Assembly (NCBI GenBank): GCA_028714635.1
Contig: JAQTLZ010000002.1
Location: 121,841 to 185,840, forward strand
Direction of reading: 5' to 3'
Source: Minisyncoccota bacterium
GTDB taxonomy: Bacteria > Patescibacteriota > Minisyncoccia > Phycocordibacterales > JAQTLZ01
DNA: 64,000 bases
The position numbers were made by a program, and so were the translations under genes. Below, piece after piece: positions 1 to 64,000 of this stretch. The notes beneath the pieces are model-generated. The model had not been told where the DNA came from and made no database searches. It saw nothing but the letters and a program-made list of their open reading frames with translations. The first letter of the stretch is position 1, and each line of letters opens with the position of its first letter.

Positions 1-381
1 AACACTACGGTTATTGTTACCGATCCATCCGCGCCTATCATTACTGTGACTGCGCCAAATGGCGGAGAGAATTGGAAAATAAACGCTACGCGGGCGATAA
101 CATGGAGAGACAGTAACTATAATTCCAGCGCAAAAATTGATTTGTACTTGGGCAAACAATTGCCCGTCGTGTGCGTAAAAGCTCCCTGCGGACCTTTCTT
201 TGAATCATCTACGTACGTACTTGATAAAAATATTCCAAATACCGGTGTCTATAATTGGATCGTAGGAACAGACATCGTTAATAACCCTATTCCGCCAGAC
301 AGTTATGGTCTTCGAATTTGTGTAAGCGGGACTGACAATTGCGACTTGAGCGATGAGCCGTTTACACTTATTAATAATTAA
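1..381 (+). CDS. 3' fragment of a secreted/cell-surface protein (beta-sandwich surface repeat); start lies upstream of the window
   Basis: Frame 1 is open from nt 1 to the stop at 379-381; track ORF 46..381 is its tail. The NGGENW..ITW..IDLYL pattern is typical of surface Ig-like repeats. Confidence 0.6.
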
Positions 382-392
382 TTATTCATAGT

Positions 393-1151
393 ATGCCCCT
401 TTTTTTTCTCGTTTTTGTCGTCGTCGTATTATTGTTTCTCTCGCTTAAGGTTTTGAAGGAGTACGAGCGGGGAGTCATTTTCTTTCTTGGAAAATCTACT
501 GGTATGCGAGGTCCCGGACTTATTATTCTCGTCCCCATTTTGGAAAAGATGACGCGAGTGGAGCTTCGTACTATCACGATGAATATTCCGTCCCAGAAAA
601 TTATTACCAAAGATAATGTGTCTATTGATATCGCCGCTGTCGCTTATTATCACGTCGTCGATTCAATAAAATCTGTCATTGCTATTGAAAATGTTGCAAG
701 CGCAGTCAATCAAATCAGTCAGACTACGGTGCGAAATGTCGTCGGGCGATTCAAGCTCGATGAGCTTCTTTCGCAGACTTCAGAGATCAATATAGACATA
801 AAAGATACGATAGACAGCCATACCGAGCCGTGGGGAGTGCAGGTCACCGCCGTAGAAATCAAAGACATTACGCTTCCTGATAACATGCAAAGAGCGATGG
901 CAAAAGAAGCTGAAGCAGAACGAGAAAGACGGGCAAAAATTGTTGCGGCAGAAGGAGAATTTCAGGCGGCGGTAAAGCTTGGCGAAGCGGCAGATATTAT
1001 TTCGGCTCACCCCGTAGCATTGCAACTGAGGACACTTCAAACAATGGCAGAGATTGCTACCGAGAGAAATTCTACAATTATTTTCCCAGCGCAATTCATG
1101 ACGACTGTTGCGGATGCGATGGCGACAATTCGACAGGATAACAAGAAATAG
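393..1151 (+). CDS. SPFH/band-7 (stomatin/prohibitin-like) membrane protein
   Basis: 252 aa. N-terminal TM helix, then [27 protein letters not shown] and an [11 protein letters not shown] coiled region, which are SPFH domain hallmarks. Confidence 0.9.
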
Positions 1152-1220
1152 ATCGATTCTCCTAGATTAAAGCTCGTAACTCTGGTATAACAAAGGGGCT
1201 CATTTATTGAGTTTTTAAAT

Positions 1221-1292
1221 GGTGGCTATGGTGTAGCGGCAGCACAAGAGCTTGTGGAGCTTTTAGTCTGGGTTCAACTCCCAGTAGCCACC
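1221..1292 (+). tRNA. tRNA-His (anticodon GTG) with genomically encoded G-1
   Basis: Manual cloverleaf: G-1 at 1221, acceptor GTGGCTA/TAGCCAC, D arm GTGT-AGCGGCA-GCAC, anticodon loop TTGTGGA, T arm CTGGG-TTCAACT-CCCAG, C73. CCA is not encoded (CAA follows). Confidence 0.9.
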
Positions 1293-1325
1293 CAAGGAAA
1301 CAAAACAGCCGAAAGGCTGTTTTGT

Positions 1326-1467
1326 CTTGGGTGGCTAAGTGAGCAACCAAGGTTGCTCACGTCTGGGAGTTGAAGCCCGATTGAGCACACCGCCCTTTTA
1401 AAACAAAAGGGCGGGGTCCAATCGGGGTACTGCTTCTGTAAGAAGCGACATCCCCAGTAGCCACCCA
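1326..1467 (+). ncRNA. tRNA-His-derived structured element containing copy A of the GUACWG/UGUAA motif
   Basis: Outer helix GGGTGGCT(1329-1336)/AGCCACCC(1459-1466). Hairpin 1339-1360. CTGGG(1363-1367)/CCCAG(1453-1457). P-a helix CCCGATTG(1376-1383)/CAATCGGG(1419-1426) enclosing hairpin 1391-1415. GTACTG 1427-1432. Hairpin CTTC-TGTAA-GAAG 1433-1445. Confidence 0.6.
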
Positions 1468-1545
1468 AACAAAACATGTAACCAGTCTCTCGGTATTTCG
1501 TCATTTTGAGTAAAGGTCGCATTACTCAATTCTTAGAAAAAAACT

Positions 1546-1803
1546 ATGTTGGGATATTGCGGAGGATATGGCGGGTATAGTTTTGATCTCTTCGGGCTGT
1601 TTTTGTGGATAATGGTCTGGGTGCTCATCATCGGTCTCGTCGTGAGACTTGTCCGCGAGCATCACTGGTTCCATTGGTTCGGCGCGCATCATTTGACTCT
1701 GAAAAATTCAGCCGCTCTTGAAATTCTAGATTCTCGATACGCGAAAGGCGAGATCAGTAAAAACGAATACGAAGAAAAAAAGGCCGACATTATGAAACAA
1801 TGA
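1546..1803 (+). CDS. SHOCT-domain small membrane protein
   Basis: 85 aa. Gly/Tyr-rich N-terminus, one TM helix, and C-terminal ALEILDSRYAKGEISKNEYEEKKADI typical of the SHOCT domain. Confidence 0.7.
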   Translation: MLGYCGGYGGYSFDLFGLFLWIMVWVLIIGLVVRLVREHHWFHWFGAHHLTLKNSAALEILDSRYAKGEISKNEYEEKKADIMKQ

Positions 1804-1952
1804 ATTTGACGACTATGATCCAGAAAAGAAAAAGCGGATATTACGTGCTTTCGGAAAAAACAAAAAAGAATCTCGGAGGTCCGTATAAAACTCATGGAGA
1901 AGCGGTGAAAAGATTGCGGCAGGTCGAGTTTTTCAAGCACAGAGGGAAGTGA
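1800..1952 (+). CDS. small basic hypothetical protein (50 aa), below the ORF-track cutoff
   Basis: Hand translation gives MNLTTMIQKRKSGYYVLSEKTKKNLGGPYKTHGEAVKRLRQVEFFKHRGK. Its ATG overlaps the SHOCT stop (ATGA at 1800-1803). A hairpin plus T-run follows at about 1998-2040. Confidence 0.45.
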   Translation: MNLTTMIQKRKSGYYVLSEKTKKNLGGPYKTHGEAVKRLRQVEFFKHRGK

Positions 1953-2042
1953 TCTTGGATTCTGCCTGTGAACAACTCATTTCGCTTGAAAAAAGTCTTG
2001 ATTTTCAAGCACTTTTTGAAGTGCCTTTTGCACTTTTCTTTT

Positions 2043-2071
2043 TTGACATACAGATGCTATAGGCATACAAT
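2043..2071 (+). promoter_or_regulatory. sigma70-like promoter of high-GC cassette 1
   Basis: TTGACA (2043-2048), 17-nt spacer, TACAAT (2066-2071). Downstream 5' UTR has an AGGAGGG Shine-Dalgarno site at 2129-2135. Confidence 0.6.
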
Positions 2072-2142
2072 TTTTTTGGGCGTCCCTAGAACAACTGTGT
2101 TCCGGGACATAGCGGGGGTTAGTTTTGCAGGAGGGTTCGGAG

Positions 2143-2610
2143 ATGGACAATGGAACAGAGGCAAAGTACGTGGACGTGGCTGATCGGCTTTGGGAGGAGA
2201 GGAATGCAAAAGACACCATTGTCAGGGACGATGGGTCTGTGATGGCGGTCTTCCGCGTCCTCGAAATCAATGCCCGTCGCAAGGCTCGCCGGGTGATCCT
2301 CGGGATCAAGTTTGTCGGCGGGAAGATTTTCCAGCAGCTCTTCGTGGTCAAGAAGGAGAAGGGTGCCACGGATATCTGTCACGGCGACCGCCTGATCGCG
2401 GTTCATTCCAGTTTCATGGACATCGCCGGGCTCGCCAAGGCTTCGTTGTCAGAGCGTCTCGAGAAGGCACTGGCAATTCTCGAAAACGTCGCTCACAGCA
2501 TCAGGCGCGATCCGGGCCTTCTGGAGAAGATTCGCAATCCCAAGGATTGCCGTTCGGTCAACACAGTGGGCGGGCAAAGGTGGGACAGGCGGCGGATAGC
2601 ATACGCCTAA
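2143..2610 (+). CDS. hypothetical protein (orphan, high-GC cassette 1)
   Basis: ATG at 2143 lies 7 nt after AGGAGGG. 155 aa with protein-like composition. The overlapping alternative-frame ORFs are Arg/Gly/Ser-rich off-frame products of GC-rich DNA. Confidence 0.6.
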   Translation: MDNGTEAKYVDVADRLWEERNAKDTIVRDDGSVMAVFRVLEINARRKARRVILGIKFVGGKIFQQLFVVKKEKGATDICHGDRLIAVHSSFMDIAGLAKASLSERLEKALAILENVAHSIRRDPGLLEKIRNPKDCRSVNTVGGQRWDRRRIAYA

Positions 2611-2653
2611 TTCGACTCAACCCTTCGGAGGGAACAGATTTTCGTTTCAGTCT

Positions 2654-2695
2654 CCCACGGCGGTCCGCAAGGATTGTCCGTGGGTTTTTATTTTT
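2654..2695 (+). terminator. rho-independent terminator
   Basis: Stem CCCACGG(2654-2660)/CCGTGGG(2678-2684) followed by TTTTTATTTTT. Confidence 0.7.
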
Positions 2696-2726
2696 CATGG
2701 GGTATACTTCTTTATATAGATAATCT

Positions 2727-3809
2727 ATGCATCTTCACAGGATTACCCACACTCTCGAGAAATATGAACGGCATATCTCATCAGGAATGCTCGTTTTTGG
2801 ATTTATTTTCGATTCGCTGACGCTTACTCGAATCGATAAATCTCGCGATCATATTATTCTTGCTTTCTATCTACTTCTCGTTCTTCTCTGTATATTTTTT
2901 GTAAATCTTTTTGAAGAGCGCCAATTAAAGGCGGGATTCCTGGAGAAAGCCCAGCCGTGGCTTCTCTTTGCAATCCAGTTTTCTTTCGGAGGACTTTTCA
3001 GCAATTTTATAATTCTTTACGCAAGAAGCGCTTCTTTTCTCTCAAGCTGGCCTTTTCTTCTCCTGCTTTTCGGGCTTCTTGTTGGAAATGAATTTTTCAA
3101 ACGACATTACGCTCGTTTTGCCTTTCACATGAGCGTGTTTTTTGTCGCTCTTTTTTCCTTCCTTATCTTCTTCATTCCTGTTGTCCTGAAACAGATGAGC
3201 GGAAGCATTTTCTTTTTGAGCGGACTTACTACTGTCGTCCTCTTTTTATTTGTCATGTACGAACTGTCTCGGTTTTTTCCGGAAAGGATTGAAGACAGCA
3301 AGAGGACGCTTACATTTAGCATAAGCATCATTTTTCTTCTCATTAACGTTCTTTATATTACAAATATCATCCCGCCTATTCCGCTTTCTTTAAAGGAGAT
3401 TGGTGTTTTTCATTCCATCTATCGCAAAAGCAGTACTGAATTTATAGTGCTTAGCGAAGAGCAAAAAGGATATGCATTCTTGCGTTCCTCCGACACGGTG
3501 AGTTTGAAGGAGGGCGAACCCGCGTATGTGTTATCGGCCGTTTTTGCCCCGACTGGCCTGTCTGTGAAAATCATCCATGATTGGCAATATTATGATGAGA
3601 AAGAGGGATGGGTATCTTCCGCGAAAATTCCTCTTACTGTGGTCGGAGGTCGGGAAGGAGGGTACCGTGTTTATTCAAAAAAGGAGAACATTTCACCAGG
3701 ACTTTGGAGAGTGAACGTAGAGACAGAGCGCGGGCAGGTGGTCGGTAAGATGAAATTTCTTGTTGAAAGAGTAACGACAAGCCCGCAACTCGAGTCTTCT
3801 TTGCGTTAA
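2727..3809 (+). CDS. polytopic membrane protein with a C-terminal DUF2914-like beta domain
   Basis: 360 aa. About 7 hydrophobic helices, then a soluble tail (IHDWQYYDEKEGW..GGYRVYS..PGLWRVNVETERGQVVG) resembling DUF2914. Confidence 0.6.
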   Translation: MHLHRITHTLEKYERHISSGMLVFGFIFDSLTLTRIDKSRDHIILAFYLLLVLLCIFFVNLFEERQLKAGFLEKAQPWLLFAIQFSFGGLFSNFIILYARSASFLSSWPFLLLLFGLLVGNEFFKRHYARFAFHMSVFFVALFSFLIFFIPVVLKQMSGSIFFLSGLTTVVLFLFVMYELSRFFPERIEDSKRTLTFSISIIFLLINVLYITNIIPPIPLSLKEIGVFHSIYRKSSTEFIVLSEEQKGYAFLRSSDTVSLKEGEPAYVLSAVFAPTGLSVKIIHDWQYYDEKEGWVSSAKIPLTVVGGREGGYRVYSKKENISPGLWRVNVETERGQVVGKMKFLVERVTTSPQLESSLR

Positions 3810-3851
3810 TTTGAGTATTCAAGAACTATTCAATAGGATATACTTTCTCTC

Positions 3852-5030
3852 GTGAAAGATTTCATTCGCATTCTTAAATCGCTCATCTCGAAAAGAAATA
3901 TTGCCGGGATGTGCGGATTATTTCTCTTCGGCCTTTTTTTCTTTGGTTTTAGCGCGTTTCATCCGAAAGTTCCTGTGGTAGCGGAGCAAAAAGAAATTGA
4001 TCTGGAAAAAGAAGATCCGAAAACGCTTGTGAAAGCGGTGCGATCCGCCCAAGCTGTTAAAAAGGAAAAATATCTGGTTTCAGCCTCTACTCCGCAATTT
4101 GTACTCCTTTCTTTTGATGGTTCGAAATCAGTAGATATGCTTCGCGAGACCTTGGATTTTGAAAGTCTTCTCTCTCAAGAAGGAAAACCGCTTCACTTCA
4201 CCTATTTCATCAACGCTGCCTATTTTCTAGGCCAGGGTTCCGCGTACTTGTATCAAGCTCCGGGACAGCCGGCGGGGAAATCGCTCATCGGTTTTTCTGA
4301 TTACGTGGCAGACATCTCCCTGCGAGTGGAGGGGTTTAATAAAGCGCTTGAGATGGGAAATGAAGTCGGCTCGCATCTTGCCGGGCATTTCAACGGCACG
4401 AGCTGGTCTGAAGCAGATTGGAAGCAGGAATTCAATTCTTTCAATCTGCTTCTTATAAATATGCAGAAAAATAATCCTTCAGTTTCCATACCGCAGGTGA
4501 ATTTCGGTCCCGATACTATCGTCGGACTTCGGGCGCCTGATTTGGGCGTGAATGCATCGCTCTATAAAGTGCTTCATGAGTATCATTTTCTGTATGACGC
4601 GAGCGGAGTAGCGTCGCTTTTGTCCCGAGATAATTGGCCGAAGAAAGATGGCTATGGGCTTTGGCATTTTCCGCTTGGCCGCGTATCTCTGGGGAAAAAT
4701 CATGTTTCGACGATTTCAATGGATTATAATTTATGGATGATGCAGTCCAATGTTCAGGAAGAGGCGGTAAAGGGGACAGAGCTTTGGCAAAAATATAAGG
4801 ATGATGTTGTTTCTGCCTATATGGATTATTTCAATTCTAATTTCGCCGAGAATCGCGCACCTGTTATTATTGGGCACCACTTCAATAAATGGAATGACGG
4901 GGTCTACTGGGAAGCGATGAAGACATTCGCCGAGAGTGTGTGCGGGCGGGAGAATGTGCGCTGTGTGACTTTTAAAGAGCTCGTAGAGTATTTAAATACA
5001 GAAGGTCCTCCACCTCTCGCAACTCAATAA
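3852..5030 (+). CDS. polysaccharide deacetylase-like (NodB/CE4-type) secreted protein
   Basis: 392 aa with a GTG start. N-terminal TM/signal, FVLLSFDGSKS and VGSHLAGHF motifs. TATACT at 3839-3844 lies 7 nt upstream of the start. Confidence 0.6.
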   Translation: MKDFIRILKSLISKRNIAGMCGLFLFGLFFFGFSAFHPKVPVVAEQKEIDLEKEDPKTLVKAVRSAQAVKKEKYLVSASTPQFVLLSFDGSKSVDMLRETLDFESLLSQEGKPLHFTYFINAAYFLGQGSAYLYQAPGQPAGKSLIGFSDYVADISLRVEGFNKALEMGNEVGSHLAGHFNGTSWSEADWKQEFNSFNLLLINMQKNNPSVSIPQVNFGPDTIVGLRAPDLGVNASLYKVLHEYHFLYDASGVASLLSRDNWPKKDGYGLWHFPLGRVSLGKNHVSTISMDYNLWMMQSNVQEEAVKGTELWQKYKDDVVSAYMDYFNSNFAENRAPVIIGHHFNKWNDGVYWEAMKTFAESVCGRENVRCVTFKELVEYLNTEGPPPLATQ

Positions 5031-5037
5031 AGAGCGG

Positions 5038-5046
5038 TGGTATACT
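5038..5046 (+). promoter_or_regulatory. extended -10 promoter giving a leaderless mRNA
   Basis: TGGTATACT ends 6 nt before the ATG at 5053. No Shine-Dalgarno sequence in between. Confidence 0.55.
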
Positions 5047-5052
5047 TCCGTA

Positions 5053-6720
5053 ATGACTCAAGCAGAAGCGCTGAAAATTTTAAAAACGGGAGCAAATATT
5101 TTTCTCACGGGAGAGCCAGGGAGTGGCAAGACGCATACTATAAATGAATATACGCGCTATTTGCGTCAATGCGGGATTGAGCCCGCTATTACCGCTTCGA
5201 CAGGCATTGCCGCGACCCATATCGGAGGAATGACCATTCATTCGTGGAGCGGGATTGGAATTCGGAAATTTCTCAATGGATATGATCTGGATAAAATTGC
5301 GACCAGCGAATATGTGGCAAAGAGGGTCCGCAAAGCCAAAGTGCTGGTGATAGACGAAGTCTCGATGCTTTCTCCGGAAACTCTCTCGATGGTTGACGCG
5401 GTGTGTCGGGAAGTGAAAGGGAATACTGACGCGTTCGGAGGAATGCAAGTGATTTTTGTCGGAGATTTTTTCCAGCTTCCGCCGGTTGTGAAAGCAGATG
5501 TGGAATCTGAAAGCCAGTTATTTGAAGAAGAAGCTCCTCCTCGCTTTGCATATGGTTCGCCTTCGTGGAGAAACGCGAAAGTGCTTACCTGCTATTTGAG
5601 CGAGCAGTACCGCCAGGATGATAGTGATTTTCTCTCGCTTCTCTCTGCGATTCGGCAAAATACTTTCGGCGACGCGCATAAAGAACATCTTGAAGCGAGA
5701 AAGATTGGAGAGAAGAAAATTTCAAAAGATGTGCCTCGGCTTTTTTCTCATAATGCGAATGTTGATCTTTTGAATGACCAGATGCTCGGAGCACTCTCTG
5801 AAGAACCGCATGTATATCTCATGACCTCGAGTGGGAAACCCTTTTTAATTGAGGCGTTAAAAAAGGGATGTCTCTCTCCCGAAAAACTTTCACTGAAAAT
5901 CGGCGCATCGGTGATGTTTACCAAAAATAATCCCAAAGAAGGATTTGTAAATGGAACACTCGGTACTGTTTCCGGATTTGAGTCGAGTTCAAATTTTCCT
6001 ATTGTACAACTTCGAAATGGAAAAAAGATCGTGGTAACTCCGCTCGAATGGTCCGTGGAAGAAAATGGAAAAGTGCGAGCGCAAATTTCACAGCTTCCTC
6101 TTCGTCTTGCATGGGCGATTACGGTGCATAAAAGCCAAGGGATGAGCCTGGACGAGGCGGTGATGGATCTTTCGCAGGTGTTTGAATACGGACAAGGATA
6201 TGTGGCCCTTTCCCGCGTGCGCCGACTTTCAGGATTGCATCTTCTCGGTTGGAATGCAAAAACATTTCAGGTGCATCCGGAAGTGCTCTCGAAAGATGAG
6301 TCATTTCGAATTGCGTCGGATGAGGCGGCAGAAATTTTCGGGAAAATTTCTGCCGCCGAGCTCGACAAAATGCACGACAATTTTGTGAAAATATCTGGAG
6401 GGAACAGGCCAAAGCCAAAGATCGGTAGCTCGGAAGTGAAAGGTGACCCCAGTAGCGAAGCTATGCTCGCTACGGGGCAAGGAAAGAAAACGCTCGAAAA
6501 AATAAGAGAAAAACATCCGAATGCCTATCGTAAATGGGATGAAGCCCAAGATAAACAACTCAAAGATTTATTTGCAGAAAAGAAATCAATCCCTGATCTT
6601 ATGAAATTGCTCGGAAGGAAAAAGGGTGCAATTCAGATGCGTCTTTTGAAATTCGGACTTATCGAGGATGATGGTTTTTCTTTAGCCTTTCAGAAGAAAA
6701 AAGCAAAAAAGAATGGATAA
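5053..6720 (+). CDS. PIF1/RecD-like SF1 DNA helicase with a C-terminal HTH-like tail
   Basis: 555 aa. Walker A GEPGSGKT, VLVIDEVSM, FVGDFFQLPPV, and TVHKSQG near the C-terminal core. Confidence 0.85.
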   Translation: MTQAEALKILKTGANIFLTGEPGSGKTHTINEYTRYLRQCGIEPAITASTGIAATHIGGMTIHSWSGIGIRKFLNGYDLDKIATSEYVAKRVRKAKVLVIDEVSMLSPETLSMVDAVCREVKGNTDAFGGMQVIFVGDFFQLPPVVKADVESESQLFEEEAPPRFAYGSPSWRNAKVLTCYLSEQYRQDDSDFLSLLSAIRQNTFGDAHKEHLEARKIGEKKISKDVPRLFSHNANVDLLNDQMLGALSEEPHVYLMTSSGKPFLIEALKKGCLSPEKLSLKIGASVMFTKNNPKEGFVNGTLGTVSGFESSSNFPIVQLRNGKKIVVTPLEWSVEENGKVRAQISQLPLRLAWAITVHKSQGMSLDEAVMDLSQVFEYGQGYVALSRVRRLSGLHLLGWNAKTFQVHPEVLSKDESFRIASDEAAEIFGKISAAELDKMHDNFVKISGGNRPKPKIGSSEVKGDPSSEAMLATGQGKKTLEKIREKHPNAYRKWDEAQDKQLKDLFAEKKSIPDLMKLLGRKKGAIQMRLLKFGLIEDDGFSLAFQKKKAKKNG

Positions 6721-7771
6721 AGCGCTTATTCAAAGATTGGAAAAAGCAATTTCAGAAAAAACATTTCCCGGATGCGTCTTGGGAATTGTTTCTCGTGATG
6801 GCAAAAGGAGCATTTTTCCAGTTGGGAATTTTACTTATGAAAAAGATTCTCCAAAAGTTACAGAAAACACGATATATGATCTGGCTTCAATTACGAAATC
6901 AATCCCAACTTCTTGTGTTCTTCTGAAACTCCTTGAAAAAGGGAAGGTGAATATCGAGGATAAAGTTACGGATTTCATTCCCGAATTCGGAAATTTTCCT
7001 GAAAAAAAAGAAGTTACAATCAAAAATCTTCTCACCTATACATTGGAGCTTCAAGTTCCTGGACTTTCGTCGCTTAAAGATAAGACTTCGGAAGAAATTG
7101 TTGCGGAAGTCGTGAATGCACCTCTCAAGTCTCGGCCCGGTTCAAGATTTTTCTACAACAACGCAACAGCGCTTCTCATCGGTTTTGTCATCCAGAAAAT
7201 TATAAAAGAACCGCTCGATATCTATGCTGAAAGGGAATTTTTTGCACCGCTCGGTATGAGTCGGACGACATTCCATCCGGAGCGATTTCCGAAAATGGAA
7301 ATCGCTCCAACAGAAATAGACGACTGGCGGGAGAGAGTAATTCAAGGTGAAGTTCATGATGAAAGCACCTTCACGCTCCAGAAAAAATATTTTTTTGGCA
7401 TTGCCGGAGCTTTTTCTACGGTTCCCGATTTTCTCAATTTTCAAGAGATGCTTTTGAATGGGGGAGTCAAAAACGGAAAAAGATATTTCTCTGAAAATAT
7501 GATTCAAAAAATGCATACCAACATGATGCCGGACGCGAAAGGTGAGCCAGTAGGCCTCGGCTGGAATATTTATAATCCTCTGTATATGGGCACCAAAACA
7601 AGCAAAGAAGTATTCGGCAAAACTGGTTTTACCGGCACTCTTGTTCTGACCGATCCAGTGAAAGGTGTTGGATTTACACTTCTTTCAAACAGAACTTTTC
7701 CAAAACGCCCAAAAGATTCAAATCTCATAAACGCCGTCAGAGGCGATATTGCAGACATAATTTTTTCATAA
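6713..7771 (+). CDS. serine hydrolase, beta-lactamase/transpeptidase-like family
   Basis: 352 aa. SxxK motif (ASITKS) and YxN motif (FYNNAT). Overlaps the helicase stop by 8 nt. Confidence 0.8.
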   Translation: MDKALIQRLEKAISEKTFPGCVLGIVSRDGKRSIFPVGNFTYEKDSPKVTENTIYDLASITKSIPTSCVLLKLLEKGKVNIEDKVTDFIPEFGNFPEKKEVTIKNLLTYTLELQVPGLSSLKDKTSEEIVAEVVNAPLKSRPGSRFFYNNATALLIGFVIQKIIKEPLDIYAEREFFAPLGMSRTTFHPERFPKMEIAPTEIDDWRERVIQGEVHDESTFTLQKKYFFGIAGAFSTVPDFLNFQEMLLNGGVKNGKRYFSENMIQKMHTNMMPDAKGEPVGLGWNIYNPLYMGTKTSKEVFGKTGFTGTLVLTDPVKGVGFTLLSNRTFPKRPKDSNLINAVRGDIADIIFS

Positions 7772-7872
7772 AAAAACAGCTGAAACTAAACTGTTATCTT
7801 GTCGTGTTATACTAAGGGCCGTTCTGTCCTTTTTGCTGTTTGGCCTCGGAATCTCTCTTGAAAGGAGGGGTT

Positions 7873-8958
7873 GTGAAGAATAAAAGTGTCACACACCCTT
7901 CGGAAAGGGTGGTTTTGAAGCGTGTCGCTTCTGTTGTGCTTCATGTTTACGCTCTCATCATGCTTATTGCGGTGGGGCTTAGCATGCAAGCAGTGCTTTC
8001 CGCTGTTTCAGCGTATCTTTTCATAAGATGCGTTATCGTCATCGTCCAGTTCGAGCGTGAAATAAGAAGAACTGACGAGGGCAAGGAGCGCAAGCATTTG
8101 AAAAAAGGAGACCGGGCAAAGCTCGCTCCCATTAACTGGGTGCGCAGTATCGGTTTCTTTAGCGTACACGTCGTCGGAATTGCAGGGCCTTTTGTGGTTG
8201 GCTGGAGTTGGTGGGCGACAGGCCTTGCGGTCTTTCTCTACTACCTCCGGATGTTTTTCATCACCGGTTTTTACCATCGGTATTTTAGCCACAAAAGTTT
8301 CAAGTCATCTCGTCGATTCGTTTGTATTATGGCGCTCTGCGGGGCAAGCGCTCTTCAGAGGTCCGCCACTTGGTGGGCAGCGGTGCATCGATGGCATCAT
8401 GCTCATTCGGATCAAGATGAGTCAGACAGGCACTCTCCAGTCGTTTGGAATATATTTGAGACGCATTTCGGCTGGCTCAACAGAAAGGGCGCAAAAATAT
8501 TCAAGCCTCTTTCTGATGAGTTCATGCAGGACCCAGTCTTTGTGAAAAGTCAGAAGTATCCATGGGTGTATCTCCCGGCCGTCATTATGGCCCTGGGGTG
8601 TTACATCTTGGGCGTGGTCCTTTCACACTGGTTCTATGATGTGAGCGGTGGGCAATTGCTTATCGCGTTCTTCACAAGCACGACAGCTCTCTATCACGGC
8701 ACAGCCTTTGTGAACTCTATCACGCACATGATGGGCGAACGGTCTCATGATACGAAGGACAACAGCGGAGATGTGTGGTGGCTCGTACTCTTCGTTCTCG
8801 GAGAGTGGAAGCATAATAAGCATCATCACGATCCGAGTGCCGCAAAAGAGAGTGAATGCGATCCGACCTATTGGGGGCTCCTTGTCCTCGAAAGGCTGGG
8901 GCTCATTTGGGATTTGATCCCGGAAAAGGAGGAAAGAGATAAGTTAAGGGCTGCTTGA
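7873..8958 (+). CDS. membrane fatty-acid (acyl-CoA/acyl-lipid delta-9 type) desaturase, high-GC cassette
   Basis: Three His boxes: HRYFSH, HRWHHAHSD and HNKHHH. GTG at 7873 is preceded by AGGAGGGG (7863-7870). The track start at 7840 is less likely. Confidence 0.8.
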   Translation: MKNKSVTHPSERVVLKRVASVVLHVYALIMLIAVGLSMQAVLSAVSAYLFIRCVIVIVQFEREIRRTDEGKERKHLKKGDRAKLAPINWVRSIGFFSVHVVGIAGPFVVGWSWWATGLAVFLYYLRMFFITGFYHRYFSHKSFKSSRRFVCIMALCGASALQRSATWWAAVHRWHHAHSDQDESDRHSPVVWNIFETHFGWLNRKGAKIFKPLSDEFMQDPVFVKSQKYPWVYLPAVIMALGCYILGVVLSHWFYDVSGGQLLIAFFTSTTALYHGTAFVNSITHMMGERSHDTKDNSGDVWWLVLFVLGEWKHNKHHHDPSAAKESECDPTYWGLLVLERLGLIWDLIPEKEERDKLRAA

Positions 8959-8975
8959 AAAAGCGCCCTTTTTTC
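8946..8975 (+). terminator. rho-independent terminator overlapping the desaturase stop
   Basis: AAGGGCTGC..GCGCCCTT stem followed by TTTTTT (8969-8974). Confidence 0.6.
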
Positions 8976-8996
8976 ATTCTCTTTATGATATTCTAA

Positions 8997-9632
8997 ATGC
9001 ATATTTTCATTACTATGCCGGAGAAGAAAAAGAAAAAATCGAAACATATCCACGTCAAAGATGTCTATTTTGCGGATATGGGCGGGAAGATGAAAAAGGG
9101 ATTTGGACGCTCTCTCGTTAGGAAAATTTTTCATCGGCCTGTTTTTAAGCGCGAAATTCATCACAAGACTTTCTCGGCAGATTTTAGCGCTACAAAACTT
9201 CGTTGGTACTCCAATCTTTTGAATATGTTCTACTTGAAGCTCGATGGTACCGCTTCCTGTTTTTTTACCGATGAAGGAACGCTCGTGATTATTTTCATGG
9301 TTTGGGGAGATCCCGATGCGGAAGAATTTTTCGAAATGCCGGAGATGAAAGGTGAATTTGTGGAGGATAGGGAAGCGACCCAGAAGAAAAAGAAAAAGAG
9401 TTTGAAGGTGGATAAGGATTCAGTGAAGGAGGAAGTGAAAGATGACGGGTATCACCTTCAATATGAAGAGACGTATAAAGATCACGGAAAAGAAGTGAGA
9501 ATGTTTGAGCATGTGATTTATTCCGGAATTGATAAGCTGGTTTTCCGGGCGATTGTCCCACCGAAAGTTTTGCCGGAGACTCTTGATGATATTTTGGCGA
9601 TTGCAAAGTCGCTTAGAATAAAGGTAACTTAA
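8997..9632 (+). CDS. hypothetical Lys-rich protein
   Basis: 211 aa with no recognisable motif. TATGAT at 8984-8989 lies 7 nt before the ATG (leaderless layout). Confidence 0.6.
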   Translation: MHIFITMPEKKKKKSKHIHVKDVYFADMGGKMKKGFGRSLVRKIFHRPVFKREIHHKTFSADFSATKLRWYSNLLNMFYLKLDGTASCFFTDEGTLVIIFMVWGDPDAEEFFEMPEMKGEFVEDREATQKKKKKSLKVDKDSVKEEVKDDGYHLQYEETYKDHGKEVRMFEHVIYSGIDKLVFRAIVPPKVLPETLDDILAIAKSLRIKVT

Positions 9633-9646
9633 TAAAAGACAGAGAA

Positions 9647-9689
9647 GCCCTGCCCGACGAAGTCGGGCAGGGCTGTTGCGTTTTTTTTT
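9647..9689 (+). terminator. rho-independent terminator
   Basis: Perfect 12-bp stem GCCCTGCCCGAC/GTCGGGCAGGGC with a GAA loop, then a T-run at 9681-9689. Confidence 0.8.
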
Positions 9690-9770
9690 CGTAACGAGTA
9701 GGGTAAAGAGCGGAAGGTAACGGCGAAAACCTTTAATTTCGCTACTGTTTTTTGTGGGAGGGCTAGTAAT

Positions 9771-10526
9771 ATGTCGCCTGTGAATAGTGATAGGGCATAC
9801 GTGCCAATTTACTTGGCACTGGACAAGAAGGACTGGGAGCAAGCATCTCCGCTCCTTCGCACGCTCGGCAATCGCATTGATGGAGTCAAGATCCATCGCA
9901 TCTGGGATGAGCTTGGCGCGAAATCTGTTTCGATGATTCGCGACCTTGGTGTCCCTGATGCCTGGGTTGATCTCAAGCTTTTTGATACGCCGGACACCGC
10001 GGCCGAACGCGCCGAACAGGTCAAGAAAGCTGGCGCCAAAATTTTGACCGTACACGCCAAGGGCGAAGTCGAAATGATGATGGCTGCGGTCAAGAACGGT
10101 CCGGAACTGGTTCTCGCCATCACGGAACTTACTTCGCTTACGGCGGAGCAGGTGGAAGTGGGCGGTGGCCTCACGCCTAAATCGGCCGTGCTTCATTGGG
10201 CGCGTGTTGCCAAGCTGGGGACTGTTGGTGGAGTCGTTACTTCCGCACTGGAAGTGGGCATGCTCTCGAAACGACCGGAACTCAAGGGTTTCGTTCTGGC
10301 TGTCCCGGGCACGCGCTCTGCGGGCGTGGACGTCAACGACCAGAAGCGTTCGGATACGCCTTACAACGCGGTGCTTGCGGGCGCAGGACTTATCGTCGCT
10401 GGTCGGCAGGTGACTGCCGCGGAAGACCCCGTTACCGCTATCGAAGCGCTTCGGGAAGAAGTCAACAAGGCGAGTGATGAGCGGCTTCGTCTCTTGCAGG
10501 AGATGGGAAAGAAGAAAGTCGCGTAA
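9771..10526 (+). CDS. pyrF: orotidine 5'-phosphate decarboxylase
   Basis: 251 aa. LALD, VDLKLFDTPDT (DxKxxD), ITELTS, VPGTR..NDQKR..TP and VAGRQVTAAEDP align with type-1 PyrF. GGGAGGG Shine-Dalgarno site lies 8 nt upstream. About 67% GC in a spot count. Confidence 0.85.
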   Translation: MSPVNSDRAYVPIYLALDKKDWEQASPLLRTLGNRIDGVKIHRIWDELGAKSVSMIRDLGVPDAWVDLKLFDTPDTAAERAEQVKKAGAKILTVHAKGEVEMMMAAVKNGPELVLAITELTSLTAEQVEVGGGLTPKSAVLHWARVAKLGTVGGVVTSALEVGMLSKRPELKGFVLAVPGTRSAGVDVNDQKRSDTPYNAVLAGAGLIVAGRQVTAAEDPVTAIEALREEVNKASDERLRLLQEMGKKKVA

Positions 10527-10539
10527 CAACCCGGCTCAC

Positions 10540-10570
10540 CCCGCCCATCGGCATTGTGCCGACGGGCGGG
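10540..10570 (+). promoter_or_regulatory. GC-rich intercistronic stem-loop between pyrF and the PRTase gene
   Basis: 14-position stem CCCGCCCATCGGCA/TGCCGACGGGCGGG (one mismatch) with a TTG loop and no U-tract. The track start at 10556 lies inside it. Confidence 0.55.
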
Positions 10571-10606
10571 AAAGCCGAAGACAGAAGACAAAGAAAGGAG
10601 AGTACC

Positions 10607-11431
10607 TTGCATAAGGACCAAATAAGTCAGACGGCGACGTCTCTGATCCATTTCGATCGAGACACGCCTGTGCTGGAAATCCTCCGTCTCTGTGGTGGAG
10701 TCTACCTCTGCCCTAAGGATGCGGCGGGGAAACGTGTCGGCCCGCTCGTTGGGTACGCTGGAAAAAGCCCGCGCCTGAAGACTAATCTCGTGGGGGATAT
10801 CTACGCGAATTTCTCCACGGCCGAGCGCTACTGGCACGTCATGGCTGAGTTCGCGCGGCGTCTCGTCGAGAACCCGAGATTCCAGGAGATTCTTCCGAGA
10901 CTGGACGGTCTCTGTGGGATGCCCATGGGCGGGATTACATATTCGTCGCACCTTGCGCGAGCATGTGATCGTACGGGGATCTTTCTGGAAAAGCTGGTCA
11001 CCGCGGTGGCGAACCCGATCGAGGGGACGAAGGAAGAGTCCATTCTGGTGGCCGGTCGCTGCGAGATTATCCTTGGAGCCAACTACGCGATCGTCGAGGA
11101 CGTTACCAATAACTTTTCCACCACGCTGAAAGCGATCGGTCTGATCGAAAAAGCTGGCGGAAAGGTCATTGCCATCTGCAGTATCCTGAACCGTTCACCG
11201 AAGCATACGTCTGACTTTCCGCTTCCGGACGGTCGGGAAATTCCGGTCATCTCGGCTTACCAAGAGCCGTTCCCGGAATTTGAGACGGATGACGAGGCCG
11301 TTGCGGCGGACATTGCCGCTGGAAACGTGATCTGGAAGCCAAAGGAAAATTGGCCCAAGCTCATGACCGCGATGGATGCTGCGCGTGAGACGGCGCTAGC
11401 GAATCAGTCGGACAAGCCGTCCGGTTCGTAA
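10607..11431 (+). CDS. type I phosphoribosyltransferase (orotate-PRTase-like)
   Basis: PRPP-binding loop YAIVEDVTNNFST. TTG at 10607 lies 6 nt after AAAGGAGAG. Substrate is not determinable by eye. Confidence 0.6.
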   Translation: MHKDQISQTATSLIHFDRDTPVLEILRLCGGVYLCPKDAAGKRVGPLVGYAGKSPRLKTNLVGDIYANFSTAERYWHVMAEFARRLVENPRFQEILPRLDGLCGMPMGGITYSSHLARACDRTGIFLEKLVTAVANPIEGTKEESILVAGRCEIILGANYAIVEDVTNNFSTTLKAIGLIEKAGGKVIAICSILNRSPKHTSDFPLPDGREIPVISAYQEPFPEFETDDEAVAADIAAGNVIWKPKENWPKLMTAMDAARETALANQSDKPSGS

Positions 11432-11459
11432 GTTGTATTCGAATCAATTGTTTCTTAGT

Positions 11460-11493
11460 GCAGAGTCGCTCGCCCGGACTCTGCGCTTTTTTA
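11460..11493 (+). terminator. rho-independent terminator
   Basis: GCAGAGTC(11460-11467)/GACTCTGC(11477-11484), then GCTTTTTTA. Confidence 0.75.
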
Positions 11494-11522
11494 TTTGTCT
11501 GAATTTTGTTACAGTTGCCAGC

Positions 11523-12434
11523 ATGAAATCAGAACTCATGAGTTTCCACACGAAAGACAAGCTTGAATTGCCGGGGCTTTTATATGAACCAGCACGAAAG
11601 AGTAATAAAGTAGCCATATTTCTTCATGGAAACGGCAATGGATCTGTTTTTAATAATCCTGTTTTGCAAAATACTATTGGTGACGCGCTGACGAAAAAGG
11701 GTATTGCTTATTTCCCATTCAACAATCGCGGGTCTGGGTATATCAGGAGTTTCAAAAAAATGGTGGACGGAAAGAAAGTCCGCCGGAATCTTGGCATGGC
11801 ATTTGAGCTTATTAAGGATTGTGTGATTGATATAGATGCCGCGCTTGCGGCCCTGCGCAAGCGCGGCTACTCCGAATTCTACTTACTCGGTGTTTCGACG
11901 GGAGCGAACAAAATCTGCGTCTACAACTACTACAAACCGAAAAATATTTTCTCAAAATTTATTTTACTCGCTCCAGGCGACGATGTCGGCGGGTATCTCG
12001 ATATGTGGGGTCCGCAGAAATTCGGCGCAATGCTTAAGATGTCGAAAGATAAGATCAAAGCAGGGAAGGGCGACGAGCTTGTTCCGCAAAATCTTTCCAG
12101 CTACAACTTTATTTCATTTAAATCTCTGTATGACATGATCAATCCCGATGGGAACTACAATGTTTTTCCGTATTTTGAAGTTTTGCATAATCTCGACCTA
12201 ACGAAAAAGAAAAAAATTTGGCGAGAATACCGGAGTCTCAAAAAACCAACCCTTGTTCTTATGCCAGGAAGGGACGAGTATTGTTATGGAAAGATAAAAG
12301 AAGTAGTGAAAATGCTCAAAGGAAATGGCAGCGCCACGAATTTCAATTTCAAAATTCTTCCCGGCTCATTGCACGGATTCTGGAAAAAAGAAAAAGAATT
12401 GGCAAAAATTCTCGCAGATTGGATTTTTGGGTAA
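11523..12434 (+). CDS. alpha/beta hydrolase
   Basis: FLHGNGNG oxyanion region and GVSTG nucleophile elbow (GxSxG). ATG at 11523 chosen because the track start at 11433 runs through the preceding terminator. Confidence 0.7.
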   Translation: MKSELMSFHTKDKLELPGLLYEPARKSNKVAIFLHGNGNGSVFNNPVLQNTIGDALTKKGIAYFPFNNRGSGYIRSFKKMVDGKKVRRNLGMAFELIKDCVIDIDAALAALRKRGYSEFYLLGVSTGANKICVYNYYKPKNIFSKFILLAPGDDVGGYLDMWGPQKFGAMLKMSKDKIKAGKGDELVPQNLSSYNFISFKSLYDMINPDGNYNVFPYFEVLHNLDLTKKKKIWREYRSLKKPTLVLMPGRDEYCYGKIKEVVKMLKGNGSATNFNFKILPGSLHGFWKKEKELAKILADWIFG

Positions 12435-12437
12435 AAA

Positions 12438-12482
12438 TAAAGCGCGCATAAACATCTGGGAACGTAAGGTGCGCGCTTTTTC
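12438..12482. terminator. bidirectional terminator hairpin
   Basis: AAAGCGCGCA(12438-12447)/TGCGCGCTTT(12470-12479) with A-run and T-run flanks, between convergent genes. Confidence 0.55.
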
Positions 12483-12613
12483 GGAGTTGTGGCCGCGGGG
12501 GCCTCTCGTCCGGTCATAATACGACTGCAAGCTGATCGAGTGGGACTCGATGGGTCTTGCATTTCTATAAAGTACGAAGTCGCGGCGCTCGTAGCTGGGC
12601 TGCTGTGGGTCAT

Positions 12614-13201
12614 TCAGGCCAGAACGACTTGACCGCGGCGGGCCGTCTCGATTGAGATCGGCTCGCACCTTTGCGTCGGCGCGTCTTCAGGCAACCTCGC
12701 ACAGGTGTCTTCCGGGGGCATCGGGATCGTCTCCACCTTGTAATTCTGGTGGAAGACCACCGATTTAGGCTGAATGATCGTGTCGTCGTCGATGGTGATT
12801 GTCGTCTTCGTGGCCGTGACCGACAACTTCGCATTTACGATCGAGATGAGGACCCAATGGAACTCTGCACCCTGTGGCATGAGAGCGATCCCTCGCTTCA
12901 TGATGGCGTCCAGTTCGGCGTGGAAGCTGGACTTTGCCACGATGAAGACCGGTGGCAACTCCTTCGGCTGAACGGCATTGGACGGCTGATGCGGGTTCCA
13001 GTGTGCGATTTCAACCTGGCACATCCTCGCTTCAGCGGGGACCGTTTCTCCGGCTGCGACCCGAATAGGATCCAGGGTGATGCTTCCCCCTGCACCGACG
13101 CCGATGTGGCGCTCTCCGAGCTTCTTTTGCAGCACTACTGCTTGCTGCGATACGGCTAACGATCGTTCCCGCATAACTGCCTGCCTTTCTCCCCATGTCA
13201 A
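12614..13201 (-). CDS. hypothetical protein (orphan, high-GC cassette); start may be the ATG at 13174
   Basis: 195-aa ORF with protein-like composition. The opposite-strand ORF 12671..13159 is Arg-rich and off-frame-like. Upstream on the minus strand are hairpin CCCCGT-CGAT-ACGGGG and GGGGAGAAAGG. Confidence 0.5.
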   Translation of the reverse strand: MTWGERQAVMRERSLAVSQQAVVLQKKLGERHIGVGAGGSITLDPIRVAAGETVPAEARMCQVEIAHWNPHQPSNAVQPKELPPVFIVAKSSFHAELDAIMKRGIALMPQGAEFHWVLISIVNAKLSVTATKTTITIDDDTIIQPKSVVFHQNYKVETIPMPPEDTCARLPEDAPTQRCEPISIETARRGQVVLA

Positions 13202-13301
13202 GCATGAGGTACTGTAATCTCCCCGTATCGACGGGGCAAACTTCTCTCATAATTCTATCTTTTTATCTCGCCTCACGCTATAGTAGGGGAAATAAATTTT
13301 T

Positions 13302-13889
13302 ATGCACACGCTTCTTGTTTTTGTTCTCCAGTGGAGTTACCTCGGTATTTTTGTCGTTGTCTTTGCCGAATCAGGATTTCTTCTGGGATTTTTTCTTCCT
13401 GGTGACTCACTTCTTTTTACCGCAGGACTTCTCGCTTCGCAGGGAATTTTTAATATTTGGATTCTCGTTCCTCTGATTGTCATCGGCGCAATTCTCGGAG
13501 ACAGTTTCGGTTATTACATGGGCAACAAATTAGGCCCGAAAATTTTCGTGCGGAAAGATTCATTTTTTTTCAAACAAGAGAATGTTGAAAAGACAAATCA
13601 TTTTTATGAAAAATATGGAGTGAAGACGATCATTCTCGCGCGATTCGTGCCGATTGTTCGCACTTTCGCTCCCATCTTTGCTGGTGTGGGTGGAATGAAA
13701 TACGCGACATTTCTTTCTTATAACGTGATTGGAGGATTTCTTTGGGGTGCTGGAGTGACTCTTGCCGGCTTTTTTCTCGGGCGAGCCTTCCCAGGAATTG
13801 AGCACTATCTCACTTATATTATTATCGCGATTATCCTCCTCTCTTTTGTTCCAATTCTCTTAGAGTATTTCAAGAAGCGAACAGCTTGA
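13302..13889 (+). CDS. DedA/SNARE-associated family membrane protein
   Basis: 195 aa. VFAESGFLLGFFLPGDSLLFTAG signature and multiple TM helices. Confidence 0.85.
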   Translation: MHTLLVFVLQWSYLGIFVVVFAESGFLLGFFLPGDSLLFTAGLLASQGIFNIWILVPLIVIGAILGDSFGYYMGNKLGPKIFVRKDSFFFKQENVEKTNHFYEKYGVKTIILARFVPIVRTFAPIFAGVGGMKYATFLSYNVIGGFLWGAGVTLAGFFLGRAFPGIEHYLTYIIIAIILLSFVPILLEYFKKRTA

Positions 13890-13950
13890 AAAGTTTTATA
13901 AAAGTTGTATAATAATCTCTTCAAAGAGTCCTTTCAGGAGGGTTGAAGAC

Positions 13951-14166
13951 ATGCCAGTAGACAAAGCGAAGTTGGAAAGAGAGATTCTCGCGGCTCTCCT
14001 CTTCAATCGTTGCATGATGACTGAGGGAGCGCTTCGCCAGAAACTTGGCACCTCTATTCCGTTGCCCGACCTTCTTGAGGTCAAACAAGACCTCATCGAG
14101 CGCGGTCTCATTGAAGAAGATCTGGGTGGGAGAAGTCCTACACTCATCCTTCTCGATGGGAAATAG
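13951..14166 (+). CDS. small winged-helix-like hypothetical protein
   Basis: 71 aa. AGGAGGG (13936-13942) lies 8 nt before the ATG. GC is elevated relative to neighbours. Confidence 0.5.
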   Translation: MPVDKAKLEREILAALLFNRCMMTEGALRQKLGTSIPLPDLLEVKQDLIERGLIEEDLGGRSPTLILLDGK

Positions 14167-14235
14167 TTTCCTCGCCATTCCAGGAGCCTCACCGCTTCTG
14201 GATTTTTGTTTTTAGCGTTATACTGGTATAAATTT

Positions 14236-14937
14236 ATGACCACTTTCGGCCTCATCCTTCTTTGTTTTTTTCTTTTTGTCGGCTACATTTCTATTTATCG
14301 AAGAAAAGATCTGTTTACTCCTACGCAGGATCGTATATTTTTCACGCATCTCGTTATCATCGTCTTATTTATTGCAGTGAGTATTGTGAATGCCTTTCAT
14401 CTCGTCGATTCGGTGAATGTGGGAGTCCACGATTTTCTGCAAACGTTTTGGAATTCGAGCTTTGATACGCCGATGATAATGGCTAGTTTCCTCGCCAGTC
14501 CTGAAACGCTTGCGATCCTTTCCTGCCTTCTCCTTATCGTCCTTCACTTTAGGCACGAGCGTACACTTTTCTTTTTCACTTTCATTTCGCTAGTAGGTGC
14601 CTTGGTTTCTAATCTCATTTTGAAAGATCTTTTCAAATTGGTTCGCCCTGCAGTTTCTCTCATTCCTGAAACTTTTTGGAGTTTTCCAAGCGGACATTCG
14701 ACGATGATCGTCGTGTTTCTTTCTTGTTTGTATTACTGCTGGACTCGGATGTATCCGAATGTGGGGAAATGGAAAAAGCAGGCCGCGCTCTTTGCCGTTT
14801 TTCTCCTTTCTCTCCTCGTTGGCTTCAGCAGGCTTTATCTCGGTGTTCATTGGCTCTCTGACGTCGTCGCCGGCTTTCTTCTCGGGCTTTTCTGGGTGAC
14901 TTTTGCATATTTGAGTCCTAGGCCAAAGTCTGTATAA
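14236..14937 (+). CDS. PAP2-family lipid phosphatase (undecaprenyl-diphosphatase/PA phosphatase-like)
   Basis: KLVRP, SFPSGHS and SRLYLGVHWLSDV motifs. ATG at 14236 is in frame with the track ORF starting at 14206. Confidence 0.8.
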   Translation: MTTFGLILLCFFLFVGYISIYRRKDLFTPTQDRIFFTHLVIIVLFIAVSIVNAFHLVDSVNVGVHDFLQTFWNSSFDTPMIMASFLASPETLAILSCLLLIVLHFRHERTLFFFTFISLVGALVSNLILKDLFKLVRPAVSLIPETFWSFPSGHSTMIVVFLSCLYYCWTRMYPNVGKWKKQAALFAVFLLSLLVGFSRLYLGVHWLSDVVAGFLLGLFWVTFAYLSPRPKSV

Positions 14938-14946
14938 TCTGGCTCA

Positions 14947-15813
14947 ATGATCCTTCTCGACGGAAAAAAAGTAAGTAAAGACAGGGCTCTTGAGCTGAAA
15001 GCGCAAGTTTCGGCTTTTAGAGTTGCTCCAACACTTGCCATTCTTCAAGTGGGGGATGATGAACGTTCGAGCGCCTATATCCGCCAGAAGAAACTTTTTG
15101 GAGAGAAAATTGGGTGCAAAGTGTTGCATGTTACATTTGAAAGCACTGTCTCGCATTCTGACATTATTGAAAAGGTAAGGGAATTGAATGCTGATATATC
15201 TGTCCATGGAATTATTTTGCAGTTGCCAATTCCTACTAATCTCGATTCGCGCTCTATTATTGAGGCGATTGATCCGAAGAAAGATGTAGACGGACTCCAC
15301 TCTGAAAACGCGAAAAAACTTACGGATGGAGATGTAAGCGGATTTATTCCTGCAACAGCCAAAGGGGTGATATCACTTCTTGATGCGTATAAAATTCCAA
15401 TTGCGGGAAAGAAGGCAACGGTAGTGGGACGCTCGGCTCTCGTGGGTACTCCGACAGCACTTTGTCTTACAAATCGCGGCGCGAATGTGACAGTGGTACA
15501 TCGCGCAACTGTGAATATTCCCGCAAAAACAAAACAAGCTGACATCCTTGTGGTTGCGGCAGGACATGCAAAGCTTATCGACGCTCGTCACGTTTCGGCA
15601 GGTCAGAGCGTTATTGATGTAGGAATCAATTTGGTGACGGGAGAAAAACTTGAGGATGAAATTCCCAAGAAAAAGTTGGTGGGTGATGTGGATTTTGATG
15701 AGGTGAAAGATATCGTTGGGGCTATTTCTCCGGTACCGGGAGGAGTGGGGCCGATGACTGTTCTTTCTTTGTTTGAAAATCTTATCCTCGCCTACGAAAG
15801 GGCTATTAATTAG
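14947..15813 (+). CDS. folD: bifunctional methylenetetrahydrofolate dehydrogenase/cyclohydrolase
   Basis: 288 aa with full-length FolD-like sequence (YIRQKKK-type N-terminus, GIILQLPIP, PVPGGVGPMT). TATAAT at 14933-14938 lies 8 nt before the ATG. Confidence 0.9.
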   Translation: MILLDGKKVSKDRALELKAQVSAFRVAPTLAILQVGDDERSSAYIRQKKLFGEKIGCKVLHVTFESTVSHSDIIEKVRELNADISVHGIILQLPIPTNLDSRSIIEAIDPKKDVDGLHSENAKKLTDGDVSGFIPATAKGVISLLDAYKIPIAGKKATVVGRSALVGTPTALCLTNRGANVTVVHRATVNIPAKTKQADILVVAAGHAKLIDARHVSAGQSVIDVGINLVTGEKLEDEIPKKKLVGDVDFDEVKDIVGAISPVPGGVGPMTVLSLFENLILAYERAIN

Positions 15814-15816
15814 TCG

Positions 15817-15825
15817 TGGTATAAT
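15817..15825 (+). promoter_or_regulatory. extended -10 promoter (TGGTATAAT)
   Basis: Perfect TGnTATAAT, 88 nt upstream of the ATG at 15914. Confidence 0.55.
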
Positions 15826-15852
15826 AGGAGAAAATATATTAGTAGTTAATTC

Positions 15853-15905
15853 ACCCTGTTAAATATCGCACTTCGCGCGATCCCGTAGACGGGATTTAAC
15901 AGGGT
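15853..15905 (+). ncRNA. compact three-way-junction RNA in the 5' UTR of the SIMPL gene (candidate cis-regulator)
   Basis: P1 ACCCTGTTAAAT/ATTTAACAGGGT (12 bp). P2 ATCGC-ACTTCGC-GCGAT. P3 CCCG-TAGA-CGGG. No unpaired junction nucleotides. Ends 8 nt before the start codon. Confidence 0.45.
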
Positions 15906-15913
15906 AAAAAAAT

Positions 15914-16726
15914 ATGGACGAAAATAAAATAGGAAGTGGAACGAGTGTAGATCACTCACGAGTAAAAAAAGCTCTCGCGCTTTTTCTGGTAATTGTTTCG
16001 ATATTCTTTGTTATAAAAACAGTCAATGAAGTAAAGAAGGGTGAGCTTATCGGAAGCGGTACAACAGCGACGAATCTCATTTCAGTTTCAGGAACGGGGG
16101 ATGTTTCGGCAGTTCCAGATATCGCAACTTTTTCTTTGACGGTTACGAACTCGAATAAATCCGTATCTGTCGCGCAAGGAGCAACCACAGAAAAAATGAA
16201 TTCGGTTCTCAAAGTTTTGAAGGATACCTATAAGATTGATGAGAAAGATATTAAAACGACGGGCTACGATATTCAGCCGAATTATGATTATGTCCAAAGC
16301 CTTTGTATTCAAGGAGATTGTACTTCAGGGCGGCAAATTCTTCGAGATTATTCAGTATCACAGAGCATAACGGTGAAGGTGCGTGATACTGCGAAGGCAG
16401 GAGATATTATTGCAGCTGTCGGACAACTCAATGTGAATTATCTAAGTGGCCTTACATTTAGCATCGATAACCAAGATGCGCTTAACGAACAGGCTCGAAA
16501 GAAAGCGATTGATCAGGCGAAAGCGAAAGCAGAAGTATTGGCGGGGGATTTGGGCGTGAAGCTTGTGCGAATCGTGAACTTTAGCGAGAACGGAAATTAT
16601 CCGATTGCATTTGATAGAGGAATGATGGCATCTGCGCCGATGATGGAGAAAGCAGTGGCACCCGACATTCCAAAAGGGGAGAACAAGATCACTTCAAACG
16701 TGACGATTACGTACGAGATACGCTAG
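15914..16726 (+). CDS. SIMPL/DUF541 family periplasmic protein
   Basis: 270 aa. TM anchor, then the SIMPL pattern (TFSLTV..., QARKKAIDQAKAKAEVLA, ITSNVTITYEI). Confidence 0.8.
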   Translation: MDENKIGSGTSVDHSRVKKALALFLVIVSIFFVIKTVNEVKKGELIGSGTTATNLISVSGTGDVSAVPDIATFSLTVTNSNKSVSVAQGATTEKMNSVLKVLKDTYKIDEKDIKTTGYDIQPNYDYVQSLCIQGDCTSGRQILRDYSVSQSITVKVRDTAKAGDIIAAVGQLNVNYLSGLTFSIDNQDALNEQARKKAIDQAKAKAEVLAGDLGVKLVRIVNFSENGNYPIAFDRGMMASAPMMEKAVAPDIPKGENKITSNVTITYEIR

Positions 16727-16749
16727 AACTAAGGATATTTTTGATAAGA

Positions 16750-16778
16750 AAAACTGCCGGTTCTGGCAGTTTTTCTTT
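16750..16778 (+). terminator. rho-independent terminator
   Basis: AAAACTGCC/GGCAGTTTT stem with a 6-nt loop, T-rich tail. Confidence 0.75.
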
Positions 16779-16847
16779 GTTGACTTCTTTTTTGAAAAGA
16801 GTACTATATATACGAACCCCGCGGGGTGTTTTTTAATCCAAAAAAAT

Positions 16848-17027
16848 ATGTCAAAACTCACTGAATATGTTAAAGACACACAAGCAGAATTGAAGCATGT
16901 AAGCTGGCCGACACGAAGCCAAGCTATTGCTTTTACTGTTGTTGTTATTCTCATTTCTATCGTCGTATCATTTTTCCTTGGACTTTTCGATTCACTTTTT
17001 CAGTATTTGCTTTCACAAATCGTTTAA
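16848..17027 (+). CDS. secE: preprotein translocase subunit SecE (59 aa, below the ORF-track cutoff)
   Basis: Hand translation gives MSKLTEYVKDTQAELKHVSWPTRSQAIAFTVVVILISIVVSFFLGLFDSLFQYLLSQIV. Canonical position upstream of nusG. Confidence 0.85.
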   Translation: MSKLTEYVKDTQAELKHVSWPTRSQAIAFTVVVILISIVVSFFLGLFDSLFQYLLSQIV

Positions 17028-17042
17028 CTTTTCCTCATAACT

Positions 17043-17588
17043 ATGGCAAAACAAAAAATAGACGAAGGGCGAAATTGGTATGTCATCCACACCTATGCTG
17101 GATATGAAAATGCCGTTGCTCGAAACCTAAAACAGCGCATCGAATCTCTTGGAATGGAGAACAAGATTTTCAACGTGCTCGTTCCAACAGAAAAGAAGAT
17201 CAAAATTAAAGGAGGGAAGCGAGTAGAGGAGGAAGAGAAAATTTATCCCGGATACATTCTTGTGGATATGATCGTGACTGATGATTCTTGGTACGTAGTT
17301 CGAAACACTCCTCGTGTGACCGGCTTCGTCGGCTCTGGAGTATACCCAGTTCCAATCGATCAGAAAGAAGTAGACGCGCTCTTCAAGAGAATGCAATCCG
17401 ATACCGTAAAGCACACGATTGATCTTGCTCCAGAAGACCATGTGATGATCGTTGACGGCCCATTCAAGGATTTGGACGGCAAGGTAAACGAGGTTGATCA
17501 GGAAAGAGGCAAGGTGAAAGTGCTTGTTTCGATGTTCGGACGAGAGACGCCAGTAGAACTCGACTTCCTTCAGGTCAAAAAGGCTTAA
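17043..17588 (+). CDS. nusG: transcription termination/antitermination factor NusG
   Basis: 181 aa. WYVIHTYAGYENAV N-terminal domain and a KOW motif (VDGPFKDLDGKV). Confidence 0.95.
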   Translation: MAKQKIDEGRNWYVIHTYAGYENAVARNLKQRIESLGMENKIFNVLVPTEKKIKIKGGKRVEEEEKIYPGYILVDMIVTDDSWYVVRNTPRVTGFVGSGVYPVPIDQKEVDALFKRMQSDTVKHTIDLAPEDHVMIVDGPFKDLDGKVNEVDQERGKVKVLVSMFGRETPVELDFLQVKKA

Positions 17589-17616
17589 AAAAGTTTAGCT
17601 GAAGCAAACTTTTTTA

Positions 17617-17658
17617 ACGTCGGGCTTTTTTCCTGAAATAATGAAAAAAGCCCGACGT
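17617..17658. terminator. 15-bp inverted repeat between nusG and rplK (terminator/attenuator)
   Basis: ACGTCGGGCTTTTTT/AAAAAAGCCCGACGT with a 12-nt loop. Preceded by a second hairpin, AAAAAGTTT..AAACTTTTT. Confidence 0.55.
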
Positions 17659-17709
17659 AAACTAGTTCAGTTGCAAATAAGAAGAAATTAAGATAACCTA
17701 CACACACTT

Positions 17710-18132
17710 ATGGCAAAGAAAGTAACAAAAAAATTGAAGCTTGTGATCGCCGGGGGAAAGGCAAACCCAGCTCCACCAATTGGCCCTGCGCTTGGTCAGG
17801 CTGGTATTAACATTGGGGAGTTCGTCACCAAGTTCAACGCTGCAACCAAGGATATGATCGGAGACCTCGTTCCCGTACAGGTTTTTGTATACGAAGACCG
17901 AACATTCTCTTTTGTCACCAAGACTCCTCCCGCATCGAGCCTTATCATGAAGGCGATCAAGATCGACAAAGGTTCAGGCAAGCCAAACACCTCAAAAGTA
18001 GGAAAGATCAGCCGAGCGCAGATCAAAGCAATTGCAGAAAAGAAACTTCCTGATTTGAATGCGAATGATTTGGCTGGGGCTATGAAGATTATTGAGGGAA
18101 GCGCCCGCTCAATGGGGGTTGATGTGATCTAA
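17710..18132 (+). CDS. rplK: 50S ribosomal protein L11
   Basis: 140 aa. [19 protein letters not shown] signature. Confidence 0.95.
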
Positions 18133-18224
18133 ATCACATCAACCGACCTTTTGAGACAGAATTCCGCGTATGCGCGGAAATTATGTCCAAAAGGTGTACT
18201 GCTCCTGTAAGGAGTTGATGTGAT
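18118..18224 (+). ncRNA. copy B of the GUACWG/UGUAA motif with flanking triple repeat
   Basis: GTTGATGTGAT (18118-18128, end of rplK), its complement ATCACATCAAC (18133-18143), P-a ACCTTTTG/CAAAAGGT (18146-18153/18188-18195), inner hairpin TTCCGCG..CGCGGAA, GTACTG 18196-18201, CTCC-TGTAA-GGAG 18202-18214, then GTTGATGTGAT again (18214-18224). Confidence 0.6.
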
Positions 18225-18240
18225 TGGATAAATAATGATA

Positions 18241-18278
18241 AAAAGCCCCGCGCCGTAAGGAGCGGGGCTTTTCTTTTT
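18241..18278 (+). terminator. rho-independent terminator
   Basis: GCCCCGC(18245-18251)/GCGGGGC(18262-18268), then TTTTCTTTTT. Confidence 0.8.
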
Positions 18279-18297
18279 CCTGTGATATAGTATTTTC

Positions 18298-20943
18298 ATG
18301 GAAAATTTTACTCCTAAAAATCCAGCCGAACTCGAACTTCAGCTCCAGAAGGCCAGCCAAACTCTTGGAGAATCTATTGCCGTTCCTTCTAAAATAGCAG
18401 ATACGCTTGGTATTTCTTTAGAAGACCTTAAGGTCAAGTTTCCTCGACGATACGAGGCGTATCTCAAGCTTATCCGAGCTGAGAAAAACAACCAGGAAAT
18501 TCCGCAAGAAGATCTCGAACATTTTCAAAAATGGATTCGAGCACTTAACAATCTTGATCGTTATATAGAATCACAAAAGACCGAAATCGGCAGAACCCTT
18601 CGTGAAAAACAAGTAGGCGTTTTCGAGGATATGAGGGATTTCGTGGAAGAGGGTGGCCAGGCTGGTTACGTTAAATTACCTACGGGATTTGGTAAGACTG
18701 TCATTTTCTCTCAATTCGTAGAGGCTCTTGGCTTACGTACACTTATCGCAGTCCCCAAGAAGAATCTTGTCCACCAAACAGCAAAAAGCCTTGAACGGTT
18801 CACTGATCTTGATGTTGGAAAACTGTATCAATATGCCAAAGAGCACGATAAGCCAGTGACGGTTAGTACATACCAATCGATGATAAAGGAAACTGAAGAT
18901 GGAGGATTAAAGCCGGAAGAGTACGACTGCCTTATCTTGGACGAAGCGCATAAAGCACTTGGGCCAAAAAGTGTTCACACCATTGAAAAGTTTGATCATG
19001 CGCTCCGGCTCGGATTCACAGCCACTCCGCAATATTCTGAAACAAAAGGAGTGCAAGATCTTTTGGAAACAGAAATCCACAGCATCTCGATCAAAGAGGC
19101 TGTGGACGATGGGGCGCTTTCCTCCTTTTCGGTCATTTTAGCAAGAACTAAAGTAGACCTTTCGAAAGTAAAGGTGAAATCTGACGGAGAATATGATGAA
19201 AAAGATTTGGAAAAAGCCATAAACGTAGCTTCCCGCAATATGGCTGCAATCAATCTTTATAAAAAGATGTTTAATGGAAAACACGCAATGGCCTATTGCG
19301 CTGGTGTCGAACATGCCCGGGAAGTTGCACGACTTTTCAACGAAGCTGGCATCAAAAGCGTAGCGGTCGCAGGTGAAGACCATCTTTCGGAAGAAGAAAT
19401 GTTGGATATCTTTGAAAAATTCCGTTCAGGAGAGATCAAAGTGATTACCAATGCTGATATTTTTGTCGAAGGATTCGATGAGCCGAAAGCTTCTGTGTGT
19501 CTCAATTTGCGCCCAACCGCATCACCGGTCGTGGCAGAACAGCGGGGCGGTAGAGTTTTGAGACTAGATCCTTCCGATGAGAATAAGCACGCGTTTATCG
19601 TTGACTTTGTTGATGAGGATGAGAAGGCAGATTCCATAAATATTTCTTTTGCAGAAGTTGCGGAAGCTTCTGAATTTCCTCCGAGGACAAACTCGCGTCT
19701 CGGAGAGGTCACTCCAGATCAAACTGAATCAGTTTCTCGCGAGAAAAGCGATATTGTCATCGAAGGGCTGGAGCTTGTAACTGATCCGAATGAAGTTATG
19801 AGGCTCGTACAGAACAAGGCGTCCAGAAAAAAAGGAACAAATGCCGAGCTAGAAGCTCAGGAAATACCGAAATGCCCGGAAGGATGGCTTGCCGTTTTGT
19901 ATTTTTCTGATGACCAACATAAAAAATATGGTTTAAAAAGATATATGGAACGTTCCATAATTTCTAGGGTAGAGCGCAAAAACGCGCATCTCTTCGGTCA
20001 ATTTAGAAGCGAGCGAAAAACGCAAGATACAGAGTGGTTTTTGTCGCCTGAAGCGCAGGCTCTTATTGAAAAGGATATGGCTTATCATGCGGGGTGGGAC
20101 TTGAAAGAGAGAGGATATACTTCTGGGCTTGAGCTCAGTAAAAGATTCGCTCTTTTTAGAGAAAAATTTCGACATTTGGAAGATGAAATATCAGAGGCGG
20201 ATCCGCAAGCGATAATTACCCGTACCTATCAGAGATTTTATTCTGCGGATGCAATAAAAGAAATTGAGGCTGTTTATGGCAAGTTTGCTCCAGAGGGATG
20301 GATTTATCGGGCGGATATCTTCCGTAAATATTTTGGCGGTAGTAAAACTGGGGGTGACGCAGGGAACAAGTTGGTGGAAAAGTTGAAGAAAGAGATGCCT
20401 GATGAAGTCGATGTGTTTGTGAATAGGCCAACTGGCCATAGTTTAGAGTTCTATTCGCCTCGTTTTGTTGAAGAGTTTGGGAAGAGAGATATAACCAGTG
20501 TCTACAAAAGCAAAGAAGAAAAAGCAAAGCGCATCGAGGATAAGAAGCGGGAAGGTCCTCCTTCGGGGTGGTTTCCTGTGAAAGATATTGTTATTTTGTG
20601 TCGAATTAAGGAACCTTTCCTCAGGCGCAAATTGAATGATATGGAGTTTTTGCACGATAATGAAATTAAAAATCTCGCTTTCGGCTTTAAGACGAACATA
20701 CTCTGTGCCACGGCAAAAATAATTCGCCAAATTATCCTGGATGATTGTAAACGTATCAAAACGGGAGAGCCGCCAGCTGGCTGGCAATCAACAGATGAGA
20801 TTTTACAGGCAAGAAGCTTAGAACTGCAAGATTTCTACTATAAACTTCTTTCTTTGCTGCCGACTCCAGAGACTATGAAGAGATATACAAAGAAAGGTGT
20901 CACTGACTACTATTTCAGTCCTGATTTTTTGGCAAAGTTATAA
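18298..20943 (+). CDS. SF2 DEAD/DEAH-box (ResIII-type) helicase with a repeat-containing C-terminal extension of about 430 aa
   Basis: Motif I PTGFGKT, motif II LDEAHKA, motif III FTATPQ, plus a helicase-C region. TGATATAGT -10 box ends 6 nt before the ATG. Confidence 0.8.
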   Translation: MENFTPKNPAELELQLQKASQTLGESIAVPSKIADTLGISLEDLKVKFPRRYEAYLKLIRAEKNNQEIPQEDLEHFQKWIRALNNLDRYIESQKTEIGRTLREKQVGVFEDMRDFVEEGGQAGYVKLPTGFGKTVIFSQFVEALGLRTLIAVPKKNLVHQTAKSLERFTDLDVGKLYQYAKEHDKPVTVSTYQSMIKETEDGGLKPEEYDCLILDEAHKALGPKSVHTIEKFDHALRLGFTATPQYSETKGVQDLLETEIHSISIKEAVDDGALSSFSVILARTKVDLSKVKVKSDGEYDEKDLEKAINVASRNMAAINLYKKMFNGKHAMAYCAGVEHAREVARLFNEAGIKSVAVAGEDHLSEEEMLDIFEKFRSGEIKVITNADIFVEGFDEPKASVCLNLRPTASPVVAEQRGGRVLRLDPSDENKHAFIVDFVDEDEKADSINISFAEVAEASEFPPRTNSRLGEVTPDQTESVSREKSDIVIEGLELVTDPNEVMRLVQNKASRKKGTNAELEAQEIPKCPEGWLAVLYFSDDQHKKYGLKRYMERSIISRVERKNAHLFGQFRSERKTQDTEWFLSPEAQALIEKDMAYHAGWDLKERGYTSGLELSKRFALFREKFRHLEDEISEADPQAIITRTYQRFYSADAIKEIEAVYGKFAPEGWIYRADIFRKYFGGSKTGGDAGNKLVEKLKKEMPDEVDVFVNRPTGHSLEFYSPRFVEEFGKRDITSVYKSKEEKAKRIEDKKREGPPSGWFPVKDIVILCRIKEPFLRRKLNDMEFLHDNEIKNLAFGFKTNILCATAKIIRQIILDDCKRIKTGEPPAGWQSTDEILQARSLELQDFYYKLLSLLPTPETMKRYTKKGVTDYYFSPDFLAKL

Positions 20944-21024
20944 TTCTCGTCTTCGTCTATACTTATATAGACCAAGAATTTATCGTATATGTTAAACTAA
21001 TTCCATTATCATCTCTTTATTTTT

Positions 21025-22878
21025 ATGAACAAAAAAGGATTTTTGCCGGTTCTCATTGGAATAATTATCGCACTTCTTTTAGTCGGCGGGGGAATATTCT
21101 ATTTTGTTAAAAAACAGCAAACGGTATCTTCCTCTGTTGATGCTGTTTCTACTGCTGATTGGAAAACATATGGAAACGAGAAAGACGGTTTTGAATTTCA
21201 GTATCCCCCAAAATTTAAAATTGACCCAAATGCTTCCGAAGTATTTTTCGACATAACAGGAGAAGATAATCAGGTATTTTTTAGTGCTTCTGCTGACCCG
21301 ATCGTGGATGCACATGGAGTACCTTTGACTTTCGAAAAGTGGCTCAAATATTATGGCTTTGACGAGGGGTACAAAAGAGAAAACAGAACAATCAACGGGA
21401 ATTCATGGCTACGTTTAGAAGGTTCGGGTCGCGGTAGGACTTTTTATATTCTCGTGAAAGGAAATATGATGTACAGCTTTATTATGGGCTATGGAGCTCA
21501 GAATCGGCCGGACTTGCTTTTGTTGCAGGATAAAATTGTTACCACTTTCAAATTTACCTCTAATTCCATCTCCACTTCCGATTGGAAAACATACAGAAAC
21601 ATAAAAGAAAGATTTCAAATGCAGTATCCTCCCAGTTGGAAGGTGGTTGAAAATGTTTCTGCTCCATATCTTGTAAAATTTGTTGATCCTCTTCGTGAAG
21701 CAAAGCCGGGTACCGATCAGTCGGAAGATATGGTCTTAGTAGGTACGGGCACAATAAAACCCGCTGACTGGGAGAAAGGCTCCGGTTCGGTTTTCTGGAA
21801 GCAGGATTATGTAACGGGGGAACGCTACGTAAGAATGTCAGCCTTTGATGAAACTTCAGAAAAAATTGAAGAAAAAATTCAGTCTAGTTTTAGATTTTTA
21901 GAAGAAAAGGCGGGATGGTCTAGCTATCGAAGTACAACAGATCAATTTGATATATCTTATCCCGGCCTCTCGGCTCTGAATTTTTGGAAATTAAAGCAAG
22001 AACCCATAGAAGTTTATACCAATAAGTTACTTTTCGATTCAAGAGGGTGTCTTATAAGTAATCAAAAAAATCCTCTTGAATATATTGGAAGCCCTCTTCT
22101 TGGTGGTATTCAATTTTGTCTTAATCAAAGCATTGATCGTTCGATGGGAAATGTTTCTCTCGATTATTACTACACTACATTTAAATTCGGGAAATTTTAT
22201 GTAATTCACCTCAAGTCTGAAGGTCTTTGCACAGCCGATTCTTCAAAATCCTCTGATATTTGCAGTCTTGATAACCCCTCTGTCCAGTCGCGCATAAGGC
22301 AAGATGGGGATGAAGTTGCACTGTCTTTCAAATTTTTGGAGCCAGATCAATCAAAAGCTGATTGGGATACGTCCCCGGCAGATTGGTTGGTTTATAAGCA
22401 CCCGATTTATGGGTATTCTCTCAAATATCCTAGGAGTTTCTCGAACCATGATAGAGGAGAATCAGGAGAGAATTTAATTCCGCCCAATGATTATTTTGAG
22501 GGAACCACATTTCATGGCGGAGCCAGTTTTATAACCGGTATAAATGATGTTGATGAAAAAAACTGTTCAATGATACCTTATCGTTCCACTCAAGAGCTGG
22601 CCCGTGTTGTGAAGGATGGGCAAGTCTATTATAAAATTCAAACGAGCACTATCATGGCGGGAGATCCAAGGGACAGAGATCTCACTATTCAATACAGCGC
22701 GTTTAAGAATAGGGTATGCTATCAACTTACATTGAGCATGTATATCGTGAATCCTTCATCTGTTTATTCCAATCCTGAAGAAATTCTCAATGCCCAAAAA
22801 CAGAATATTATAGTGGAAGAGAAGTTGAAAAAACTATTTGATGTGATTGCTCAGACTTTTGTTGTACCGGCTAATTAG
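21025..22878 (+). CDS. membrane-anchored extracellular repeat protein
   Basis: 617 aa. N-terminal TM, and four modules each opened by (D)W..Y.....F...YP (DWKTYGNEKDGFEFQYP, DWKTYRNIKERFQMQYP, GWSSYRSTTDQFDISYP, DWLVYKHPIYGYSLKYP). Confidence 0.7.
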   Translation: MNKKGFLPVLIGIIIALLLVGGGIFYFVKKQQTVSSSVDAVSTADWKTYGNEKDGFEFQYPPKFKIDPNASEVFFDITGEDNQVFFSASADPIVDAHGVPLTFEKWLKYYGFDEGYKRENRTINGNSWLRLEGSGRGRTFYILVKGNMMYSFIMGYGAQNRPDLLLLQDKIVTTFKFTSNSISTSDWKTYRNIKERFQMQYPPSWKVVENVSAPYLVKFVDPLREAKPGTDQSEDMVLVGTGTIKPADWEKGSGSVFWKQDYVTGERYVRMSAFDETSEKIEEKIQSSFRFLEEKAGWSSYRSTTDQFDISYPGLSALNFWKLKQEPIEVYTNKLLFDSRGCLISNQKNPLEYIGSPLLGGIQFCLNQSIDRSMGNVSLDYYYTTFKFGKFYVIHLKSEGLCTADSSKSSDICSLDNPSVQSRIRQDGDEVALSFKFLEPDQSKADWDTSPADWLVYKHPIYGYSLKYPRSFSNHDRGESGENLIPPNDYFEGTTFHGGASFITGINDVDEKNCSMIPYRSTQELARVVKDGQVYYKIQTSTIMAGDPRDRDLTIQYSAFKNRVCYQLTLSMYIVNPSSVYSNPEEILNAQKQNIIVEEKLKKLFDVIAQTFVVPAN

Positions 22879-22912
22879 AGTCTCTCCAGTGTTACCCTAT
22901 ATCTATCAACAG

Positions 22913-22940
22913 AAAATACTATCATATATGATAGTATTTT
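22913..22940. terminator. perfect palindromic bidirectional terminator
   Basis: AAAATACTATCATATATGATAGTATTTT, between convergent genes. Confidence 0.75.
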
Positions 22941-22976
22941 AGGAAAGGGAAAGGTCTACGTATAAGTGCTTTTTGA

Positions 22977-23906
22977 TTACATAGTGAAACCAGATGCAAT
23001 CATCTCACTAAGTTTCTTGCGCAGTATCTCATAACCATCGGGGATTTTTCTTCCTTGTTTTGTCTCCAGCATATGTTTTATGGGTCTTATAAGACCTGGG
23101 AATTTCGATCTTCTCAAGAGATCTTTGTCCTTTTGACCACTATAGAATGAGAAAGTCTGCTCTGCGAAAAGATTTCCATAATCCCACAAGCCAGCAAAAT
23201 CTGCTGCCGGATCTGCGATGTCGATATCTGAAAAATCAATAATGCCGGTTAAGGCTCCTGTGGTTTGGTCAAAAAGTATATGTTTGTTGTTTAAATCATA
23301 ATGAATTATTTTTGGTTCAAAGTCGAAAGACAGACCGAGATATTCATTGAACTGGTGTTCAACCCAGTCAACCTCTTTGTTTGTCAATTCAGGAAAAACT
23401 TTCTCTCGTAACTCTTTTAAAATTGATTCGATATTTCGCTTTCCCCACCAGTGCCCTTTCGGATCAGCCTTGAAACCGCAGTTTCTCAATATCTCCGTCG
23501 GCGTCGAATGTAAATCCGAAATAAATTTTCCTAATGCTTTGGCGATATCAGTTTTTTGAATTTCACTTTGTGAATTGAAAAGTTCAGGTTGCATTTCAGT
23601 ACCAGTCAGCATTTGATATCCACCAAAGCTCCTGTCTTTAGAAAGATAGATATATTTGGGAATGGGTAGCGTTACTTTTGTGAGTAGGTGTTCTAGGAAT
23701 TTTACCTCCACTTGAAAACGTCGAATATAATTCTCCGATTTAGGAAAACGGAAAATGAGCCTATCGTCCAAGACGATCACATTGTTATCCCATCCATGAG
23801 TGATCAATCTGGAATTTTGAAACGAAACTTCGGGGAATTCCTTTTTTATAAGCTCCAGATATTCTTCTTTTGTTCTTTCCATAACTATTTTTCCAAAGTG
23901 ACCCAA
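22977..23906 (-). CDS. aminoglycoside/choline-kinase-like phosphotransferase (APH family)
   Basis: 309 aa. Brenner motif IIHYDLNNKHILF and IIDFSDIDIADP. Confidence 0.75.
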   Translation of the reverse strand: MGHFGKIVMERTKEEYLELIKKEFPEVSFQNSRLITHGWDNNVIVLDDRLIFRFPKSENYIRRFQVEVKFLEHLLTKVTLPIPKYIYLSKDRSFGGYQMLTGTEMQPELFNSQSEIQKTDIAKALGKFISDLHSTPTEILRNCGFKADPKGHWWGKRNIESILKELREKVFPELTNKEVDWVEHQFNEYLGLSFDFEPKIIHYDLNNKHILFDQTTGALTGIIDFSDIDIADPAADFAGLWDYGNLFAEQTFSFYSGQKDKDLLRRSKFPGLIRPIKHMLETKQGRKIPDGYEILRKKLSEMIASGFTM

Positions 23907-24376
23907 GAATATTTCAAATCGCCAAACATTTTTTCTTCTCGGAAAGTTTCTTTCTTGAATTCGTTTTCGTATTCTGGGAAAAATGTGTCGGCTGGGATTT
24001 CAGAGTGAATGATTGTGAGGTAGAGCCTGTCTGCGAAGGGGAGTGCTTGTTTGTAAATTTCTCCTCCACCGATGACGAAGATTTCGGCCGCGCCTCCTTC
24101 AGAGGCGCGGCCTTTTTCGAGCGCCTCTTCGATCGTATTTGTCACAATGCACCCTTCCGCTTTGAAATCTTTATTTCTGGTGACGATGATATTTGCACGG
24201 CCGGGGAGCGCCCGTCCTATGGACTCATACGTTTTTCGTCCCATGATAATGGGATGCCCCATCGTAAGCGCTTTAAACCGCTTCAAATCCTCTGGAATCC
24301 GCCACAGAAGCTTATTTTCCGTGCCGAGGCCACGGGTTTTCTCGCTTATTCCAGCTATCATGTTTACTTTTGACAT
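23885..24376 (-). CDS. folA: dihydrofolate reductase
   Basis: 163 aa. LLWRIPEDLKRFKALTMGHPIIMGRKTYESIG and VIGGGEIY motifs. Its 3' end overlaps the APH gene start by 22 nt. Confidence 0.9.
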   Translation of the reverse strand: MSKVNMIAGISEKTRGLGTENKLLWRIPEDLKRFKALTMGHPIIMGRKTYESIGRALPGRANIIVTRNKDFKAEGCIVTNTIEEALEKGRASEGGAAEIFVIGGGEIYKQALPFADRLYLTIIHSEIPADTFFPEYENEFKKETFREEKMFGDLKYSWVTLEK

Positions 24377-24446
24377 AGTAGGGTAATTTCTTTTCTTATT
24401 ATTTTCAAACTGTAAACCTCTTACGAAATACTATATACTATTATCT

Positions 24447-25040
24447 ATGTCAGAAGCTAATATAAAAAAGATCTTAAGCAATACTGCTGATCTGAAAACT
24501 CGTTTTATCGGTGATTACAAGGAATTAAAGAAAATCGTCGACACATTTAAAAAAATCGGTTATCGAATTGTTTTGACTCAAGGCGTGTATGACCTTATCC
24601 ACGAAGGCCACGCAGCTTATCTTGAAAAAGCTCGCTCTTACGGAGATCTTTTGATTGTCGGCGTTGATTCTGATGAACTCACGAAGCAGAGAAAGGGGCC
24701 GAATCGCCCTATAGTTCCGCAACAAGAAAGAATGAAGATGCTTGTTCATTTACGGCACGTTGATATTGTGACGATACGCGAAGCGCATCACAAGATCGGC
24801 GATCTTATCCGTCTCGTGAAGCCTGATGTGCTCATTGTTTCGAAAAGCACCAGCGATTTTACGAACAAAATGGTCAACGAATATACGCCGTATTGCAAAA
24901 AAATTGTCTCTCTTATGCCGCAGGCAACCACTTCGACATCAGCTCGCGTTAGAAATCTTACTCTCGAAGGAGCAGAGAAACTGGCCGGAGAGATCTCCAA
25001 ACTCACTGAAAATTTCATATTTAAGATCAGGCAAGCGTAA
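24447..25040 (+). CDS. cytidylyltransferase-like nucleotidyltransferase (TagD/RfaE-domain-II type)
   Basis: 197 aa. GVYDLIHEGHAAYL (HxGH) and GVDSDE. TATACT at 24434-24439 lies 7 nt before the ATG. Confidence 0.75.
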   Translation: MSEANIKKILSNTADLKTRFIGDYKELKKIVDTFKKIGYRIVLTQGVYDLIHEGHAAYLEKARSYGDLLIVGVDSDELTKQRKGPNRPIVPQQERMKMLVHLRHVDIVTIREAHHKIGDLIRLVKPDVLIVSKSTSDFTNKMVNEYTPYCKKIVSLMPQATTSTSARVRNLTLEGAEKLAGEISKLTENFIFKIRQA

Positions 25041-25903
25041 TGAAAAAGGTTCTCGTCGCTTTTGTTCCGGTTATCCATCTCGGGTATCTCGATTTTTTCA
25101 AGAAGCATAACTGTCCGCTCTATGTCATTGGGTCGGAATTTTATGCTGAATTTCCAAAGTTGGAACGAGATGTCCGCGCTCTTTCTCCGGAAATAATTTC
25201 TACGGCACTTAAAGCGATAAAAATTCCGAGAGAAGTAGTTCTTCTTACCAAAAAGGATCTTGGAGATTTGAAAAAAGTTTCAATTGTCATGCCGGATGAT
25301 GAGCTCTCGAGGGAATTTGCAGAAAAGTATCTGAAGGGCACGAAAATTGATTTCGAATCAATCTTTTTGCGCTGGAATAAAATTATTACTACGTCGGAAT
25401 TTACAGTGCCTCCCAATCGAACTATTTCCTACGAAACTTTCGATAGAGAAATGTTTCCAAAGGTAAGAAAGGAAGCAAAAAAAAGTTCTGATTGGTGGAG
25501 GCAAAACGGCGCCATCCTTCTTCGAGACGGGAAAATCCTTGTGGAGAGCCATAATCGTCATCTTCCAACGGATTTAAGCATGGATGTTTTCGGCGATCCG
25601 CGGAGCAATTTTGATGCAGGGGAGAAGCTTACGAAAAAAATCGGAGGAATGGAGATAACTCCGAATGATCTCTCCACCGTCATCCATGCAGAAGCATCTG
25701 TTATTGGGATTGCAGCGAAAAAAGGGATTCCTCTCGAAGGGACATCGCTTTATTGCACCACTTTTCCTTGCCCCACTTGCGCGAAATTAGTTGCCGAAGC
25801 CGGAATTAAAAAAGTTTTCTATGAAAAAGGGTATTCAATTCTCGATGCCGAAAGAATTCTCCAGGCTTTCGGGATTGAAATAATTTTAGTAAAAGAAAAG
25901 TAA
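25040..25903 (+). CDS. dCMP deaminase with an N-terminal extra domain of about 150 aa
   Basis: C-terminal VIHAEASVI..TTFPCPTCAKLV zinc motifs (HAE / PCxxC). The N-terminal VPVIHLGY resembles a degenerate HxGH fold. TAATG overlap with the upstream gene. Confidence 0.8.
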   Translation: MKKVLVAFVPVIHLGYLDFFKKHNCPLYVIGSEFYAEFPKLERDVRALSPEIISTALKAIKIPREVVLLTKKDLGDLKKVSIVMPDDELSREFAEKYLKGTKIDFESIFLRWNKIITTSEFTVPPNRTISYETFDREMFPKVRKEAKKSSDWWRQNGAILLRDGKILVESHNRHLPTDLSMDVFGDPRSNFDAGEKLTKKIGGMEITPNDLSTVIHAEASVIGIAAKKGIPLEGTSLYCTTFPCPTCAKLVAEAGIKKVFYEKGYSILDAERILQAFGIEIILVKEK

Positions 25904-25905
25904 TC

Positions 25906-26358
25906 TCACTCCTTCTCTTCCCATTTGAACCCAAATTGTTTTTCCGCTTTCAGGTCGGGAGAAATAAGATGAGCGTGCAGATGTTGCACCGATGCTCCCG
26001 TGTATCTCGTGTCCCCGAATCTCATATGAAGTATGCCGCCGGGGGTTTTCTTTTTCTGTATAAAATCTTTCATCATACTGCGCAGTTCCTCCCACGCTTC
26101 TTTGGACATTTCTGTTATATCCGAGATATGTTTTCTATGGATAAAAAGGAGGTGAACTTTGGTATTTTTGTACGGATACATATTATCAGTGGCAATCCAG
26201 TAGGCGCCTTTTTGATGTATCGGCCTCTCGTGATGTTTATGGAGTTCTTCTTCGCAAAAAGGGCACACTTTTTGCTTAGCGATCTTTTTGATCACCTCCT
26301 CGTATACTCCACGCTTTGAGTTCGCGATATTTACGAAAGATTTTTTCGTTTTTGCCAT
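25906..26358 (-). CDS. HIT (histidine triad) family nucleotide hydrolase/transferase
   Basis: 150 aa. VQHLHAHLI histidine triad and an N-terminal CPFC. Confidence 0.8.
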   Translation of the reverse strand: MAKTKKSFVNIANSKRGVYEEVIKKIAKQKVCPFCEEELHKHHERPIHQKGAYWIATDNMYPYKNTKVHLLFIHRKHISDITEMSKEAWEELRSMMKDFIQKKKTPGGILHMRFGDTRYTGASVQHLHAHLISPDLKAEKQFGFKWEEKE

Positions 26359-26369
26359 ACAGATGATTT

Positions 26370-27281
26370 TTAAACTGGGGTCGGAATAATCATCGCTGGG
26401 TGAGGCTCGTAGTCGGAGAGCGTGAAATGTTCAGGTTTGAAATCAAAAATGTCTTTTATATTTGGGTCGAGTGTTACTGTTGGGAGTCGCTTTGGTTCTC
26501 GTTTCAAAAGTTCCTCGACATAGCTGTATTGGCTTTCGTAAATATGGGCGTCAGAAAAAGTGTGTACCAATTCTTTCATGGTGTAGCCGAGAAGCTGTGC
26601 CACCATCATACCGAATCCTGCATACTGAATGATGTTAAATGGCACTCCGACAGGGAAGTCCGCGCTTCTTTGGAAGTGATGAATAACAATTTCTTTTGTT
26701 TCGGGGAAAGCAAGAATGTGAATCCAGCCGTGGCATGGTGCAACCACTACTTTTCTTTTGAGGGTACTGTGCTGGATGGCGTATTGCGGGATCCATGGGC
26801 TTATAAAATGGGTTCGCAGGTATGGGCGTTCTTTCAGCTGTTTAATTACGTTTTCAATCTGGTTAAAGGGTGTTCCTTCTTTGGTAGGGAAGCTTGCCCA
26901 TGCCGCTCCGTATGAACCGTCTCCCAAATCTCCTTCGGGAAGTCCGAAGATGTCGCACTTTTCTTTGGTTACCCATCGTCCCCACCATTTACAGCCGAAT
27001 TTTTTCAACTCCTCATTGGTGCGAGCACCGTGAAGGAAAGCAATGTGTTCTGCGAGAGCTCCCTGGAAAAATTTTCCAGACAAGTCGCGTTCGGTGATAA
27101 CAGGAAAGCCGTTCTCGATAGGGTAGCGAAGCTGGACTCCCACGAGCATTTTCGCTTTTTCTCCCATTTTTCCGGTAGGAAGCCGGCTATGAATAGGAAC
27201 AATCTCGCGCCCCTCTTTCATTATCCTCCTTAGAATATCTTGATACTGGCTATCAGGAGTTCGGTCTTTGAGTGGTTTCAT
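26370..27281 (-). CDS. thyA: thymidylate synthase (ThyA family, somewhat divergent)
   Basis: VVAPCHGW catalytic Cys, QRSADFPVGVPFNIIQY and SDAHIY motifs. ATG at 27281 chosen (MKPLKDRTPDSQYQDILRRI). The upstream 33 codons of the track ORF look non-coding. Confidence 0.8.
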   Translation of the reverse strand: MKPLKDRTPDSQYQDILRRIMKEGREIVPIHSRLPTGKMGEKAKMLVGVQLRYPIENGFPVITERDLSGKFFQGALAEHIAFLHGARTNEELKKFGCKWWGRWVTKEKCDIFGLPEGDLGDGSYGAAWASFPTKEGTPFNQIENVIKQLKERPYLRTHFISPWIPQYAIQHSTLKRKVVVAPCHGWIHILAFPETKEIVIHHFQRSADFPVGVPFNIIQYAGFGMMVAQLLGYTMKELVHTFSDAHIYESQYSYVEELLKREPKRLPTVTLDPNIKDIFDFKPEHFTLSDYEPHPAMIIPTPV

Positions 27282-27345
27282 TGCAAGTATTATAGAGGGT
27301 TTTAAAAAGAAAAGAAAATCGCCACAATGGGTGCCCTCGCTATAC

Positions 27346-27373
27346 TTGACAATATAATCATATATGTTAAAAT
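27346..27373 (+). promoter_or_regulatory. sigma70-like promoter of the high-GC protease cassette
   Basis: TTGACA (27346-27351), 16-nt spacer, TAAAAT (27368-27373). Followed by hairpin TTCCGT..ACGGAA (27384-27403) and Shine-Dalgarno site GGAGGT (27424-27429). Confidence 0.6.
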
Positions 27374-27434
27374 AATACAAGATTCCGTCCTTTCAAAACG
27401 GAACATTTTGGGGAAACAAACGTGGAGGTGGAGC

Positions 27435-28235
27435 GTGAGAAAGATTCCGTTTGCTGTTGTCATTATTATGGTGGTTGTGGGGTTTGGTGCAGGCGCTTTC
27501 CTGCTCATCTCCCACGACATGGAGCGCGTGGAGAAAATACAAGCATTGGGGTTCAAGGGAAGGCTTGTTGGGGCAGATCGGCACATCGAAATTGCCGAGC
27601 ATCCGCCGGGCCAGTTTCTTCCAGGCTACACGGTCGGCCATATCATGTGCCGATCCTATTTTGAAAAGGACTGGCGTGTTGCTGGGACAGGCACGCAGTT
27701 TCCCGACGAGAGCGTCGTAACCGCTATGCATGTTTTCGGCAAGTGCGAGGAACAGAAGCGCTATTGGGGATTTCGCCCCCTAACTTCGGATACTATTCGA
27801 GGGAAGGGGCTAATCATACCAATCGTCTCGATGTCTCCTACGAAGGCAGGAGACGATTCAGCAATCTGTGTTCTCGGCAAGCCGGGCGAAGACGAATACC
27901 GAAATCCTTTTTGCGGCCTCTTCTCCGAGAAAGAGGACTTGACGGAGTTTCAAGAAGGTAAGGACGGCAAAATCAACGCCGTACCGTACCAGGTCAAAGT
28001 TCGGTTTCTCTCTCGTCCAGATGTCGTCCTACAGGGGCAATATCTCATGGATGCACGCCCTGGAGCACAGTATCTCCTGTTTCCCGTGCAGGGCGGGGTG
28101 GCATCTGGGGAGAGTGGCACTCTCGGTATCATCGAGGGCGATCAAACCAAGTTCCTTTTGCTTACACAGCAAAGGGCGCGTCGGTTTGGGGTCGCGTTTG
28201 TGGTGAACCGAAACCAACTTGTTCCGAAGAAGTAA
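27435..28235 (+). CDS. membrane-anchored trypsin-like serine peptidase candidate (high-GC cassette)
   Basis: GTG at 27435 after the Shine-Dalgarno site. TM helix. Putative triad contexts VVTAMHVF (His), GDDSAICVL (Asp) and ASGESGTLG (Ser). Confidence 0.5.
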   Translation: MRKIPFAVVIIMVVVGFGAGAFLLISHDMERVEKIQALGFKGRLVGADRHIEIAEHPPGQFLPGYTVGHIMCRSYFEKDWRVAGTGTQFPDESVVTAMHVFGKCEEQKRYWGFRPLTSDTIRGKGLIIPIVSMSPTKAGDDSAICVLGKPGEDEYRNPFCGLFSEKEDLTEFQEGKDGKINAVPYQVKVRFLSRPDVVLQGQYLMDARPGAQYLLFPVQGGVASGESGTLGIIEGDQTKFLLLTQQRARRFGVAFVVNRNQLVPKK

Positions 28236-28249
28236 GAAAGTAGAATAAA

Positions 28250-28293
28250 ATCCGCTAAACAGACATCCGATTTGTTTAGCGGATGTTTGTTTT
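28250..28293 (+). terminator. rho-independent terminator
   Basis: Perfect 12-bp stem ATCCGCTAAACA/TGTTTAGCGGAT, then GTTTGTTTT. Confidence 0.8.
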
Positions 28294-28396
28294 CCGGCGT
28301 TTTTTTATACAAAAAACATGCTAATATGGAAGAAATTAAGCATTTCTATGATTTAACTCCCGAAAGCCGAATATTACTCGATAATCAGCCATTTCT

Positions 28397-29668
28397 ATGA
28401 CTCAAAATTTAAAATTCATAAAGAAACAAGATCCGGCGGTCTATAAAGCGATAGTGGGGGAGGAAAAACGGGAAGCGGAAGGGCTTGAGCTCATTCCTTC
28501 GGAAAACTATGTTTCGCAGGCTGTGCTTGAAGCGAATGGCTCTGTTTTCACCAATAAATATTCTGAAGGATATATCGGGCGAAGATATTATGGCGGACAA
28601 GAATTTACTGATACAGTAGAGAAAATTGCTATCGAAAGAGCTTGCAAACTTTTTGGCGCAAAATATGCGAATGTTCAGACGCATTCTGGCGCACCGGCAA
28701 ACATCGGTCTCTATTTTGCTCTCATGAATCCGGGCGATACGATTCTCGGAATGGATCTCTCACACGGAGGGCACCTCACTCACGGACATCCTGTGACTTC
28801 GATTTCGAAAATTTTCAAATTCGTCCGCTACCAGATGAAAAATATCGAGACAGGTGAGATTGATTACGTGGGACTTCGGGAGACTGCGCTCAAAGAAAAA
28901 CCGAAAGTCATTCTCGCCGGCTATTCTGCATATCCGCGTGAGCTTGATTATGCGAAGTTTGTAGAAATTGCACGCGAAGTCGGCGCAGTCTGTGTGATGG
29001 ATATCGCTCATATCGCAGGACTCATTGCAGGCAAGGCGGTCAAGAATCCTTTTGATTATGGATTTGATGTGATGACGAGTACGACACACAAAACTTTGCG
29101 TGGTCCTCGCGGCGGTTTGATTTTGGTACGCGAGAATGAAGAGCTCGCAAAGAAAATTGATAAATCGGTTTTCCCCGGGCTTCAAGGTGGACCGCACATG
29201 CATACTGTCGCAGCAAAAGCAGTAGCGTTTGGTGAAGCACTGAAACCCGCTTTCAAAAAATATGCCGAGCAGATTCTCAAAAACGCGAAAGCAATGGAGG
29301 CGGTTTTCAAGCGAGAAAAAATTCGAATGATTACAGGTGGAACTTCAAATCATCTCATTCTCGCCGATGTGTGGGGCTCGCTCGACGTTTCTGGTAAAGA
29401 AGCGCAAACAGTACTCGATGAAGTGGGAATTACGCTCAATATGAATATGATCGCGGGGGATACAAGAAAGCCAATGGACCCATCAGGAATTCGCTTTGGT
29501 ACGCCAGCAATCACAACACGAGGATTTAAAGAAAAAGAATGTGCACGTGTCGCCGAATTGATTATTGAAACTCTAAAAAATAAAAGTGACGAAAAGAAAA
29601 AGAAAGCAATTCACACGGAAATAATAAAACTGGCAAAAAAGTTTCCGATACCAGATACATTCGTATGA
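28397..29668 (+). CDS. glyA: serine hydroxymethyltransferase
   Basis: 423 aa. LELIPSENY, GGHLTHG and TSTTHKTLRGPRGG (PLP-Lys) motifs. Confidence 0.95.
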   Translation: MTQNLKFIKKQDPAVYKAIVGEEKREAEGLELIPSENYVSQAVLEANGSVFTNKYSEGYIGRRYYGGQEFTDTVEKIAIERACKLFGAKYANVQTHSGAPANIGLYFALMNPGDTILGMDLSHGGHLTHGHPVTSISKIFKFVRYQMKNIETGEIDYVGLRETALKEKPKVILAGYSAYPRELDYAKFVEIAREVGAVCVMDIAHIAGLIAGKAVKNPFDYGFDVMTSTTHKTLRGPRGGLILVRENEELAKKIDKSVFPGLQGGPHMHTVAAKAVAFGEALKPAFKKYAEQILKNAKAMEAVFKREKIRMITGGTSNHLILADVWGSLDVSGKEAQTVLDEVGITLNMNMIAGDTRKPMDPSGIRFGTPAITTRGFKEKECARVAELIIETLKNKSDEKKKKAIHTEIIKLAKKFPIPDTFV

Positions 29669-29715
29669 TGTTATGATTTATAAGTCACTTTAATAACTAA
29701 TAAGTCAAATTAAAC

Positions 29716-30000
29716 ATGGAAGGTTATGAAATGGATCCAAAAGGATATTTAAAGCCCACGAAAGACCCTGGAGCGCCGTATTATATTCCCGGTCAGACGC
29801 CAAGTGGTGTAAAGTTTTTTATAAGTATGCCACTCAGCCCAGATGAACGAGTAGAAGTTCTCATACCAAAAGGAACAAGAGAGGAGGTGGAAGGTTGTAT
29901 TGAAAAGGTCTTTGCCGATATGAAGACTAAGGGAGTAACGATTAATGCTTATGTGATTCGCGAAATGGATTCGGAGCCTGAATCAAAAAAGCGCTTTTAG
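29716..30000 (+). CDS. hypothetical protein
   Basis: 94-aa ORF between glyA and tmk. No motif recognised. Confidence 0.5.
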   Translation: MEGYEMDPKGYLKPTKDPGAPYYIPGQTPSGVKFFISMPLSPDERVEVLIPKGTREEVEGCIEKVFADMKTKGVTINAYVIREMDSEPESKKRF

Positions 30001-30048
30001 ATTATTTCTTTTTTCCCAAGAAGTGTCCATTTTGCTAGTATTTTAGGT

Positions 30049-30723
30049 ATGAACAAACTCGGACGACTTATCATAATCGAAGGGCTTGATGGGGCAGGGA
30101 AAGCTGTTCAGACTAAGCTTCTTACCGAAGCTCTGCAAAAAGCTGGTAAAGAAGTGACGCTTTTTGATTTTCCTCGCTACACCACTTCGATGTTTGGAAA
30201 GTTGACCGGCGAAGCGCTTCAGGGCATGTACGGGGATTTCCGGAATATGTCCCCATTTCTTTCTTCGCTTCCGTTCGTGCTTGACCGAGCGACTGCAAAA
30301 AATGATATTGAGAAAGCGCTCGAGAAAGGAGATGTTATTTGCAATCGCTATACGCCTTCGAATCTCGCCTATCAATCTGCGAAACTCCCACCATCGCAGA
30401 GGAAAAAATTTGTAGACTTTTTAGAGAAAGCGGAATACGGGGAAATTGGAATTCCCAAGCCGGATGTTGTTTTCTATCTCTCCGTTCCCGTTGAGACCGC
30501 ACTTGGGCTCAATGCTCAAAAGCCAAAACGGGTGTATTTGAAAAAAGCTGGAGATAAAGACCAGCATGAAGACGACGAAATGTATCAAAAACAAGTAATT
30601 GAAGTTTATATGTCTTTCGCAAAAGAGAAAAAGAACTGGCATATCGTAGAATGTCTGAAGGGAGGCAAGCTTCTTTCACCGGAAGAAATTCATCTGAAAA
30701 TAATGGCAACACTCGCAAATTAA
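30049..30723 (+). CDS. tmk: thymidylate kinase
   Basis: 224 aa. P-loop IIIEGLDGAGKAV. TGCTAGTAT -10 box ends 7 nt before the ATG. Confidence 0.85.
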   Translation: MNKLGRLIIIEGLDGAGKAVQTKLLTEALQKAGKEVTLFDFPRYTTSMFGKLTGEALQGMYGDFRNMSPFLSSLPFVLDRATAKNDIEKALEKGDVICNRYTPSNLAYQSAKLPPSQRKKFVDFLEKAEYGEIGIPKPDVVFYLSVPVETALGLNAQKPKRVYLKKAGDKDQHEDDEMYQKQVIEVYMSFAKEKKNWHIVECLKGGKLLSPEEIHLKIMATLAN

Positions 30724-30738
30724 AGGTATCATCTAGCA

Positions 30739-31329
30739 ATGTCAGACCAAAATCTTCGATTCTTATTTGAAATAGCGACGCTCCGAAATCTCGACCGCTC
30801 ATGGAGGCAGTATATCGGTATGGATGTTGAAAGTGTTCTAGAACATATTGTTCGTGTGATGTTTCTCGCGCTTCTTATCGCCCGTAAAGAAGGGGTGAAG
30901 AATGAAGAGAAAATTATGAAAATGGTGCTTGTTCACGATCTTGCGGAAACGAGAACGAGCGATCATATGTATGTTCATAAGGTATATGTGAAAGCGGACG
31001 AGAAAAAGGCCGCCGACCATCTCTTTTTCGGAACGCTTTTTGGAGATTTGCGAAAAGATATCCTTCATGAGTATGAAGAGCGGAAATCTATTGAGGCGAA
31101 AATTGTAAAAGATGCCGATAATCTTGAATGCGATATGGAACTCAAAGAATTGGAAGCGAGGGGGTCTACAGTGCGAAAGAAACTCGCTTCTGGGAGGAGA
31201 CTGGTGCGAGACAAGAAACTCTACACCAAAACCGCACGGAAGCTTTGGGATGCGATTCAAAAAGCAGATGTGGATGAGTGGCATCTTACGAGTAATAAGT
31301 GGCTTAAGATTCCGAATGCTGGGAAATAA
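30739..31329 (+). CDS. HD-domain phosphohydrolase (YfbR-like 5'-deoxynucleotidase type)
   Basis: 196 aa. H..(V)HDLAETRTSD HD motif. Confidence 0.7.
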   Translation: MSDQNLRFLFEIATLRNLDRSWRQYIGMDVESVLEHIVRVMFLALLIARKEGVKNEEKIMKMVLVHDLAETRTSDHMYVHKVYVKADEKKAADHLFFGTLFGDLRKDILHEYEERKSIEAKIVKDADNLECDMELKELEARGSTVRKKLASGRRLVRDKKLYTKTARKLWDAIQKADVDEWHLTSNKWLKIPNAGK

Positions 31330-31332
31330 ACA

Positions 31333-33036
31333 ATGAAAGAGAAATTAGAAATTTCGGTAAAGAAAGCTCTGAAAACACTTTCTATTGAAGCGGAAAGTGT
31401 TTCTTTCGAGCACCCAACAGAAATTTCTCACGGGGATTATTCGACGAATATTGCTCTTGCACTTTCGAAACATTCAAAAGAAAATCCTCGGGTTTTGGCG
31501 GAAAAAATTGTGGGGGAAATTAATAAAAAACTTCCCAAAGAGATTCACAAAGTTGAAGTTGCCGGGGCGGGATTTATTAATTTTTTTCTTTCGAAGGAAT
31601 TTTTTGTAGAGCAAACGGCCGAAATTTTGGCGGAAGGCCAAAATTTCGGCCGAAACAGCTCTCTTAAAAAAGAAAAAGTAGTTATTGAATACACAAACCC
31701 AAATCCTTTCAAGCAATTTCATATCGGTCATTTGATGAATAATGCTATAGGCGAATCACTCTCGAGAATCGTCGATGCAAGCGGAGCTAAACTCACTCGC
31801 GTGAATTATCAGGGAGATGTTGGGCTTCATGTGGCGAAAGCTCTTTATGGAATGATGCACTCTTCACGCCCCCTTCCCAAAGAAGAATCACTCGAAAAGC
31901 AGATCGCATATCTTGGTGAATCCTATGTCGCAGGCGCGACTGCATATGAAGAAAATGAGGAAGCAAAAAAAGAAATTCAGGAAATAAATAAAAAAGTTTT
32001 TGAAAAAAGTGATAAGGAAATAAATAAGCTCTATGAATGGGGGAGAAAAATCAGTCTTGAAGATTTTGAGCGTCTGTATCAGAAACTCGGGACAAAGTTT
32101 GAGCATTATTTTTTTGAAAGCGAAGCTGGGGCGATAGGAAAGAAAATTGTGCTTGAATATCTTGAAAAAGGCGTTTTTGAGAAAAGTGATGGAGCTATTA
32201 TCTTTCCTGGTGAGAAACATGCCCTGCATACACGCGTTTTCATTAATTCACAAGGCTTGCCGACATATGAGGCAAAAGAGCTCGGAGTTTCGCAGATGAA
32301 ATATGACATGTATCGTTACGATCTTTCCTTGGTGGTTGCGGGAAACGAGATCAATGATTATTTCAAGGTACTTACAAGAGTGATCGCAATTTTGTACCCA
32401 GAACTTGCAGACAAAATAAAACATATACCAAATGGAATGCTTCGCCTTGCCAGCGGGAAAATGTCCTCTCGAAAGGGAAATGTGATATTAGGGAATGATT
32501 TGATTTCCGATGTCGAGAAATTAGTGGAAGAAAAAATGAAAGACCGCGAACTTCCAGCTGGTCAGAAAAAAGAAATTGTAGAAAAAGTGGCGATCGGCGC
32601 TATCAAGTATTCGATTCTTCGCCAATCACCCGGCAAAGATATTATTTTTGATCTTGATAAATCACTTTCATTCGAAGGAGATTCGGGACCATATCTGCAA
32701 TACACAGCAGTCCGCGCAAATTCTGTGCTAGAAAAAGCGAAAGAGATGAAAATCAAATCGAGCGCTAAAGATGGAGAAGGAGAAGTGAATCTTGTTGAAA
32801 AAATGTTGTATCGTTTTCCCGAAATTGTCGAGCTTTCTCTTAAAGAATACGCTCCACAATACATTGCGACATATCTCATCGAACTTGCGGGAGCTTTCAA
32901 TTCATATTATGGAAATACAAAAATTATCAATACCGATCCGGGTGTGTCATACAGACTTTCCCTTACGGAAGCTGTAAAAATAGTTCTCGCCAACGGCCTT
33001 AACCTTCTAGGCATACAAGTGCCTGAAAAAATGTAA
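31333..33036 (+). CDS. argS: arginine--tRNA ligase
   Basis: 567 aa. NPNPFKQFHIGH (HIGH) and MSSRKG (KMSK-like). C-terminal anticodon-binding domain ends in M. Confidence 0.95.
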   Translation: MKEKLEISVKKALKTLSIEAESVSFEHPTEISHGDYSTNIALALSKHSKENPRVLAEKIVGEINKKLPKEIHKVEVAGAGFINFFLSKEFFVEQTAEILAEGQNFGRNSSLKKEKVVIEYTNPNPFKQFHIGHLMNNAIGESLSRIVDASGAKLTRVNYQGDVGLHVAKALYGMMHSSRPLPKEESLEKQIAYLGESYVAGATAYEENEEAKKEIQEINKKVFEKSDKEINKLYEWGRKISLEDFERLYQKLGTKFEHYFFESEAGAIGKKIVLEYLEKGVFEKSDGAIIFPGEKHALHTRVFINSQGLPTYEAKELGVSQMKYDMYRYDLSLVVAGNEINDYFKVLTRVIAILYPELADKIKHIPNGMLRLASGKMSSRKGNVILGNDLISDVEKLVEEKMKDRELPAGQKKEIVEKVAIGAIKYSILRQSPGKDIIFDLDKSLSFEGDSGPYLQYTAVRANSVLEKAKEMKIKSSAKDGEGEVNLVEKMLYRFPEIVELSLKEYAPQYIATYLIELAGAFNSYYGNTKIINTDPGVSYRLSLTEAVKIVLANGLNLLGIQVPEKM

Positions 33037-33045
33037 TATACATAT

Positions 33046-33378
33046 ATGACTGAAGCAATTCCAGGACAAAATAGTGGGAATCCAAGATCGGCGGATAGAC
33101 AGGAGAAAATTAACGAGATGATTTTGGCACGCAATGGGGTGTTAGGATTAGTGAAAACTCCAAAGCAGAGAGAGATTGTTCGAGAAGAGAATCAGCAATT
33201 TATTATTCAACTCAGGAAAAACAACCCAGGGCGCGACACCCTTGCAAAATATCAAGCATGGCAGATTTTCTCAAGTGGCACAGATATCCAGGATGAGAAA
33301 GCTCCGGAGCTTGATTTCCCGGGAGAAGATTCTCTTATTGAATTTTATAAAAGACTTGAAGAAAAGTTGAAATCATGA
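33046..33378 (+). CDS. hypothetical protein
   Basis: 110 aa. TAATAT at 33034-33039 lies 6 nt before the ATG. ATGA overlap with maf. Confidence 0.55.
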   Translation: MTEAIPGQNSGNPRSADRQEKINEMILARNGVLGLVKTPKQREIVREENQQFIIQLRKNNPGRDTLAKYQAWQIFSSGTDIQDEKAPELDFPGEDSLIEFYKRLEEKLKS

Positions 33379-33953
33379 GAAAAATAATTCTCGCATCAGG
33401 TTCTCCGCGCCGGAAAGAAATTTTAGGAAGGCTCGGCATTCCTTTTGAGGTCGTGCAAAGCGATTTCCAGGAGTTTATTGATCCCAAAATATCTCCGGGT
33501 GCGTTAGCAGAAAAGCTCGCGATCGGAAAAGCAAAAGCGGTCGCTTTCAAATACCCCGACGCAATTATTATCGGAGCGGATACTGTCGTAGCGCTTCATG
33601 GCGAAGCGATGGGGAAACCCAAGACGCCAGAGGAGGCTGTGGCTATGCTCACGCGCCTTTCGGGAGAAACCCATTCGGTATTTACAGGCTTTACCATCAT
33701 GAGTACAAAGACAGGGAGATCAATCACTGACGTTTGTGAATCAAAAGTTACTTTCAAACAGCTTGATCCCGCTAGTATTGAAAAATATGTTATAAGCGGA
33801 GAACCATTAGAGATGGCTGGAGGCTACGCGATACAGAGTGGAGCGAAAGATTTCGTGGAAAAATACGAAGGAGATTACAATAACATTGTCGGACTTCCTC
33901 TTACTCTCGTGCGGAACGCTCTCAAGATGTTTGATGTCAGTGTGTCCTCATAA
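33375..33953 (+). CDS. maf: Maf-like nucleoside triphosphate pyrophosphatase
   Basis: 192 aa. ILASGSPRRKEIL, GADTVV and GGYAIQ motifs. Confidence 0.9.
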   Translation: MRKIILASGSPRRKEILGRLGIPFEVVQSDFQEFIDPKISPGALAEKLAIGKAKAVAFKYPDAIIIGADTVVALHGEAMGKPKTPEEAVAMLTRLSGETHSVFTGFTIMSTKTGRSITDVCESKVTFKQLDPASIEKYVISGEPLEMAGGYAIQSGAKDFVEKYEGDYNNIVGLPLTLVRNALKMFDVSVSS

Positions 33954-34000
33954 TATTTTTCTTGTTTGCGCAAGAGGTATAACTTGCTACTATTAATGCT

Positions 34001-34450
34001 ATGGAAGGAGATTACGAAAGAGAAGATGTGGAGAAATCGCTCCAGCCGGAGACGCCTCATTACCCTGCACGACCTCATTACTATGGCGATATTGTAAGGC
34101 AGGCACTTTTTGCTATCGGCATCATTATGATCATCGGCATGCCGATTTTTTCAGACAAAATCAGTTTCAGCGGTTTCTTCATCATTTTGGGAATTCTTGG
34201 CGTAAATCTTTTTGCCGGACTTACCAATCCCAAGCAGGCTGTGAGCATCTGGGGTGATTTCATCATCTCTTTTCTCGGTCTTGTTTTCTTTGAGCTCATC
34301 GCTTTTTTTTACTACGCGGCATATCACAGCGTTCTCGATCTCTATTTCTGGTTTAACCAGGTCATCAGCATTCTTTTCTTCGTTTCTCTATATTTTAGTG
34401 TCAAAACGCTCCGCGGAATGCTCACCGGCTCAATTGAGGAGGATAACTAG
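34001..34450 (+). CDS. small polytopic membrane protein, hypothetical
   Basis: 149 aa with four hydrophobic helices. Confidence 0.6.
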   Translation: MEGDYEREDVEKSLQPETPHYPARPHYYGDIVRQALFAIGIIMIIGMPIFSDKISFSGFFIILGILGVNLFAGLTNPKQAVSIWGDFIISFLGLVFFELIAFFYYAAYHSVLDLYFWFNQVISILFFVSLYFSVKTLRGMLTGSIEEDN

Positions 34451-34513
34451 TTTTACCTCGTAGAGAGGCTGTTCTTGTGCTAAAATTGCCTAATTGCAGG
34501 CGATTTTTCATCT

Positions 34514-37500
34514 ATGTCCGAGAAAGAAACAGACAAAAAAGTGAAAAGCCCTTTAGCTCTCCGTGAAGAGGAGATTCTTCGATTTTGGCAGGAAAAGAAA
34601 ATTTTTGAGAAGACAGAAGAGGCAGGCAGAGGGCAGAAGGAATTTGTTTTCTATGAGGGACCGCCGACCGCGAATGGTCGGCCGGGAATCCATCATCTCG
34701 AAGCTCGGGCATTTAAAGACATCATTCCTCGCTATAAAACGATGCGAGGATATCACGTGCGCAGAAAAGGCGGCTGGGATACGCATGGGCTTCCGGTTGA
34801 GCTTGAAGTTGAGAAAAAACTCGGTCTCAAATCAAAAAAAGAGATCGAACAGTACGGCATCGCTAGATTTAACGCGGAGTGCAAAGAAAGTGTTTGGAAA
34901 TACGTGGACGAATGGAAACAATTTACCGAGCGAATGGGGTATTGGATCGATCTGAAAAATCCCTACATCACTTACGAGCCTTCGTATATGGAATCGCTTT
35001 GGAATGTGATGAAGACGGTGGATGAGAAAAAACTTCTCTACAAAGATTATCGAATTGTACCGTGGTGTCCGCGTTGTGGAACTGCGCTGTCGAGTCATGA
35101 ACTTGCCCAAGGCTATGCAGAAGTAAAAGATATTTCGGTTTACGCGAAATTTGAGCTCGTCGATGAGCCGGGTACATTTGTGTTGGCGTGGACGACGACA
35201 CCTTGGACATTGCCGGGGAATGTTGCTCTCGCAGTTGGGCCGAAAATCAAATATGTGAAAGTAAAGATTGGGAATGAGTTCTTTATTTTGGCGAAAGAGA
35301 GGCTTTCAATTCTGAAAGACAAAGCGCACGAAATGGTGGAGGAGTTTGATGCCGGAAAGATTATCGGGAAATCCTACAAACCGCTTTTCAATGCTTTTTC
35401 TGACCCAAAAATCCTAAACAAAGAAAATGCGTGGAAAATTTATGGAGCGGATTTTGTCACAACAACTGACGGAACCGGAGTGGTGCATATCGCGCCCATG
35501 TATGGAGCAGACGATTTCGCACTTGCGACGAAAGTAAATTTGCCGAAATATCATACGGTTACTCCAGCAGGCGCTTTTAATGCAGATAAAAATCTTCCGG
35601 GAAACATTTCAGGCATTTCTATTTCTTCCGAAGAGGATCGTAAAAAAGGGAACATTGAGATCCTTAAATATCTTCAGGAAAAAAATCTCTATTTCGATAA
35701 AGAATCTCATGCGCATGAATATCCTTTTTGTTGGCGCTGTAAAACCCCGCTTATCTATTACGCCCGCGATTCCTGGTATATCAAAATGTCTTCTCTTCGC
35801 GACAAATTGGTAAAAGAAAATGAAAAGATAAATTGGGAGCCAGACTATATCAAAGAGGGACGTTTCGGAGAATGGCTTCGCGAAGTGAAAGATTGGGCGA
35901 TCTCCCGCGAGCGCTATTGGGGCACACCTTTGCCTGTGTGGGAGTGCCAAAAATGCAAAAAACGCGAAGTGATCGGCTCAATCGAGGCTCTCAAAGAAAA
36001 AACATCTCGAAAAAATAAATACTTTCTTGTCCGTCATGGGGAAGCGGAATCGAATTTGACTGGGAAGGTAAGCTGTCGGCCAGATGATCCTTACAAGCTT
36101 ACTGACAAGGGAAGGGAACAAGTCGAGACCACAGCTAAGGCCCTTAAAAAGAAAAAAATCGATGTCATTTTTGTTTCTGATTACATTCGGACAAAAGAGA
36201 CAGCAGAAATTATCCGAGAAGCTTTGAATATTTCTCCTGACAAAGTCATCATCGATGCCCGGCTTCGCGAAGATAATATCGGAGTGTACCAAGGCAAGAC
36301 CTGGAAAGAATATCAGGATGAATATCCGTATCTCGAGCGATTCGTAAAAACTCCAGAAGGCGGAGAGACGCTTGCGGAAGTAAGAAAAAGATCTGGAGAT
36401 TTTCTGTTTGATATTGATTCTCGCTTTGCCGGAAAAAATATTCTGATTGTAAGCCATGATACCCCGATGACTCTGATTCTGGCAGTGGCGCAAGGCTGGA
36501 CGAAGGAAAGAATTCTGCTCGGTCACGAGAGAAAAACTCCCGAACCTTTCTATTTTCTGCCAGCAGAGCTTCGAGAGATTTCTTTTTCTCCCTATCCTCA
36601 CAATGATGACTATGAACTCGATCTTCACCGCCCGTTTATCGATGAAATAAAATTTCCTTGCGACTGTGGCCTGCCCCCTGGCCGGGCAGGCGGCCAGGGC
36701 GGAGAGATGAAACGAGTGAATGAAGTAATGGATGTCTGGTTTGATTCAGGCGCAATGCCGTTCGCCGAGGACCACTATCCATTCGAGAATAAAAAGTGGG
36801 TGGAGAAAGAAGGATTTCCGGCAGACTATATTTCTGAAGCGATTGATCAGACTCGCGGATGGTTTTATACGCTTCATGCTGTGGGAGTGCTTATGGGTTT
36901 CGGCAAGGCGTATAAAAATGTTATTTGTCTCGGGCATATTTTGGATAAGGACGGACAAAAAATGTCCAAATCAAAAGGTAACACGGTAAATCCGTGGGAG
37001 ATGATGGACAAGTATGGCGCTGATCCCCTTCGCTTTTGGATGTATGGCGTCAATCAGCCGGGCGAATCAAAAAACTTCGACGAGAAAACAGTTGATGAGG
37101 GAGTGAAAAAAGTATTCAATTTGCTTTTGAACGTTCTTTCTTTTTACGAGATGAATTCTCCCCAAGAGTTCGAAGTAAGCAAGCCGGGCGCAAGCGAGAA
37201 TGTCTTGGATAGATGGATCGAAGCGAAATTTGCCGAGCTCCTCGCTACAGTAGAAACCGGACTCGATGCGTATCGAGTATTTGAGCCTGCCCGCGCAATT
37301 CGCGATTTTATGGCTGACCTTTCGCAGTGGTATTTGAGGCGTTCTCGTGATCGATTTAAAAGTGATGACGTCTTAGATAGGACGAATGCAGTCCAAACAA
37401 CGCGCACGGTCCTTCTTCAATTGGCGAAACTTATGGCTCCGTTCACTCCGTTTGTTGCGGAAGATGTCTATCGAAGACTCAGGGGCGAGAAGGAGAGTGT

Positions 37501-37984
37501 GCATATGGAAAGCTGGCCAAAGAGAGAAAAAATAGATTCCAAACTTCTGAAAGAAATGGAAGCGGTGAGAAATCTTGTGTCACTCGGGCTCGAAGCTCGC
37601 TCGAAAGCGCTTATCAAGGTCCGCCAGCCGCTCGCGAAGATAACAGTGAAGGCCGAGAAAATGTCTCCAGAACTCGTCGGACTTATGAAAGATGAATTGA
37701 ATGTGAAGGAAGTGATGTTTGATGCGAAACTTTCTTCGAATGTTCTTCTCGATATTGTCATAACTCCTGCGTTAAAAGAAGAAGGAGAATATCGAGAACT
37801 TCTGCGAGTTATCCAAGATTTTAGAAAAGAAAAGAAGCTTCAAGCGAGCGACAAAATTTCGCTTTTTCTGACTGCACCGAAAGAGATCCTGGCAATTGTA
37901 AAAAAATTTGAAACTGAAATAAAAAAGGTTTGCAATGTTACCGGCTTTGAAACGAGGGAAGGCGAGTTTGAGCTTAAGCTGTAA
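34514..37984 (+). CDS. ileS: isoleucine--tRNA ligase with an inserted histidine-phosphatase (PGAM-type) domain
   Basis: 1156 aa. PPTANGRPGIHH (HIGH), KMSKSKGN, and WCPRCGT / CWRCKT zinc knuckles. Insert LVRHGEAESN...LIVSHDTPM at about 36017-36616. A 10-aa GC-rich insert lies at 36671-36700. Confidence 0.9.
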   Translation: MSEKETDKKVKSPLALREEEILRFWQEKKIFEKTEEAGRGQKEFVFYEGPPTANGRPGIHHLEARAFKDIIPRYKTMRGYHVRRKGGWDTHGLPVELEVEKKLGLKSKKEIEQYGIARFNAECKESVWKYVDEWKQFTERMGYWIDLKNPYITYEPSYMESLWNVMKTVDEKKLLYKDYRIVPWCPRCGTALSSHELAQGYAEVKDISVYAKFELVDEPGTFVLAWTTTPWTLPGNVALAVGPKIKYVKVKIGNEFFILAKERLSILKDKAHEMVEEFDAGKIIGKSYKPLFNAFSDPKILNKENAWKIYGADFVTTTDGTGVVHIAPMYGADDFALATKVNLPKYHTVTPAGAFNADKNLPGNISGISISSEEDRKKGNIEILKYLQEKNLYFDKESHAHEYPFCWRCKTPLIYYARDSWYIKMSSLRDKLVKENEKINWEPDYIKEGRFGEWLREVKDWAISRERYWGTPLPVWECQKCKKREVIGSIEALKEKTSRKNKYFLVRHGEAESNLTGKVSCRPDDPYKLTDKGREQVETTAKALKKKKIDVIFVSDYIRTKETAEIIREALNISPDKVIIDARLREDNIGVYQGKTWKEYQDEYPYLERFVKTPEGGETLAEVRKRSGDFLFDIDSRFAGKNILIVSHDTPMTLILAVAQGWTKERILLGHERKTPEPFYFLPAELREISFSPYPHNDDYELDLHRPFIDEIKFPCDCGLPPGRAGGQGGEMKRVNEVMDVWFDSGAMPFAEDHYPFENKKWVEKEGFPADYISEAIDQTRGWFYTLHAVGVLMGFGKAYKNVICLGHILDKDGQKMSKSKGNTVNPWEMMDKYGADPLRFWMYGVNQPGESKNFDEKTVDEGVKKVFNLLLNVLSFYEMNSPQEFEVSKPGASENVLDRWIEAKFAELLATVETGLDAYRVFEPARAIRDFMADLSQWYLRRSRDRFKSDDVLDRTNAVQTTRTVLLQLAKLMAPFTPFVAEDVYRRLRGEKESVHMESWPKREKIDSKLLKEMEAVRNLVSLGLEARSKALIKVRQPLAKITVKAEKMSPELVGLMKDELNVKEVMFDAKLSSNVLLDIVITPALKEEGEYRELLRVIQDFRKEKKLQASDKISLFLTAPKEILAIVKKFETEIKKVCNVTGFETREGEFELKL

Positions 37985-37991
37985 GTCTCTC

Positions 37992-38585
37992 ATGCATCAT
38001 ATCTACCAAACAGAAGGGTTTGTTATCGGCGGGACGAATGCCGGCGAGGCAAATCGATATCTCAAAATTTTCACACTTGATTTCGGCATGATCTCTGGTT
38101 CTGCTCAAGGAATCAGACATTTAAAATCAAAACTTCGCTACAGCCTCCAGGATTTTTCCTACAGTTCAGTTTCTTTGGTGAAAGGGAAAGATGTTTGGAG
38201 AGTGGTGAACGCAGAAAAAAAGGAAAATCTCTGGGAACTTTTTCGCAAAGAAAAAAGGAAACTTGAAATTTTCGCCCGCTCTCTTTCGCTTCTCAAAAGA
38301 TTTTTACACGGAGAAGAGAAAAATGAGGCATTGTTTCGTCTTTTTTCTTCCAGCTGTTTCTACCTTGCGAAATCAGAGACTCTTTCTCCAGAGGACCTGC
38401 GTAATTTCGAGTATGTTTTAGTGCTTCGAATTTTGCATAATCTCGGCTATCTCAAAAAACTTCCCATACTTTCGCCTTTTTCGGAGACGGACGCGTGGAA
38501 TCAAGACATTCTTCGAGAAATGGAAGGACACAAAGCGCTTGCACTCGCCGAGATAAATCGCTCATTTACAGAAAGTCACCTCTAG
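37992..38585 (+). CDS. recO: DNA repair protein RecO
   Basis: ATG at 37992 (MHHIYQTEGFVIG...). OB-fold N-terminus typical of RecO. Confidence 0.75.
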   Translation: MHHIYQTEGFVIGGTNAGEANRYLKIFTLDFGMISGSAQGIRHLKSKLRYSLQDFSYSSVSLVKGKDVWRVVNAEKKENLWELFRKEKRKLEIFARSLSLLKRFLHGEEKNEALFRLFSSSCFYLAKSETLSPEDLRNFEYVLVLRILHNLGYLKKLPILSPFSETDAWNQDILREMEGHKALALAEINRSFTESHL

Positions 38586-38624
38586 ATTTGTGGTATAATC
38601 CACTACAATCGTTTCTTATTCCCC

Positions 38625-40565
38625 ATGAACCAAGAAAAAGAAGAGAAAAGCAAAATAGATCTGCTTGAGAAAAAGCTCTACAATCGCGATGCGAAACCAT
38701 GGGTTCCGCGCCGAAGAGTTTTACCGCACGAATCTTCAGAAACTCCGAAGGAATGGGATGATTCAAAAGACATAGAGCCGGAGCTCGATTCTCGTGAAGA
38801 TACGCCTGATATGACGCACCGAATTCCAATCTTCCAGAAGATATTCATCGCTTCCGTTCTTTTTTTTATTGTTGCCTCCGCTTTTGGATTTTATATGTAT
38901 TTTCTTGGAGGAAATACTGTTTCTGCGGATAATATTTCCATTTCGGTACTCGGCCCCGTATCAGTCGGAGGGGGAGAGCCGCTTCCGCTCGATGTTACAA
39001 TACAAAACAGGAATAAATCGCCCCTGGAAGCTACAAGTTTGGTCATCACCTATCCTGACGGAACAAAATATGCCAAAGATCTCAGCATCGATTTGCCTCG
39101 GGAGCGCGATGATATCGGTGACCTGGCATCGGGAGACATCTCACATTTTAGAATAAATCCGGTTCTTTTCGGCGAAGAGGGCTCAACGAAAGCGATAAAA
39201 TTCAGTCTCGAGTATCGCATCCGGGATTCGAACGGAATTTTCAACAAGGATTTTACGTATAATGTTGGAATCACTTCGACTCCGATCACCCTTACCATCG
39301 ATTCTTTGAAAGAAATAAATTCCGGCCAGAGCGTGGAAATTACCGCAACTTTGGTTTCAAACTCGCCAGGAGTCATTAATCATTTGCTTTTGAGCGCGAG
39401 CTACCCATTCGGTTTCAGTTTCCAAAGCGCAAATCCAAAGCCGGTGTATCAGAATGCTCTGTGGGATTTGGGTGATGTTGAAACTGGCGGGAAGAGAACA
39501 ATAAAGATACGAGGACAATTGGACGGCCAAGATGGCGAAGAAAGGATTTTTAAGTTCAGTGCCGGACTTCCAAGCGGAAAAAATAATAAATCGATTGGAG
39601 TCGCTTTTCTTTCGGCGTCCGATTCGATAACTATCCAGAAGCCGTTCATCGGTCTTAGCTTAGCTCTCGATGGAAACACATCCAAAGACGCGGTTGTGAA
39701 AAGCGGGCAAACAGTCCGGGCGAAAATAAGTTGGTCAAATAATCTCGCTTCTCAAGTGTTGAGCGGTGCGGTGATAGTGAAATTCAGCGGGAATCTTTTG
39801 AACAAGTCTTCCGTGATTCCGGAACAGGGTTTTTATCGCTCGAGCGATAATACGATTACTTGGGATAAAACAACGAACAACGAACTCCTTGCTCTGGATC
39901 CCGGCGCAGAAGGAAGTCTCGCCTTTCAATTTTCAACATTGCCCCTTGTGCAGGGCGGCGTCTCGATAAGAAACCCTGAGCTTCGCATTGAGGTGAGTGC
40001 GAAGGGGAGCCGCGTTTCCGACAGGGATGTTCCGGAAGAAGTTGATGCGCTCGTTACTCGCAATATAAAAATTTCTACTGATTTGAATCTTTCTTCCCGT
40101 CTCGTGTATTCAATCGGTCCGTTTGAAAATTCCGGACCTCTTCCTCCTCGGGCTGATCAGAAGACCACCTATACCGTGCTTTGGGGCGTGACCAATTCTT
40201 CCAACTCGGTATCTGGAGCGAAAGTTTCTGCTGTTCTGCCTTCGTATGTGGATTGGAAAAATTTGGTAAATCCTTCTTCTGAACAGGTCTCTTTCAATCC
40301 CGTGAGCCGTGAGGTAGTATGGAACCTCGGGAATGTGAAAGAAAATACCGGCGTAACCGCTTCGCCTCGTTCTGTCGCTTTCCAAGTTTTTTTCCTTCCA
40401 AGTGTGAGCCAGATCGGTGCAAGCCCCGTCATGATAGGGGACGCGACTCTTTCTGGAGTTGATGACTGGAATGGAGATGATGTTGGTTCAAGAAACAGAG
40501 CGTTGACCACCGAAATCGTAAGCGATCCAAATTATTCCGAGGGACAGCAGAAAGTGGAGCAATAA
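38625..40565 (+). CDS. large membrane-anchored extracellular protein, hypothetical (beta-rich)
   Basis: 646 aa. Charged N-terminus, one TM helix, then a long Ser/Thr/Val/Asn-rich region suggestive of tandem beta-sandwich domains. Confidence 0.65.
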   Translation: MNQEKEEKSKIDLLEKKLYNRDAKPWVPRRRVLPHESSETPKEWDDSKDIEPELDSREDTPDMTHRIPIFQKIFIASVLFFIVASAFGFYMYFLGGNTVSADNISISVLGPVSVGGGEPLPLDVTIQNRNKSPLEATSLVITYPDGTKYAKDLSIDLPRERDDIGDLASGDISHFRINPVLFGEEGSTKAIKFSLEYRIRDSNGIFNKDFTYNVGITSTPITLTIDSLKEINSGQSVEITATLVSNSPGVINHLLLSASYPFGFSFQSANPKPVYQNALWDLGDVETGGKRTIKIRGQLDGQDGEERIFKFSAGLPSGKNNKSIGVAFLSASDSITIQKPFIGLSLALDGNTSKDAVVKSGQTVRAKISWSNNLASQVLSGAVIVKFSGNLLNKSSVIPEQGFYRSSDNTITWDKTTNNELLALDPGAEGSLAFQFSTLPLVQGGVSIRNPELRIEVSAKGSRVSDRDVPEEVDALVTRNIKISTDLNLSSRLVYSIGPFENSGPLPPRADQKTTYTVLWGVTNSSNSVSGAKVSAVLPSYVDWKNLVNPSSEQVSFNPVSREVVWNLGNVKENTGVTASPRSVAFQVFFLPSVSQIGASPVMIGDATLSGVDDWNGDDVGSRNRALTTEIVSDPNYSEGQQKVEQ

Positions 40566-40571
40566 AAAGAA

Positions 40572-41876
40572 ATGGCTGATTCAAAAAAAGAGAATAATAA
40601 AATGGAAAATATTATCGCGCTTTGCAAGCGGCGTGGTTTTGTCTATCAGAGTTCAGAGATTTACGGTGGACTTGCTGGGATGTGGGATTATGGACCCTAT
40701 GGAGTGGCACTTCGAAATAATATAAAAAAGCTCTGGTGGAAGAGGTTCGTGGACGATAGAGAGGATATGTATGGAGTCGATGCTTCTATTTTAATGCGAC
40801 AAGAAGTCTGGCAAGCATCTGGGCATGCCCGTGGATTCGCGGATATGCTTGTTGATTGCACGAAATGCAAGCGCCGTTTCCGTGTTGATCATCTCGAAAA
40901 CAAAGAAGTGTGCCCTGAATGTGGAGGGAAGCTCGGTGAAGCGCGCCAATTCTATATGATGCTCGAAACTCATCTTGGGGCAGTGCAGGACGAATCTTCG
41001 CTGTCGTATCTTCGTCCAGAAACTGCCCAGGGGATGTTTGTGAATTTCAAAAACATTGTTGATTCATTTCATCCAAAACTTCCTTTTGGAATGGCACAAA
41101 TTGGAAAAGCTTTCAGGAATGAAATTGCCCCAAGGGACTTCATTTTCCGTCTTCGCGAACTTGAACAAATGGAAATCGAATATTTTGTCAGGCCTACTGA
41201 TTGGGAAAAATATTTCGAAGAATTCCGCCTACAAATGCACGAGTGGGTAAAAGATATCGGTTTGCAAAAACCTCACGTCCATGAGATTGAGATTAACGCA
41301 GAAGATCGAGCCCACTATTCAAAACGCACGATTGATTTTGAGTTCGATTTTCCTTTTGGCCAGAAAGAACTCTATGGCCTCGCATATCGAACGGATTATG
41401 ATCTTACTGCTCATAAGCTGGATTATTTAGATGAAGAGACAAAAACACGCATTATTCCTCATGTAATTGAACCATCTTTTGGACTTGATCGCACGATGCT
41501 TGCCATTCTTTCTGATGCCTATACTGAAGATGAACTTGGCGGGGAAGTGCGAACGTATTTGAAACTTTCGCCAAAAATCGCACCGGTCAAAGTGGCCGTC
41601 TTTCCGCTTCTCAAAAATAAGCCGGAATTGGTGGCGAAAGCACGAGAAGTATTTGCGATGCTTAAAAAAGAAATCGGCGCAGTTGAATTTGACGACAACG
41701 GCAATATCGGCAAGCGCTACCGCAGGCAAGATGAGATCGGCACTCCGTACTGTATCACGATCGATTTTGATACTATTGAAAAAGATGCTGGCGTAACAGT
41801 TCGCGATCGCGATACTGGAAAGCAAGAAAGAGTCGCACTCGAAGAAATTAGCAAAAAATTACAAGGTATTGTATAA
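40572..41876 (+). CDS. glyQS: glycine--tRNA ligase (homodimeric class II type)
   Basis: 434 aa. RRGFVYQSSEIYGG, RPETAQG and FRNEIAPR motifs. Confidence 0.95.
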   Translation: MADSKKENNKMENIIALCKRRGFVYQSSEIYGGLAGMWDYGPYGVALRNNIKKLWWKRFVDDREDMYGVDASILMRQEVWQASGHARGFADMLVDCTKCKRRFRVDHLENKEVCPECGGKLGEARQFYMMLETHLGAVQDESSLSYLRPETAQGMFVNFKNIVDSFHPKLPFGMAQIGKAFRNEIAPRDFIFRLRELEQMEIEYFVRPTDWEKYFEEFRLQMHEWVKDIGLQKPHVHEIEINAEDRAHYSKRTIDFEFDFPFGQKELYGLAYRTDYDLTAHKLDYLDEETKTRIIPHVIEPSFGLDRTMLAILSDAYTEDELGGEVRTYLKLSPKIAPVKVAVFPLLKNKPELVAKAREVFAMLKKEIGAVEFDDNGNIGKRYRRQDEIGTPYCITIDFDTIEKDAGVTVRDRDTGKQERVALEEISKKLQGIV

Positions 41877-41941
41877 CTACTCTAGTTAGTCGTTCCTGTG
41901 ATTTTCCTTCCGTTTACCCGTCTTCTTAAGGAGATTCAAGC

Positions 41942-42484
41942 ATGCCTGCCGCATTTTCCGCTCCAGTAAAGTTTGATCAAAAGCTTTGGTTATACCGCCT
42001 AACCGAATGTGTTCTCGGGGAGATTGGGGCTAACGAAGGCGGAGTAGATACCATAATGGATCAGCAGCTAGCGTTTGTGGCGGCCTTAAAAGAGGTCTGT
42101 CTCACGCACTCTGTGAAGTTTGCTCCCGAACTTAATCTTGTTCGGTCGTTTGAAGTCCTCATATCTGGGCGCTTCTACATTTGTGAAATATTTCGGCTCC
42201 TCTCTAATATCGGAACCGAAGGATTGCTCGAAATCGCCCGGGAATACGAGCGCATCCCCACCGGAATGTTGGGTGCCGGGCTTGTAGCGTTGAAACACGC
42301 TCCACAAGTGCCCACCGACAATTGGGTTGTGTGTCCGGGAGAAAGGGAGTCAGCGCCCGAAGAGGGTGGTCATCTTATGACTTATGTGATTCACCGTGAT
42401 GGTGATGGCGCAGAAGTCTACTTGAACTCTCTTGGTAACGGTTGTACCAGAGGCGCTTACGCGATGTTTCTGCGTGAAAAATAA
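41942..42484 (+). CDS. hypothetical protein (orphan, high-GC cassette)
   Basis: 180 aa. AAGGAG (41928-41933) lies 8 nt before the ATG. No motif recognised. Confidence 0.6.
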   Translation: MPAAFSAPVKFDQKLWLYRLTECVLGEIGANEGGVDTIMDQQLAFVAALKEVCLTHSVKFAPELNLVRSFEVLISGRFYICEIFRLLSNIGTEGLLEIAREYERIPTGMLGAGLVALKHAPQVPTDNWVVCPGERESAPEEGGHLMTYVIHRDGDGAEVYLNSLGNGCTRGAYAMFLREK

Positions 42485-42580
42485 CGTGCTTGACTGTTAC
42501 ATGGCTCTCCCATTCCCGGCAAAAGGATTGAGAGAGTTTTTTTCTTGTCTCTTTCTCTATTTTTCTGTAAGCTGAACACT

Positions 42581-43849
42581 ATGAAATATTCTAAAAAAGT
42601 ACTGCCGAACGGTCTTCGGATTATCACAGTGCCGATGAAAGATAATCCCACCGCGACAGTTATGGTGCTTGTTGAAGCCGGCTCGAAATATGAAACGAAA
42701 GACAAAGCCGGGATTTCTCATTTTCTCGAACACATCTGTTTCAAGGGCACGGAAAAACGCCCATCCTCTTTTCACATCACTCGCGAGCTTGATCAGATCG
42801 GAGCGACGTATAATGCATTCACCAGCCAGGAATTTACCGGCTACTACGCCAAAGCTCGTGCTGAAAATCTTCCAGAGATTCTAGATATTATTTCCGATCT
42901 CTATTTGAATCCTGTTTTTCCCGAAAAAGAAATTGAAAAAGAAAAAGGCGTTATCGTCGAGGAGATTAATATGTACGAAGATACTCCTCAAGATCATGTG
43001 CAGGATATGTTCGTAAAGCTCTTGTACGGTGATCAGCCCGCGGGATGGAATGTCGCCGGGACAAAAGAAGTCGTCACGCGCCTTAAACGCGATGATTTTG
43101 TGAAATATCGGAATAAACATTATGTCTCGAGCGCGACGACCATTGTGGTTGCGGGGCATATTGATGAAGAGAAGGTTATCTCCGAAATAGAAAAGTTATT
43201 TAAAAATATTTCTCGTACTCAAAAAGATGGAAAGCAAAAAGTTATAGAGAAACAAAAAGCGCCGGCAATTTTACTCAAAGAAAGAAAAGGCGATCAAGCG
43301 CATCTTGTGCTCGGCGTGCGCACCTTTGATGTGTATGATAAAAAAAGCAGAGTGGCGAATCTCTTGGCAGGAGTCTTGGGCGGGGGAATGAGCTCGCGTC
43401 TTTTCCAGAAACTTCGGGATGATTTGGGAATTTGTTACTACGTTCACGCCGGGAACGACGCTTCGACTGATCATGGGTATTTTTCTGTCTCGGCTGGGGT
43501 AGATGTGAACAGAGTTGAAGAAGCAATCGGAGCCATACTTGCTGAACTCAAAAAAGCAAAAGAGGAGCTTGTCTCTCTCGAGGAATTAAACCGCGTCAAA
43601 GAATACATCATCGGGCATCTCTATCTCGGACTCGAATCCTCGAATTCTCTTGCGAATTTCTATGGTTTTCAGGAGGTCCTCAAGCGTTCAATCCTTCGTC
43701 CAGAGGAAGTAGTGGCAGAACTCAAAGCCATAACGCCAGAACAGATCCAAACTATCGCAAAAGAAATTTTCCGTGATGAGAGGCTCAACCTCGCTCTCAT
43801 TGGTCCATACTCGGATTCCAAAAAATTCTCTTCGGTTGTAAAGTTCTAA
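42581..43849 (+). CDS. M16-family (pitrilysin/insulinase-like) zinc peptidase
   Basis: HFLEHICFKG inverted zinc motif (HxxEH). ATG at 42581 (MKYSKKVLPNGLRI). Confidence 0.9.
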   Translation: MKYSKKVLPNGLRIITVPMKDNPTATVMVLVEAGSKYETKDKAGISHFLEHICFKGTEKRPSSFHITRELDQIGATYNAFTSQEFTGYYAKARAENLPEILDIISDLYLNPVFPEKEIEKEKGVIVEEINMYEDTPQDHVQDMFVKLLYGDQPAGWNVAGTKEVVTRLKRDDFVKYRNKHYVSSATTIVVAGHIDEEKVISEIEKLFKNISRTQKDGKQKVIEKQKAPAILLKERKGDQAHLVLGVRTFDVYDKKSRVANLLAGVLGGGMSSRLFQKLRDDLGICYYVHAGNDASTDHGYFSVSAGVDVNRVEEAIGAILAELKKAKEELVSLEELNRVKEYIIGHLYLGLESSNSLANFYGFQEVLKRSILRPEEVVAELKAITPEQIQTIAKEIFRDERLNLALIGPYSDSKKFSSVVKF

Positions 43850-43890
43850 ATACCTTTGAAAAGGCCTGTCTTGGGTGATATGATACCCGT

Positions 43891-44961
43891 ATGAACAATG
43901 AGCCCCAAAATACCCTCATTCATATCTCCACGGGCACGATCATTAAAAGTCTCCTGTTTATTATCCTTGTCCTCGCCCTCTATTTTTTAAGAGATATCGT
44001 TCTCATTATTTTGACGGCGATCGTCATTGCATCAGCTATTGAACCAGCGACTCGATATCTTGTAGAGAAAAAAATTCCTCGGACGTTCTCTGTCGTTATT
44101 CTCTATGTACTTGTTATTTTTGCTCTTGCAGCTGTCTTTTATTTCCTTCTACCGACCCTTCTTTCAGAGACGACAAGTTTCTTGGAGAGAATAAACTCCA
44201 TCGATGTCCTCGGATCTTTGAAAGAACAAGGAATACTCTCTCCTGACAATCCGCTCCAAGGCCTTTCTTCGCAGTTTAATCTGCAAGGAGTTATCGGCTC
44301 TGTTCGGGGAGTGGTGAACCAGTTTTCGAGCGGGTTCTTTAATACTGCAAGCATCCTTTTCGGTGGAGCGCTTTCTTTCATTCTCATATTCGTGCTCTCT
44401 TTCTATTTTGCGGTGCAGGAAGACGGAGTGGAAGATTTTCTTCAAGTAGCATCGCCTATTCGGTATAAAAATTATGTAACGGATTTGTGGAAGCGTTCAC
44501 AGAAGAAGATTGGCCTCTGGCTTCAAGGCCAGCTTCTTCTCGGGCTTCTTGTCGGAGTTTTGGATTTTCTTGGCCTTACTATTTTCGGAATTAAGCATGC
44601 GCTTCTTCTCGCGGTCCTCGCAGCACTTTTGGAGATCATTCCGCTTTTCGGCCCAATTCTCTCTGCAATTCCAGGTGTTGCTATCGCGTTTGTGAGCGGA
44701 GGTACCCCGCTTGCGCTTTTAGTGCTTGCTTTGTACGTCATTGTTCAGCAGTTTGAGAATCATCTCATCTATCCTTTGGTGGTAAACAAAATAGTGGGTA
44801 TTTCGCCGATTCTTGTTATCATTTCGCTCCTTGTCGGTTGGAGACTTGCGGGATTCCTTGGGGTGCTTCTTTCTGTCCCGGTCGCGGCGGTATTCATGGA
44901 ATACTATTCTGATGTGCGAAAGAATAAATTCGGGCACCTCACCAAGGTGAGGGAAGGGTAG
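43891..44961 (+). CDS. AI-2E/PerM (UPF0118) family transporter
   Basis: 356 aa, 7-8 TM helices, LLEIIPLFGPILSAIP signature. TGATATGAT -10 box ends 6 nt before the ATG. Confidence 0.8.
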   Translation: MNNEPQNTLIHISTGTIIKSLLFIILVLALYFLRDIVLIILTAIVIASAIEPATRYLVEKKIPRTFSVVILYVLVIFALAAVFYFLLPTLLSETTSFLERINSIDVLGSLKEQGILSPDNPLQGLSSQFNLQGVIGSVRGVVNQFSSGFFNTASILFGGALSFILIFVLSFYFAVQEDGVEDFLQVASPIRYKNYVTDLWKRSQKKIGLWLQGQLLLGLLVGVLDFLGLTIFGIKHALLLAVLAALLEIIPLFGPILSAIPGVAIAFVSGGTPLALLVLALYVIVQQFENHLIYPLVVNKIVGISPILVIISLLVGWRLAGFLGVLLSVPVAAVFMEYYSDVRKNKFGHLTKVREG

Positions 44962-44977
44962 GGACCCGTCCCGCAAG

Positions 44978-45030
44978 ACCTTGAGTGTTTTGTAATCAAA
45001 AAGCGAAAGGTGTACAGCTCCTGTAAGGAG
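44978..45030 (+). ncRNA. copy C of the GUACWG/UGUAA motif, upstream of metG
   Basis: P-a ACCTT(44978-44982)/AAGGT(45007-45011) enclosing hairpin TTTTG-TAAT-CAAAA. GTACAG 45012-45017. CTCC-TGTAA-GGAG 45018-45030. Confidence 0.55.
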
Positions 45031-45051
45031 GAATATCAAAGACATAATTTC

Positions 45052-46482
45052 ATGGCAGAAAAGAAATCCTTTTATATCACGACGACTCTTCCGTACGTGA
45101 ATTCTGATCCACATATCGGTTTTGCCGCGGAAATTGTACACGCTGATATTCTGGCTCGCTACGCGCGTCTCATGGGCCAAAGCGTTTTCTTTAATACCGG
45201 TACGGATGAACATGGCATAAAAGTGTATCGAAAGGCCGAGGAAGAGGGAATTTCTACTCAAAAATATGTTGATGAAAAAGCAACGCATTTTGAAAGCCTA
45301 AAACTTTCTCTCAACTTGAGTTTCAATAGTTTTATTCGCACTACGGACGCGAAGCATAAAAAAGCGGCGGGAAGCTTTTGGGAGGCCTGTGCTGCTTCCG
45401 GCGACATCTACAAAAAAGCCTACAAAATTAAATATTGCGTCGGCTGTGAACTTGAAAAGACAGAATCGGAACTTATAAACGGCAGATGCGCGATACACCC
45501 GAATTTAGAGCTCGAGATTATTGAAGAAGAAAATTATTTTTTTAGATTTTCAAAATATCAGAAAGTGCTTCTGGATTTGTATGAAAAAAATCCAGAATTT
45601 GTTGTTCCGGCAACGCGTCTACACGAGATAAAAGCATTTGTTGAAAGGGGACTTGAAGATTTTTCAATTTCCCGTTTAAAAAGCAAAATGCCGTGGGGAG
45701 TGGATGTTCCTGGAGATGAAGAGCATGTTATGTACGTTTGGTTTGATGCACTTGTGAATTATATTGATGTTATCGGCTGGCCAGAAAATGAAACCGAATT
45801 TGCAAAATGGTGGCCAGGAATTCAAATCGCTGGGAAAGACAACCTTCGTCAGCAATCGGCAATGTGGCAGGCGATGCTTCTCTCCGCGGGGCTTCAAAAT
45901 TCAAAACAAATAATCCTTCGCGGGCACATAATTAGCGGCGGGCAAAAAATGTCCAAGTCCCTAGGCAATGTCATAAGCCCTACTGATCTGGTAAAAGAAT
46001 ACGGCACGGATGCTGTGCGCTATTTCCTTGCTAGGGAAGTGAATCCGTTTGAAGATAGTGATGTAACGCTCGAGCGTATTAAAGAAGCCTATAACGCGAA
46101 TCTTGCGAATGGCTTGGGGAATCTCGTCGCTCGAATAATGAAAATGGCACAAACAAATTTAGAAAAGGCGCCGAAAATTCCAGAGGATCCAATCCCAGAA
46201 ATATTTAAAAAAGCCATTGAAAAATACGATATAAAAACCGCGGCGGACTACGTATGGAAAGAAATCGCGGTGCTTGATTCGATCATTCAAGAAGAAGAGC
46301 CGTTCAAGCTTATAAAAACGAACAAAGCAGAGGCGATAACCATTATTGAAGATCTCTGCGTCCGTCTCTACACAATCGGCAGAATGTTAAATTCAATATT
46401 GCCCGAAACGTCAGAAAAAATTAAATCCGCGGTGAAGGCAAACAAAATGCCCGAAGTTTCTCTTTTTCCGAGGAAGGAATAA
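45052..46482 (+). CDS. metG: methionine--tRNA ligase (short form)
   Basis: ATG at 45052 (MAEKKSFYITTTLPYVNSDPHIGF = HIGH region), and KMSKSLGN. The track start at 45010 reads through the RNA motif. Confidence 0.95.
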   Translation: MAEKKSFYITTTLPYVNSDPHIGFAAEIVHADILARYARLMGQSVFFNTGTDEHGIKVYRKAEEEGISTQKYVDEKATHFESLKLSLNLSFNSFIRTTDAKHKKAAGSFWEACAASGDIYKKAYKIKYCVGCELEKTESELINGRCAIHPNLELEIIEEENYFFRFSKYQKVLLDLYEKNPEFVVPATRLHEIKAFVERGLEDFSISRLKSKMPWGVDVPGDEEHVMYVWFDALVNYIDVIGWPENETEFAKWWPGIQIAGKDNLRQQSAMWQAMLLSAGLQNSKQIILRGHIISGGQKMSKSLGNVISPTDLVKEYGTDAVRYFLAREVNPFEDSDVTLERIKEAYNANLANGLGNLVARIMKMAQTNLEKAPKIPEDPIPEIFKKAIEKYDIKTAADYVWKEIAVLDSIIQEEEPFKLIKTNKAEAITIIEDLCVRLYTIGRMLNSILPETSEKIKSAVKANKMPEVSLFPRKE

Positions 46483-46490
46483 AGCGAATA

Positions 46491-46519
46491 TTGACAACAC
46501 TTTCTTTTTTCTATCTAAT
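46491..46519 (+). promoter_or_regulatory. sigma70-like promoter of a high-GC cassette
   Basis: TTGACA (46491-46496), 17-nt spacer, TCTAAT (46514-46519). Then hairpin AGCTGA..TCAGCT (46530-46545) and Shine-Dalgarno site GAGGAAGGG (46557-46565). Confidence 0.55.
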
Positions 46520-46572
46520 CTATCCAGTGAGCTGATGAATCAGCTTTGGCCTTTTGAGGAAGGGATTCCCCC

Positions 46573-47199
46573 ATGTTAGATAATTGGATCGCGGTGCTTT
46601 TCGTGGTAATGGCTGTTGTTCTATGTCTCGTCGTTCTGTACATTACGATCCTTGCCGTGAAGAATCCGAAGCTTACACTGAAGGCAACATTACGATTCCG
46701 GGAGTACGCAGATCTCGGGGTTCTGCAGGTACCGGCGGATTACAATCATAGGACGTATTTGGCATCCTGTGTTCAAAGGAATGGAGACGAGTGGGATTTC
46801 GATTCAGGTGCAACAGACGCTAATTTCCCGACGCCGAGTCGTATCTTGCGTCCAGGAGACAGGCTTCGTGTCCGAATTTGGGAGCAGATAGGAGGTACCA
46901 ACTCCCATACACGGATGGAGTTTCTCGATAGTCTCGGCGCCGTCTATCCGGGCGTTCAGGGTATTTGTCTCTTGTGTGAGGAGATGGAGCCGAAGTTGCC
47001 ACATCACCATTCCAATTTGTGGTTCGGCTCGTATGATCGGCCGGAGAACCTTTTTCAAGACGAGCGTGGTAATCAGATGTTTATGCGCGCGCTTGTCGTG
47101 AAAGATCCCGATTCGATCTTTCTGTGTCTCTGCTCATTCGGTTCCCCTTCGGATGACAATGAGATGGGACTTATCGTTTGTTTTACCGAAGCGGGCTAA
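46573..47199 (+). CDS. membrane-anchored hypothetical protein (orphan, high-GC cassette)
   Basis: 208 aa with an N-terminal TM helix. No motif recognised. Confidence 0.6.
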   Translation: MLDNWIAVLFVVMAVVLCLVVLYITILAVKNPKLTLKATLRFREYADLGVLQVPADYNHRTYLASCVQRNGDEWDFDSGATDANFPTPSRILRPGDRLRVRIWEQIGGTNSHTRMEFLDSLGAVYPGVQGICLLCEEMEPKLPHHHSNLWFGSYDRPENLFQDERGNQMFMRALVVKDPDSIFLCLCSFGSPSDDNEMGLIVCFTEAG

Positions 47200-47340
47200 G
47201 TGTCGCTTTGTGCACGAAACGTTTACTACTGAACCGCCTTTCCGAAAGGAATAGGAGGTTCTTTTATTTATTGGACAAAACTTCAGTTAGATCCTAGTAT
47301 TCTTAATAGGAAACGTGGTGTTTCCGGAAAGGAGTTTGCA

Positions 47341-47619
47341 TTGGAATACGAAATACAGTTGAAAGACAACTCGGTTCCTGGAACGCATCTGACATTACCA
47401 GGTTCCTACGAGTTCTTTGGCCCGTTCGGTTCCATCCAACAGGCTGAAGATCTTCTGAGAGCAAAAGGTTGGAGGCGGACAGAGCGTCTTGATCCCAACA
47501 TTTTGTGCGAGCCGATTATTGTGGAATGGCTGGGGTTGGCACCTCATTTGGTGATGACCATCAATACTATTCCAGAACGGTCTCGCAAATCTCCGGAAGT
47601 TTTGCCTGCTGCCGCGTGA
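47341..47619 (+). CDS. small hypothetical protein (orphan, high-GC cassette)
   Basis: 92 aa. TTG start 6 nt after GGAAAGGAG. Upstream TTGGAC-18 nt-TAGTAT (47271-47300) and hairpin GGAAAC-GTGGT-GTTTCC (47309-47325). Confidence 0.5.
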   Translation: MEYEIQLKDNSVPGTHLTLPGSYEFFGPFGSIQQAEDLLRAKGWRRTERLDPNILCEPIIVEWLGLAPHLVMTINTIPERSRKSPEVLPAAA

Positions 47620-47634
47620 AGTCTCAATTTTTCG

Positions 47635-47674
47635 AATGCCTGGCGTGAGTTCATCGCGCTAGGCATTTTATTTT
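47635..47674 (+). terminator. rho-independent terminator
   Basis: AATGCCTGGCG/CGCTAGGCATT stem (one G-U pair), then TTTATTTT. Confidence 0.7.
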
Positions 47675-47689
47675 GTTAAAATTGAGCGA

Positions 47690-48529
47690 ATGAAATTTCA
47701 ATTTGTAGATATTCATACTCATGTCAATTTTGTTGCGTTTGAGAAAGACCGTGAGGAGGTTATTCAACGTGCCTCGGATGCGGGAGTTGCGATGATAAAT
47801 GTTGGTACGCAGGTTGATACTTCAAAAAAGGCTATTGAGATGGCTGAGAAATATGAGAATTGTTACGCAATTGTCGGGCTTCACCCAGTTCATACTTCCA
47901 GATCTTTTCATGATGAAAAGGAACTAGGTGAAGGTGGAAAAGAATTTACTTCAAGAGGTGAGCAATTTGATACGAGCGTTTATCGAAGCATGCTGAAGCA
48001 TCCGAAAGTAGTGGGGATAGGGGAATGCGGACTCGACTACTATCATCTCGATGAGGAATCAATAAAAATCCAGCGGGAGAATTTCGAAATGCAGATTGAT
48101 TTGGCGAATGAAGCGGGGAAGTCCCTGATGCTTCATGTTCGCTCGAATAAAGAATCGGGGAAAAGTGCTTATAAAGATGCACTGGAGATTTTGAAAGCTC
48201 GGGCAAAAGTAAAAGGAAATTTTCATTTCTTTGCTGGCTCATGGGAAGAAGCAAAAGAAATTCTTGATTTTGGTTACACAATTTCTTTTACGGGGGTAAT
48301 TACGTTTGCCAGAGACTATGACGAAGTGATAAAAAACGCTCCGCTCGATATGATTATGTCCGAAACGGATGCTCCGTACGTTTCTCCCGCGCCATTTCGT
48401 GGAAAAAGAAACGAGCCTGCTCATGTGAGGGAAGTGGTGAAGAAAATTGCTGAAATTCGGGGAGAGGATTATGAGAAAGTACCAGCCCAGCTTGCCGAAA
48501 ACGCGGGACGCGTTTTCGGTCTTTGGTAA
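47690..48529 (+). CDS. TatD-family metal-dependent hydrolase/DNase
   Basis: 279 aa. VDIHTHVNF and GECGLDYYH motifs. TGTTAAAAT -10 box ends 7 nt before the ATG. Confidence 0.9.
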   Translation: MKFQFVDIHTHVNFVAFEKDREEVIQRASDAGVAMINVGTQVDTSKKAIEMAEKYENCYAIVGLHPVHTSRSFHDEKELGEGGKEFTSRGEQFDTSVYRSMLKHPKVVGIGECGLDYYHLDEESIKIQRENFEMQIDLANEAGKSLMLHVRSNKESGKSAYKDALEILKARAKVKGNFHFFAGSWEEAKEILDFGYTISFTGVITFARDYDEVIKNAPLDMIMSETDAPYVSPAPFRGKRNEPAHVREVVKKIAEIRGEDYEKVPAQLAENAGRVFGLW

Positions 48530-48672
48530 TTGCAATAGGCCATTTCCTATGCTAATCTAGTGCCAACTCTCGCTAGATACGCCCTTACAGACGTATCTCA
48601 AAGGTCCATGGTGAGGGTCTTTGTTTTGCCAAAATTCTTGTCAAAACAAAATTAATCTTAACGATAAAACTC

Positions 48673-49182
48673 ATGAGTGAAATAGAAAAAGATGAAGCGG
48701 TAGAAAGTGAGGCGCGGATCTACGAAGTGGGCTACCACATCGTTCCGCTTGTAGCAGAGGAAAATGTTCCCAAAGAAGCAGGAGATGTAAAATTTCTTAT
48801 TGAAAAGCAAAAAGGAGTTATAATCTCTGAAGAGCTTCCAAGACTTCATCCTCTTGCGTACACGATTGCAAAAACGGTAGCAGGAAAGAAGCGTATCTTC
48901 GACAAGGCATATTTCGGTTGGATAAAATTTGAAGCAGACGCGACAGCGCTTCCAGCAATTAAGGAGGCGATGGAAGCAAATGAAAACGTGCTTCGGTTCT
49001 TACTTATTAAGACTGTTCGAGAGAACACGCTTGTATCTATGCAGAAAATCATTTCCCAAGCTCGAATGGATAAGGAAGGAGGGGAGAAGAAAGCTCCGGG
49101 AGTTGGCGCTACGGCGGAAAAAGACAAAAAGCCAGTTTCTGTAGAAGAATTGGATAAATCTATCGACGAACTCCTTAAATAA
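48673..49182 (+). CDS. rpsF: 30S ribosomal protein S6 with a C-terminal acidic/Lys-rich extension
   Basis: YEVGYHIVP...HPLAYTI...GWIKFEA S6 core. Operon context rpsF-ssb-rpsR. Confidence 0.85.
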   Translation: MSEIEKDEAVESEARIYEVGYHIVPLVAEENVPKEAGDVKFLIEKQKGVIISEELPRLHPLAYTIAKTVAGKKRIFDKAYFGWIKFEADATALPAIKEAMEANENVLRFLLIKTVRENTLVSMQKIISQARMDKEGGEKKAPGVGATAEKDKKPVSVEELDKSIDELLK

Positions 49183-49321
49183 GTATGTATCCCGTAGTAG
49201 AATTTCAGGTTGTTCCAAGTTACTGGCAATAATCTACCACGGGAGTACAATGATGTTATTAAACATAAATTGATTTTGGGGAAGTTTTTGGAACAAAAAC
49301 GACCTAAAATTTCACTACGGG

Positions 49322-49798
49322 ATGTATCTCAACAAAGCATTCGTCATTGGAAATCTTACTCGCGATCCAGAAGTGCGTGCGCTTCCTTCAGGAATTCAGG
49401 TTTGCAGTTTCTCTGTAGCTACCAACTCTCGTTTTAAAGATAAAAGCGGAGCGTGGCAGGATAAAGCGGAATATCACAATATTGTGGTCTTCGGTAGATC
49501 TGCAGAGACAAGCGCACAGTATCTCAAAAAGGGAAGTAATGTGCTTGTGGAAGGCAGAATGCAGACACGAAGCTGGGATGACAAGGCAACAGGAGCAAAA
49601 AAGTATCGAACAGAGATCGTTGCAGAAAGAGTGCAGTTTGGGAATCGGCCAGCTGGCGGTGCAGGTGCTCCAATGGGAGGCTCTGCAGCAAGTACGGTCG
49701 CGCCAAAAGGCAAAGCTCCGGCAGGGGATGATGCTCCACCACTCGATACCATTCAGTATCCAGAAGAAGACATCAATACGGAAGATATTCCGTTCTAG
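49322..49798 (+). CDS. ssb: single-stranded DNA-binding protein
   Basis: 158 aa. MYLNKAFVIGNLTRDPE OB fold, Gly/Ala-rich linker and an acidic tail ending in DIPF. Confidence 0.95.
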   Translation: MYLNKAFVIGNLTRDPEVRALPSGIQVCSFSVATNSRFKDKSGAWQDKAEYHNIVVFGRSAETSAQYLKKGSNVLVEGRMQTRSWDDKATGAKKYRTEIVAERVQFGNRPAGGAGAPMGGSAASTVAPKGKAPAGDDAPPLDTIQYPEEDINTEDIPF

Positions 49799-49821
49799 TA
49801 TTAAAAATTAAATTTCAGATT

Positions 49822-50025
49822 ATGAATAAGCAATGTTTTTTCACCAGTAACAATATTAAATATATTGATTACAAGGATACAGAAATTCTCAAGAAATTTT
49901 TGAATCCTCATGCTCGAATGATTTCTCGAAAGAAATCAGGGGTGTGTTCAAAGAGCCAGAGACAGCTTGCAGAGGCTATTAAGCGAGCTCGATTTATGGC
50001 GCTTTTGCCGTATTTGACTCGATAA
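49822..50025 (+). CDS. rpsR: 30S ribosomal protein S18
   Basis: 67 aa. IDYKD..LKKFL..ISRKKSGVC.KSQRQLAEAIKRARFMALLPY. Confidence 0.95.
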   Translation: MNKQCFFTSNNIKYIDYKDTEILKKFLNPHARMISRKKSGVCSKSQRQLAEAIKRARFMALLPYLTR

Positions 50026-50050
50026 TCGTCAAGAGTAGTGAGAGAAAAAG

Positions 50051-50080
50051 AAAACGGCACTCAGACGAGCTGCCGTTTTT
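50051..50080. terminator. bidirectional terminator hairpin
   Basis: AAAACGGCA..TGCCGTTTTT, between convergent rpsR and the CDP-alcohol transferase gene (overlaps the latter's 3' end). Confidence 0.65.
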
Positions 50081-50684
50081 CGATTTCTTCTGCCCATTTT
50101 TCGTAATGTGCTAGGAGAAGTCCGTCTGCCTTTTTATAGTACCAGAATTGACTGTAGAGAGTTAAAACTATTGCTATGACTCCTCCAATCACGCTGGTCC
50201 AGAATGCGGCAGTATGAATGTACTCTGGCGCGGTACTTCGTAGGACACCAACTGCTCCGATGAAAAGGTATTGAAATACTGCTTTCACTTTTCCCGGCAT
50301 GTCAGCATCGAAACTAATTCCGAGCTTCTCCATTCTCCACCTAAGTACCCCTATCTCTACTTCACGCTGCATTATGATTAGCGCAGTAGGTATTACCGGA
50401 AGGGGGTACTCCCAAGAGTAGTCATACAAGAGTTCAGCAGTGAAGATTTTATCCGAAATGGAATCAATCTGACCGCCAGACTTGCACTTTCCTCCCAGGC
50501 GCTTTGCGACTACGCCATCCAGTATGTCGCTCACCACAACTCCGAGCATTACCAGCAACACTTCCTTCCAACCTGCTTTGTGCAGGTTGAGGTAAATCAT
50601 GTAAGGCCCGAAGAAGACGGGCCGAGAGGCTGAGAGCACGAATGCGATCATTACAGCCACTATCCTGCCCGTCTTCCTTAGCAT
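50061..50684 (-). CDS. CDP-alcohol phosphatidyltransferase family protein
   Basis: 207 aa. DGVVAKR..G..IDSISD (DGxxAR..G...D...D), polytopic. GGAG lies 8 nt upstream of the ATG. Confidence 0.75.
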   Translation of the reverse strand: MLRKTGRIVAVMIAFVLSASRPVFFGPYMIYLNLHKAGWKEVLLVMLGVVVSDILDGVVAKRLGGKCKSGGQIDSISDKIFTAELLYDYSWEYPLPVIPTALIIMQREVEIGVLRWRMEKLGISFDADMPGKVKAVFQYLFIGAVGVLRSTAPEYIHTAAFWTSVIGGVIAIVLTLYSQFWYYKKADGLLLAHYEKWAEEIEKRQLV

Positions 50685-50745
50685 TTTTTGGTCTCCGTGG
50701 GTTTTCTGAAAACTAATGTATCACAACAAAAAAATTAGTAAAATG

Positions 50746-50779
50746 AAAAAGCCCCGCCCTGAAAAGGGCGGGGCTTTTT
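50746..50779. terminator. bidirectional terminator
   Basis: GCCCCGCCCT-GAAA-AGGGCGGGGC perfect 10-bp stem flanked by A-run and T-run. Confidence 0.8.
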
Positions 50780-50786
50780 GTTCGTG

Positions 50787-51359
50787 TTAGTTATTAGCTC
50801 GCTCTACATAATCTCCTGTCTCGGTATTCACTCGGATAGTTTCACCTTCTTTAATAAAGAGGGGAACATTCACGGTTGCGCCATTCTCCAAAATCGCGAT
50901 CTTATTCGCACCGCTTGAGGTATTGCCTCGCACTGCATCAGGAGCTTCTTTTACTTTGAGTTCCACTTTGATAGGGAGCTTCACTCCGATAATCTTTTCA
51001 TCAAAAACCATCGCTTCAATAGTGGAGTTAGCTTTGAGAAATCTCCCGCCAGGGCCGATCATGTCAGCTGCAAGCTGGAATCGCTTTGAGGGGTCGTTTA
51101 CCTCGCAGAACCAGTACTCGCCCTTGTTCAAATAGAGGAATTTTACATCCTTGTAATCAATTTCCGCCTCTTCCACCTTATCTGTGGTGTGGTAGGAAAC
51201 TTCCGTTACTCGGCCGTTGATAAGGCTTTTGATCTTCACAGCATTCACCGGCTTTCGCTGTTGTTTACGGAAAACGTGAGAATCAATCACTTCAAAAGGC
51301 TCACCATCGTGAATAATGTATTTGTGAACTGTCGCTTCGTTGTATTCAAGCATTGCCAT
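50787..51359 (-). CDS. efp: elongation factor P
   Basis: 190 aa with full-length EF-P-like sequence (three OB/KOW-like domains). Confidence 0.9.
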   Translation of the reverse strand: MAMLEYNEATVHKYIIHDGEPFEVIDSHVFRKQQRKPVNAVKIKSLINGRVTEVSYHTTDKVEEAEIDYKDVKFLYLNKGEYWFCEVNDPSKRFQLAADMIGPGGRFLKANSTIEAMVFDEKIIGVKLPIKVELKVKEAPDAVRGNTSSGANKIAILENGATVNVPLFIKEGETIRVNTETGDYVERANN

Positions 51360-51472
51360 GGGAATAGGGTAGGCTTAATTCGTAATGCCAAGAGTTTACA
51401 GGAAAAACAGAAAAAGTCCATTAAAAACTCAAACCCAAGCCTTTTTGAATCCGCCGAGTTTGAAACCGGATT

Positions 51473-51748
51473 TCAGAAAAGGGGAAGTGCACTTGTACAC
51501 TCGAAAGCTCCATAAATCGACGTTTCGATAACTCCAAGTATTAAGAAAAAAAGCACTACACTAAGAAGTCCATAGGCAATGGACGTCGGTATATCTTTTC
51601 TCGAAGAGAACATTCCAAAGAAAACTATACCTAAACTCAAACAAGCAGCGAACACTGGCCAACTTGCACAGGAATGAAAAAAGAATTCTATACTTAAGAA
51701 AATCAATGACAATAATCCTCCAATAACTATCACTATCTTGCCTTTCAT
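51473..51748 (-). CDS. small membrane protein, hypothetical
   Basis: 91 aa with three hydrophobic helices. Confidence 0.5.
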   Translation of the reverse strand: MKGKIVIVIGGLLSLIFLSIEFFFHSCASWPVFAACLSLGIVFFGMFSSRKDIPTSIAYGLLSVVLFFLILGVIETSIYGAFECTSALPLF

Positions 51749-51781
51749 AAATATGCACGTGAATTACATTCCTCTAATAAA

Positions 51782-52852
51782 CTACTCTTCCTTCTCTTCT
51801 GTACCCGTTGTCGGAGCTCCGTGCATCAAGAGGTAATTCTCATCAGCGAGATTTTTTGTGATTTCTTTGAGGATCGCTCCAGAGACTTTTTTGTTTTCTT
51901 TCAGAAATTGCCTTGTTGCATCATATCCTCGTCCGAGCTTTTCCTCGCCGTAGTTGTAGGATGTTCCGCTTTTTTTGATGATTCCCATTTTCTCTCCGAG
52001 TGCGATAAGTTCGCCTTCACGAGAAATTCCTTCATTGTACATAAGGTCGAATTCTGTTTGTTTGAATGGTGCCGCTACTTTATTCTTTACTACCTTTGCT
52101 CGCACGCGTCCTCCGACGATTTCCTCACCTTTTTTGATCTGGGCGATTCGGCGGATATCGATTCGTACCGATGTGTAGAATTTGAGCGCCTTTCCTCCCG
52201 GAGTTGTCTCTGGATTTCCAAACATGACTCCGATCTGCATTCGGATTTGGTTTATGAAAATGACGATGGTCTTTGAGTGGGCGACAATAGCGGTCAATTT
52301 GCGGAGCGCTTGCGACATAAGTCGAGCTTGCTTGCCGACGTGAGATTGTCCCATGTCTCCTTCAATTTCGTCTTTCGGTGTAAGAGCAGCGACAGAGTCG
52401 ATGACAATGACATCGATCTTTCCGCTTCGCACCAGCGATTCTACAATCTCGAGCGCTTGCTCTCCTGTGTCCGGCTGTGAAAGAAGAAGCTCTTTGATGT
52501 TTACGCCAAGCCGAGCAGAGTACTGTGGGTCCATCGCGTGTTCAGCGTCGATGAATGCGCAGATTCCGCCTTTCTTTTGCGCCTCTGCAATAACGTGAAG
52601 CGAGAGGGTGGTCTTTCCAGATGATTCGGGGCCGAAAATTTCGATGATTCTTCCTCGAGGAAGTCCTCCAATACCAAGTGCTGCATCAAGCCCGATAGAG
52701 CCGGTAGAGATAGCGTCTACGCTCACTTTAGGCCTGTCGCCAAGCTTCATGATCGCCTCATCGCCGAATTTGGTGCGAATCGCGTCCAATGTGTCTTCAA
52801 TATTCACCCCTATCTGTTTTGCCTCCTTTTTCTCCTTTTTTACGAATGCCAT
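51782..52852 (-). CDS. recA: recombinase RecA
   Basis: 356 aa. GPESSGKTT Walker [10 protein letters not shown] and the L2 loop region. Confidence 0.97.
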
Positions 52853-52949
52853 GTGTTTGTATGATCTGATAATGATAATAAAAGCTGTCGTTACAATCTT
52901 CCACTATTCTATCAAACGCTCGGTTTACCCGCCATAAATTTTTTCGTAT

Positions 52950-53309
52950 TTAATTTACGGCGGGTTTGTAAACTATTTGCAAAATTTTCTCTGCTGTTTT
53001 CTTAAATTGGTTCTCTACGCGGATTTTTATGATATTCAGTCCAGGCATAAGTACCCGCTCTTCTTTGAAGTTTCCGGCTTCGTCCATAACAATCGGATTA
53101 TCGTCGAGAGAAATATTTGTCGCGTCGGACACTTGTCCGGAAATAGTAATGGTCGAAGAGGCAACGGTCTCTCCGTCAATGGGGGAGGAGATTCTGATCT
53201 CGGGCCCGCTTAAAAGTTTTCTTGATTGATACCCTGCGTAGCCGAGAAATCCTGCCAAGAAGAGTATGACAAGGATCAATTTCACATAGAATTCTATCCC
53301 ACGTTTCAT
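52950..53309 (-). CDS. membrane-anchored hypothetical protein (small beta domain)
   Basis: 119 aa. TM helix plus an Ig-like segment. TAATG overlap with the ftsK stop. Confidence 0.55.
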   Translation of the reverse strand: MKRGIEFYVKLILVILFLAGFLGYAGYQSRKLLSGPEIRISSPIDGETVASSTITISGQVSDATNISLDDNPIVMDEAGNFKEERVLMPGLNIIKIRVENQFKKTAEKILQIVYKPAVN

Positions 53310-55558
53310 TACAGTAGTTCTTTGGGAGTGGCTTCTTCCGAAGTATCGTCTTCTCCGATTTCTTCTCCTGCATCACTCGCGTCTCCTCCCATTACTTCTC
53401 TGGCCTTTGCTCCGCTTCCCGCGCCGATTACTCCGTTTTCTTCAAGCATGTCGATGAGGCGCGCTGCTCTCGCATACCCGACTCGCAGTTTCCTTTGGAG
53501 GTATGAAGTGGAAGCTTTCCCAGCTTTGAGCACTATCTCGCGCGCCTCTTCGTAGAGAGGATCTTCGTCGGCAGGATTTTCACCGTCTTCGAGATTAGAA
53601 GAAAAGGCAACATTTTTTTCAAGAGCTTCCGGAGAAAGGTTTATCTCGTTCGGCAATTCATCTTTGTATTGATCGACGATAAATTTCACCACATTCTTCA
53701 CTTCGCTTTCTGAAATAAAAGGAGATTGAAGCCGGAGCGGTTTGGACATTTCTCCTGAAAGATAGAGCAGGTCTCCGGCACCAAGGAGTTTCTCTGCTCC
53801 TCCCGTATCAAGAATGGTTCGAGAGTCAATTTGCGACGAGACCTGGAGTGCTACTCGAGCGGGGATGTTCGCTTTGATAAGTCCTGTGATGACGTCTACC
53901 GAAGGACGTTGGGTGGAAAGTATAAGGTGAATTCCAACAGCTCGGCTCATTTGCGCGAGGCGAACAATAGACGCTTCAAGTTCTCGTGGATAGGTGGTCA
54001 TGATGTCAGCGAGTTCGTCGAGAACAATGACGATATACGGCATTGTTTCTGGGAGCTGACCCGATTCGACTGGAGCTGTTTCGCCTTTATGTGCTTCCAG
54101 CATTTTTTTCTGTGCTGGAGCAAGGATATTTTTATGGTATGACTCAATGTCACGCACAGACTCCGCCTCAAGAATGTCATAACGGCGATCCATTTCTTTC
54201 GCTGCCCATTTGAGGGAGAGGATGGCTTTCTTCGCTTCGGTAATTACGGGAGTGAGAAGGTGGGGAATTTTGTTATACAAAGTGAGCTCAACACGCTTCG
54301 GGTCTATCATAATAAATCGAAGGCTTTCAGGAGAGTTCCGGTAGAGAAGGGAAGTGATGAGCGCGTGGATCGCCACTGATTTTCCAGAACCAGTCGAACC
54401 GGCGAGGAGGAGGTGTGGCATTTTTGCGATGTTTCCAAAATGTGCTTTTCCAGAAACGCTTTTCCCGAGGCCGACGAGAAGAGCTTTTTCAGAAGACTGA
54501 AATTCTTCCGTGCCGAGAATGGTCCCAAGTCCGACAGTTGTCTTATCGCGGTTTGGTATTTCAATTCCAACGAGCGATTGGCCGGGAATCGGTGCTTCGA
54601 TACGGATGCTTTTTGCTGCAAGCGAGAGCGCAAGATCATTCTGAAGTGCGACGATCTTCGAGAGCTTTACTCCTTCGGCGGGCTTGAGTGAATATCGAGT
54701 GACCGAGGGGCCGATCGATATTTCATCCATCTCCACAGTGATTCCAAAGTTTTGGAGGGTTCTTTTTATGATATTCGCATTCGCTTTTATATCTCCCACT
54801 CCAGGCTTTCCCTTGTCCTCCTCAAGAAGAGAGAGTGGGGGAGGGGTGAAGGGTCGCATGCTTATGTATGACTTATGAGGAGCATCCATTTCCTCCTTTA
54901 CTTTTCGCGATAGTGGAGGAGTGTCTCCGGGCTTTTCAATTTTGTAAACCTTCTCGGCGTCATCATCATTTGGCACTTCTTTCGCGAGCTTCATCCGCAT
55001 TTCGTCCTTTTTGGTGAGTCCAAGCACGCTTACCTTAACTTCCTTCTCCTGCACCTCTCTTTTTTTGAACAAAGAAACAAACCAAGACCACTGAAGCGGA
55101 GTATCGAGAATTACGAGAAGGGAAATAATAATGACCACAAAGAGAAGGAAGACGCTTGCGTAGAAGTCAAAAAATGTAAGGAATGGGGTTGAGACGATTT
55201 TCCCGACGATCCCAGCTCGAAAAGGAGCGAGGAGATCGAGGACTCCGAGACCTGCGAAAAAGAAAAAGAGCGAACCAAGTATTCTCGAAAGGACAAAATG
55301 CCCGGTAGCTTTTTTGATCGAAGAAAATCCGAGAAGGATAAAGAGAAGGGGAATAAGAAAATATCCGATGCCGAGGAGGAAGGCGAAGAGTTCATAGATT
55401 GCTTTGCCTACGGGCCCGGCTTTATCCGCACTCGCGAGCAAAAAGAATACAGCTATAGCAAAAAAAACAAGACCAAGTATTGTTTGGGAGGTCTCTTCCT
55501 TTAATCGCAAGGAAGATCTTTTTTCCTCATTTTTTTTCGCCATAATTCTCATCATCAT
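53309..55558 (-). CDS. ftsK: DNA translocase FtsK/SpoIIIE
   Basis: 749 aa. N-terminal TM helices, AGSTGSGKS Walker A, VIVLDELADIM, and a C-terminal gamma winged helix (YLQRKLRVGYARAARLID). Confidence 0.95.
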   Translation of the reverse strand: MMMRIMAKKNEEKRSSLRLKEETSQTILGLVFFAIAVFFLLASADKAGPVGKAIYELFAFLLGIGYFLIPLLFILLGFSSIKKATGHFVLSRILGSLFFFFAGLGVLDLLAPFRAGIVGKIVSTPFLTFFDFYASVFLLFVVIIISLLVILDTPLQWSWFVSLFKKREVQEKEVKVSVLGLTKKDEMRMKLAKEVPNDDDAEKVYKIEKPGDTPPLSRKVKEEMDAPHKSYISMRPFTPPPLSLLEEDKGKPGVGDIKANANIIKRTLQNFGITVEMDEISIGPSVTRYSLKPAEGVKLSKIVALQNDLALSLAAKSIRIEAPIPGQSLVGIEIPNRDKTTVGLGTILGTEEFQSSEKALLVGLGKSVSGKAHFGNIAKMPHLLLAGSTGSGKSVAIHALITSLLYRNSPESLRFIMIDPKRVELTLYNKIPHLLTPVITEAKKAILSLKWAAKEMDRRYDILEAESVRDIESYHKNILAPAQKKMLEAHKGETAPVESGQLPETMPYIVIVLDELADIMTTYPRELEASIVRLAQMSRAVGIHLILSTQRPSVDVITGLIKANIPARVALQVSSQIDSRTILDTGGAEKLLGAGDLLYLSGEMSKPLRLQSPFISESEVKNVVKFIVDQYKDELPNEINLSPEALEKNVAFSSNLEDGENPADEDPLYEEAREIVLKAGKASTSYLQRKLRVGYARAARLIDMLEENGVIGAGSGAKAREVMGGDASDAGEEIGEDDTSEEATPKELL

Positions 55559-55759
55559 ATCATATTTTCTTTTTCTTTTGGCGCGGATTTGCTTTATAAC
55601 TTTAAAACTTTACAACTTTATAACAAAATCTCGTCAATAGACGGGTTTGTTTGTCCGATATATAATGGACACTAAGAATCAGAAAAAAATCTCCAAAAAT
55701 CTCCAAAAATTGATAAAGGACAGGTAAGGGAAGTGTAAAAGACAATAAAAGACACAAGA

Positions 55760-56617
55760 ATGGAAGAAAAAAACAATAGTAATTCAAATAACCGAAGTTA
55801 CGATTCTTCACCCAGGAATGAAGAAAATAAGGGATTTTCGGGTAATGAGATTAAAACGCAAGATGGGCACTTTGATTTCTTGTCTCAGAAGTCTCAAAGA
55901 CTTTCCACTGCCCTTTATATGCTCACTAACCTTTTTGAGCAAAACGACCCTCTTCGTTTCAAGCTCCGGGAGATGGCCGTAAAGCTCGTATCGGACACAA
56001 TGTGTCTCATACATTTATCAATAAAAGAAAGAGATCAGAAAATAAAAACAACATATTTTCTCGCGACAGAGATACTCTCTCTGTGCGAGATTGGTTATGC
56101 ATCCGGAATGATGTCGGAGATGAATCACCTCATCTTGAAGAAGGAATTTGGGCTTTTTACAGAGACTTTGCAGTCGAAAAGAGTTCGAAAAGATGAAGAA
56201 AATACTTTCACTATTCCAAGCAATTTTTTCAGCGTGAATGAAATATCGGACAATCATTCCGGGACGCTTCTGAAAGGAGGCAGTTTCGAAAAGGATATAA
56301 TCAAGAATCTTTCCACGGGAGACAAAAGACCCCTCTTGGGTTATAAAGGACATTATAAAAGACATATAGATGTAAAAGACAATAATGTCCTTTATAAAGA
56401 CATCCAAAGGACAGCGCCTGCTGTTGATAGAAGAGAAATGATATTAAAGGCTTTTAGAGATAGAAAAGAAGGCTCGTTGACCATAAAAGACATTGGGGAG
56501 GTTATAAAGGACTGCAGCGAAAAAACTATTCAGAGACAGCTCATTGATATGGTTAAGAATGGTGTCCTAGAGAAACATGGCGAAAGACGATGGAGTTCTT
56601 ATTCTATTAAGAAATAG
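55760..56617 (+). CDS. hypothetical DNA-binding protein (helical N-domain plus C-terminal winged HTH)
   Basis: 285 aa. C-terminal LTIKDIGEVIKDCSEKTIQRQLIDMVKNGVLEKHGERRWSSY resembles a wHTH. Confidence 0.5.
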   Translation: MEEKNNSNSNNRSYDSSPRNEENKGFSGNEIKTQDGHFDFLSQKSQRLSTALYMLTNLFEQNDPLRFKLREMAVKLVSDTMCLIHLSIKERDQKIKTTYFLATEILSLCEIGYASGMMSEMNHLILKKEFGLFTETLQSKRVRKDEENTFTIPSNFFSVNEISDNHSGTLLKGGSFEKDIIKNLSTGDKRPLLGYKGHYKRHIDVKDNNVLYKDIQRTAPAVDRREMILKAFRDRKEGSLTIKDIGEVIKDCSEKTIQRQLIDMVKNGVLEKHGERRWSSYSIKK

Positions 56618-57399
56618 GATAGCTTAGAATAAACATCTTGATTGCGCGCTCCCTACCATACATGTTCAAAAGTGATCTTGGTCACAATTTACTCTGTTCT
56701 ACGTCATTAAGGGTAGTCATACCCTATTTGGATTGACTTTAAGCCCCTAAATGAGTAGAATCATTGAATGTTGAAATACAACAAAAAAAGGGCCACATAA
56801 GGCCATTTTGGCGTTTTTCAACAATCCTTCTACGGGTGGTTTAATAAGGTCTTATTTTGGGGAAACTGCAGAAATCAGTTATCCACATAAGCCTTATTTT
56901 ACAGCTACGATATGGGGATATATAATTGAGCGGTGAGATAATTTCGCATTCAATTTGCGCAATTTATCCGGATACTGTTCTGTTATATTTGTCCGAGAGA
57001 ACGAAACAGATCATTGACATTTTCATAGAGAGTCCTATTTACAGAATTCCTTATTCTTCCACTCTTTCTATATGAAAGAGGGACACGACATGTTTACGGT
57101 AAGTATTTCAGACCAAAATTCGTTAACTACTTTTTTCATCTTGTGTCGATATATGAGATGGGGAAAATAGTGTAGTTAGAGAGAGTGCTTTGCAAGAAAT
57201 TGCAAAGTTACATATTGAATCATTATCGTTTCCGCATTGAAAAATGTTGAGACGAGATTGATTAAAAGCGCAAATGCATTTTTAGTTCTTAAGTCGAGAC
57301 TGAAATGTGTTTCGCACATTACGCAATCAGGAATAATTTTTTTCTTCATTCATTATTAATAATCTGAAGAGAAAGGTATTTCCAAAAAATTAATAAAAT

Positions 57400-59343
57400 A
57401 TGAATTATAAAACAAAGAGAGTAGTTGCAGGAGTTCTCGGTTTGGCAATGGCAGTCTCAATGGTTGCTGCTGCTGGAGGAGCTCTTACAGCTTTGGCTTC
57501 GTTCGACGTAAACCTTACTGTCGGCTCAACAGGAGCAGATGTAACGGCACTTCAAAACTGGCTTATTGAGAACGGATTTCTCAGTATCCCAGCTGCGACT
57601 GGCTACTTCGGTCCTTTGACCCAATCAGCAGTTGCTGCTTATCAGACAAGTGTTGGTATTACACCAGCAGCTGGTTATGTAGGTCCAATCACTCGAGCTA
57701 AGCTCAACGCGGGCGGTTCAGTTTCTGGAAACTTCCCAGCAGGTTGTACAAGCGCTTCAGGTTACAGCAGTGTAACAGGATTGCCTTGCGCACCGATTGG
57801 TTTCCCAGCAGGATGTACTTCAGCTTCAGGATTTAGTTCAACAACTGGACAGCCATGTTCGGGTGGTGGATCTTTCCCAGCAGGATGTACTTCAGCTTCA
57901 GGATTTAGCACAACAACCGGAATGTCATGTTCTGGCGGTTCATCAGGAGGTGGTTCACTTTCTGGTGGCGCAGGTGAAATAACAGTAACTGCTAAGACAG
58001 CTGGTACAGAAACCACTGTTGGCGAAGGAAAAGAGGAAAAGGTCCTCGGTATGGAGATAGAGGCTGATGATAACTCTGATGCTGAAATCACTTCTATGCG
58101 ACTTATCGCTACTGTTGACACCGATGGAGCAACAAGATTCAACCGATATGTTGACGAAGTAAAGGTATATATGGGAAGCAAAGAGGTAGGTTCATTGGAT
58201 TCATCTGATTTCTCACGAGATGCAGCTGAATTCACTGGAACCATTTCTCTCCATGGTGCCGTCGTACAGAAAGGCGAGAAAGTTCGATTCTATGTCGCTT
58301 TTGTCGCTAACAACATTATTGATTCTGATGATCTAGACAATACGATCAATCTCGTCGTAAGTCGAATCCGATTTACTGACGCTACAGGAGCAATCCTCAC
58401 AAATGAGGACATTGATACTGATGATGTGACCGTATCTTTCGAAGACGCAACAGAAAGTGATGGAGCAAAGGTGCAATCAGACTCTTCTACACCTGATGCA
58501 CAGATTTTGAAAGTTGAAGATAATAGTAGTTCAGAAGAATACCATATCTTCTCATTCAAGATTAAGTCAGACTCAGGCGCATCTGATATGGAGGTCACAT
58601 CGCTTCCTATCAACCTCTCAATCTACAACGCATCTACTACAGCTATCAACACGGAAGACTTGATTGATGATATGTATGTGATGATTGGTGGAAAGAAGTA
58701 TGATGATTACACATTCGACAACACAAGTATTGCTACAGCTAGTACAGAGACCGCTATAGCTACCTTCACCATAGACGAAGGAGATCTAACAGTTGACGGT
58801 GGTACTACTGAGCAAGCTAAGGTGTACGTCAAATTCGGTAGACAAGAAGACAAATACGCTGCTGCTGATACAACAGTTACAGCTTCTGTCGTCGGTTCTA
58901 CTATTGACGCAGAAAACTCTAACGGTGATACCATTGACTTGACTGGTACTGTCACTGGAAAGACAATGACAGCTGCTATTTCTGCTGCTGAAGTCACAGA
59001 CTTCACTTGGGCAGTAGGAACTGGCGGAACATACATAGACTTCTTCTTCACAGTAACAGCTGGCGATGAAGACTTCGATGTTCTTACAGCAAGCATTGCT
59101 TCTTCTACATCTGGTAATGCAACAACATCTTCTGGAACTCTCACAAAGAGCTCTGGCGATGATGTAACTAGCATTTCAGGAGGATTCACTGTCGCTTCTG
59201 GAGATACAACAACGTTCAAAGTTAGATACTTGGTAACAGGTTCTAACGGAACAATCTCAACAGTAACGATTACTTCTGTGGCTGGACAAGAGGTACCTGA
59301 CAACAAACAGGAATCTCCTACAGCAACAAGAAACGTTTACTAA
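57400..59343 (+). CDS. secreted peptidoglycan-binding-domain protein with Cys-repeat and Thr/Ser/Asp-rich beta region
   Basis: 647 aa. Signal/TM, PG_binding_1-like segment (GADVTALQNWL..GYFGPLTQSAVAAYQ), and three FPAGCTSASG(F/Y)S..TG..C repeats. Confidence 0.75.
   Translation: MNYKTKRVVAGVLGLAMAVSMVAAAGGALTALASFDVNLTVGSTGADVTALQNWLIENGFLSIPAATGYFGPLTQSAVAAYQTSVGITPAAGYVGPITRAKLNAGGSVSGNFPAGCTSASGYSSVTGLPCAPIGFPAGCTSASGFSSTTGQPCSGGGSFPAGCTSASGFSTTTGMSCSGGSSGGGSLSGGAGEITVTAKTAGTETTVGEGKEEKVLGMEIEADDNSDAEITSMRLIATVDTDGATRFNRYVDEVKVYMGSKEVGSLDSSDFSRDAAEFTGTISLHGAVVQKGEKVRFYVAFVANNIIDSDDLDNTINLVVSRIRFTDATGAILTNEDIDTDDVTVSFEDATESDGAKVQSDSSTPDAQILKVEDNSSSEEYHIFSFKIKSDSGASDMEVTSLPINLSIYNASTTAINTEDLIDDMYVMIGGKKYDDYTFDNTSIATASTETAIATFTIDEGDLTVDGGTTEQAKVYVKFGRQEDKYAAADTTVTASVVGSTIDAENSNGDTIDLTGTVTGKTMTAAISAAEVTDFTWAVGTGGTYIDFFFTVTAGDEDFDVLTASIASSTSGNATTSSGTLTKSSGDDVTSISGGFTVASGDTTTFKVRYLVTGSNGTISTVTITSVAGQEVPDNKQESPTATRNVY
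57733..57945 (+). repeat. three tandem 69-72-nt coding repeats
   Basis: Units start at 57733, 57802 and 57874. Units 2 and 3 share an identical 35-nt stretch, TTCCCAGCAGGATGTACTTCAGCTTCAGGATTTAG. Confidence 0.85.
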
Positions 59344-59385
59344 TCTCTTGTGACTTATTGGGCCCAAAAGCCTAATGAGATGATT

Positions 59386-59417
59386 ACAAAACCGCCCTTC
59401 GGGGCGGTTTTGTTTTG
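59386..59417 (+). terminator. rho-independent terminator (first of a tandem pair)
   Basis: AAAACCGCCC-TTCG-GGGCGGTTTT, then GTTTTG. Confidence 0.8.
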
Positions 59418-59450
59418 TCTGGTTTCTCATATAAAGTTGGAAAGGCCTTA

Positions 59451-59487
59451 AAAGCCCCGCCGAGCTTGCTCTCGGCGGGGCTTTTTT
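59451..59487 (+). terminator. rho-independent terminator (second of a tandem pair)
   Basis: GCCCCGCCGAG/CTCGGCGGGGC 11-bp stem, then TTTTTT. Confidence 0.8.
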
Positions 59488-59526
59488 GTGGATGTTTTCT
59501 TCCGAGATGGATGGTACACTATTCGT

Positions 59527-59685
59527 ATGTGGAAATACTTCGATAAGACCTTTTTTAAGTTTCTGATAGGTTTTTTGGTCATTCTGACCGCCAGTTTTCT
59601 CCTCCTCATTTTCACCAACGCCTATAAGATAAAAATCGAAGCGCAATCCCAATTCGCCAATCCTCCTTTAGTGCAAGATCAATGA
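59527..59685 (+). CDS. small membrane protein (52 aa), hypothetical
   Basis: The ATG at 59527 lies 6 nt after TGGTACACT (59512-59520). One TM helix. ATGA overlap with the next gene. Confidence 0.5.
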   Translation: MWKYFDKTFFKFLIGFLVILTASFLLLIFTNAYKIKIEAQSQFANPPLVQDQ

Positions 59686-62600
59686 GACGGCGAGGGTTAC
59701 AAATTTTTCTCCTCATTTTTTCTTCTCTCTGCATTTTCAATATAAACTCTGTAAAAGCGGAGACCGTCATCACCGATTCAGAAATTTCTGTCGATACCAC
59801 ATGGACAAAAGTAAATAGCCCCTATATTATTTCAGGCGATTTGATTATCGATTCAGGCGTGACTCTCACAATTGAACCAGGAGTTATTGTGAAAATGGAA
59901 AACAGCGCTTTGTATGTAGATGGGAAAATCGTCGCGGAAGGCACTGAAAACGAGAAGATATACTTCACCTCGTTTGCAGACGATTCTCTCGGAGGAGACA
60001 CGAATGGCGACGGTGCTCTCACGACACCATCGGAATTCGATTACGACGGCATCAGGTTGTGGGGAAGCGACCCTGGATCACATTTCTCTCATGCAGTTTT
60101 CCAGTATGCTTCAATAGCTCTCGATTTCGATACCACTACTGCCACACTGGATGCTGTCTCCATCGAGCATGGCAATGGAGGAATCTCTGCCTTTAATGCA
60201 GATATTTCTCTTAAAAATTCTCATCTTTTCGATCTTTCATTTGATGCAGTTGATGGATATGGCGCGAGTAAGATACTCGTTGCTTCAAGCATTATCGAAG
60301 ATCTTCAGGGCTCTGCTTTTGGCATGTATAACGACTCGATGCTCATACTCAAAGACTCGACGATAAAAAATCTTCAAGATGGAACTGGTGTGATCTTATT
60401 CGATTCTTTTGCGGATATTCAAGATTCGACTTTTGAAAATATTACTCGGGATGCGGTGGGTGTCTACAATTCGAAGCTTACTTTCAAGGATTCTTCAGCC
60501 AAAGATAATGATTGGGGTTCTGCAATTTATGCGCAAGGCACAAGCGATGTCACCATTTCAGGAAGTTCATTCGACGGCGGTTTCAATTCGGGCGTTGAAT
60601 TTTATGGAAACAGCTGGAGCGGACAACATTCTTCTTTTTCTGTATCAAACTCGACTTTTCAAAATTATCTTTATGCCGGAATAAGTGCGGGGGATATTGT
60701 TTCCGGGAGTATCGCTTCAAGCACAATTCAGAAAAATTTTATCGGTCTTGATGTGTGGAATATCCCGTTGCTCATAAGCGGAAGTGCAATAAAAGAGAAT
60801 GATCTTCTGGGACTTTGGAATGAATCGGATGAAAAAGTAGTTGATGCAAAAAATAACTGGTGGGGAGATGTAGGAGGCCCGTACGAAGAAGTTGGGAATC
60901 CGCTTGGATTTGGAAATGAGGTAATGGGAGCTGTTAATTACACGCCATGGCTTAGCGAAGATCCATTTTTAGTAATAGAGCCGGAGTGCTGTTCAAGCGT
61001 TGCATTTTTGCCGGGAATCGAGGGAAGTAGGTTGTATAAGCAGGGCCTGATTTTTGAAGACCAGCTTTGGGAGCCGAATTACTATAGCGATGTAGAGGCT
61101 CTTCATTTAGATGCAAATGGAAAAAGCAAAGACCCTTCGGTTTACACAAAGGACGTTATTGATAGTGTAAATATTGCGGGTACAAAAATTTACCGAAGTT
61201 TCATGGATGAGATGGATGGTTTGAAAACCGCAGGCACAATATCAGATTGGGAACCGCTTCCGTATGATTGGCGGCTTTCCGCGGATGATACGGTGGCGAA
61301 TCCTGTGAAGCTCGCAGGCGGGGGTACATATTCGATGGTTGCCCAAATTGAAAATCTGGCGGCAAATTCGAAAACGGGGAAAGTCACGCTCATCGCGCAC
61401 AGTATGGGAGGAATTGTAAGCAAAGCGCTTATCAAAGCACTTGAGGCAAAAGGGGAGGCGGGACTTATCGATAAGTTAATTCTGGTCGCCTCTCCGCAGA
61501 TCGGTACGCCACAGACAATTGGTTCGCTTCTGCACGGATACGGAGAAGAACTTTTCCACGGACTTCTGGCGGGCGCAGCCACAATGCGAACATTTGGCGA
61601 GAATCTTTCCGGAGCGTATCAGCTTTTGCCTTCTGCAGAATATTTTACAAAAGTGTCGGATCCGGTTGTTACATTTGATCCATCAATCGATACCGTTTCA
61701 GATTTCAGACAAAAATATGGAGAAAGTATTTCCACCAAAGCAGGACTTCAGAATTTTCTTCTTGGAGCAGATGGCAGAGCAAAACCATCGGCAGAAGATA
61801 TTACCTTGCCGAATATTTTGAATTCTACAATTCTCACAAATGTAAATACACTTCATGACAATATCGATTCATACCAAATTCCGTCGGACATTGCAGTAAC
61901 GCAAATTGCCGGTTGGGGATTGGATACGATAAAAGGAATTAAATATCAGACGAAAGATGTAACAGTCTGCGCCGATAAAGGAGCCTGTCAGACGAATAAA
62001 GAATTGGACATGCGACCAATCTTTACGGAAGATGGAGATGGGACGGTGGTGGTGCCAAGTGCGGCGAAGTTGAATACGAGTAAATATTTTTTTGATTTTC
62101 CCCTCTATAACTCGCAATTTAATATATCTCTTGAACATAAGAACATTCTCGAGTCTTCTGTAATTCTCGATTTTCTAAAAAACAAAATTATCGAAGCGAC
62201 AAGTTCTGCTGATTTCATTACTTCCACAGAACCAGATCCAGTTGATCTTGGCAAACAGATTCGTCTTTCTGGTCACTCGCCGATTTCACTAGATCTCTAT
62301 GATAGCGACGGTCATCACACGGGCCTTATCTCTATTCCTAATTCAGATTTTAATTACGCAGAAGAACAAATTCCGAATAGTTATTATTTTGAACTTGGCG
62401 ATGGGAAGTATGTAGGATTCCCAGATGATAATTCCACAAATGTAAAAATATCTGGCACTGGTATTGGAACTTTTACCCTCGATATTGAACGAGTGGTAGG
62501 AGGCCAGACAACCACAACTTCTTCATACGCGGATATTCCCGTTTTCCCAACAACGCAAGCCTCTCTTCTCGTATCTGCGACTTCCACCACGCTTTCACTA

Positions 62601-62924
62601 GATCTCGATGGGAATGGTGCAGTGGATTTCAATCTAGCTCCGACGCAAGAGCTTGATTCAATCGCGTATTTCAAAGTAATGAAGAATATCATTGCTTCTC
62701 TCAACTTATCTCCTGGCGTTACCAAGCCTCTTCTTGCTAAAATTGATAATGCGATAAAGATGCTTCAGAAAAGCAAGGTGTCAAATGTCCAGAAAAGAAT
62801 TTCTAGTATGTTGCATCAGATAGAAATAAAAAATAAAAAGAAAGTGAATAAAAAAATTGATTCTATCGACGCACAATTCTTGGTTACTATGCTTACTAAT
62901 TTATTAGATAATCTCCCAAAATAA
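59682..62924 (+). CDS. secreted beta-helix (PbH1-repeat) protein fused to an LCAT-like alpha/beta-hydrolase (phospholipase/acyltransferase) domain
   Basis: 1080 aa. Signal peptide. Repetitive Ser/Asp/Gly-rich beta-helix-type turns at residues about 30-400. PYDWR and IAHSMGG (GxSxG) motifs typical of the LCAT/PDAT lipase family. Confidence 0.7.
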   Translation: MRRRGLQIFLLIFSSLCIFNINSVKAETVITDSEISVDTTWTKVNSPYIISGDLIIDSGVTLTIEPGVIVKMENSALYVDGKIVAEGTENEKIYFTSFADDSLGGDTNGDGALTTPSEFDYDGIRLWGSDPGSHFSHAVFQYASIALDFDTTTATLDAVSIEHGNGGISAFNADISLKNSHLFDLSFDAVDGYGASKILVASSIIEDLQGSAFGMYNDSMLILKDSTIKNLQDGTGVILFDSFADIQDSTFENITRDAVGVYNSKLTFKDSSAKDNDWGSAIYAQGTSDVTISGSSFDGGFNSGVEFYGNSWSGQHSSFSVSNSTFQNYLYAGISAGDIVSGSIASSTIQKNFIGLDVWNIPLLISGSAIKENDLLGLWNESDEKVVDAKNNWWGDVGGPYEEVGNPLGFGNEVMGAVNYTPWLSEDPFLVIEPECCSSVAFLPGIEGSRLYKQGLIFEDQLWEPNYYSDVEALHLDANGKSKDPSVYTKDVIDSVNIAGTKIYRSFMDEMDGLKTAGTISDWEPLPYDWRLSADDTVANPVKLAGGGTYSMVAQIENLAANSKTGKVTLIAHSMGGIVSKALIKALEAKGEAGLIDKLILVASPQIGTPQTIGSLLHGYGEELFHGLLAGAATMRTFGENLSGAYQLLPSAEYFTKVSDPVVTFDPSIDTVSDFRQKYGESISTKAGLQNFLLGADGRAKPSAEDITLPNILNSTILTNVNTLHDNIDSYQIPSDIAVTQIAGWGLDTIKGIKYQTKDVTVCADKGACQTNKELDMRPIFTEDGDGTVVVPSAAKLNTSKYFFDFPLYNSQFNISLEHKNILESSVILDFLKNKIIEATSSADFITSTEPDPVDLGKQIRLSGHSPISLDLYDSDGHHTGLISIPNSDFNYAEEQIPNSYYFELGDGKYVGFPDDNSTNVKISGTGIGTFTLDIERVVGGQTTTTSSYADIPVFPTTQASLLVSATSTTLSLDLDGNGAVDFNLAPTQELDSIAYFKVMKNIIASLNLSPGVTKPLLAKIDNAIKMLQKSKVSNVQKRISSMLHQIEIKNKKKVNKKIDSIDAQFLVTMLTNLLDNLPK

Positions 62925-63337
62925 TGAGTCATCGAAAAATTCTAGGGACACTGGTAGTCATAATAACTTTATTGTTTGGCATCGGTTTGTCATTGATGTA
63001 TCCGAATAATATTGGATTGTGTTCTATTGGAGAAAGGTGTGTTTACGATTCAGTATTTTATCTCTGGAAACCTCTACTCTTCAGTCTAATACCTGTTCTT
63101 TTAGTATTGATCTTATTCCTATTTCTTTCAGATAAATTTTTCAATATTTGGTGGAAATTTGCCCTTGTTTATTTTATTCTCGCTTTTTTGTGGATTTCGA
63201 CAACACCCATAATGTGCCGCAGTCTTATCTGTTTTGACCGTGAATATGTGGCGATAGTTTCTGGAGTCGGATTTCTTATCGTTAGTTTCATTATAATCAT
63301 TACAAAAACTGTTCTTCTTCGCAGGAAAAAGATTTAA
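62924..63337 (+). CDS. polytopic small membrane protein, hypothetical
   Basis: 137 aa with four TM helices. TAATG overlap with the upstream gene. Confidence 0.6.
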   Translation: MSHRKILGTLVVIITLLFGIGLSLMYPNNIGLCSIGERCVYDSVFYLWKPLLFSLIPVLLVLILFLFLSDKFFNIWWKFALVYFILAFLWISTTPIMCRSLICFDREYVAIVSGVGFLIVSFIIIITKTVLLRRKKI

Positions 63338-63390
63338 AACTCGTACCAAACTTTTGCGCTCAAAGGTTCTTTGTTTGGGTGGGTGAGCGT

Positions 63391-63438
63391 AGTTAACATA
63401 TGTTAACTATTGCAATCTTAGTTAACATAGCATATAAT
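63391..63438 (+). promoter_or_regulatory. operator palindromes plus -10 box of the HTH-Doc operon
   Basis: 18-bp perfect palindrome AGTTAACATATGTTAACT (63391-63408). Half-site repeat AGTTAACATA (63420-63429). TATAAT (63433-63438) lies 6 nt before the ATG. Confidence 0.6.
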
Positions 63439-63444
63439 CGACCC

Positions 63445-63711
63445 ATGGAAAATAAAGGAACCAAGAAACTCTTATCGACCGCTGAAGTGGCTAAAATCCT
63501 TGGAATTAGTCGTGTTGCTGTATTTAAGAAGATTCAAAGTGGTGAAATAAAAGCCCAAAAAATCGGCCGAAATTATGTTATCGAAAGCACTGATTTGAGT
63601 GCAGCTCTCGGTGTTATTTTATCTCCTGAAAGGAAAAAAGAGATTGAGAAATCAGTTGACAAAACAGTGAAAGAATACGGTGAAGCTCTCAAGATGCTGG
63701 GTAAAGAATAA
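63445..63711 (+). CDS. excisionase-type HTH DNA-binding protein (putative antitoxin)
   Basis: LLSTAEVAKILGISRVAVFKKIQSGEIKAQKIGRNYVI is an HTH_17/MerR-like motif. Start taken at the ATG at 63445. Confidence 0.7.
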   Translation: MENKGTKKLLSTAEVAKILGISRVAVFKKIQSGEIKAQKIGRNYVIESTDLSAALGVILSPERKKEIEKSVDKTVKEYGEALKMLGKE

Positions 63712-63716
63712 TTGCC

Positions 63717-64000
63717 ATGAGAATACTTTCAGTCGCCGATGTTGAATATATTGGTTACGATCTGGCAAAGAAGCTTATGGCGTTTGATGAGCCCATTCCC
63801 GATTTTGTCACTCGTTATCCAGATGTTTTGGAACGATGTCTTATTGCCCCTTTCCAAACATATGATAATCGAGATTTGTATCCGACCCTCATAAAGAAAT
63901 CAGCCATTCTTTTTTATCTCATGATTAAAAATCATCCTTTTCAAAATGGGAATAAAAGAATTGCTGTAGCAACATCACTTTTCTTTTTAGCTGATAACGA
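63717..64000 (+). CDS. Fic/Doc family toxin (death-on-curing type), 3' end outside the window
   Basis: Hand translation gives MRILSVADVEYIGYDL...IKNHPFQNGNKRIAVA, which contains the Doc-type Fic motif HPFxxGNKR. The ORF runs off the window. Confidence 0.75.
   Translation, partial: MRILSVADVEYIGYDLAKKLMAFDEPIPDFVTRYPDVLERCLIAPFQTYDNRDLYPTLIKKSAILFYLMIKNHPFQNGNKRIAVATSLFFLADN

What the first reader, a model, noticed from the sequence alone, without database searches (positions are those of the whole stretch)
46491..47675. Two-gene high-GC cassette (membrane-anchored 208-aa orphan plus 92-aa orphan), each gene with its own promoter, hairpin and SD site
The segment lies between metG and tatD and contains two units.

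First unit: TTGACA, 17-nt spacer, TCTAAT; hairpin AGCTGA/TCAGCT; Shine-Dalgarno site GAGGAAGGG; ATG at 46573; and a terminator-like hairpin near 47235-47260.

Second unit: TTGGAC, 18-nt spacer, TAGTAT (47271-47300); hairpin GGAAAC-GTGGT-GTTTCC (47309-47325); Shine-Dalgarno site GGAAAGGAG; TTG at 47341; and a terminator at 47635-47674.

Neither protein has a recognisable motif. The repeated promoter-hairpin-SD grammar is the clearest example of the cassette architecture. The pairing of a TM-anchored protein with a small soluble partner resembles effector/immunity or toxin/antitoxin-like pairs, although that is speculation.
Basis: partly seen in the sequence, partly recalled or inferred. Interest (0 to 1): 0.5.

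Follow-up and report, generated by a model that had tools for sequence, protein, structure and literature searches.

The report
Membrane-anchored relic of a retroelement-diversified lectin-fold protein
The 208-aa gene is not an orphan: it is a diverged, membrane-anchored relative of the lectin-fold proteins that ultra-small (CPR) bacteria hypermutate with diversity-generating retroelements, it shows none of the hypermutation signals here, and the 92-aa neighbour is an unrelated orphan, so nothing supports a toxin/antitoxin pair.

Summary
The interpretation does not hold.

**ORF-A (46573-47199)**
- It belongs to a large Pfam-less family: 987 clusters at 50% identity, and all 38 genome loci found are Patescibacteria.
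- In 12 of 42 related loci the family gene is the target of a complete diversity-generating retroelement (DGR). The layout is target, template repeat (TR), avd on the opposite strand, then reverse transcriptase (RT). The variable repeat (VR) differs from the TR almost only at TR adenines.
- The window copy looks detached from any DGR. There is no RT, avd or TR in 64 kb. Its VR-equivalent carries indels. It lacks the conserved 3' end and downstream element. A TR profile that recognises the VR in all 41 other loci does not recognise it.

**ORF-B (47341-47619)**
- It has no homologue anywhere and never accompanies family members. Its coding status is unresolved.

**Setting**
- The metG|tatD junction is a recurrent insertion hotspot in relatives.

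**Verdict:** an ordinary accessory insertion carrying a probably fossil DGR target. Interest is modest.

The parts
45010..46482 (+). metG (methionyl-tRNA synthetase), upstream flank
   Evidence: Pfam tRNA-synt_1g, E 7.8e-93. The order AI-2E, metG, tatD, rpsF is conserved in relatives.
46491..46519 (+). Promoter-like site: TTGACA, 17-nt spacer, TCTAAT, upstream of ORF-A
   Evidence: Read directly from the sequence. It is the only exact TTGACA-N17-TNTAAT match in the window. The consensus scan did not call it because the -10 hexamer lacks A at position 2. Its function is untested.
46530..46545 (+). Small 5'-UTR hairpin AGCTGA-TGAA-TCAGCT
   Evidence: Present, but no more stable than shuffles (z -0.68).
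46556..46564 (+). Shine-Dalgarno-like GAGGAAGGG, 8 nt before the ATG
   Evidence: Read directly from the sequence.
46573..47199 (+). ORF-A, 208 aa: N-terminal transmembrane helix plus a C-type-lectin-like domain; a diverged member of the CPR DGR variable-protein family
46576..46662 (+). Transmembrane helix of ORF-A (residues 2-30)
   Evidence: AF2 helix 2-30. Kyte-Doolittle 19-aa mean is 3.32, the highest of 152 family representatives; only two others have signal-peptide-like N-termini.
47068..47190 (+). VR-equivalent region of ORF-A (about residues 166-206), degenerate
   Evidence: It has insertions relative to the family and matches 5 of 13 conserved framework columns. Against the best TR it is 50% identical at non-A sites and 46% at A sites. 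nhmmer with the TR profile finds nothing, even at E<=1000 on a 2-kb target. It lacks the family's ...TTCTGCGAC end.
47231..47271 (+). Imperfect hairpin with a GAAA loop followed by TTTTATTTATT: terminator-like, after ORF-A
   Evidence: -20 kcal/mol for the 71-nt stretch, z -2.4. In the sister MAG the loop bases 47244-45 read AG instead of GA and the stem is unchanged.
47271..47300 (+). Promoter-like site: TTGGAC, 18-nt spacer, TAGTAT (or TGGACA, 17-nt spacer, TAGTAT), upstream of ORF-B
   Evidence: The scan scores it 9 of 12, but such sites occur at chance frequency in the region.
47309..47325 (+). Small hairpin GGAAAC-GTGGT-GTTTCC
   Evidence: Present, but not significant (z -0.93).
47326..47334 (+). 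Shine-Dalgarno-like GGAAAGGAG, 6 nt before the TTG
   Evidence: Read directly from the sequence.
47341..47619 (+). ORF-B, 92 aa, TTG start: a lineage-specific orphan with unresolved coding status
   Evidence: Its only match is itself. There are no significant Pfam, PHROG, PADLOC, NCBIfam or PDB hits. It is absent from all related loci. Its codon-usage score is 0.103, against 0.283+-0.106 for host genes and 0.027+-0.126 for shadow ORFs.
47634..47678 (+). Strong intrinsic terminator after ORF-B
   Evidence: 15-bp stem, 7 GC pairs, T-rich tail. z -5.9; 0 of 200 shuffles fold as well.
47690..48529 (+). tatD (TatD-family hydrolase), downstream flank
   Evidence: Pfam TatD_DNase, E 9.8e-75.

Best explanation
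The 1.2-kb segment is an accessory insertion at a recurrent hotspot between metG and tatD.

**ORF-A.** It encodes a single-pass membrane-anchored protein. Its globular domain (residues about 42-206) has a C-type-lectin-like fold. It descends from the variable (target) proteins of the CPR-specific clade of diversity-generating retroelements (DGRs). In intact elements of this clade the last ~125 nt of the target gene (the variable repeat, VR) is rewritten from a nearby template repeat (TR). An avd-assisted reverse transcriptase does this, and it misincorporates opposite TR adenines. That diversifies a ligand-binding surface.

**The copy in this window appears detached from that machinery.** It keeps the scaffold, but its VR-equivalent has drifted and carries indels. 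It has lost the conserved GC-rich 3' end and the conserved downstream element. No TR, avd or RT lies within 64 kb. It most likely now acts as a fixed-sequence, membrane-tethered binding protein. It has its own promoter-like site, Shine-Dalgarno site and terminator.

**ORF-B.** It is an unrelated, lineage-specific small ORF, either a young gene or non-coding. It sits where TR, avd and RT sit in intact cassettes, and I found no link to ORF-A.

**Shown:** family membership, the DGR nature of the family, the fold, and the absence of the DGR parts and signatures.
**Inferred:** the present function as a binding protein, the membrane topology, and the loss of diversification.
For: **ORF-A belongs to a large family.**
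- Remote homologues score E 2e-22 to 2e-19.
- A profile search finds 987 clusters at 50% identity.
- All 38 genome loci are Patescibacteria.

**The family is a DGR target family.**
- In L001, 122 nt at the 3' end of the gene repeat 487 nt downstream at 87% identity. Fifteen of the 16 mismatches have A in the downstream copy.
- The same holds in 12 of 42 loci: 15/15, 17/17 and 18/19 mismatches at TR adenines.
- Those loci also carry an RT 63-76% identical to the L001 RT, with Pfam RVT_1.
- They carry an avd on the opposite strand (Pfam bAvd 43.7 bits against a cut-off of 40; NCBIfam DivGenRetAVD E 3e-13).
- L042 is a remote target of the L035 TR in the same genome: 91 of 91 non-A sites are identical, and 16 of 31 A sites.

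**Fold.**
- AF2 gives pLDDT 92 and pTM 0.80.

**Detachment from the DGR.**
- tblastn with RT and Avd, a repeat search, an adenine-tolerant scan and nhmmer find nothing in the window.
- The TR profile hits the VR in all 41 other loci with a complete gene 3' end, but not ORF-A.
- Framework conservation in the VR region is 0.38, against a family mean of 0.71 (sd 0.14).
- The conserved 3' end and downstream element are absent.
- ORF-A and ORF-B are nucleotide-identical in three assemblies, while the neighbouring tatD has 3 SNPs.

**Hotspot.**
- In relatives, 24 of 56 metG-tatD pairs abut and 32 carry unrelated inserts of 136-1740 nt.

**Composition.**
- Family genes are GC-richer than their flanks in 39 of 39 loci, by 0.11 on average.

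**Literature.**
- CPR DGRs form their own clade. Their targets lack transmembrane or known domains and were suspected to be novel C-Lec folds (PMC8144416).
- The CPR set mostly has architecture B3 and unclassified VR classes (PMC5758913).
Against: - Only 64 kb of a 195-kb contig, and of an incomplete MAG, could be searched. DGRs can act on remote targets, as L042 and L035 show, so a divergent TR elsewhere cannot be excluded.
- The three assemblies with identical sequence may come from one study or population, so their identity is weak evidence for inactivity.
- The topology of the transmembrane anchor and any ligand are unknown.
- ORF-B's status is unresolved: its frame scores best of the six, but 29% of shadow ORFs score as high.
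Confidence: 0.7

Rival explanations
1. ORF-A is still an active DGR target. It would be diversified in trans by a divergent retroelement whose TR and RT lie outside the 64-kb window or on another contig.
For: - Remote targets exist in this family: L042 is served by the TR of L035.
- About 28 of 42 family loci have no RT within the fetched flanks, yet they carry VRs that match TRs from other genomes at 70-100% of non-A sites.
- The RT clade is very abundant, with at least 7,997 clusters at 90% identity.
- Only part of the genome could be inspected.
Against: - ORF-A's VR-equivalent is the only one not recognised by the TR profile; the VR is recognised in all 41 other loci.
- It has indels relative to the family framework.
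- It lacks the conserved TTCTGCGAC end and the downstream element found in 29 of 41 loci.
- Its sequence is invariant across three assemblies.
- About 8 kb of extra sequence from the sister MAG, upstream of the window's start, contains no RT gene.
Confidence: 0.12
2. ORF-A and ORF-B form a toxin/antitoxin-like or effector/immunity pair.
For: - The two genes are adjacent, on the same strand and similar in GC (0.499 and 0.495).
- One is membrane-anchored and the other small and soluble.
- The same junction holds true toxin/antitoxin pairs (RelE/Phd-like, HicAB-like) in some relatives.
Against: - There is no co-occurrence: ORF-B has no homologue at all.
- A 141-nt spacer with a terminator-like hairpin and separate promoter-like sites separates them.
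- There are no toxin, antitoxin or defence domains.
- The ORF-A family is explained by DGR biology and is normally found without any such partner.
Confidence: 0.04
3. ORF-B is not a gene. In this reading, 47200-47690 is non-coding remnant DNA, for example the decayed TR-avd-RT part of a former cassette or an untranslated 3' region, in which an open frame persists by chance.
For: - There is no homologue among 5.8 billion proteins.
- It has a TTG start.
- The codon-usage score is 0.103, and 29% of shadow ORFs score at least that high.
- It sits exactly where TR, avd and RT lie in intact cassettes.
- L037 shows that cassette decay happens in this family: a target followed by only a 16-aa avd fragment.
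- The RNA fold is slightly more stable than shuffles (z -2.1).
Against: - No nucleotide or protein similarity to cassette sequence is left.
- It has a good AGGAG Shine-Dalgarno site 6 nt upstream and a strong dedicated terminator.
- The annotated frame scores best of the six.
- The real gene ORF-A scores even lower (0.076), so low codon adaptation is not informative here.
Confidence: 0.3

Closest known systems
Variable (target) proteins of the CPR/Patescibacteria DGR clade ('DGR clade 2' of Roux et al. 2021, PMC8144416; 'CPR set', architecture B3, unclassified VR classes of Wu et al. 2018, PMC5758913)
   Same: - The scaffold is homologous: 35-42% identity, with shared motifs ADLGVxxVP, DANFPxPSRILxPGDxLRVR, RMxFL and GxQG.
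- Size is similar (about 170-250 aa).
- The gene is GC-richer than its flanks.
- It is inserted between housekeeping genes.
   Different: - It has a strong N-terminal transmembrane helix, seen in 1 of 152 representatives.
- Its VR-equivalent is degenerate, with indels.
- It lacks the conserved 3' end and downstream element.
- There is no TR, avd or RT within 64 kb.
Structurally characterised DGR variable proteins with a C-type-lectin fold (Bordetella phage Mtd, Treponema TvpA, Thermus TaqVP, archaeal AvpA; PMC2408619, PMC6328139, PMC5006420)
   Same: - The general design is shared: a C-terminal lectin-type fold with the diversified residues at the extreme C-terminus of the protein.
   Different: - Here the protein is probably no longer diversified.
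Type II toxin-antitoxin pairs and effector/immunity pairs
   Same: Two small adjacent genes on the same strand in an accessory insertion. Genuine toxin/antitoxin genes occupy the same junction in some relatives.
   Different: There is no conserved pairing, no toxin or antitoxin domains, and no operon-like coupling.

Membership tests
CPR DGR variable-protein family (evolutionary membership) | Significant sequence homology of the scaffold to proteins whose 3' ends are demonstrable VRs | tested here: met
   E 2e-22 to 2e-19 against P0002-P0004. P0002 has a VR/TR pair. The profile search returns 987 clusters. ORF-A matches 66% of conserved scaffold columns, against a family mean of 81%.
CPR DGR variable-protein family (evolutionary membership) | C-type-lectin-type fold carrying the variable residues | tested here: met
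   [not shown]
Functional DGR target (currently diversified) | A VR with a cognate TR that differs from it essentially only at TR adenines | tested here: not met
   No repeat of the ORF-A 3' end exists in the 64-kb window. The best alignment to 12 family TRs is 50% identical at non-A sites and 46% at A sites. The TR profile gives no hit. The rest of the genome could not be searched.
Functional DGR target (currently diversified) | DGR reverse transcriptase and accessory Avd in the same genome, usually adjacent | tested here: not met
   tblastn with RT and Avd finds nothing in the window. There is no RT gene in about 8 kb of extra upstream sequence from the sister MAG. This covers only part of the genome.
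Functional DGR target (currently diversified) | Conserved GC-rich VR 3' end (IMH-like) and conserved downstream element or hairpin used for target recognition | tested here: not met
   The family has ...GCCTTCCTCTGCTTCTGCGAC...TAG followed by TCCTTGGAAACTTGG...GGGTCTTAGACCC... and a terminator. The downstream element is found in 29 of 41 loci. The window has neither. That this element functions in target recognition is inferred by analogy with phage BPP-1 (PMC3240598).
Functional DGR target (currently diversified) | Population-level sequence variation confined to the VR | tested here: inconclusive
   ORF-A is identical in two MAGs and one Logan assembly. The samples may be related, and read-level data were not available.
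Toxin-antitoxin or effector-immunity pair | Conserved co-occurrence of the two genes | tested here: not met
   ORF-B has no homologue. It is absent from 42 family loci and 80 metG loci.
Toxin-antitoxin or effector-immunity pair | Recognisable toxin, antitoxin or immunity domain in at least one partner | tested here: not met
   Pfam, PHROGs, PADLOC and NCBIfam give no significant hits. The best is DUF4170 at E 0.032, below the cut-off.
Toxin-antitoxin or effector-immunity pair | Toxicity of one partner neutralised by the other | not testable with these tools
   This needs expression assays.
Sigma-70-type promoter plus intrinsic-terminator transcription units | -35 and -10 hexamers with a 16-18-nt spacer upstream, and a GC-rich hairpin plus T-run downstream | tested here: inconclusive
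   The motifs are present. The terminator after ORF-B is strong and the one after ORF-A moderate. Promoter-like sites are not enriched over shuffles. Transcription start sites are untested.

The most novel reading that the evidence does not exclude
ORF-A is an exapted DGR variable protein. In this reading it is a lectin-fold binding module that escaped its retroelement, gained a membrane anchor, and now acts as a fixed membrane-tethered receptor or adhesin. ORF-B would be a new gene born from the decayed TR-avd-RT part of the old cassette, possibly working with ORF-A. This would be a documented case of domestication of a hypermutation target in a CPR bacterium. It would also be the only one of 152 family representatives with a strong membrane anchor, in a family whose cellular location is an open question (PMC8144416).
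Probability: 0.12. Interest if true: 0.55.

Novelty: new member of a known kind. Interest (0 to 1): 0.3.

Why it matters
**For the finding itself.** The result removes a false 'orphan' label and a speculative toxin/antitoxin reading. The gene is a diverged relative of DGR targets, which are abundant in CPR bacteria.

**Two aspects have some wider value.**
- The large, Pfam-less CPR target family is predicted with high confidence to have a C-type-lectin-like fold. Earlier surveys had left this open (PMC5758913, PMC8144416).
- This copy is the only one of 152 representatives with a clear transmembrane anchor, and it has lost every DGR signature. It is therefore a natural example of what happens to a target after it leaves the retroelement.

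**By-products that specialists could use.**
- A strongly conserved DNA element downstream of the VR in this clade.
- The metG|tatD junction as an insertion hotspot.

Tried and rejected
- **Profile libraries.** Pfam, PHROGs, PADLOC and NCBIfam scans of both proteins and of 84 family members gave nothing significant.
- **ORF-B against solved structures.** The PDB sequence search gave nothing.
- **ORF-B against everything fetched.** I compared it with all fetched proteins, six-frame fragments of the 42 family loci, and ORFs in the metG|tatD gaps of relatives. Nothing matched.
- **RNA searches.** Rfam at E<=1 and tRNA scans of the segment gave nothing.
- **Is the ORF-B region a relic of TR, avd or RT?** tblastn and an nhmmer cassette model gave no signal. 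The idea stays open only as undetectable decay.
- **First AF2 run.** With 4 sequences it was poor (pLDDT 60). I replaced it with the 84-sequence run.
- **AFDB fold library.** It was not available.
- **Other fold searches.** Foldseek against the viral library gave no meaningful hit. Foldseek against PDB supported only 8oks.
- **Genome scan query.** The search for related loci with the 84-sequence alignment failed for lack of a conserved stretch. A 9-sequence alignment worked.
- **Looking for an RT from the same MAG.** Among RT homologues, the only Pacebacteria-named hit listed (P0181) carries accessions from a different MAG.
- **Walking beyond the window.** The left end returned only a 10-kb contig of the sister MAG. 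The right-end protein is not on record.
- **Codon usage for ORF-B.** It cannot settle whether ORF-B is coding, because the genuine gene ORF-A scores even lower.
Full report
**1. What is in the sequence**

The window comes from a Candidatus Pacebacteria (CPR/Patescibacteria) metagenome-assembled genome. The two ORFs are identical to the NCBI hypothetical proteins PHS53_02250 (208 aa) and PHS53_02255 (92 aa).

- The flanks are metG (45010-46482) and tatD (47690-48529), both confirmed by Pfam.
- Their statistical weight differs:
  - TTGACA-N17-TCTAAT is the only exact match to TTGACA-N17-TNTAAT in 64 kb.
  - Its -10 hexamer lacks the conserved A at position 2.
  - Promoter-like sites in the region are no more frequent than in shuffles (6 found, 5.3 expected).
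  - The two small 5'-UTR hairpins are not significant (z -0.68 and -0.93).
  - The hairpin with T-run after ORF-A is moderate (z -2.4).
  - The terminator after ORF-B is strong (z -5.9).
- GC is 0.499 for ORF-A and 0.495 for ORF-B, against 0.438 for the window. This is a real but modest rise.

**2. ORF-A is not an orphan**

- A word-indexed search found three remote homologues (39-42% identity, E 2e-22 to 2e-19).
- An exhaustive profile search found 987 clusters at 50% identity, of which 221 score E<=1e-30.
- None of 84 members tested hits any Pfam model.
- A scan of one genome per species gave 38 loci, all Patescibacteria.

**3. The family is a DGR target family**

In locus L001 the last 122 nt of the homologue repeat 487 nt downstream at 87% identity. 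Fifteen of the 16 mismatches are A in the downstream copy. A 335-aa RVT_1 reverse transcriptase follows.

A census of 42 loci found 12 complete cassettes. Their layout is target (+), TR of about 120-140 nt, avd (-), RT (+).

- The RTs are 63-76% identical to the L001 RT.
- The avd gene reaches Pfam bAvd at 43.7 bits (cut-off 40) and NCBIfam DivGenRetAVD at E 3e-13.
- VR/TR mismatches fall at TR adenines: 15/15, 17/17, 18/19 and similar.
- Two cassettes carry two targets each.
- L042 is a remote target in the same genome as L035. It is identical to the L035 TR at 91 of 91 non-A sites and at 16 of 31 A sites.

Most loci without an RT still carry VRs that match TRs from other genomes at 70-100% of non-A sites and about 45% of A sites. 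They are therefore true VRs, presumably served in trans.

This fits the published picture:
- CPR DGRs form a distinct clade. Their targets usually lack transmembrane or known domains and were suspected to be new C-Lec variants (PMC8144416).
- CPR DGRs mostly have architecture B3 and unclassified VR classes (PMC5758913).
- The RT clade is very large, with at least 7,997 clusters at 90% identity at E<=1e-60.

**4. Fold**

- With an 84-sequence alignment, AlphaFold2 gives pLDDT 92 and pTM 0.80. The model has an N-terminal helix (residues 2-30) and a compact alpha/beta domain (42-206).
- Foldseek supports only the Bd2740 hit (probability 0.98).
- The fold assignment is therefore consistent but of moderate strength. 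No solved DGR variable protein is among the hits.

**5. The window copy lacks every DGR signature**

- There is no RT, Avd or TR in 64 kb, by tblastn, a repeat search and an adenine-tolerant scan.
- About 8 kb of extra sequence from the sister MAG, upstream of the window's start, holds no RT gene.
- Against the 12 family TRs, ORF-A's 3' end is 50% identical at non-A sites and 46% at A sites. That is no pattern at all.
- An nhmmer model of the cassette (downstream element plus TR) recognises the VR in all 41 other loci with a complete gene 3' end, including the aberrant L003. It also finds the downstream element in 29 of them.
- The same model finds nothing in ORF-A, even at E<=1000 on a 2-kb target.
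- At protein level, ORF-A has insertions in and just before the VR region. It matches 5 of 13 conserved framework columns (0.38; family mean 0.71, sd 0.14). It retains 66% of conserved scaffold columns (family mean 81%).
- The family's conserved ...GCCTTCCTCTGCTTCTGCGAC end is absent. So is the DNA element after the stop codon that is conserved across genomes (TCCTTGGAAACTTGG..., GGGTCTTAGACCC, then a conserved terminator).
- ORF-A and ORF-B are nucleotide-identical in two MAGs and a Logan assembly, while tatD next door has 3 SNPs. This is weak evidence, because the samples may be related.
- ORF-A is the only one of 152 representatives with a strong N-terminal transmembrane helix.

The most economical reading is a former DGR target that has left the retroelement and acquired a membrane anchor.

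**6. ORF-B**

- It has no homologue in 5.8 billion proteins.
- It has no significant profile or PDB match.
- It has no counterpart in any family locus or in the metG|tatD gaps of relatives.
- Codon usage is uninformative. ORF-B scores 0.103. Host genes score 0.283+-0.106 and shadow ORFs 0.027+-0.126. The genuine gene ORF-A scores only 0.076.
- Points for a real gene: a good AGGAG site 6 nt before the TTG, and a strong terminator of its own.
- Point against: the complete lack of relatives.
- It occupies the position of TR, avd and RT in intact cassettes, but no similarity to them remains.
- Cassette decay does occur in the family: L037 keeps only a 16-aa avd fragment.

**7. Setting**

- In 80 related metagenome loci (metG 54-65% identical) the order AI-2E, metG, tatD, rpsF is conserved.
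- Of 56 loci with both genes, 24 have them abutting (gap <=32 nt). The other 32 carry inserts of 136-1740 nt.
- The inserts hold unrelated small genes: CsrA-like, CvpA-like, RelE/Phd-like, HicAB-like, AbrB-like, an Avd/IVS-like four-helix protein, NUDIX and DUF559. I named these from their sequences; none was scanned.
- None of these loci has ORF-A or ORF-B. The junction is therefore an insertion hotspot, and the segment is one of many alternative occupants.
- Family genes are GC-richer than their flanks in 39 of 39 loci (mean +0.11).

**8. Verdict**

- The 'orphan' label for ORF-A is wrong.
- ORF-A is a diverged, membrane-anchored, probably fossil member of the CPR DGR variable-protein family (confidence about 0.7 for the whole statement, and more than 0.9 for family membership).
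- The main open alternative is a remote, divergent TR elsewhere in the genome (about 0.12).
- ORF-B remains an unexplained orphan, and I put the chance that it is not a gene at about 0.3.
- Interest is modest: a new member of a known kind, with a few useful by-products.

Noticed in passing
L045-L124 (relatives of window 46483-47689): The metG|tatD junction is an insertion hotspot in related CPR genomes. In 24 of 56 loci the genes abut. The other 32 hold inserts of 136-1740 nt carrying unrelated small genes: CsrA-like, CvpA-like, RelE/Phd-like, HicAB-like and AbrB-like genes, an Avd/23S-IVS-like four-helix protein, NUDIX and DUF559. I named these from their sequences, not from scans.
   Followed up: partly
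L005-L042, the ~100 nt after the stop codon of each family gene (e.g. L024 6526-6626, L034 5871-5960): A DNA element is strongly conserved across genomes just downstream of the VR: TCCTTGGAAACTTGGACACTCAG, then GGGTCTTAGACCC, then TTTGAGCCCTTGCTTCACTGCGAGGGCTC and a T-run. It is found in 29 of 41 loci. It is a candidate target-recognition element plus terminator for this DGR clade.
   Followed up: partly
L037 3382-4300: A family gene with an intact-looking VR is followed only by a 16-aa fragment of avd, with no TR or RT on the 6.8-kb contig. This looks like a decaying cassette.
   Followed up: partly
L035 and L042 (same Nomurabacteria MAG): A second, remote copy of the target gene sits on another contig. 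It matches the L035 TR at 91 of 91 non-A sites and 16 of 31 A sites, so it is a trans target. In L035 only the first 56 residues of the RT were matched.
   Followed up: partly
window 47960 (also 48002, 48004): In the sister MAG (GCA_028711105.1, JAQTSW010000029.1), G>T at 47960 turns tatD codon GAG into TAG, and tatD is not called there. That contig also begins only 261 nt upstream of ORF-A, so the assembly breaks at the metG side of the insertion.
   Followed up: partly
window 47244-47245: The only differences between the two MAGs inside the segment are two adjacent bases in the loop of the hairpin after ORF-A (GA in the window, AG in the sister MAG). The stem is untouched.
   Followed up: no
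L125 (sister-MAG contig overlapping window 393-1151 and extending about 8 kb upstream): The sequence upstream of the window's start carries a ThiF/E1 gene, Multi_ubiq and BubE. It also carries a DNA methylase and an HTH/Peptidase_M78 pair. This looks like a defence-island context.
   Followed up: no
window 57801-57944: Two tandem 72-nt copies at 86% identity, apparently a coding repeat.
   Followed up: no
L003 708-1637 (P0003): This family member has a 309-aa product. It reads through the usual stop position into a ~90-aa C-terminal extension with CxxC-like motifs. Its VR is still recognised by the TR profile (E 3e-18), but it matches individual TRs poorly.
   Followed up: no
window 47300-47633: The ORF-B region folds slightly better than shuffles as RNA (z -2.09; 2 of 100 shuffles fold as well). 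This is too weak to interpret.
   Followed up: no

What the first reader, a model, noticed from the sequence alone, without database searches (positions are those of the whole stretch)
57400..63337. Surface/host-interface locus: PG-binding Cys-repeat protein plus a secreted beta-helix-LCAT-like lipase flanked by small membrane proteins
The locus encodes a PG_binding_1-type domain protein with three FPAGCTSASGFS..TG..C repeats and a long Thr/Asp-rich beta region (57400-59343). Two strong terminators follow.

Next comes an overlap-coupled trio:
- a 52-aa membrane protein (59527-59685);
- a 1080-aa secreted protein (59682-62924);
- a 4-TM protein (62924-63337).

In the 1080-aa protein, the N-terminal 400 aa or so look like a right-handed beta-helix. 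Its centre carries PYDWR and IAHSMGG, signature motifs of the lecithin:cholesterol acyltransferase / phospholipase A family.

For an organism presumed unable to make its own lipids, an adhesin-like beta-helix fused to a phospholipid-deacylating or transacylating enzyme is a plausible device for harvesting host membrane lipids. The desaturase, PAP2 and CDP-alcohol transferase genes elsewhere in the window would fit downstream remodelling.
Basis: partly seen in the sequence, partly recalled or inferred. Interest (0 to 1): 0.55.

Follow-up and report, generated by a model that had tools for sequence, protein, structure and literature searches.

The report
Secreted LCAT-like lipase with membrane partners
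A tiny, probably host-dependent bacterium (Paceibacteria) encodes a secreted enzyme built like human lysosomal phospholipase A2, almost always next to one or two tiny unannotated membrane-protein genes, making it a testable candidate for how these bacteria obtain membrane lipids.

Summary

It belongs to a large Patescibacteria family with at least 1,646 clusters at 50% identity.

New here: in 63 of 64 related loci with complete flanks, the enzyme gene sits beside a roughly 130-aa 4-TM protein, a roughly 50-aa single-TM peptide, or both, as in this window. Partner type follows the enzyme tree. Neither small gene is called in the one public record of this locus that I examined.

The PG_binding_1 protein is a separate, terminator-isolated gene for a wall-bound surface protein with Ig-like domains. 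It lies beside the enzyme gene only in a close relative.

Lipid-ester hydrolysis outside the cell is well supported. Host-lipid harvesting is plausible and fits published lysolipid data, but it is untested. I found no paper describing this family.

Verdict: a new variant of a known enzyme kind, of moderate interest.

The parts
57400..59343 (+). 647-aa wall-binding surface protein, a separate transcription unit. Layout: signal/TM region aa 1-33; PG_binding_1 aa 44-102; three Cys-pair repeats aa 111-177; about four Ig-like beta-sandwich domains aa 190-647.
   Evidence: - Pfam PG_binding_1, E 2.7e-12.
- Repeats located by regex.
- AlphaFold model pLDDT 88.6.
- Foldseek top matches are the PrgB Ig-like domains (5e-13), antigen I/II C-terminal domains and integrin legs.
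- More than 1,000 relatives in Patescibacteria; the best is only 55% identical.
59386..59488 (+). Two intrinsic-terminator-like hairpins (59386-59413 and 59451-59488), each followed by a T run. They separate the PG-binding gene from the trio.
   Evidence: The scan reports a 12-bp stem with 7 GC pairs. The second hairpin, AAAAGCCCCGCCGAG-CTTG-CTCGGCGGGGCTTTTTT, was read directly.
59527..59685 (+). 52-aa single-TM peptide (MWKYFDKTFFKF..., then a TM segment). Its stop codon overlaps the enzyme's start codon (ATGA).
   Evidence: - Conserved in L001 and L002, with 16-22 synonymous versus 13-18 non-synonymous codon differences.
- An HMM finds the family next to the enzyme gene in 22 of 64 loci with complete flanks.
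- Not called in the public record.
59682..62924 (+). 1080-aa secreted multidomain enzyme. Its five modules are listed as the next rows.
59682..59759 (+). Sec-type signal peptide, aa 1-26: MRRRG n-region, 14-aa h-region, predicted cleavage VKA|E.
   Evidence: Read directly from the sequence. The same layout is present in 110 of 120 homologues.
59760..60971 (+). Right-handed beta-helix module (NosD/CASH-like), aa 27-430. It has an invariant N-terminal cap (W41, P47, Y48), a GGDTNGDG loop and a closing NNWWGD motif.
   Evidence: - Pfam Beta_helix, 46.9-51.7 bits.
- A family profile hits a phage tail-fibre receptor-binding protein (8egr, 4e-10) and NosD.
- Invariant columns from the alignment.
60972..62216 (+). 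LCAT/LPLA2-type alpha/beta-hydrolase, aa 431-845. Features: PYDWR at 527-531; nucleophile S574 (nt 61401-61403) in AHSMGG; D786 (nt 62037-62039) in GDGTV; H819 (nt 62136-62138).
   Evidence: - PF02450, 55-58 bits against a cut-off of 21.
- Model pLDDT 93.1, pTM 0.90.
- Foldseek: LPLA2 3.6e-14 and LCAT about 1e-10.
- The triad is invariant in 21 sequences. In the 92-sequence alignment S574 is invariant, and D786 and H819 are conserved in at least 90%.
62253..62636 (+). Beta-sandwich domain, aa 858-985, with the invariant motif HSP-x6-D-x2-G-x2-TG and a DLDGNG loop.
   Evidence: Strands in the AlphaFold model. Invariant columns H865, S866, P867, D874, G877, T880 and G881. No Pfam hit.
62658..62912 (+). 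C-terminal helical module, aa 993-1077, FIMAH-like.
   Evidence: Four helices in the model. The aligned region of homologue P0006 matches Pfam FIMAH PF22888 at 30.5 bits against 24.8. The window's own sequence is below threshold.
62924..63337 (+). 137-aa 4-TM membrane protein with a Cys pair (C33, C39) in the first outside loop. Its start overlaps the enzyme's stop codon by one base.
   Evidence: - Four hydropathy peaks.
- An HMM finds the family directly downstream of the enzyme gene in 57 of 79 loci, mostly -4 to +38 nt from the stop codon.
- No Pfam or NCBIfam match.
- Not called in the public record.

Best explanation
Nucleotides 59527-63337 form one translationally coupled unit. It encodes a Sec-exported enzyme and two very small membrane proteins.

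Shown:
- The enzyme's catalytic core has the LCAT / lysosomal phospholipase A2 fold with an intact, invariant Ser574-Asp786-His819 triad.
- The core is preceded by a carbohydrate-binding-type beta-helix.
- It is followed by a beta-sandwich and a helical tail, and these pack with the core into one rigid body.
- The family is large, and nearly all the relatives retrieved come from Patescibacteria (the named ones from Parcubacteria-type lineages).
- It is almost always encoded next to a 4-TM protein, a single-TM peptide, or both.

Inferred:
- Outside the cell, the enzyme attacks acyl esters of glycerolipids, acting as a phospholipase A, a lysophospholipase or a transacylase.
- The lipids come from a host cell or from dead biomass.
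- The released fatty acids or lysolipids are taken into the bacterium's own membrane. These bacteria reportedly cannot make fatty acids.
- The beta-helix holds the enzyme on a glycan surface, either its own wall or the host's.
- The small membrane proteins work with the enzyme at the producer's membrane, by tethering it, restraining it, or receiving its product. Which of these applies is unknown.

The neighbouring PG_binding_1 protein is an unrelated wall-anchored surface protein.
For: Fold and active site:
- PF02450 scores above its gathering cut-off.
- The model is high-confidence, pLDDT 93.1 and pTM 0.90.
- The best solved-structure matches are LPLA2 and LCAT, and every other strong match is a lipase or thioesterase.
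- The triad and the PYDWR motif are invariant.
- The Asp-to-His spacing is 33 residues. I recall 32 for LCAT and LPLA2 (from memory).

Export:
- A signal peptide is conserved in 110 of 120 homologues.

Family size and taxonomy:
- 1,646 representatives at E <= 1e-30.
- 80 species-level loci, almost all Patescibacteria.

Partners:
- 63 of 64 loci carry at least one partner gene, in tight or overlapping spacing.
- Partner type tracks the enzyme tree.

Biological fit:
- CPR bacteria lack lipid synthesis yet have acyl lipids, with lysolipids enriched. Phospholipase A was suggested as the source, but no enzyme was named (PMC7242380).
- The window also holds a desaturase, a PAP2 protein, a DedA/VTT protein and a CDP-alcohol transferase.
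Against: - There is no activity, expression or localisation data.
- Sequence similarity to LPLA2 and LCAT is low. Structure-based identity is 13-18%, and a family profile hits LPLA2 in the PDB only at E 0.035.
- The segment that by position should be the membrane-binding domain (aa 466-526) is polar. No hydrophobic stretch stands out anywhere in the hydrolase domain.
- A beta-helix fusion is more typical of carbohydrate-active enzymes.
- An enzyme that attacks membranes from outside would also threaten the producer's own membrane, and nothing here shows how that is avoided.
- The role of the partner proteins is a guess. Their conserved residues lie mostly in the membrane or on the cytoplasmic side, which argues against their binding the enzyme outside the cell.
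- The lipid-synthesis capacity of this particular genome was not assessed.
Confidence: 0.5

Rival explanations
1. The enzyme is an attack weapon and the partner is an immunity protein. It would be a membrane-destroying phospholipase toxin, comparable to type VI lipase effectors such as Tle4. It is secreted to lyse or permeabilise the host cell. The tightly coupled small membrane protein protects the producer's own membrane. Nutrient release, rather than lipid supply, would be the purpose.
For: - An invariably adjacent, fast-evolving small gene is the classic layout of toxin-immunity pairs.
- Phospholipases have been proposed to breach the host envelope in Patescibacteria (PMC11665869, PMC8080830).
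Against: - There is no secretion-system context. The protein uses a Sec signal peptide.
- Known Tli immunity proteins are soluble periplasmic binders. The partners here expose only about 10-25 residues outside the membrane.
- One clade has only the 50-aa peptide.
- This reading overlaps with lipid harvesting rather than excluding it.
Confidence: 0.2
2. The enzyme remodels the producer's own envelope. It would act on the bacterium's own outer membrane leaflet or on wall-linked lipids. It would either make lysolipids to relieve curvature stress in very small cells, or transfer acyl chains to an acceptor such as a lipoglycan or a protein. The small membrane proteins would be its membrane-embedded partners or substrates.
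For: - LCAT is primarily a transacylase, and LPLA2 also transacylates (established knowledge; family described in PMC6277198).
- Lysolipids are enriched in CPR cells, and curvature relief has been proposed (PMC7242380).
- The partners are integral membrane proteins of the producer.
- The window holds other lipid-modifying genes.
Against: - A 400-aa beta-helix and a signal peptide without an anchor point to action away from the producer's own membrane.
- No acceptor-specific feature was identified.
- The N-terminal module varies widely in length across the family, with proteins of 620-1456 aa among the top representatives. That fits varied external targets better.
Confidence: 0.15
3. The enzyme is a glycan or polymer esterase. 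The beta-helix would bind a polysaccharide, such as a capsule, cell wall or plant or algal polymer. The hydrolase would remove acetyl or other ester groups, or depolymerise a polyester. Lipids would not be the substrate.
For: - Beta-helix (NosD/CASH) domains are typical of carbohydrate-active proteins. The family profile hits an alginate epimerase and a phage receptor-binding protein.
- The presumed membrane-binding segment is polar.
- Weaker structural matches include a PHB depolymerase and feruloyl esterases.
Against: - The top structural matches, by a wide margin, are LPLA2 and LCAT, followed by true lipases.
- PF02450 is the only Pfam hydrolase family matched over about 300 residues. The other hydrolase hits cover only about 60 residues around the nucleophile.
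Confidence: 0.1

Closest known systems
Lysosomal phospholipase A2 (LPLA2/PLA2G15) and lecithin:cholesterol acyltransferase (LCAT), Pfam PF02450
   Same: - Same family by Pfam.
- Ser-Asp-His triad, AHSMGG-type nucleophile motif, PYDWR motif and GDGTV acid motif.
- Both are secreted or luminal enzymes that act on lipid acyl esters.
   Different: - Only 13-18% identity.
- Bacterial, from Patescibacteria.
- Embedded in a 1080-aa protein between a beta-helix and a beta-sandwich plus helical tail.
- The Ser-to-Asp spacing is about 50 residues longer, 212 against about 162-164 (the latter from memory).
- The presumed membrane-binding segment is polar.
- Encoded with small membrane-protein partners.
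- Substrate and reaction are unknown.
Tle4, a type VI secretion phospholipase effector of Pseudomonas aeruginosa (PDB 4r1d, in complex with its immunity protein Tli4)
   Different: - Tle4 is exported by a type VI system and has no signal peptide.
- Its immunity protein is a soluble periplasmic protein.
- In this window there is a Sec signal, no secretion-system genes, and partners that are 4-TM or 1-TM membrane proteins of unknown role.
Bacillus licheniformis lipase BlEst2 (PDB 6wpx) and Thermoanaerobacter esterase EstA3, lipases with a C-terminal beta-sandwich
   Same: - A secreted lipase domain is followed by a beta-sandwich packed against it.
- In BlEst2 the C-terminal domains inhibit the enzyme until removed (title of the deposition, cited in PMC10816834).
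- In EstA3 the sandwich is needed for long-chain substrates (PMC10816834).
   Different: - Their catalytic domains are small family I-type lipases, not LCAT-like.
- The match is restricted to the lipase core, 242 residues.
- Whether the sandwich here inhibits the enzyme, binds substrate or does neither is untested.
Surface or secreted lipases used for lipid scavenging by lipid-dependent bacteria (Borrelia BB0562, Vibrio cholerae VolA, and the predicted secreted phospholipase of the CPR predator Vampirococcus)
   Same: The proposed job is the same. Each frees fatty acids or lysolipids from exogenous lipids for the bacterium's own membrane (PMC8409650, PMC3656444, PMC8080830).
   Different: The resemblance is functional only. 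I did not compare these sequences here. None is reported to have this domain architecture or these partner genes.

Membership tests
LCAT/LPLA2 family (Pfam PF02450) | Match to the family profile above the curated cut-off, over most of the domain | tested here: met
   55.2 bits (58.4 for the domain alone) against a cut-off of 21. Profile positions 54-354 of 392 are covered.
LCAT/LPLA2 family (Pfam PF02450) | Ser-Asp-His catalytic triad with the serine in an A/G-H-S-x-G motif | tested here: met
   S574 in AHSMGG, D786 in GDGTV, and H819. All three are invariant in 21 sequences. In 92 sequences S574 is invariant, and D786 and H819 are conserved in at least 90%.
LCAT/LPLA2 family (Pfam PF02450) | Three-part structure: alpha/beta-hydrolase core, membrane-binding domain, and cap domain with lid (PMC6277198) | tested here: met
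   [not shown]
LCAT/LPLA2 family (Pfam PF02450) | Exposed hydrophobic residues on the membrane-binding domain that dock onto liposomes or HDL | tested here: inconclusive
   The positionally equivalent segment, aa 466-526, is polar. The highest 15-residue hydropathy in the hydrolase domain is 1.42, at the buried nucleophile strand. No surface analysis was possible.
LCAT/LPLA2 family (Pfam PF02450) | Phospholipase A and/or acyl-transfer activity on glycerophospholipids | not testable with these tools
   Requires an enzyme assay.
Type VI lipase effector Tle4 with immunity protein Tli4 | Delivery by a type VI secretion system: no Sec signal, and VgrG/Hcp/PAAR gene context | tested here: not met
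   A Sec-type signal peptide is present here and in 110 of 120 homologues. No secretion-system genes appear in the flanks of six loci.
Type VI lipase effector Tle4 with immunity protein Tli4 | Adjacent cognate immunity gene whose product binds and blocks the lipase | tested here: inconclusive
   An adjacent conserved small gene exists in 63 of 64 loci. However, it encodes an integral membrane protein with very short outside loops and no recognised family. Binding was not tested.
Lipase plus lipase-specific foldase (Lif) pairs of Pseudomonas/Burkholderia type | The downstream gene encodes a roughly 340-aa foldase with one N-terminal anchor and a large helical periplasmic domain | tested here: not met
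   The partner is a 137-aa protein with four TM segments, or a roughly 50-aa peptide. It has no extracytoplasmic domain. The LipA:LipB complex is only a weak structural match, Foldseek E 1.9e-3.
Pro-lipases with an inhibitory C-terminal domain (BlEst2 type) | A C-terminal beta-sandwich after the lipase that blocks the active site and is removed on maturation | tested here: inconclusive
   A beta-sandwich is present and rigidly packed, pTM 0.90. Whether it occludes the active site, and whether it is cleaved, could not be examined.
Right-handed beta-helix (Pfam PF13229; NosD/CASH type) | Profile match above cut-off | tested here: met
   46.9-51.7 bits against a cut-off of 25.9. The family profile hits NosD and an alginate epimerase in the PDB.
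FIMAH domain (Pfam PF22888) | Profile match above cut-off at the C-terminus | tested here: inconclusive
   The window protein gives no hit. The aligned C-terminus of homologue P0006 scores 30.5 against a cut-off of 24.8.
PG_binding_1 wall-binding proteins (Pfam PF01471), for the 647-aa protein | Profile match above cut-off over the full three-helix domain | tested here: met
   47.1 bits against a cut-off of 23, profile positions 1-57 of 57. Three helices appear at aa 46-105 in the model.

The most novel reading that the evidence does not exclude
The enzyme and its small membrane partner(s) together form the dedicated lipid-acquisition device of Paceibacteria, which has so far been missing. An LPLA2-like enzyme held on a glycan surface would strip acyl chains or lysolipids from a neighbouring cell. 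The tiny membrane proteins would be the receiving or self-protecting half of the machine. This would explain both how these bacteria build membranes without fatty-acid synthesis and why their membranes are rich in lysolipids.
Probability: 0.3. Interest if true: 0.8.

Novelty: new variant of a known kind. Interest (0 to 1): 0.55.

Why it matters
Patescibacteria make up a large share of bacterial diversity. They reportedly cannot make fatty acids or complete phospholipids, yet they have ordinary acyl-lipid membranes enriched in lysolipids (PMC7242380).

This family is a concrete, widespread and clonable candidate. It is a secreted enzyme with the fold of the human lysosomal phospholipase A2. It has an intact active site and a conserved pair of unannotated membrane partners.

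It turns a vague idea ('some phospholipase') into defined experiments: an S574A control, lipid substrates and partner binding. It also flags two small protein families that the one public annotation I checked misses.

If the enzyme proves instead to be a toxin or a glycan esterase, the conserved three-gene layout would still be a new piece of Patescibacteria surface biology.

Tried and rejected
1. Direct sequence search of the PDB with the whole protein found nothing. A family profile reached LPLA2 only at E 0.035, around the nucleophile. Structure prediction was needed to place the fold.

2. I considered that the 52-aa peptide might be a fragment or homologue of the 4-TM protein, because both carry a D-K-x-F-F-like juxtamembrane motif. 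Profile-profile comparison rejected this: probability 0.1%, E 0.42.

3. I considered a DsbB/VKOR-like oxidoreductase role for the 4-TM protein, because of Cys pairs in both outside loops. I dropped it. Across 64 family members only the first pair is common (about 75%), the second pair is confined to the window's subgroup, and seven members have no cysteine at all.

4. A functional link between the PG_binding_1 gene and the enzyme is rejected. Two terminators separate them, and adjacency occurs only in the window and L002.

5. The word-indexed homologue search for the 4-TM protein returned only three proteins. I recovered the family instead with HMMs run on ORFs from the fetched loci.

6. Pfam and NCBIfam give nothing for either small protein or for the beta-sandwich.

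7. No sigma-70-like promoter was found between the second terminator and the 52-aa ORF. The transcription start of the trio is unresolved.

8. Eight literature searches found no paper on this family. The library does not include most subscription journals.

9. The PGAP1, DUF7379, DUF900 and palmitoyl-thioesterase Pfam hits cover only about 60 residues around the nucleophile. I treated them as motif-level similarity, not family membership.

Full report
**1. What is in the sequence**

All four ORFs exist at the stated coordinates. The 52-aa ORF ends in a TGA that overlaps the ATG of the 1080-aa ORF (ATGA at 59682-59685). The 1080-aa ORF's TAA overlaps the ATG of the 137-aa ORF by one base. This is the classic layout of translational coupling.

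Two GC-rich hairpins, each followed by a T run, lie between the 647-aa gene and the trio. One is at 59386-59413 and the other at 59451-59488. The finding therefore covers two transcription units.

No sigma-70-like promoter lies between the second hairpin and the 52-aa ORF. Where the trio's transcript starts is unresolved.

The window looks like a normal Patescibacteria chromosome segment. It carries aminoacyl-tRNA synthetases, RecA, FtsK, thymidylate synthase and SHMT.

An identical copy of the enzyme is deposited as 'right-handed parallel beta-helix repeat-containing protein [Candidatus Pacebacteria bacterium]'. It lies on contig JAQTSW010000031.1 of assembly GCA_028711105.1.

**2. The 1080-aa protein**

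Pfam gives Beta_helix (aa 213-359) and LCAT PF02450 (aa 491-792, profile positions 54-354 of 392). Both score well above their curated cut-offs. The other hydrolase families that appear, such as PGAP1 and DUF7379, match only about 60 residues around the nucleophile.

The N-terminus is MRRRG, then a 14-residue hydrophobic core, then VKA|E. My simple heuristic finds the same layout in 110 of 120 homologues, and the rest look like truncated gene calls. This is not a SignalP result.

I aligned 21 full-length homologues at 34-66% identity. The invariant positions are:
- the PYDWR motif (Y528-R531)
- H573, S574, G576 and G577
- G785, D786 and V789
- H819
- an N-terminal beta-helix cap (W41, P47, Y48)
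- a block in the C-terminal domain (H865, S866, P867, D874, G877, T880, G881)

In the 92-sequence alignment the serine motif stays invariant. D786 and H819 stay conserved in at least 90% of sequences.

**3. Structure**

AlphaFold on aa 425-1080, using 92 sequences, gave pLDDT 93.1 and pTM 0.90. The model has an alpha/beta-hydrolase, a beta-sandwich (aa 858-985) and four C-terminal helices (aa 993-1077). The high pTM indicates one rigid body.

Foldseek against the PDB ranks the matches as follows:

| Match | E-value | Note |
|---|---|---|
| Lysosomal phospholipase A2 (4x97) | 3.6e-14 | TM 0.66 normalised to target |
| Seven LCAT entries | about 1e-10 | |
| Tle4, a type VI lipase effector | 8.6e-9 | |
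| BlEst2 pro-lipase | 7e-7 | |

The LCAT/LPLA2 family is defined by a hydrolase core plus a membrane-binding domain and a cap with a lid (PMC6277198). The extra 100 or so aligned residues indicate that those accessory parts are present.

There is a caveat. The segment that by position should be the membrane-binding domain (aa 466-526) is polar, and I could not inspect the model's surface.

The C-terminal helices align with a region that in homologue P0006 matches the Pfam FIMAH domain. The window's own sequence is below threshold.

**4. The family**

The word-indexed search returned 561 proteins among capped candidates. The named ones come from Paceibacterota, Parcubacteria, Taylor-, Giovannoni-, Lloyd- and other Parcubacteria-type lineages.

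A full phmmer scan of 1.84 billion cluster representatives with aa 425-1080 found 1,646 proteins at E <= 1e-30. Most of the top 150 cover the hydrolase, sandwich and helical unit nearly end to end, and total lengths range from 620 to 1456 aa. The C-terminal three-domain unit is therefore the conserved core. The N-terminal module varies.

A scan of one genome per species returned 80 loci, with more available. Almost all are labelled Patescibacteria. Some MAGs carry 'Saccharibacteria', 'Bdellovibrionales' or 'Thermosynechococcus' labels, which I did not verify.

**5. The small partner genes (new)**

I built HMMs from the window's 137-aa and 52-aa proteins and their counterparts in related loci. 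I searched them against all ORFs of at least 30 aa in the fetched loci.

The 4-TM family lies directly downstream of the enzyme gene in 57 of 79 loci that have enough downstream sequence. The gap is mostly -4 to +38 nt.

The single-TM peptide family has the consensus M-x-NPFD[KR]xFF[KR]F..GF..IL..SF. It usually lies 30-200 nt upstream of the enzyme gene, and sometimes after the 4-TM gene.

Distribution among the 64 loci with complete flanks:

| Partner genes present | Loci |
|---|---|
| 4-TM only | 41 |
| Peptide only | 14 |
| Both (includes this window) | 8 |
| Neither | 1 |

On a neighbour-joining tree of the enzymes, 13 of the 14 peptide-only loci form one clade. The partners have therefore been inherited along with the enzyme.

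The two partner families are not related to each other. Neither matches any Pfam or NCBIfam model.

In the 4-TM family the best-conserved positions are:
- W76 (88%) in the loop I predict to be cytoplasmic, assuming an N-in topology
- a Cys pair in the first outside loop (about 75%)

The peptide's conserved part is its N-terminal juxtamembrane motif and its TM segment. Neither gene is called in the public record of this locus.

**6. The 647-aa protein**

This protein has a PG_binding_1 domain and three 15-residue Cys-pair repeats.

In a model with pLDDT 88.6 it then has about four Ig-like beta-sandwiches. Their best structural matches are the Ig-like stalk domains of the enterococcal adhesin PrgB, streptococcal antigen I/II C-terminal domains and integrin legs.

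More than 1,000 relatives exist in Patescibacteria. Of the 120 listed, 41 have no Cys repeat, 10 have one, 40 have two, 28 have three and 1 has four.

Its exact sequence is absent from the 5.8-billion-protein collection, and the best match is 55% identical. The public contig also breaks 156 nt before the enzyme gene. Both facts fit a fast-evolving surface gene that is hard to assemble.

It lies next to the enzyme gene only in the window and in close relative L002. I read it as a wall-anchored surface protein that is syntenic with the trio but has no demonstrated link to it.

**7. How it most likely works**

Shown: an exported enzyme with the LCAT/LPLA2 fold and a conserved triad, in a rigid unit with a beta-sandwich and a helical tail, behind a carbohydrate-binding-type beta-helix, and co-inherited with tiny membrane proteins.

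Inferred: it cleaves or transfers acyl chains of glycerolipids outside the cell.

The biological reading that fits best is lipid scavenging. CPR bacteria lack complete lipid synthesis yet have acyl lipids with many lysolipids. Phospholipase A acting on other cells' lipids was suggested as the source, but no enzyme was identified (PMC7242380). A 2024 review says lipid uptake and breakdown mechanisms are still unidentified (PMC11665869). A secreted phospholipase was proposed for the same purpose in Vampirococcus (PMC8080830).

Rivals, in order of weight:
- A host-lytic toxin with the partner acting as an immunity protein. This overlaps with scavenging.
- Remodelling of the producer's own envelope lipids.
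- A glycan or polymer esterase.

The role of the partners is the weakest part of any of these models.

**8. Comparison and novelty**

By every computational feature I could test, the hydrolase domain is a member of the LCAT/LPLA2 family. Enzymatic activity was not tested, and the membrane-docking surface remains open.

It fails the defining features of type VI Tle4 effectors and of lipase-foldase pairs.

Three things set it apart from anything I could find described:
- the four-module architecture
- the restriction to Patescibacteria
- the near-universal pairing with two unannotated membrane-protein families

I rate it a new variant of a known kind, with moderate interest of 0.55. The enzyme class is familiar, and a lipase in a lipid-dependent bacterium is not a surprise. 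It does, however, give a concrete handle on an acknowledged open question.

Noticed in passing
window 34514-37984 (+): A 1156-aa class I aminoacyl-tRNA synthetase (tRNA-synt_1 plus Anticodon_1) carries a complete histidine-phosphatase domain (His_Phos_1, E 7.9e-37). The domain is inserted at aa 504-666, between the two halves of the catalytic domain. This is an unusual architecture.
   Followed up: no
L086 (GCA_028711105.1, JAQTSW010000031.1) 1-3920; window 59527-59685 and 62924-63337: The public record of this same locus calls neither the 52-aa nor the 137-aa membrane-protein gene. Its contig begins only 156 nt upstream of the enzyme gene. The assembly therefore broke in or just after the surface-protein gene.
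   Followed up: partly
window 57400-59343: The exact 647-aa surface protein is absent from the 5.8-billion-protein collection, and the best match is 55% identical. The adjacent enzyme, by contrast, has a 100% match. This suggests rapid divergence or assembly drop-out of this gene.
   Followed up: no
window 63400-63711 (+) and onward; L086 3920-4614: An HTH_17 (excisionase-like) gene lies directly after the trio. In the public contig it is followed by a Fic-domain gene that runs off the end of the window. This may be a toxin-antitoxin pair or a remnant of a mobile element.
   Followed up: no
window 7840-15000: A loose cluster of lipid-related genes is present: FA_desaturase (7840-8958), an alpha/beta-hydrolase of the Hydrolase_4/DUF1749 type (11433-12434), a DedA/VTT protein (13302-13889) and a PAP2 protein (14206-14937). 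A horizontally acquired putative lysophospholipase (COG2267) has been reported in a Paceibacteria MAG (PMC12455944). I did not check whether 11433-12434 is of that type.
   Followed up: no
L053/L070, L068/L073; L036, L044, L067: Some genomes carry two copies of the enzyme gene, seen as two loci from the same MAG. Three loci have two copies of the 4-TM gene downstream of the enzyme gene.
   Followed up: no
window 55760-56617 (+); L002 1806-2663: A 285-aa protein has no Pfam family. It lies between ftsK and the surface-protein gene, and is conserved at the same place and length in relative L002.
   Followed up: no
window 38625-40565 (+): A second large putative surface protein is present: 646 aa, with a DUF11 repeat hit at E 1.2e-8.
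   Followed up: no
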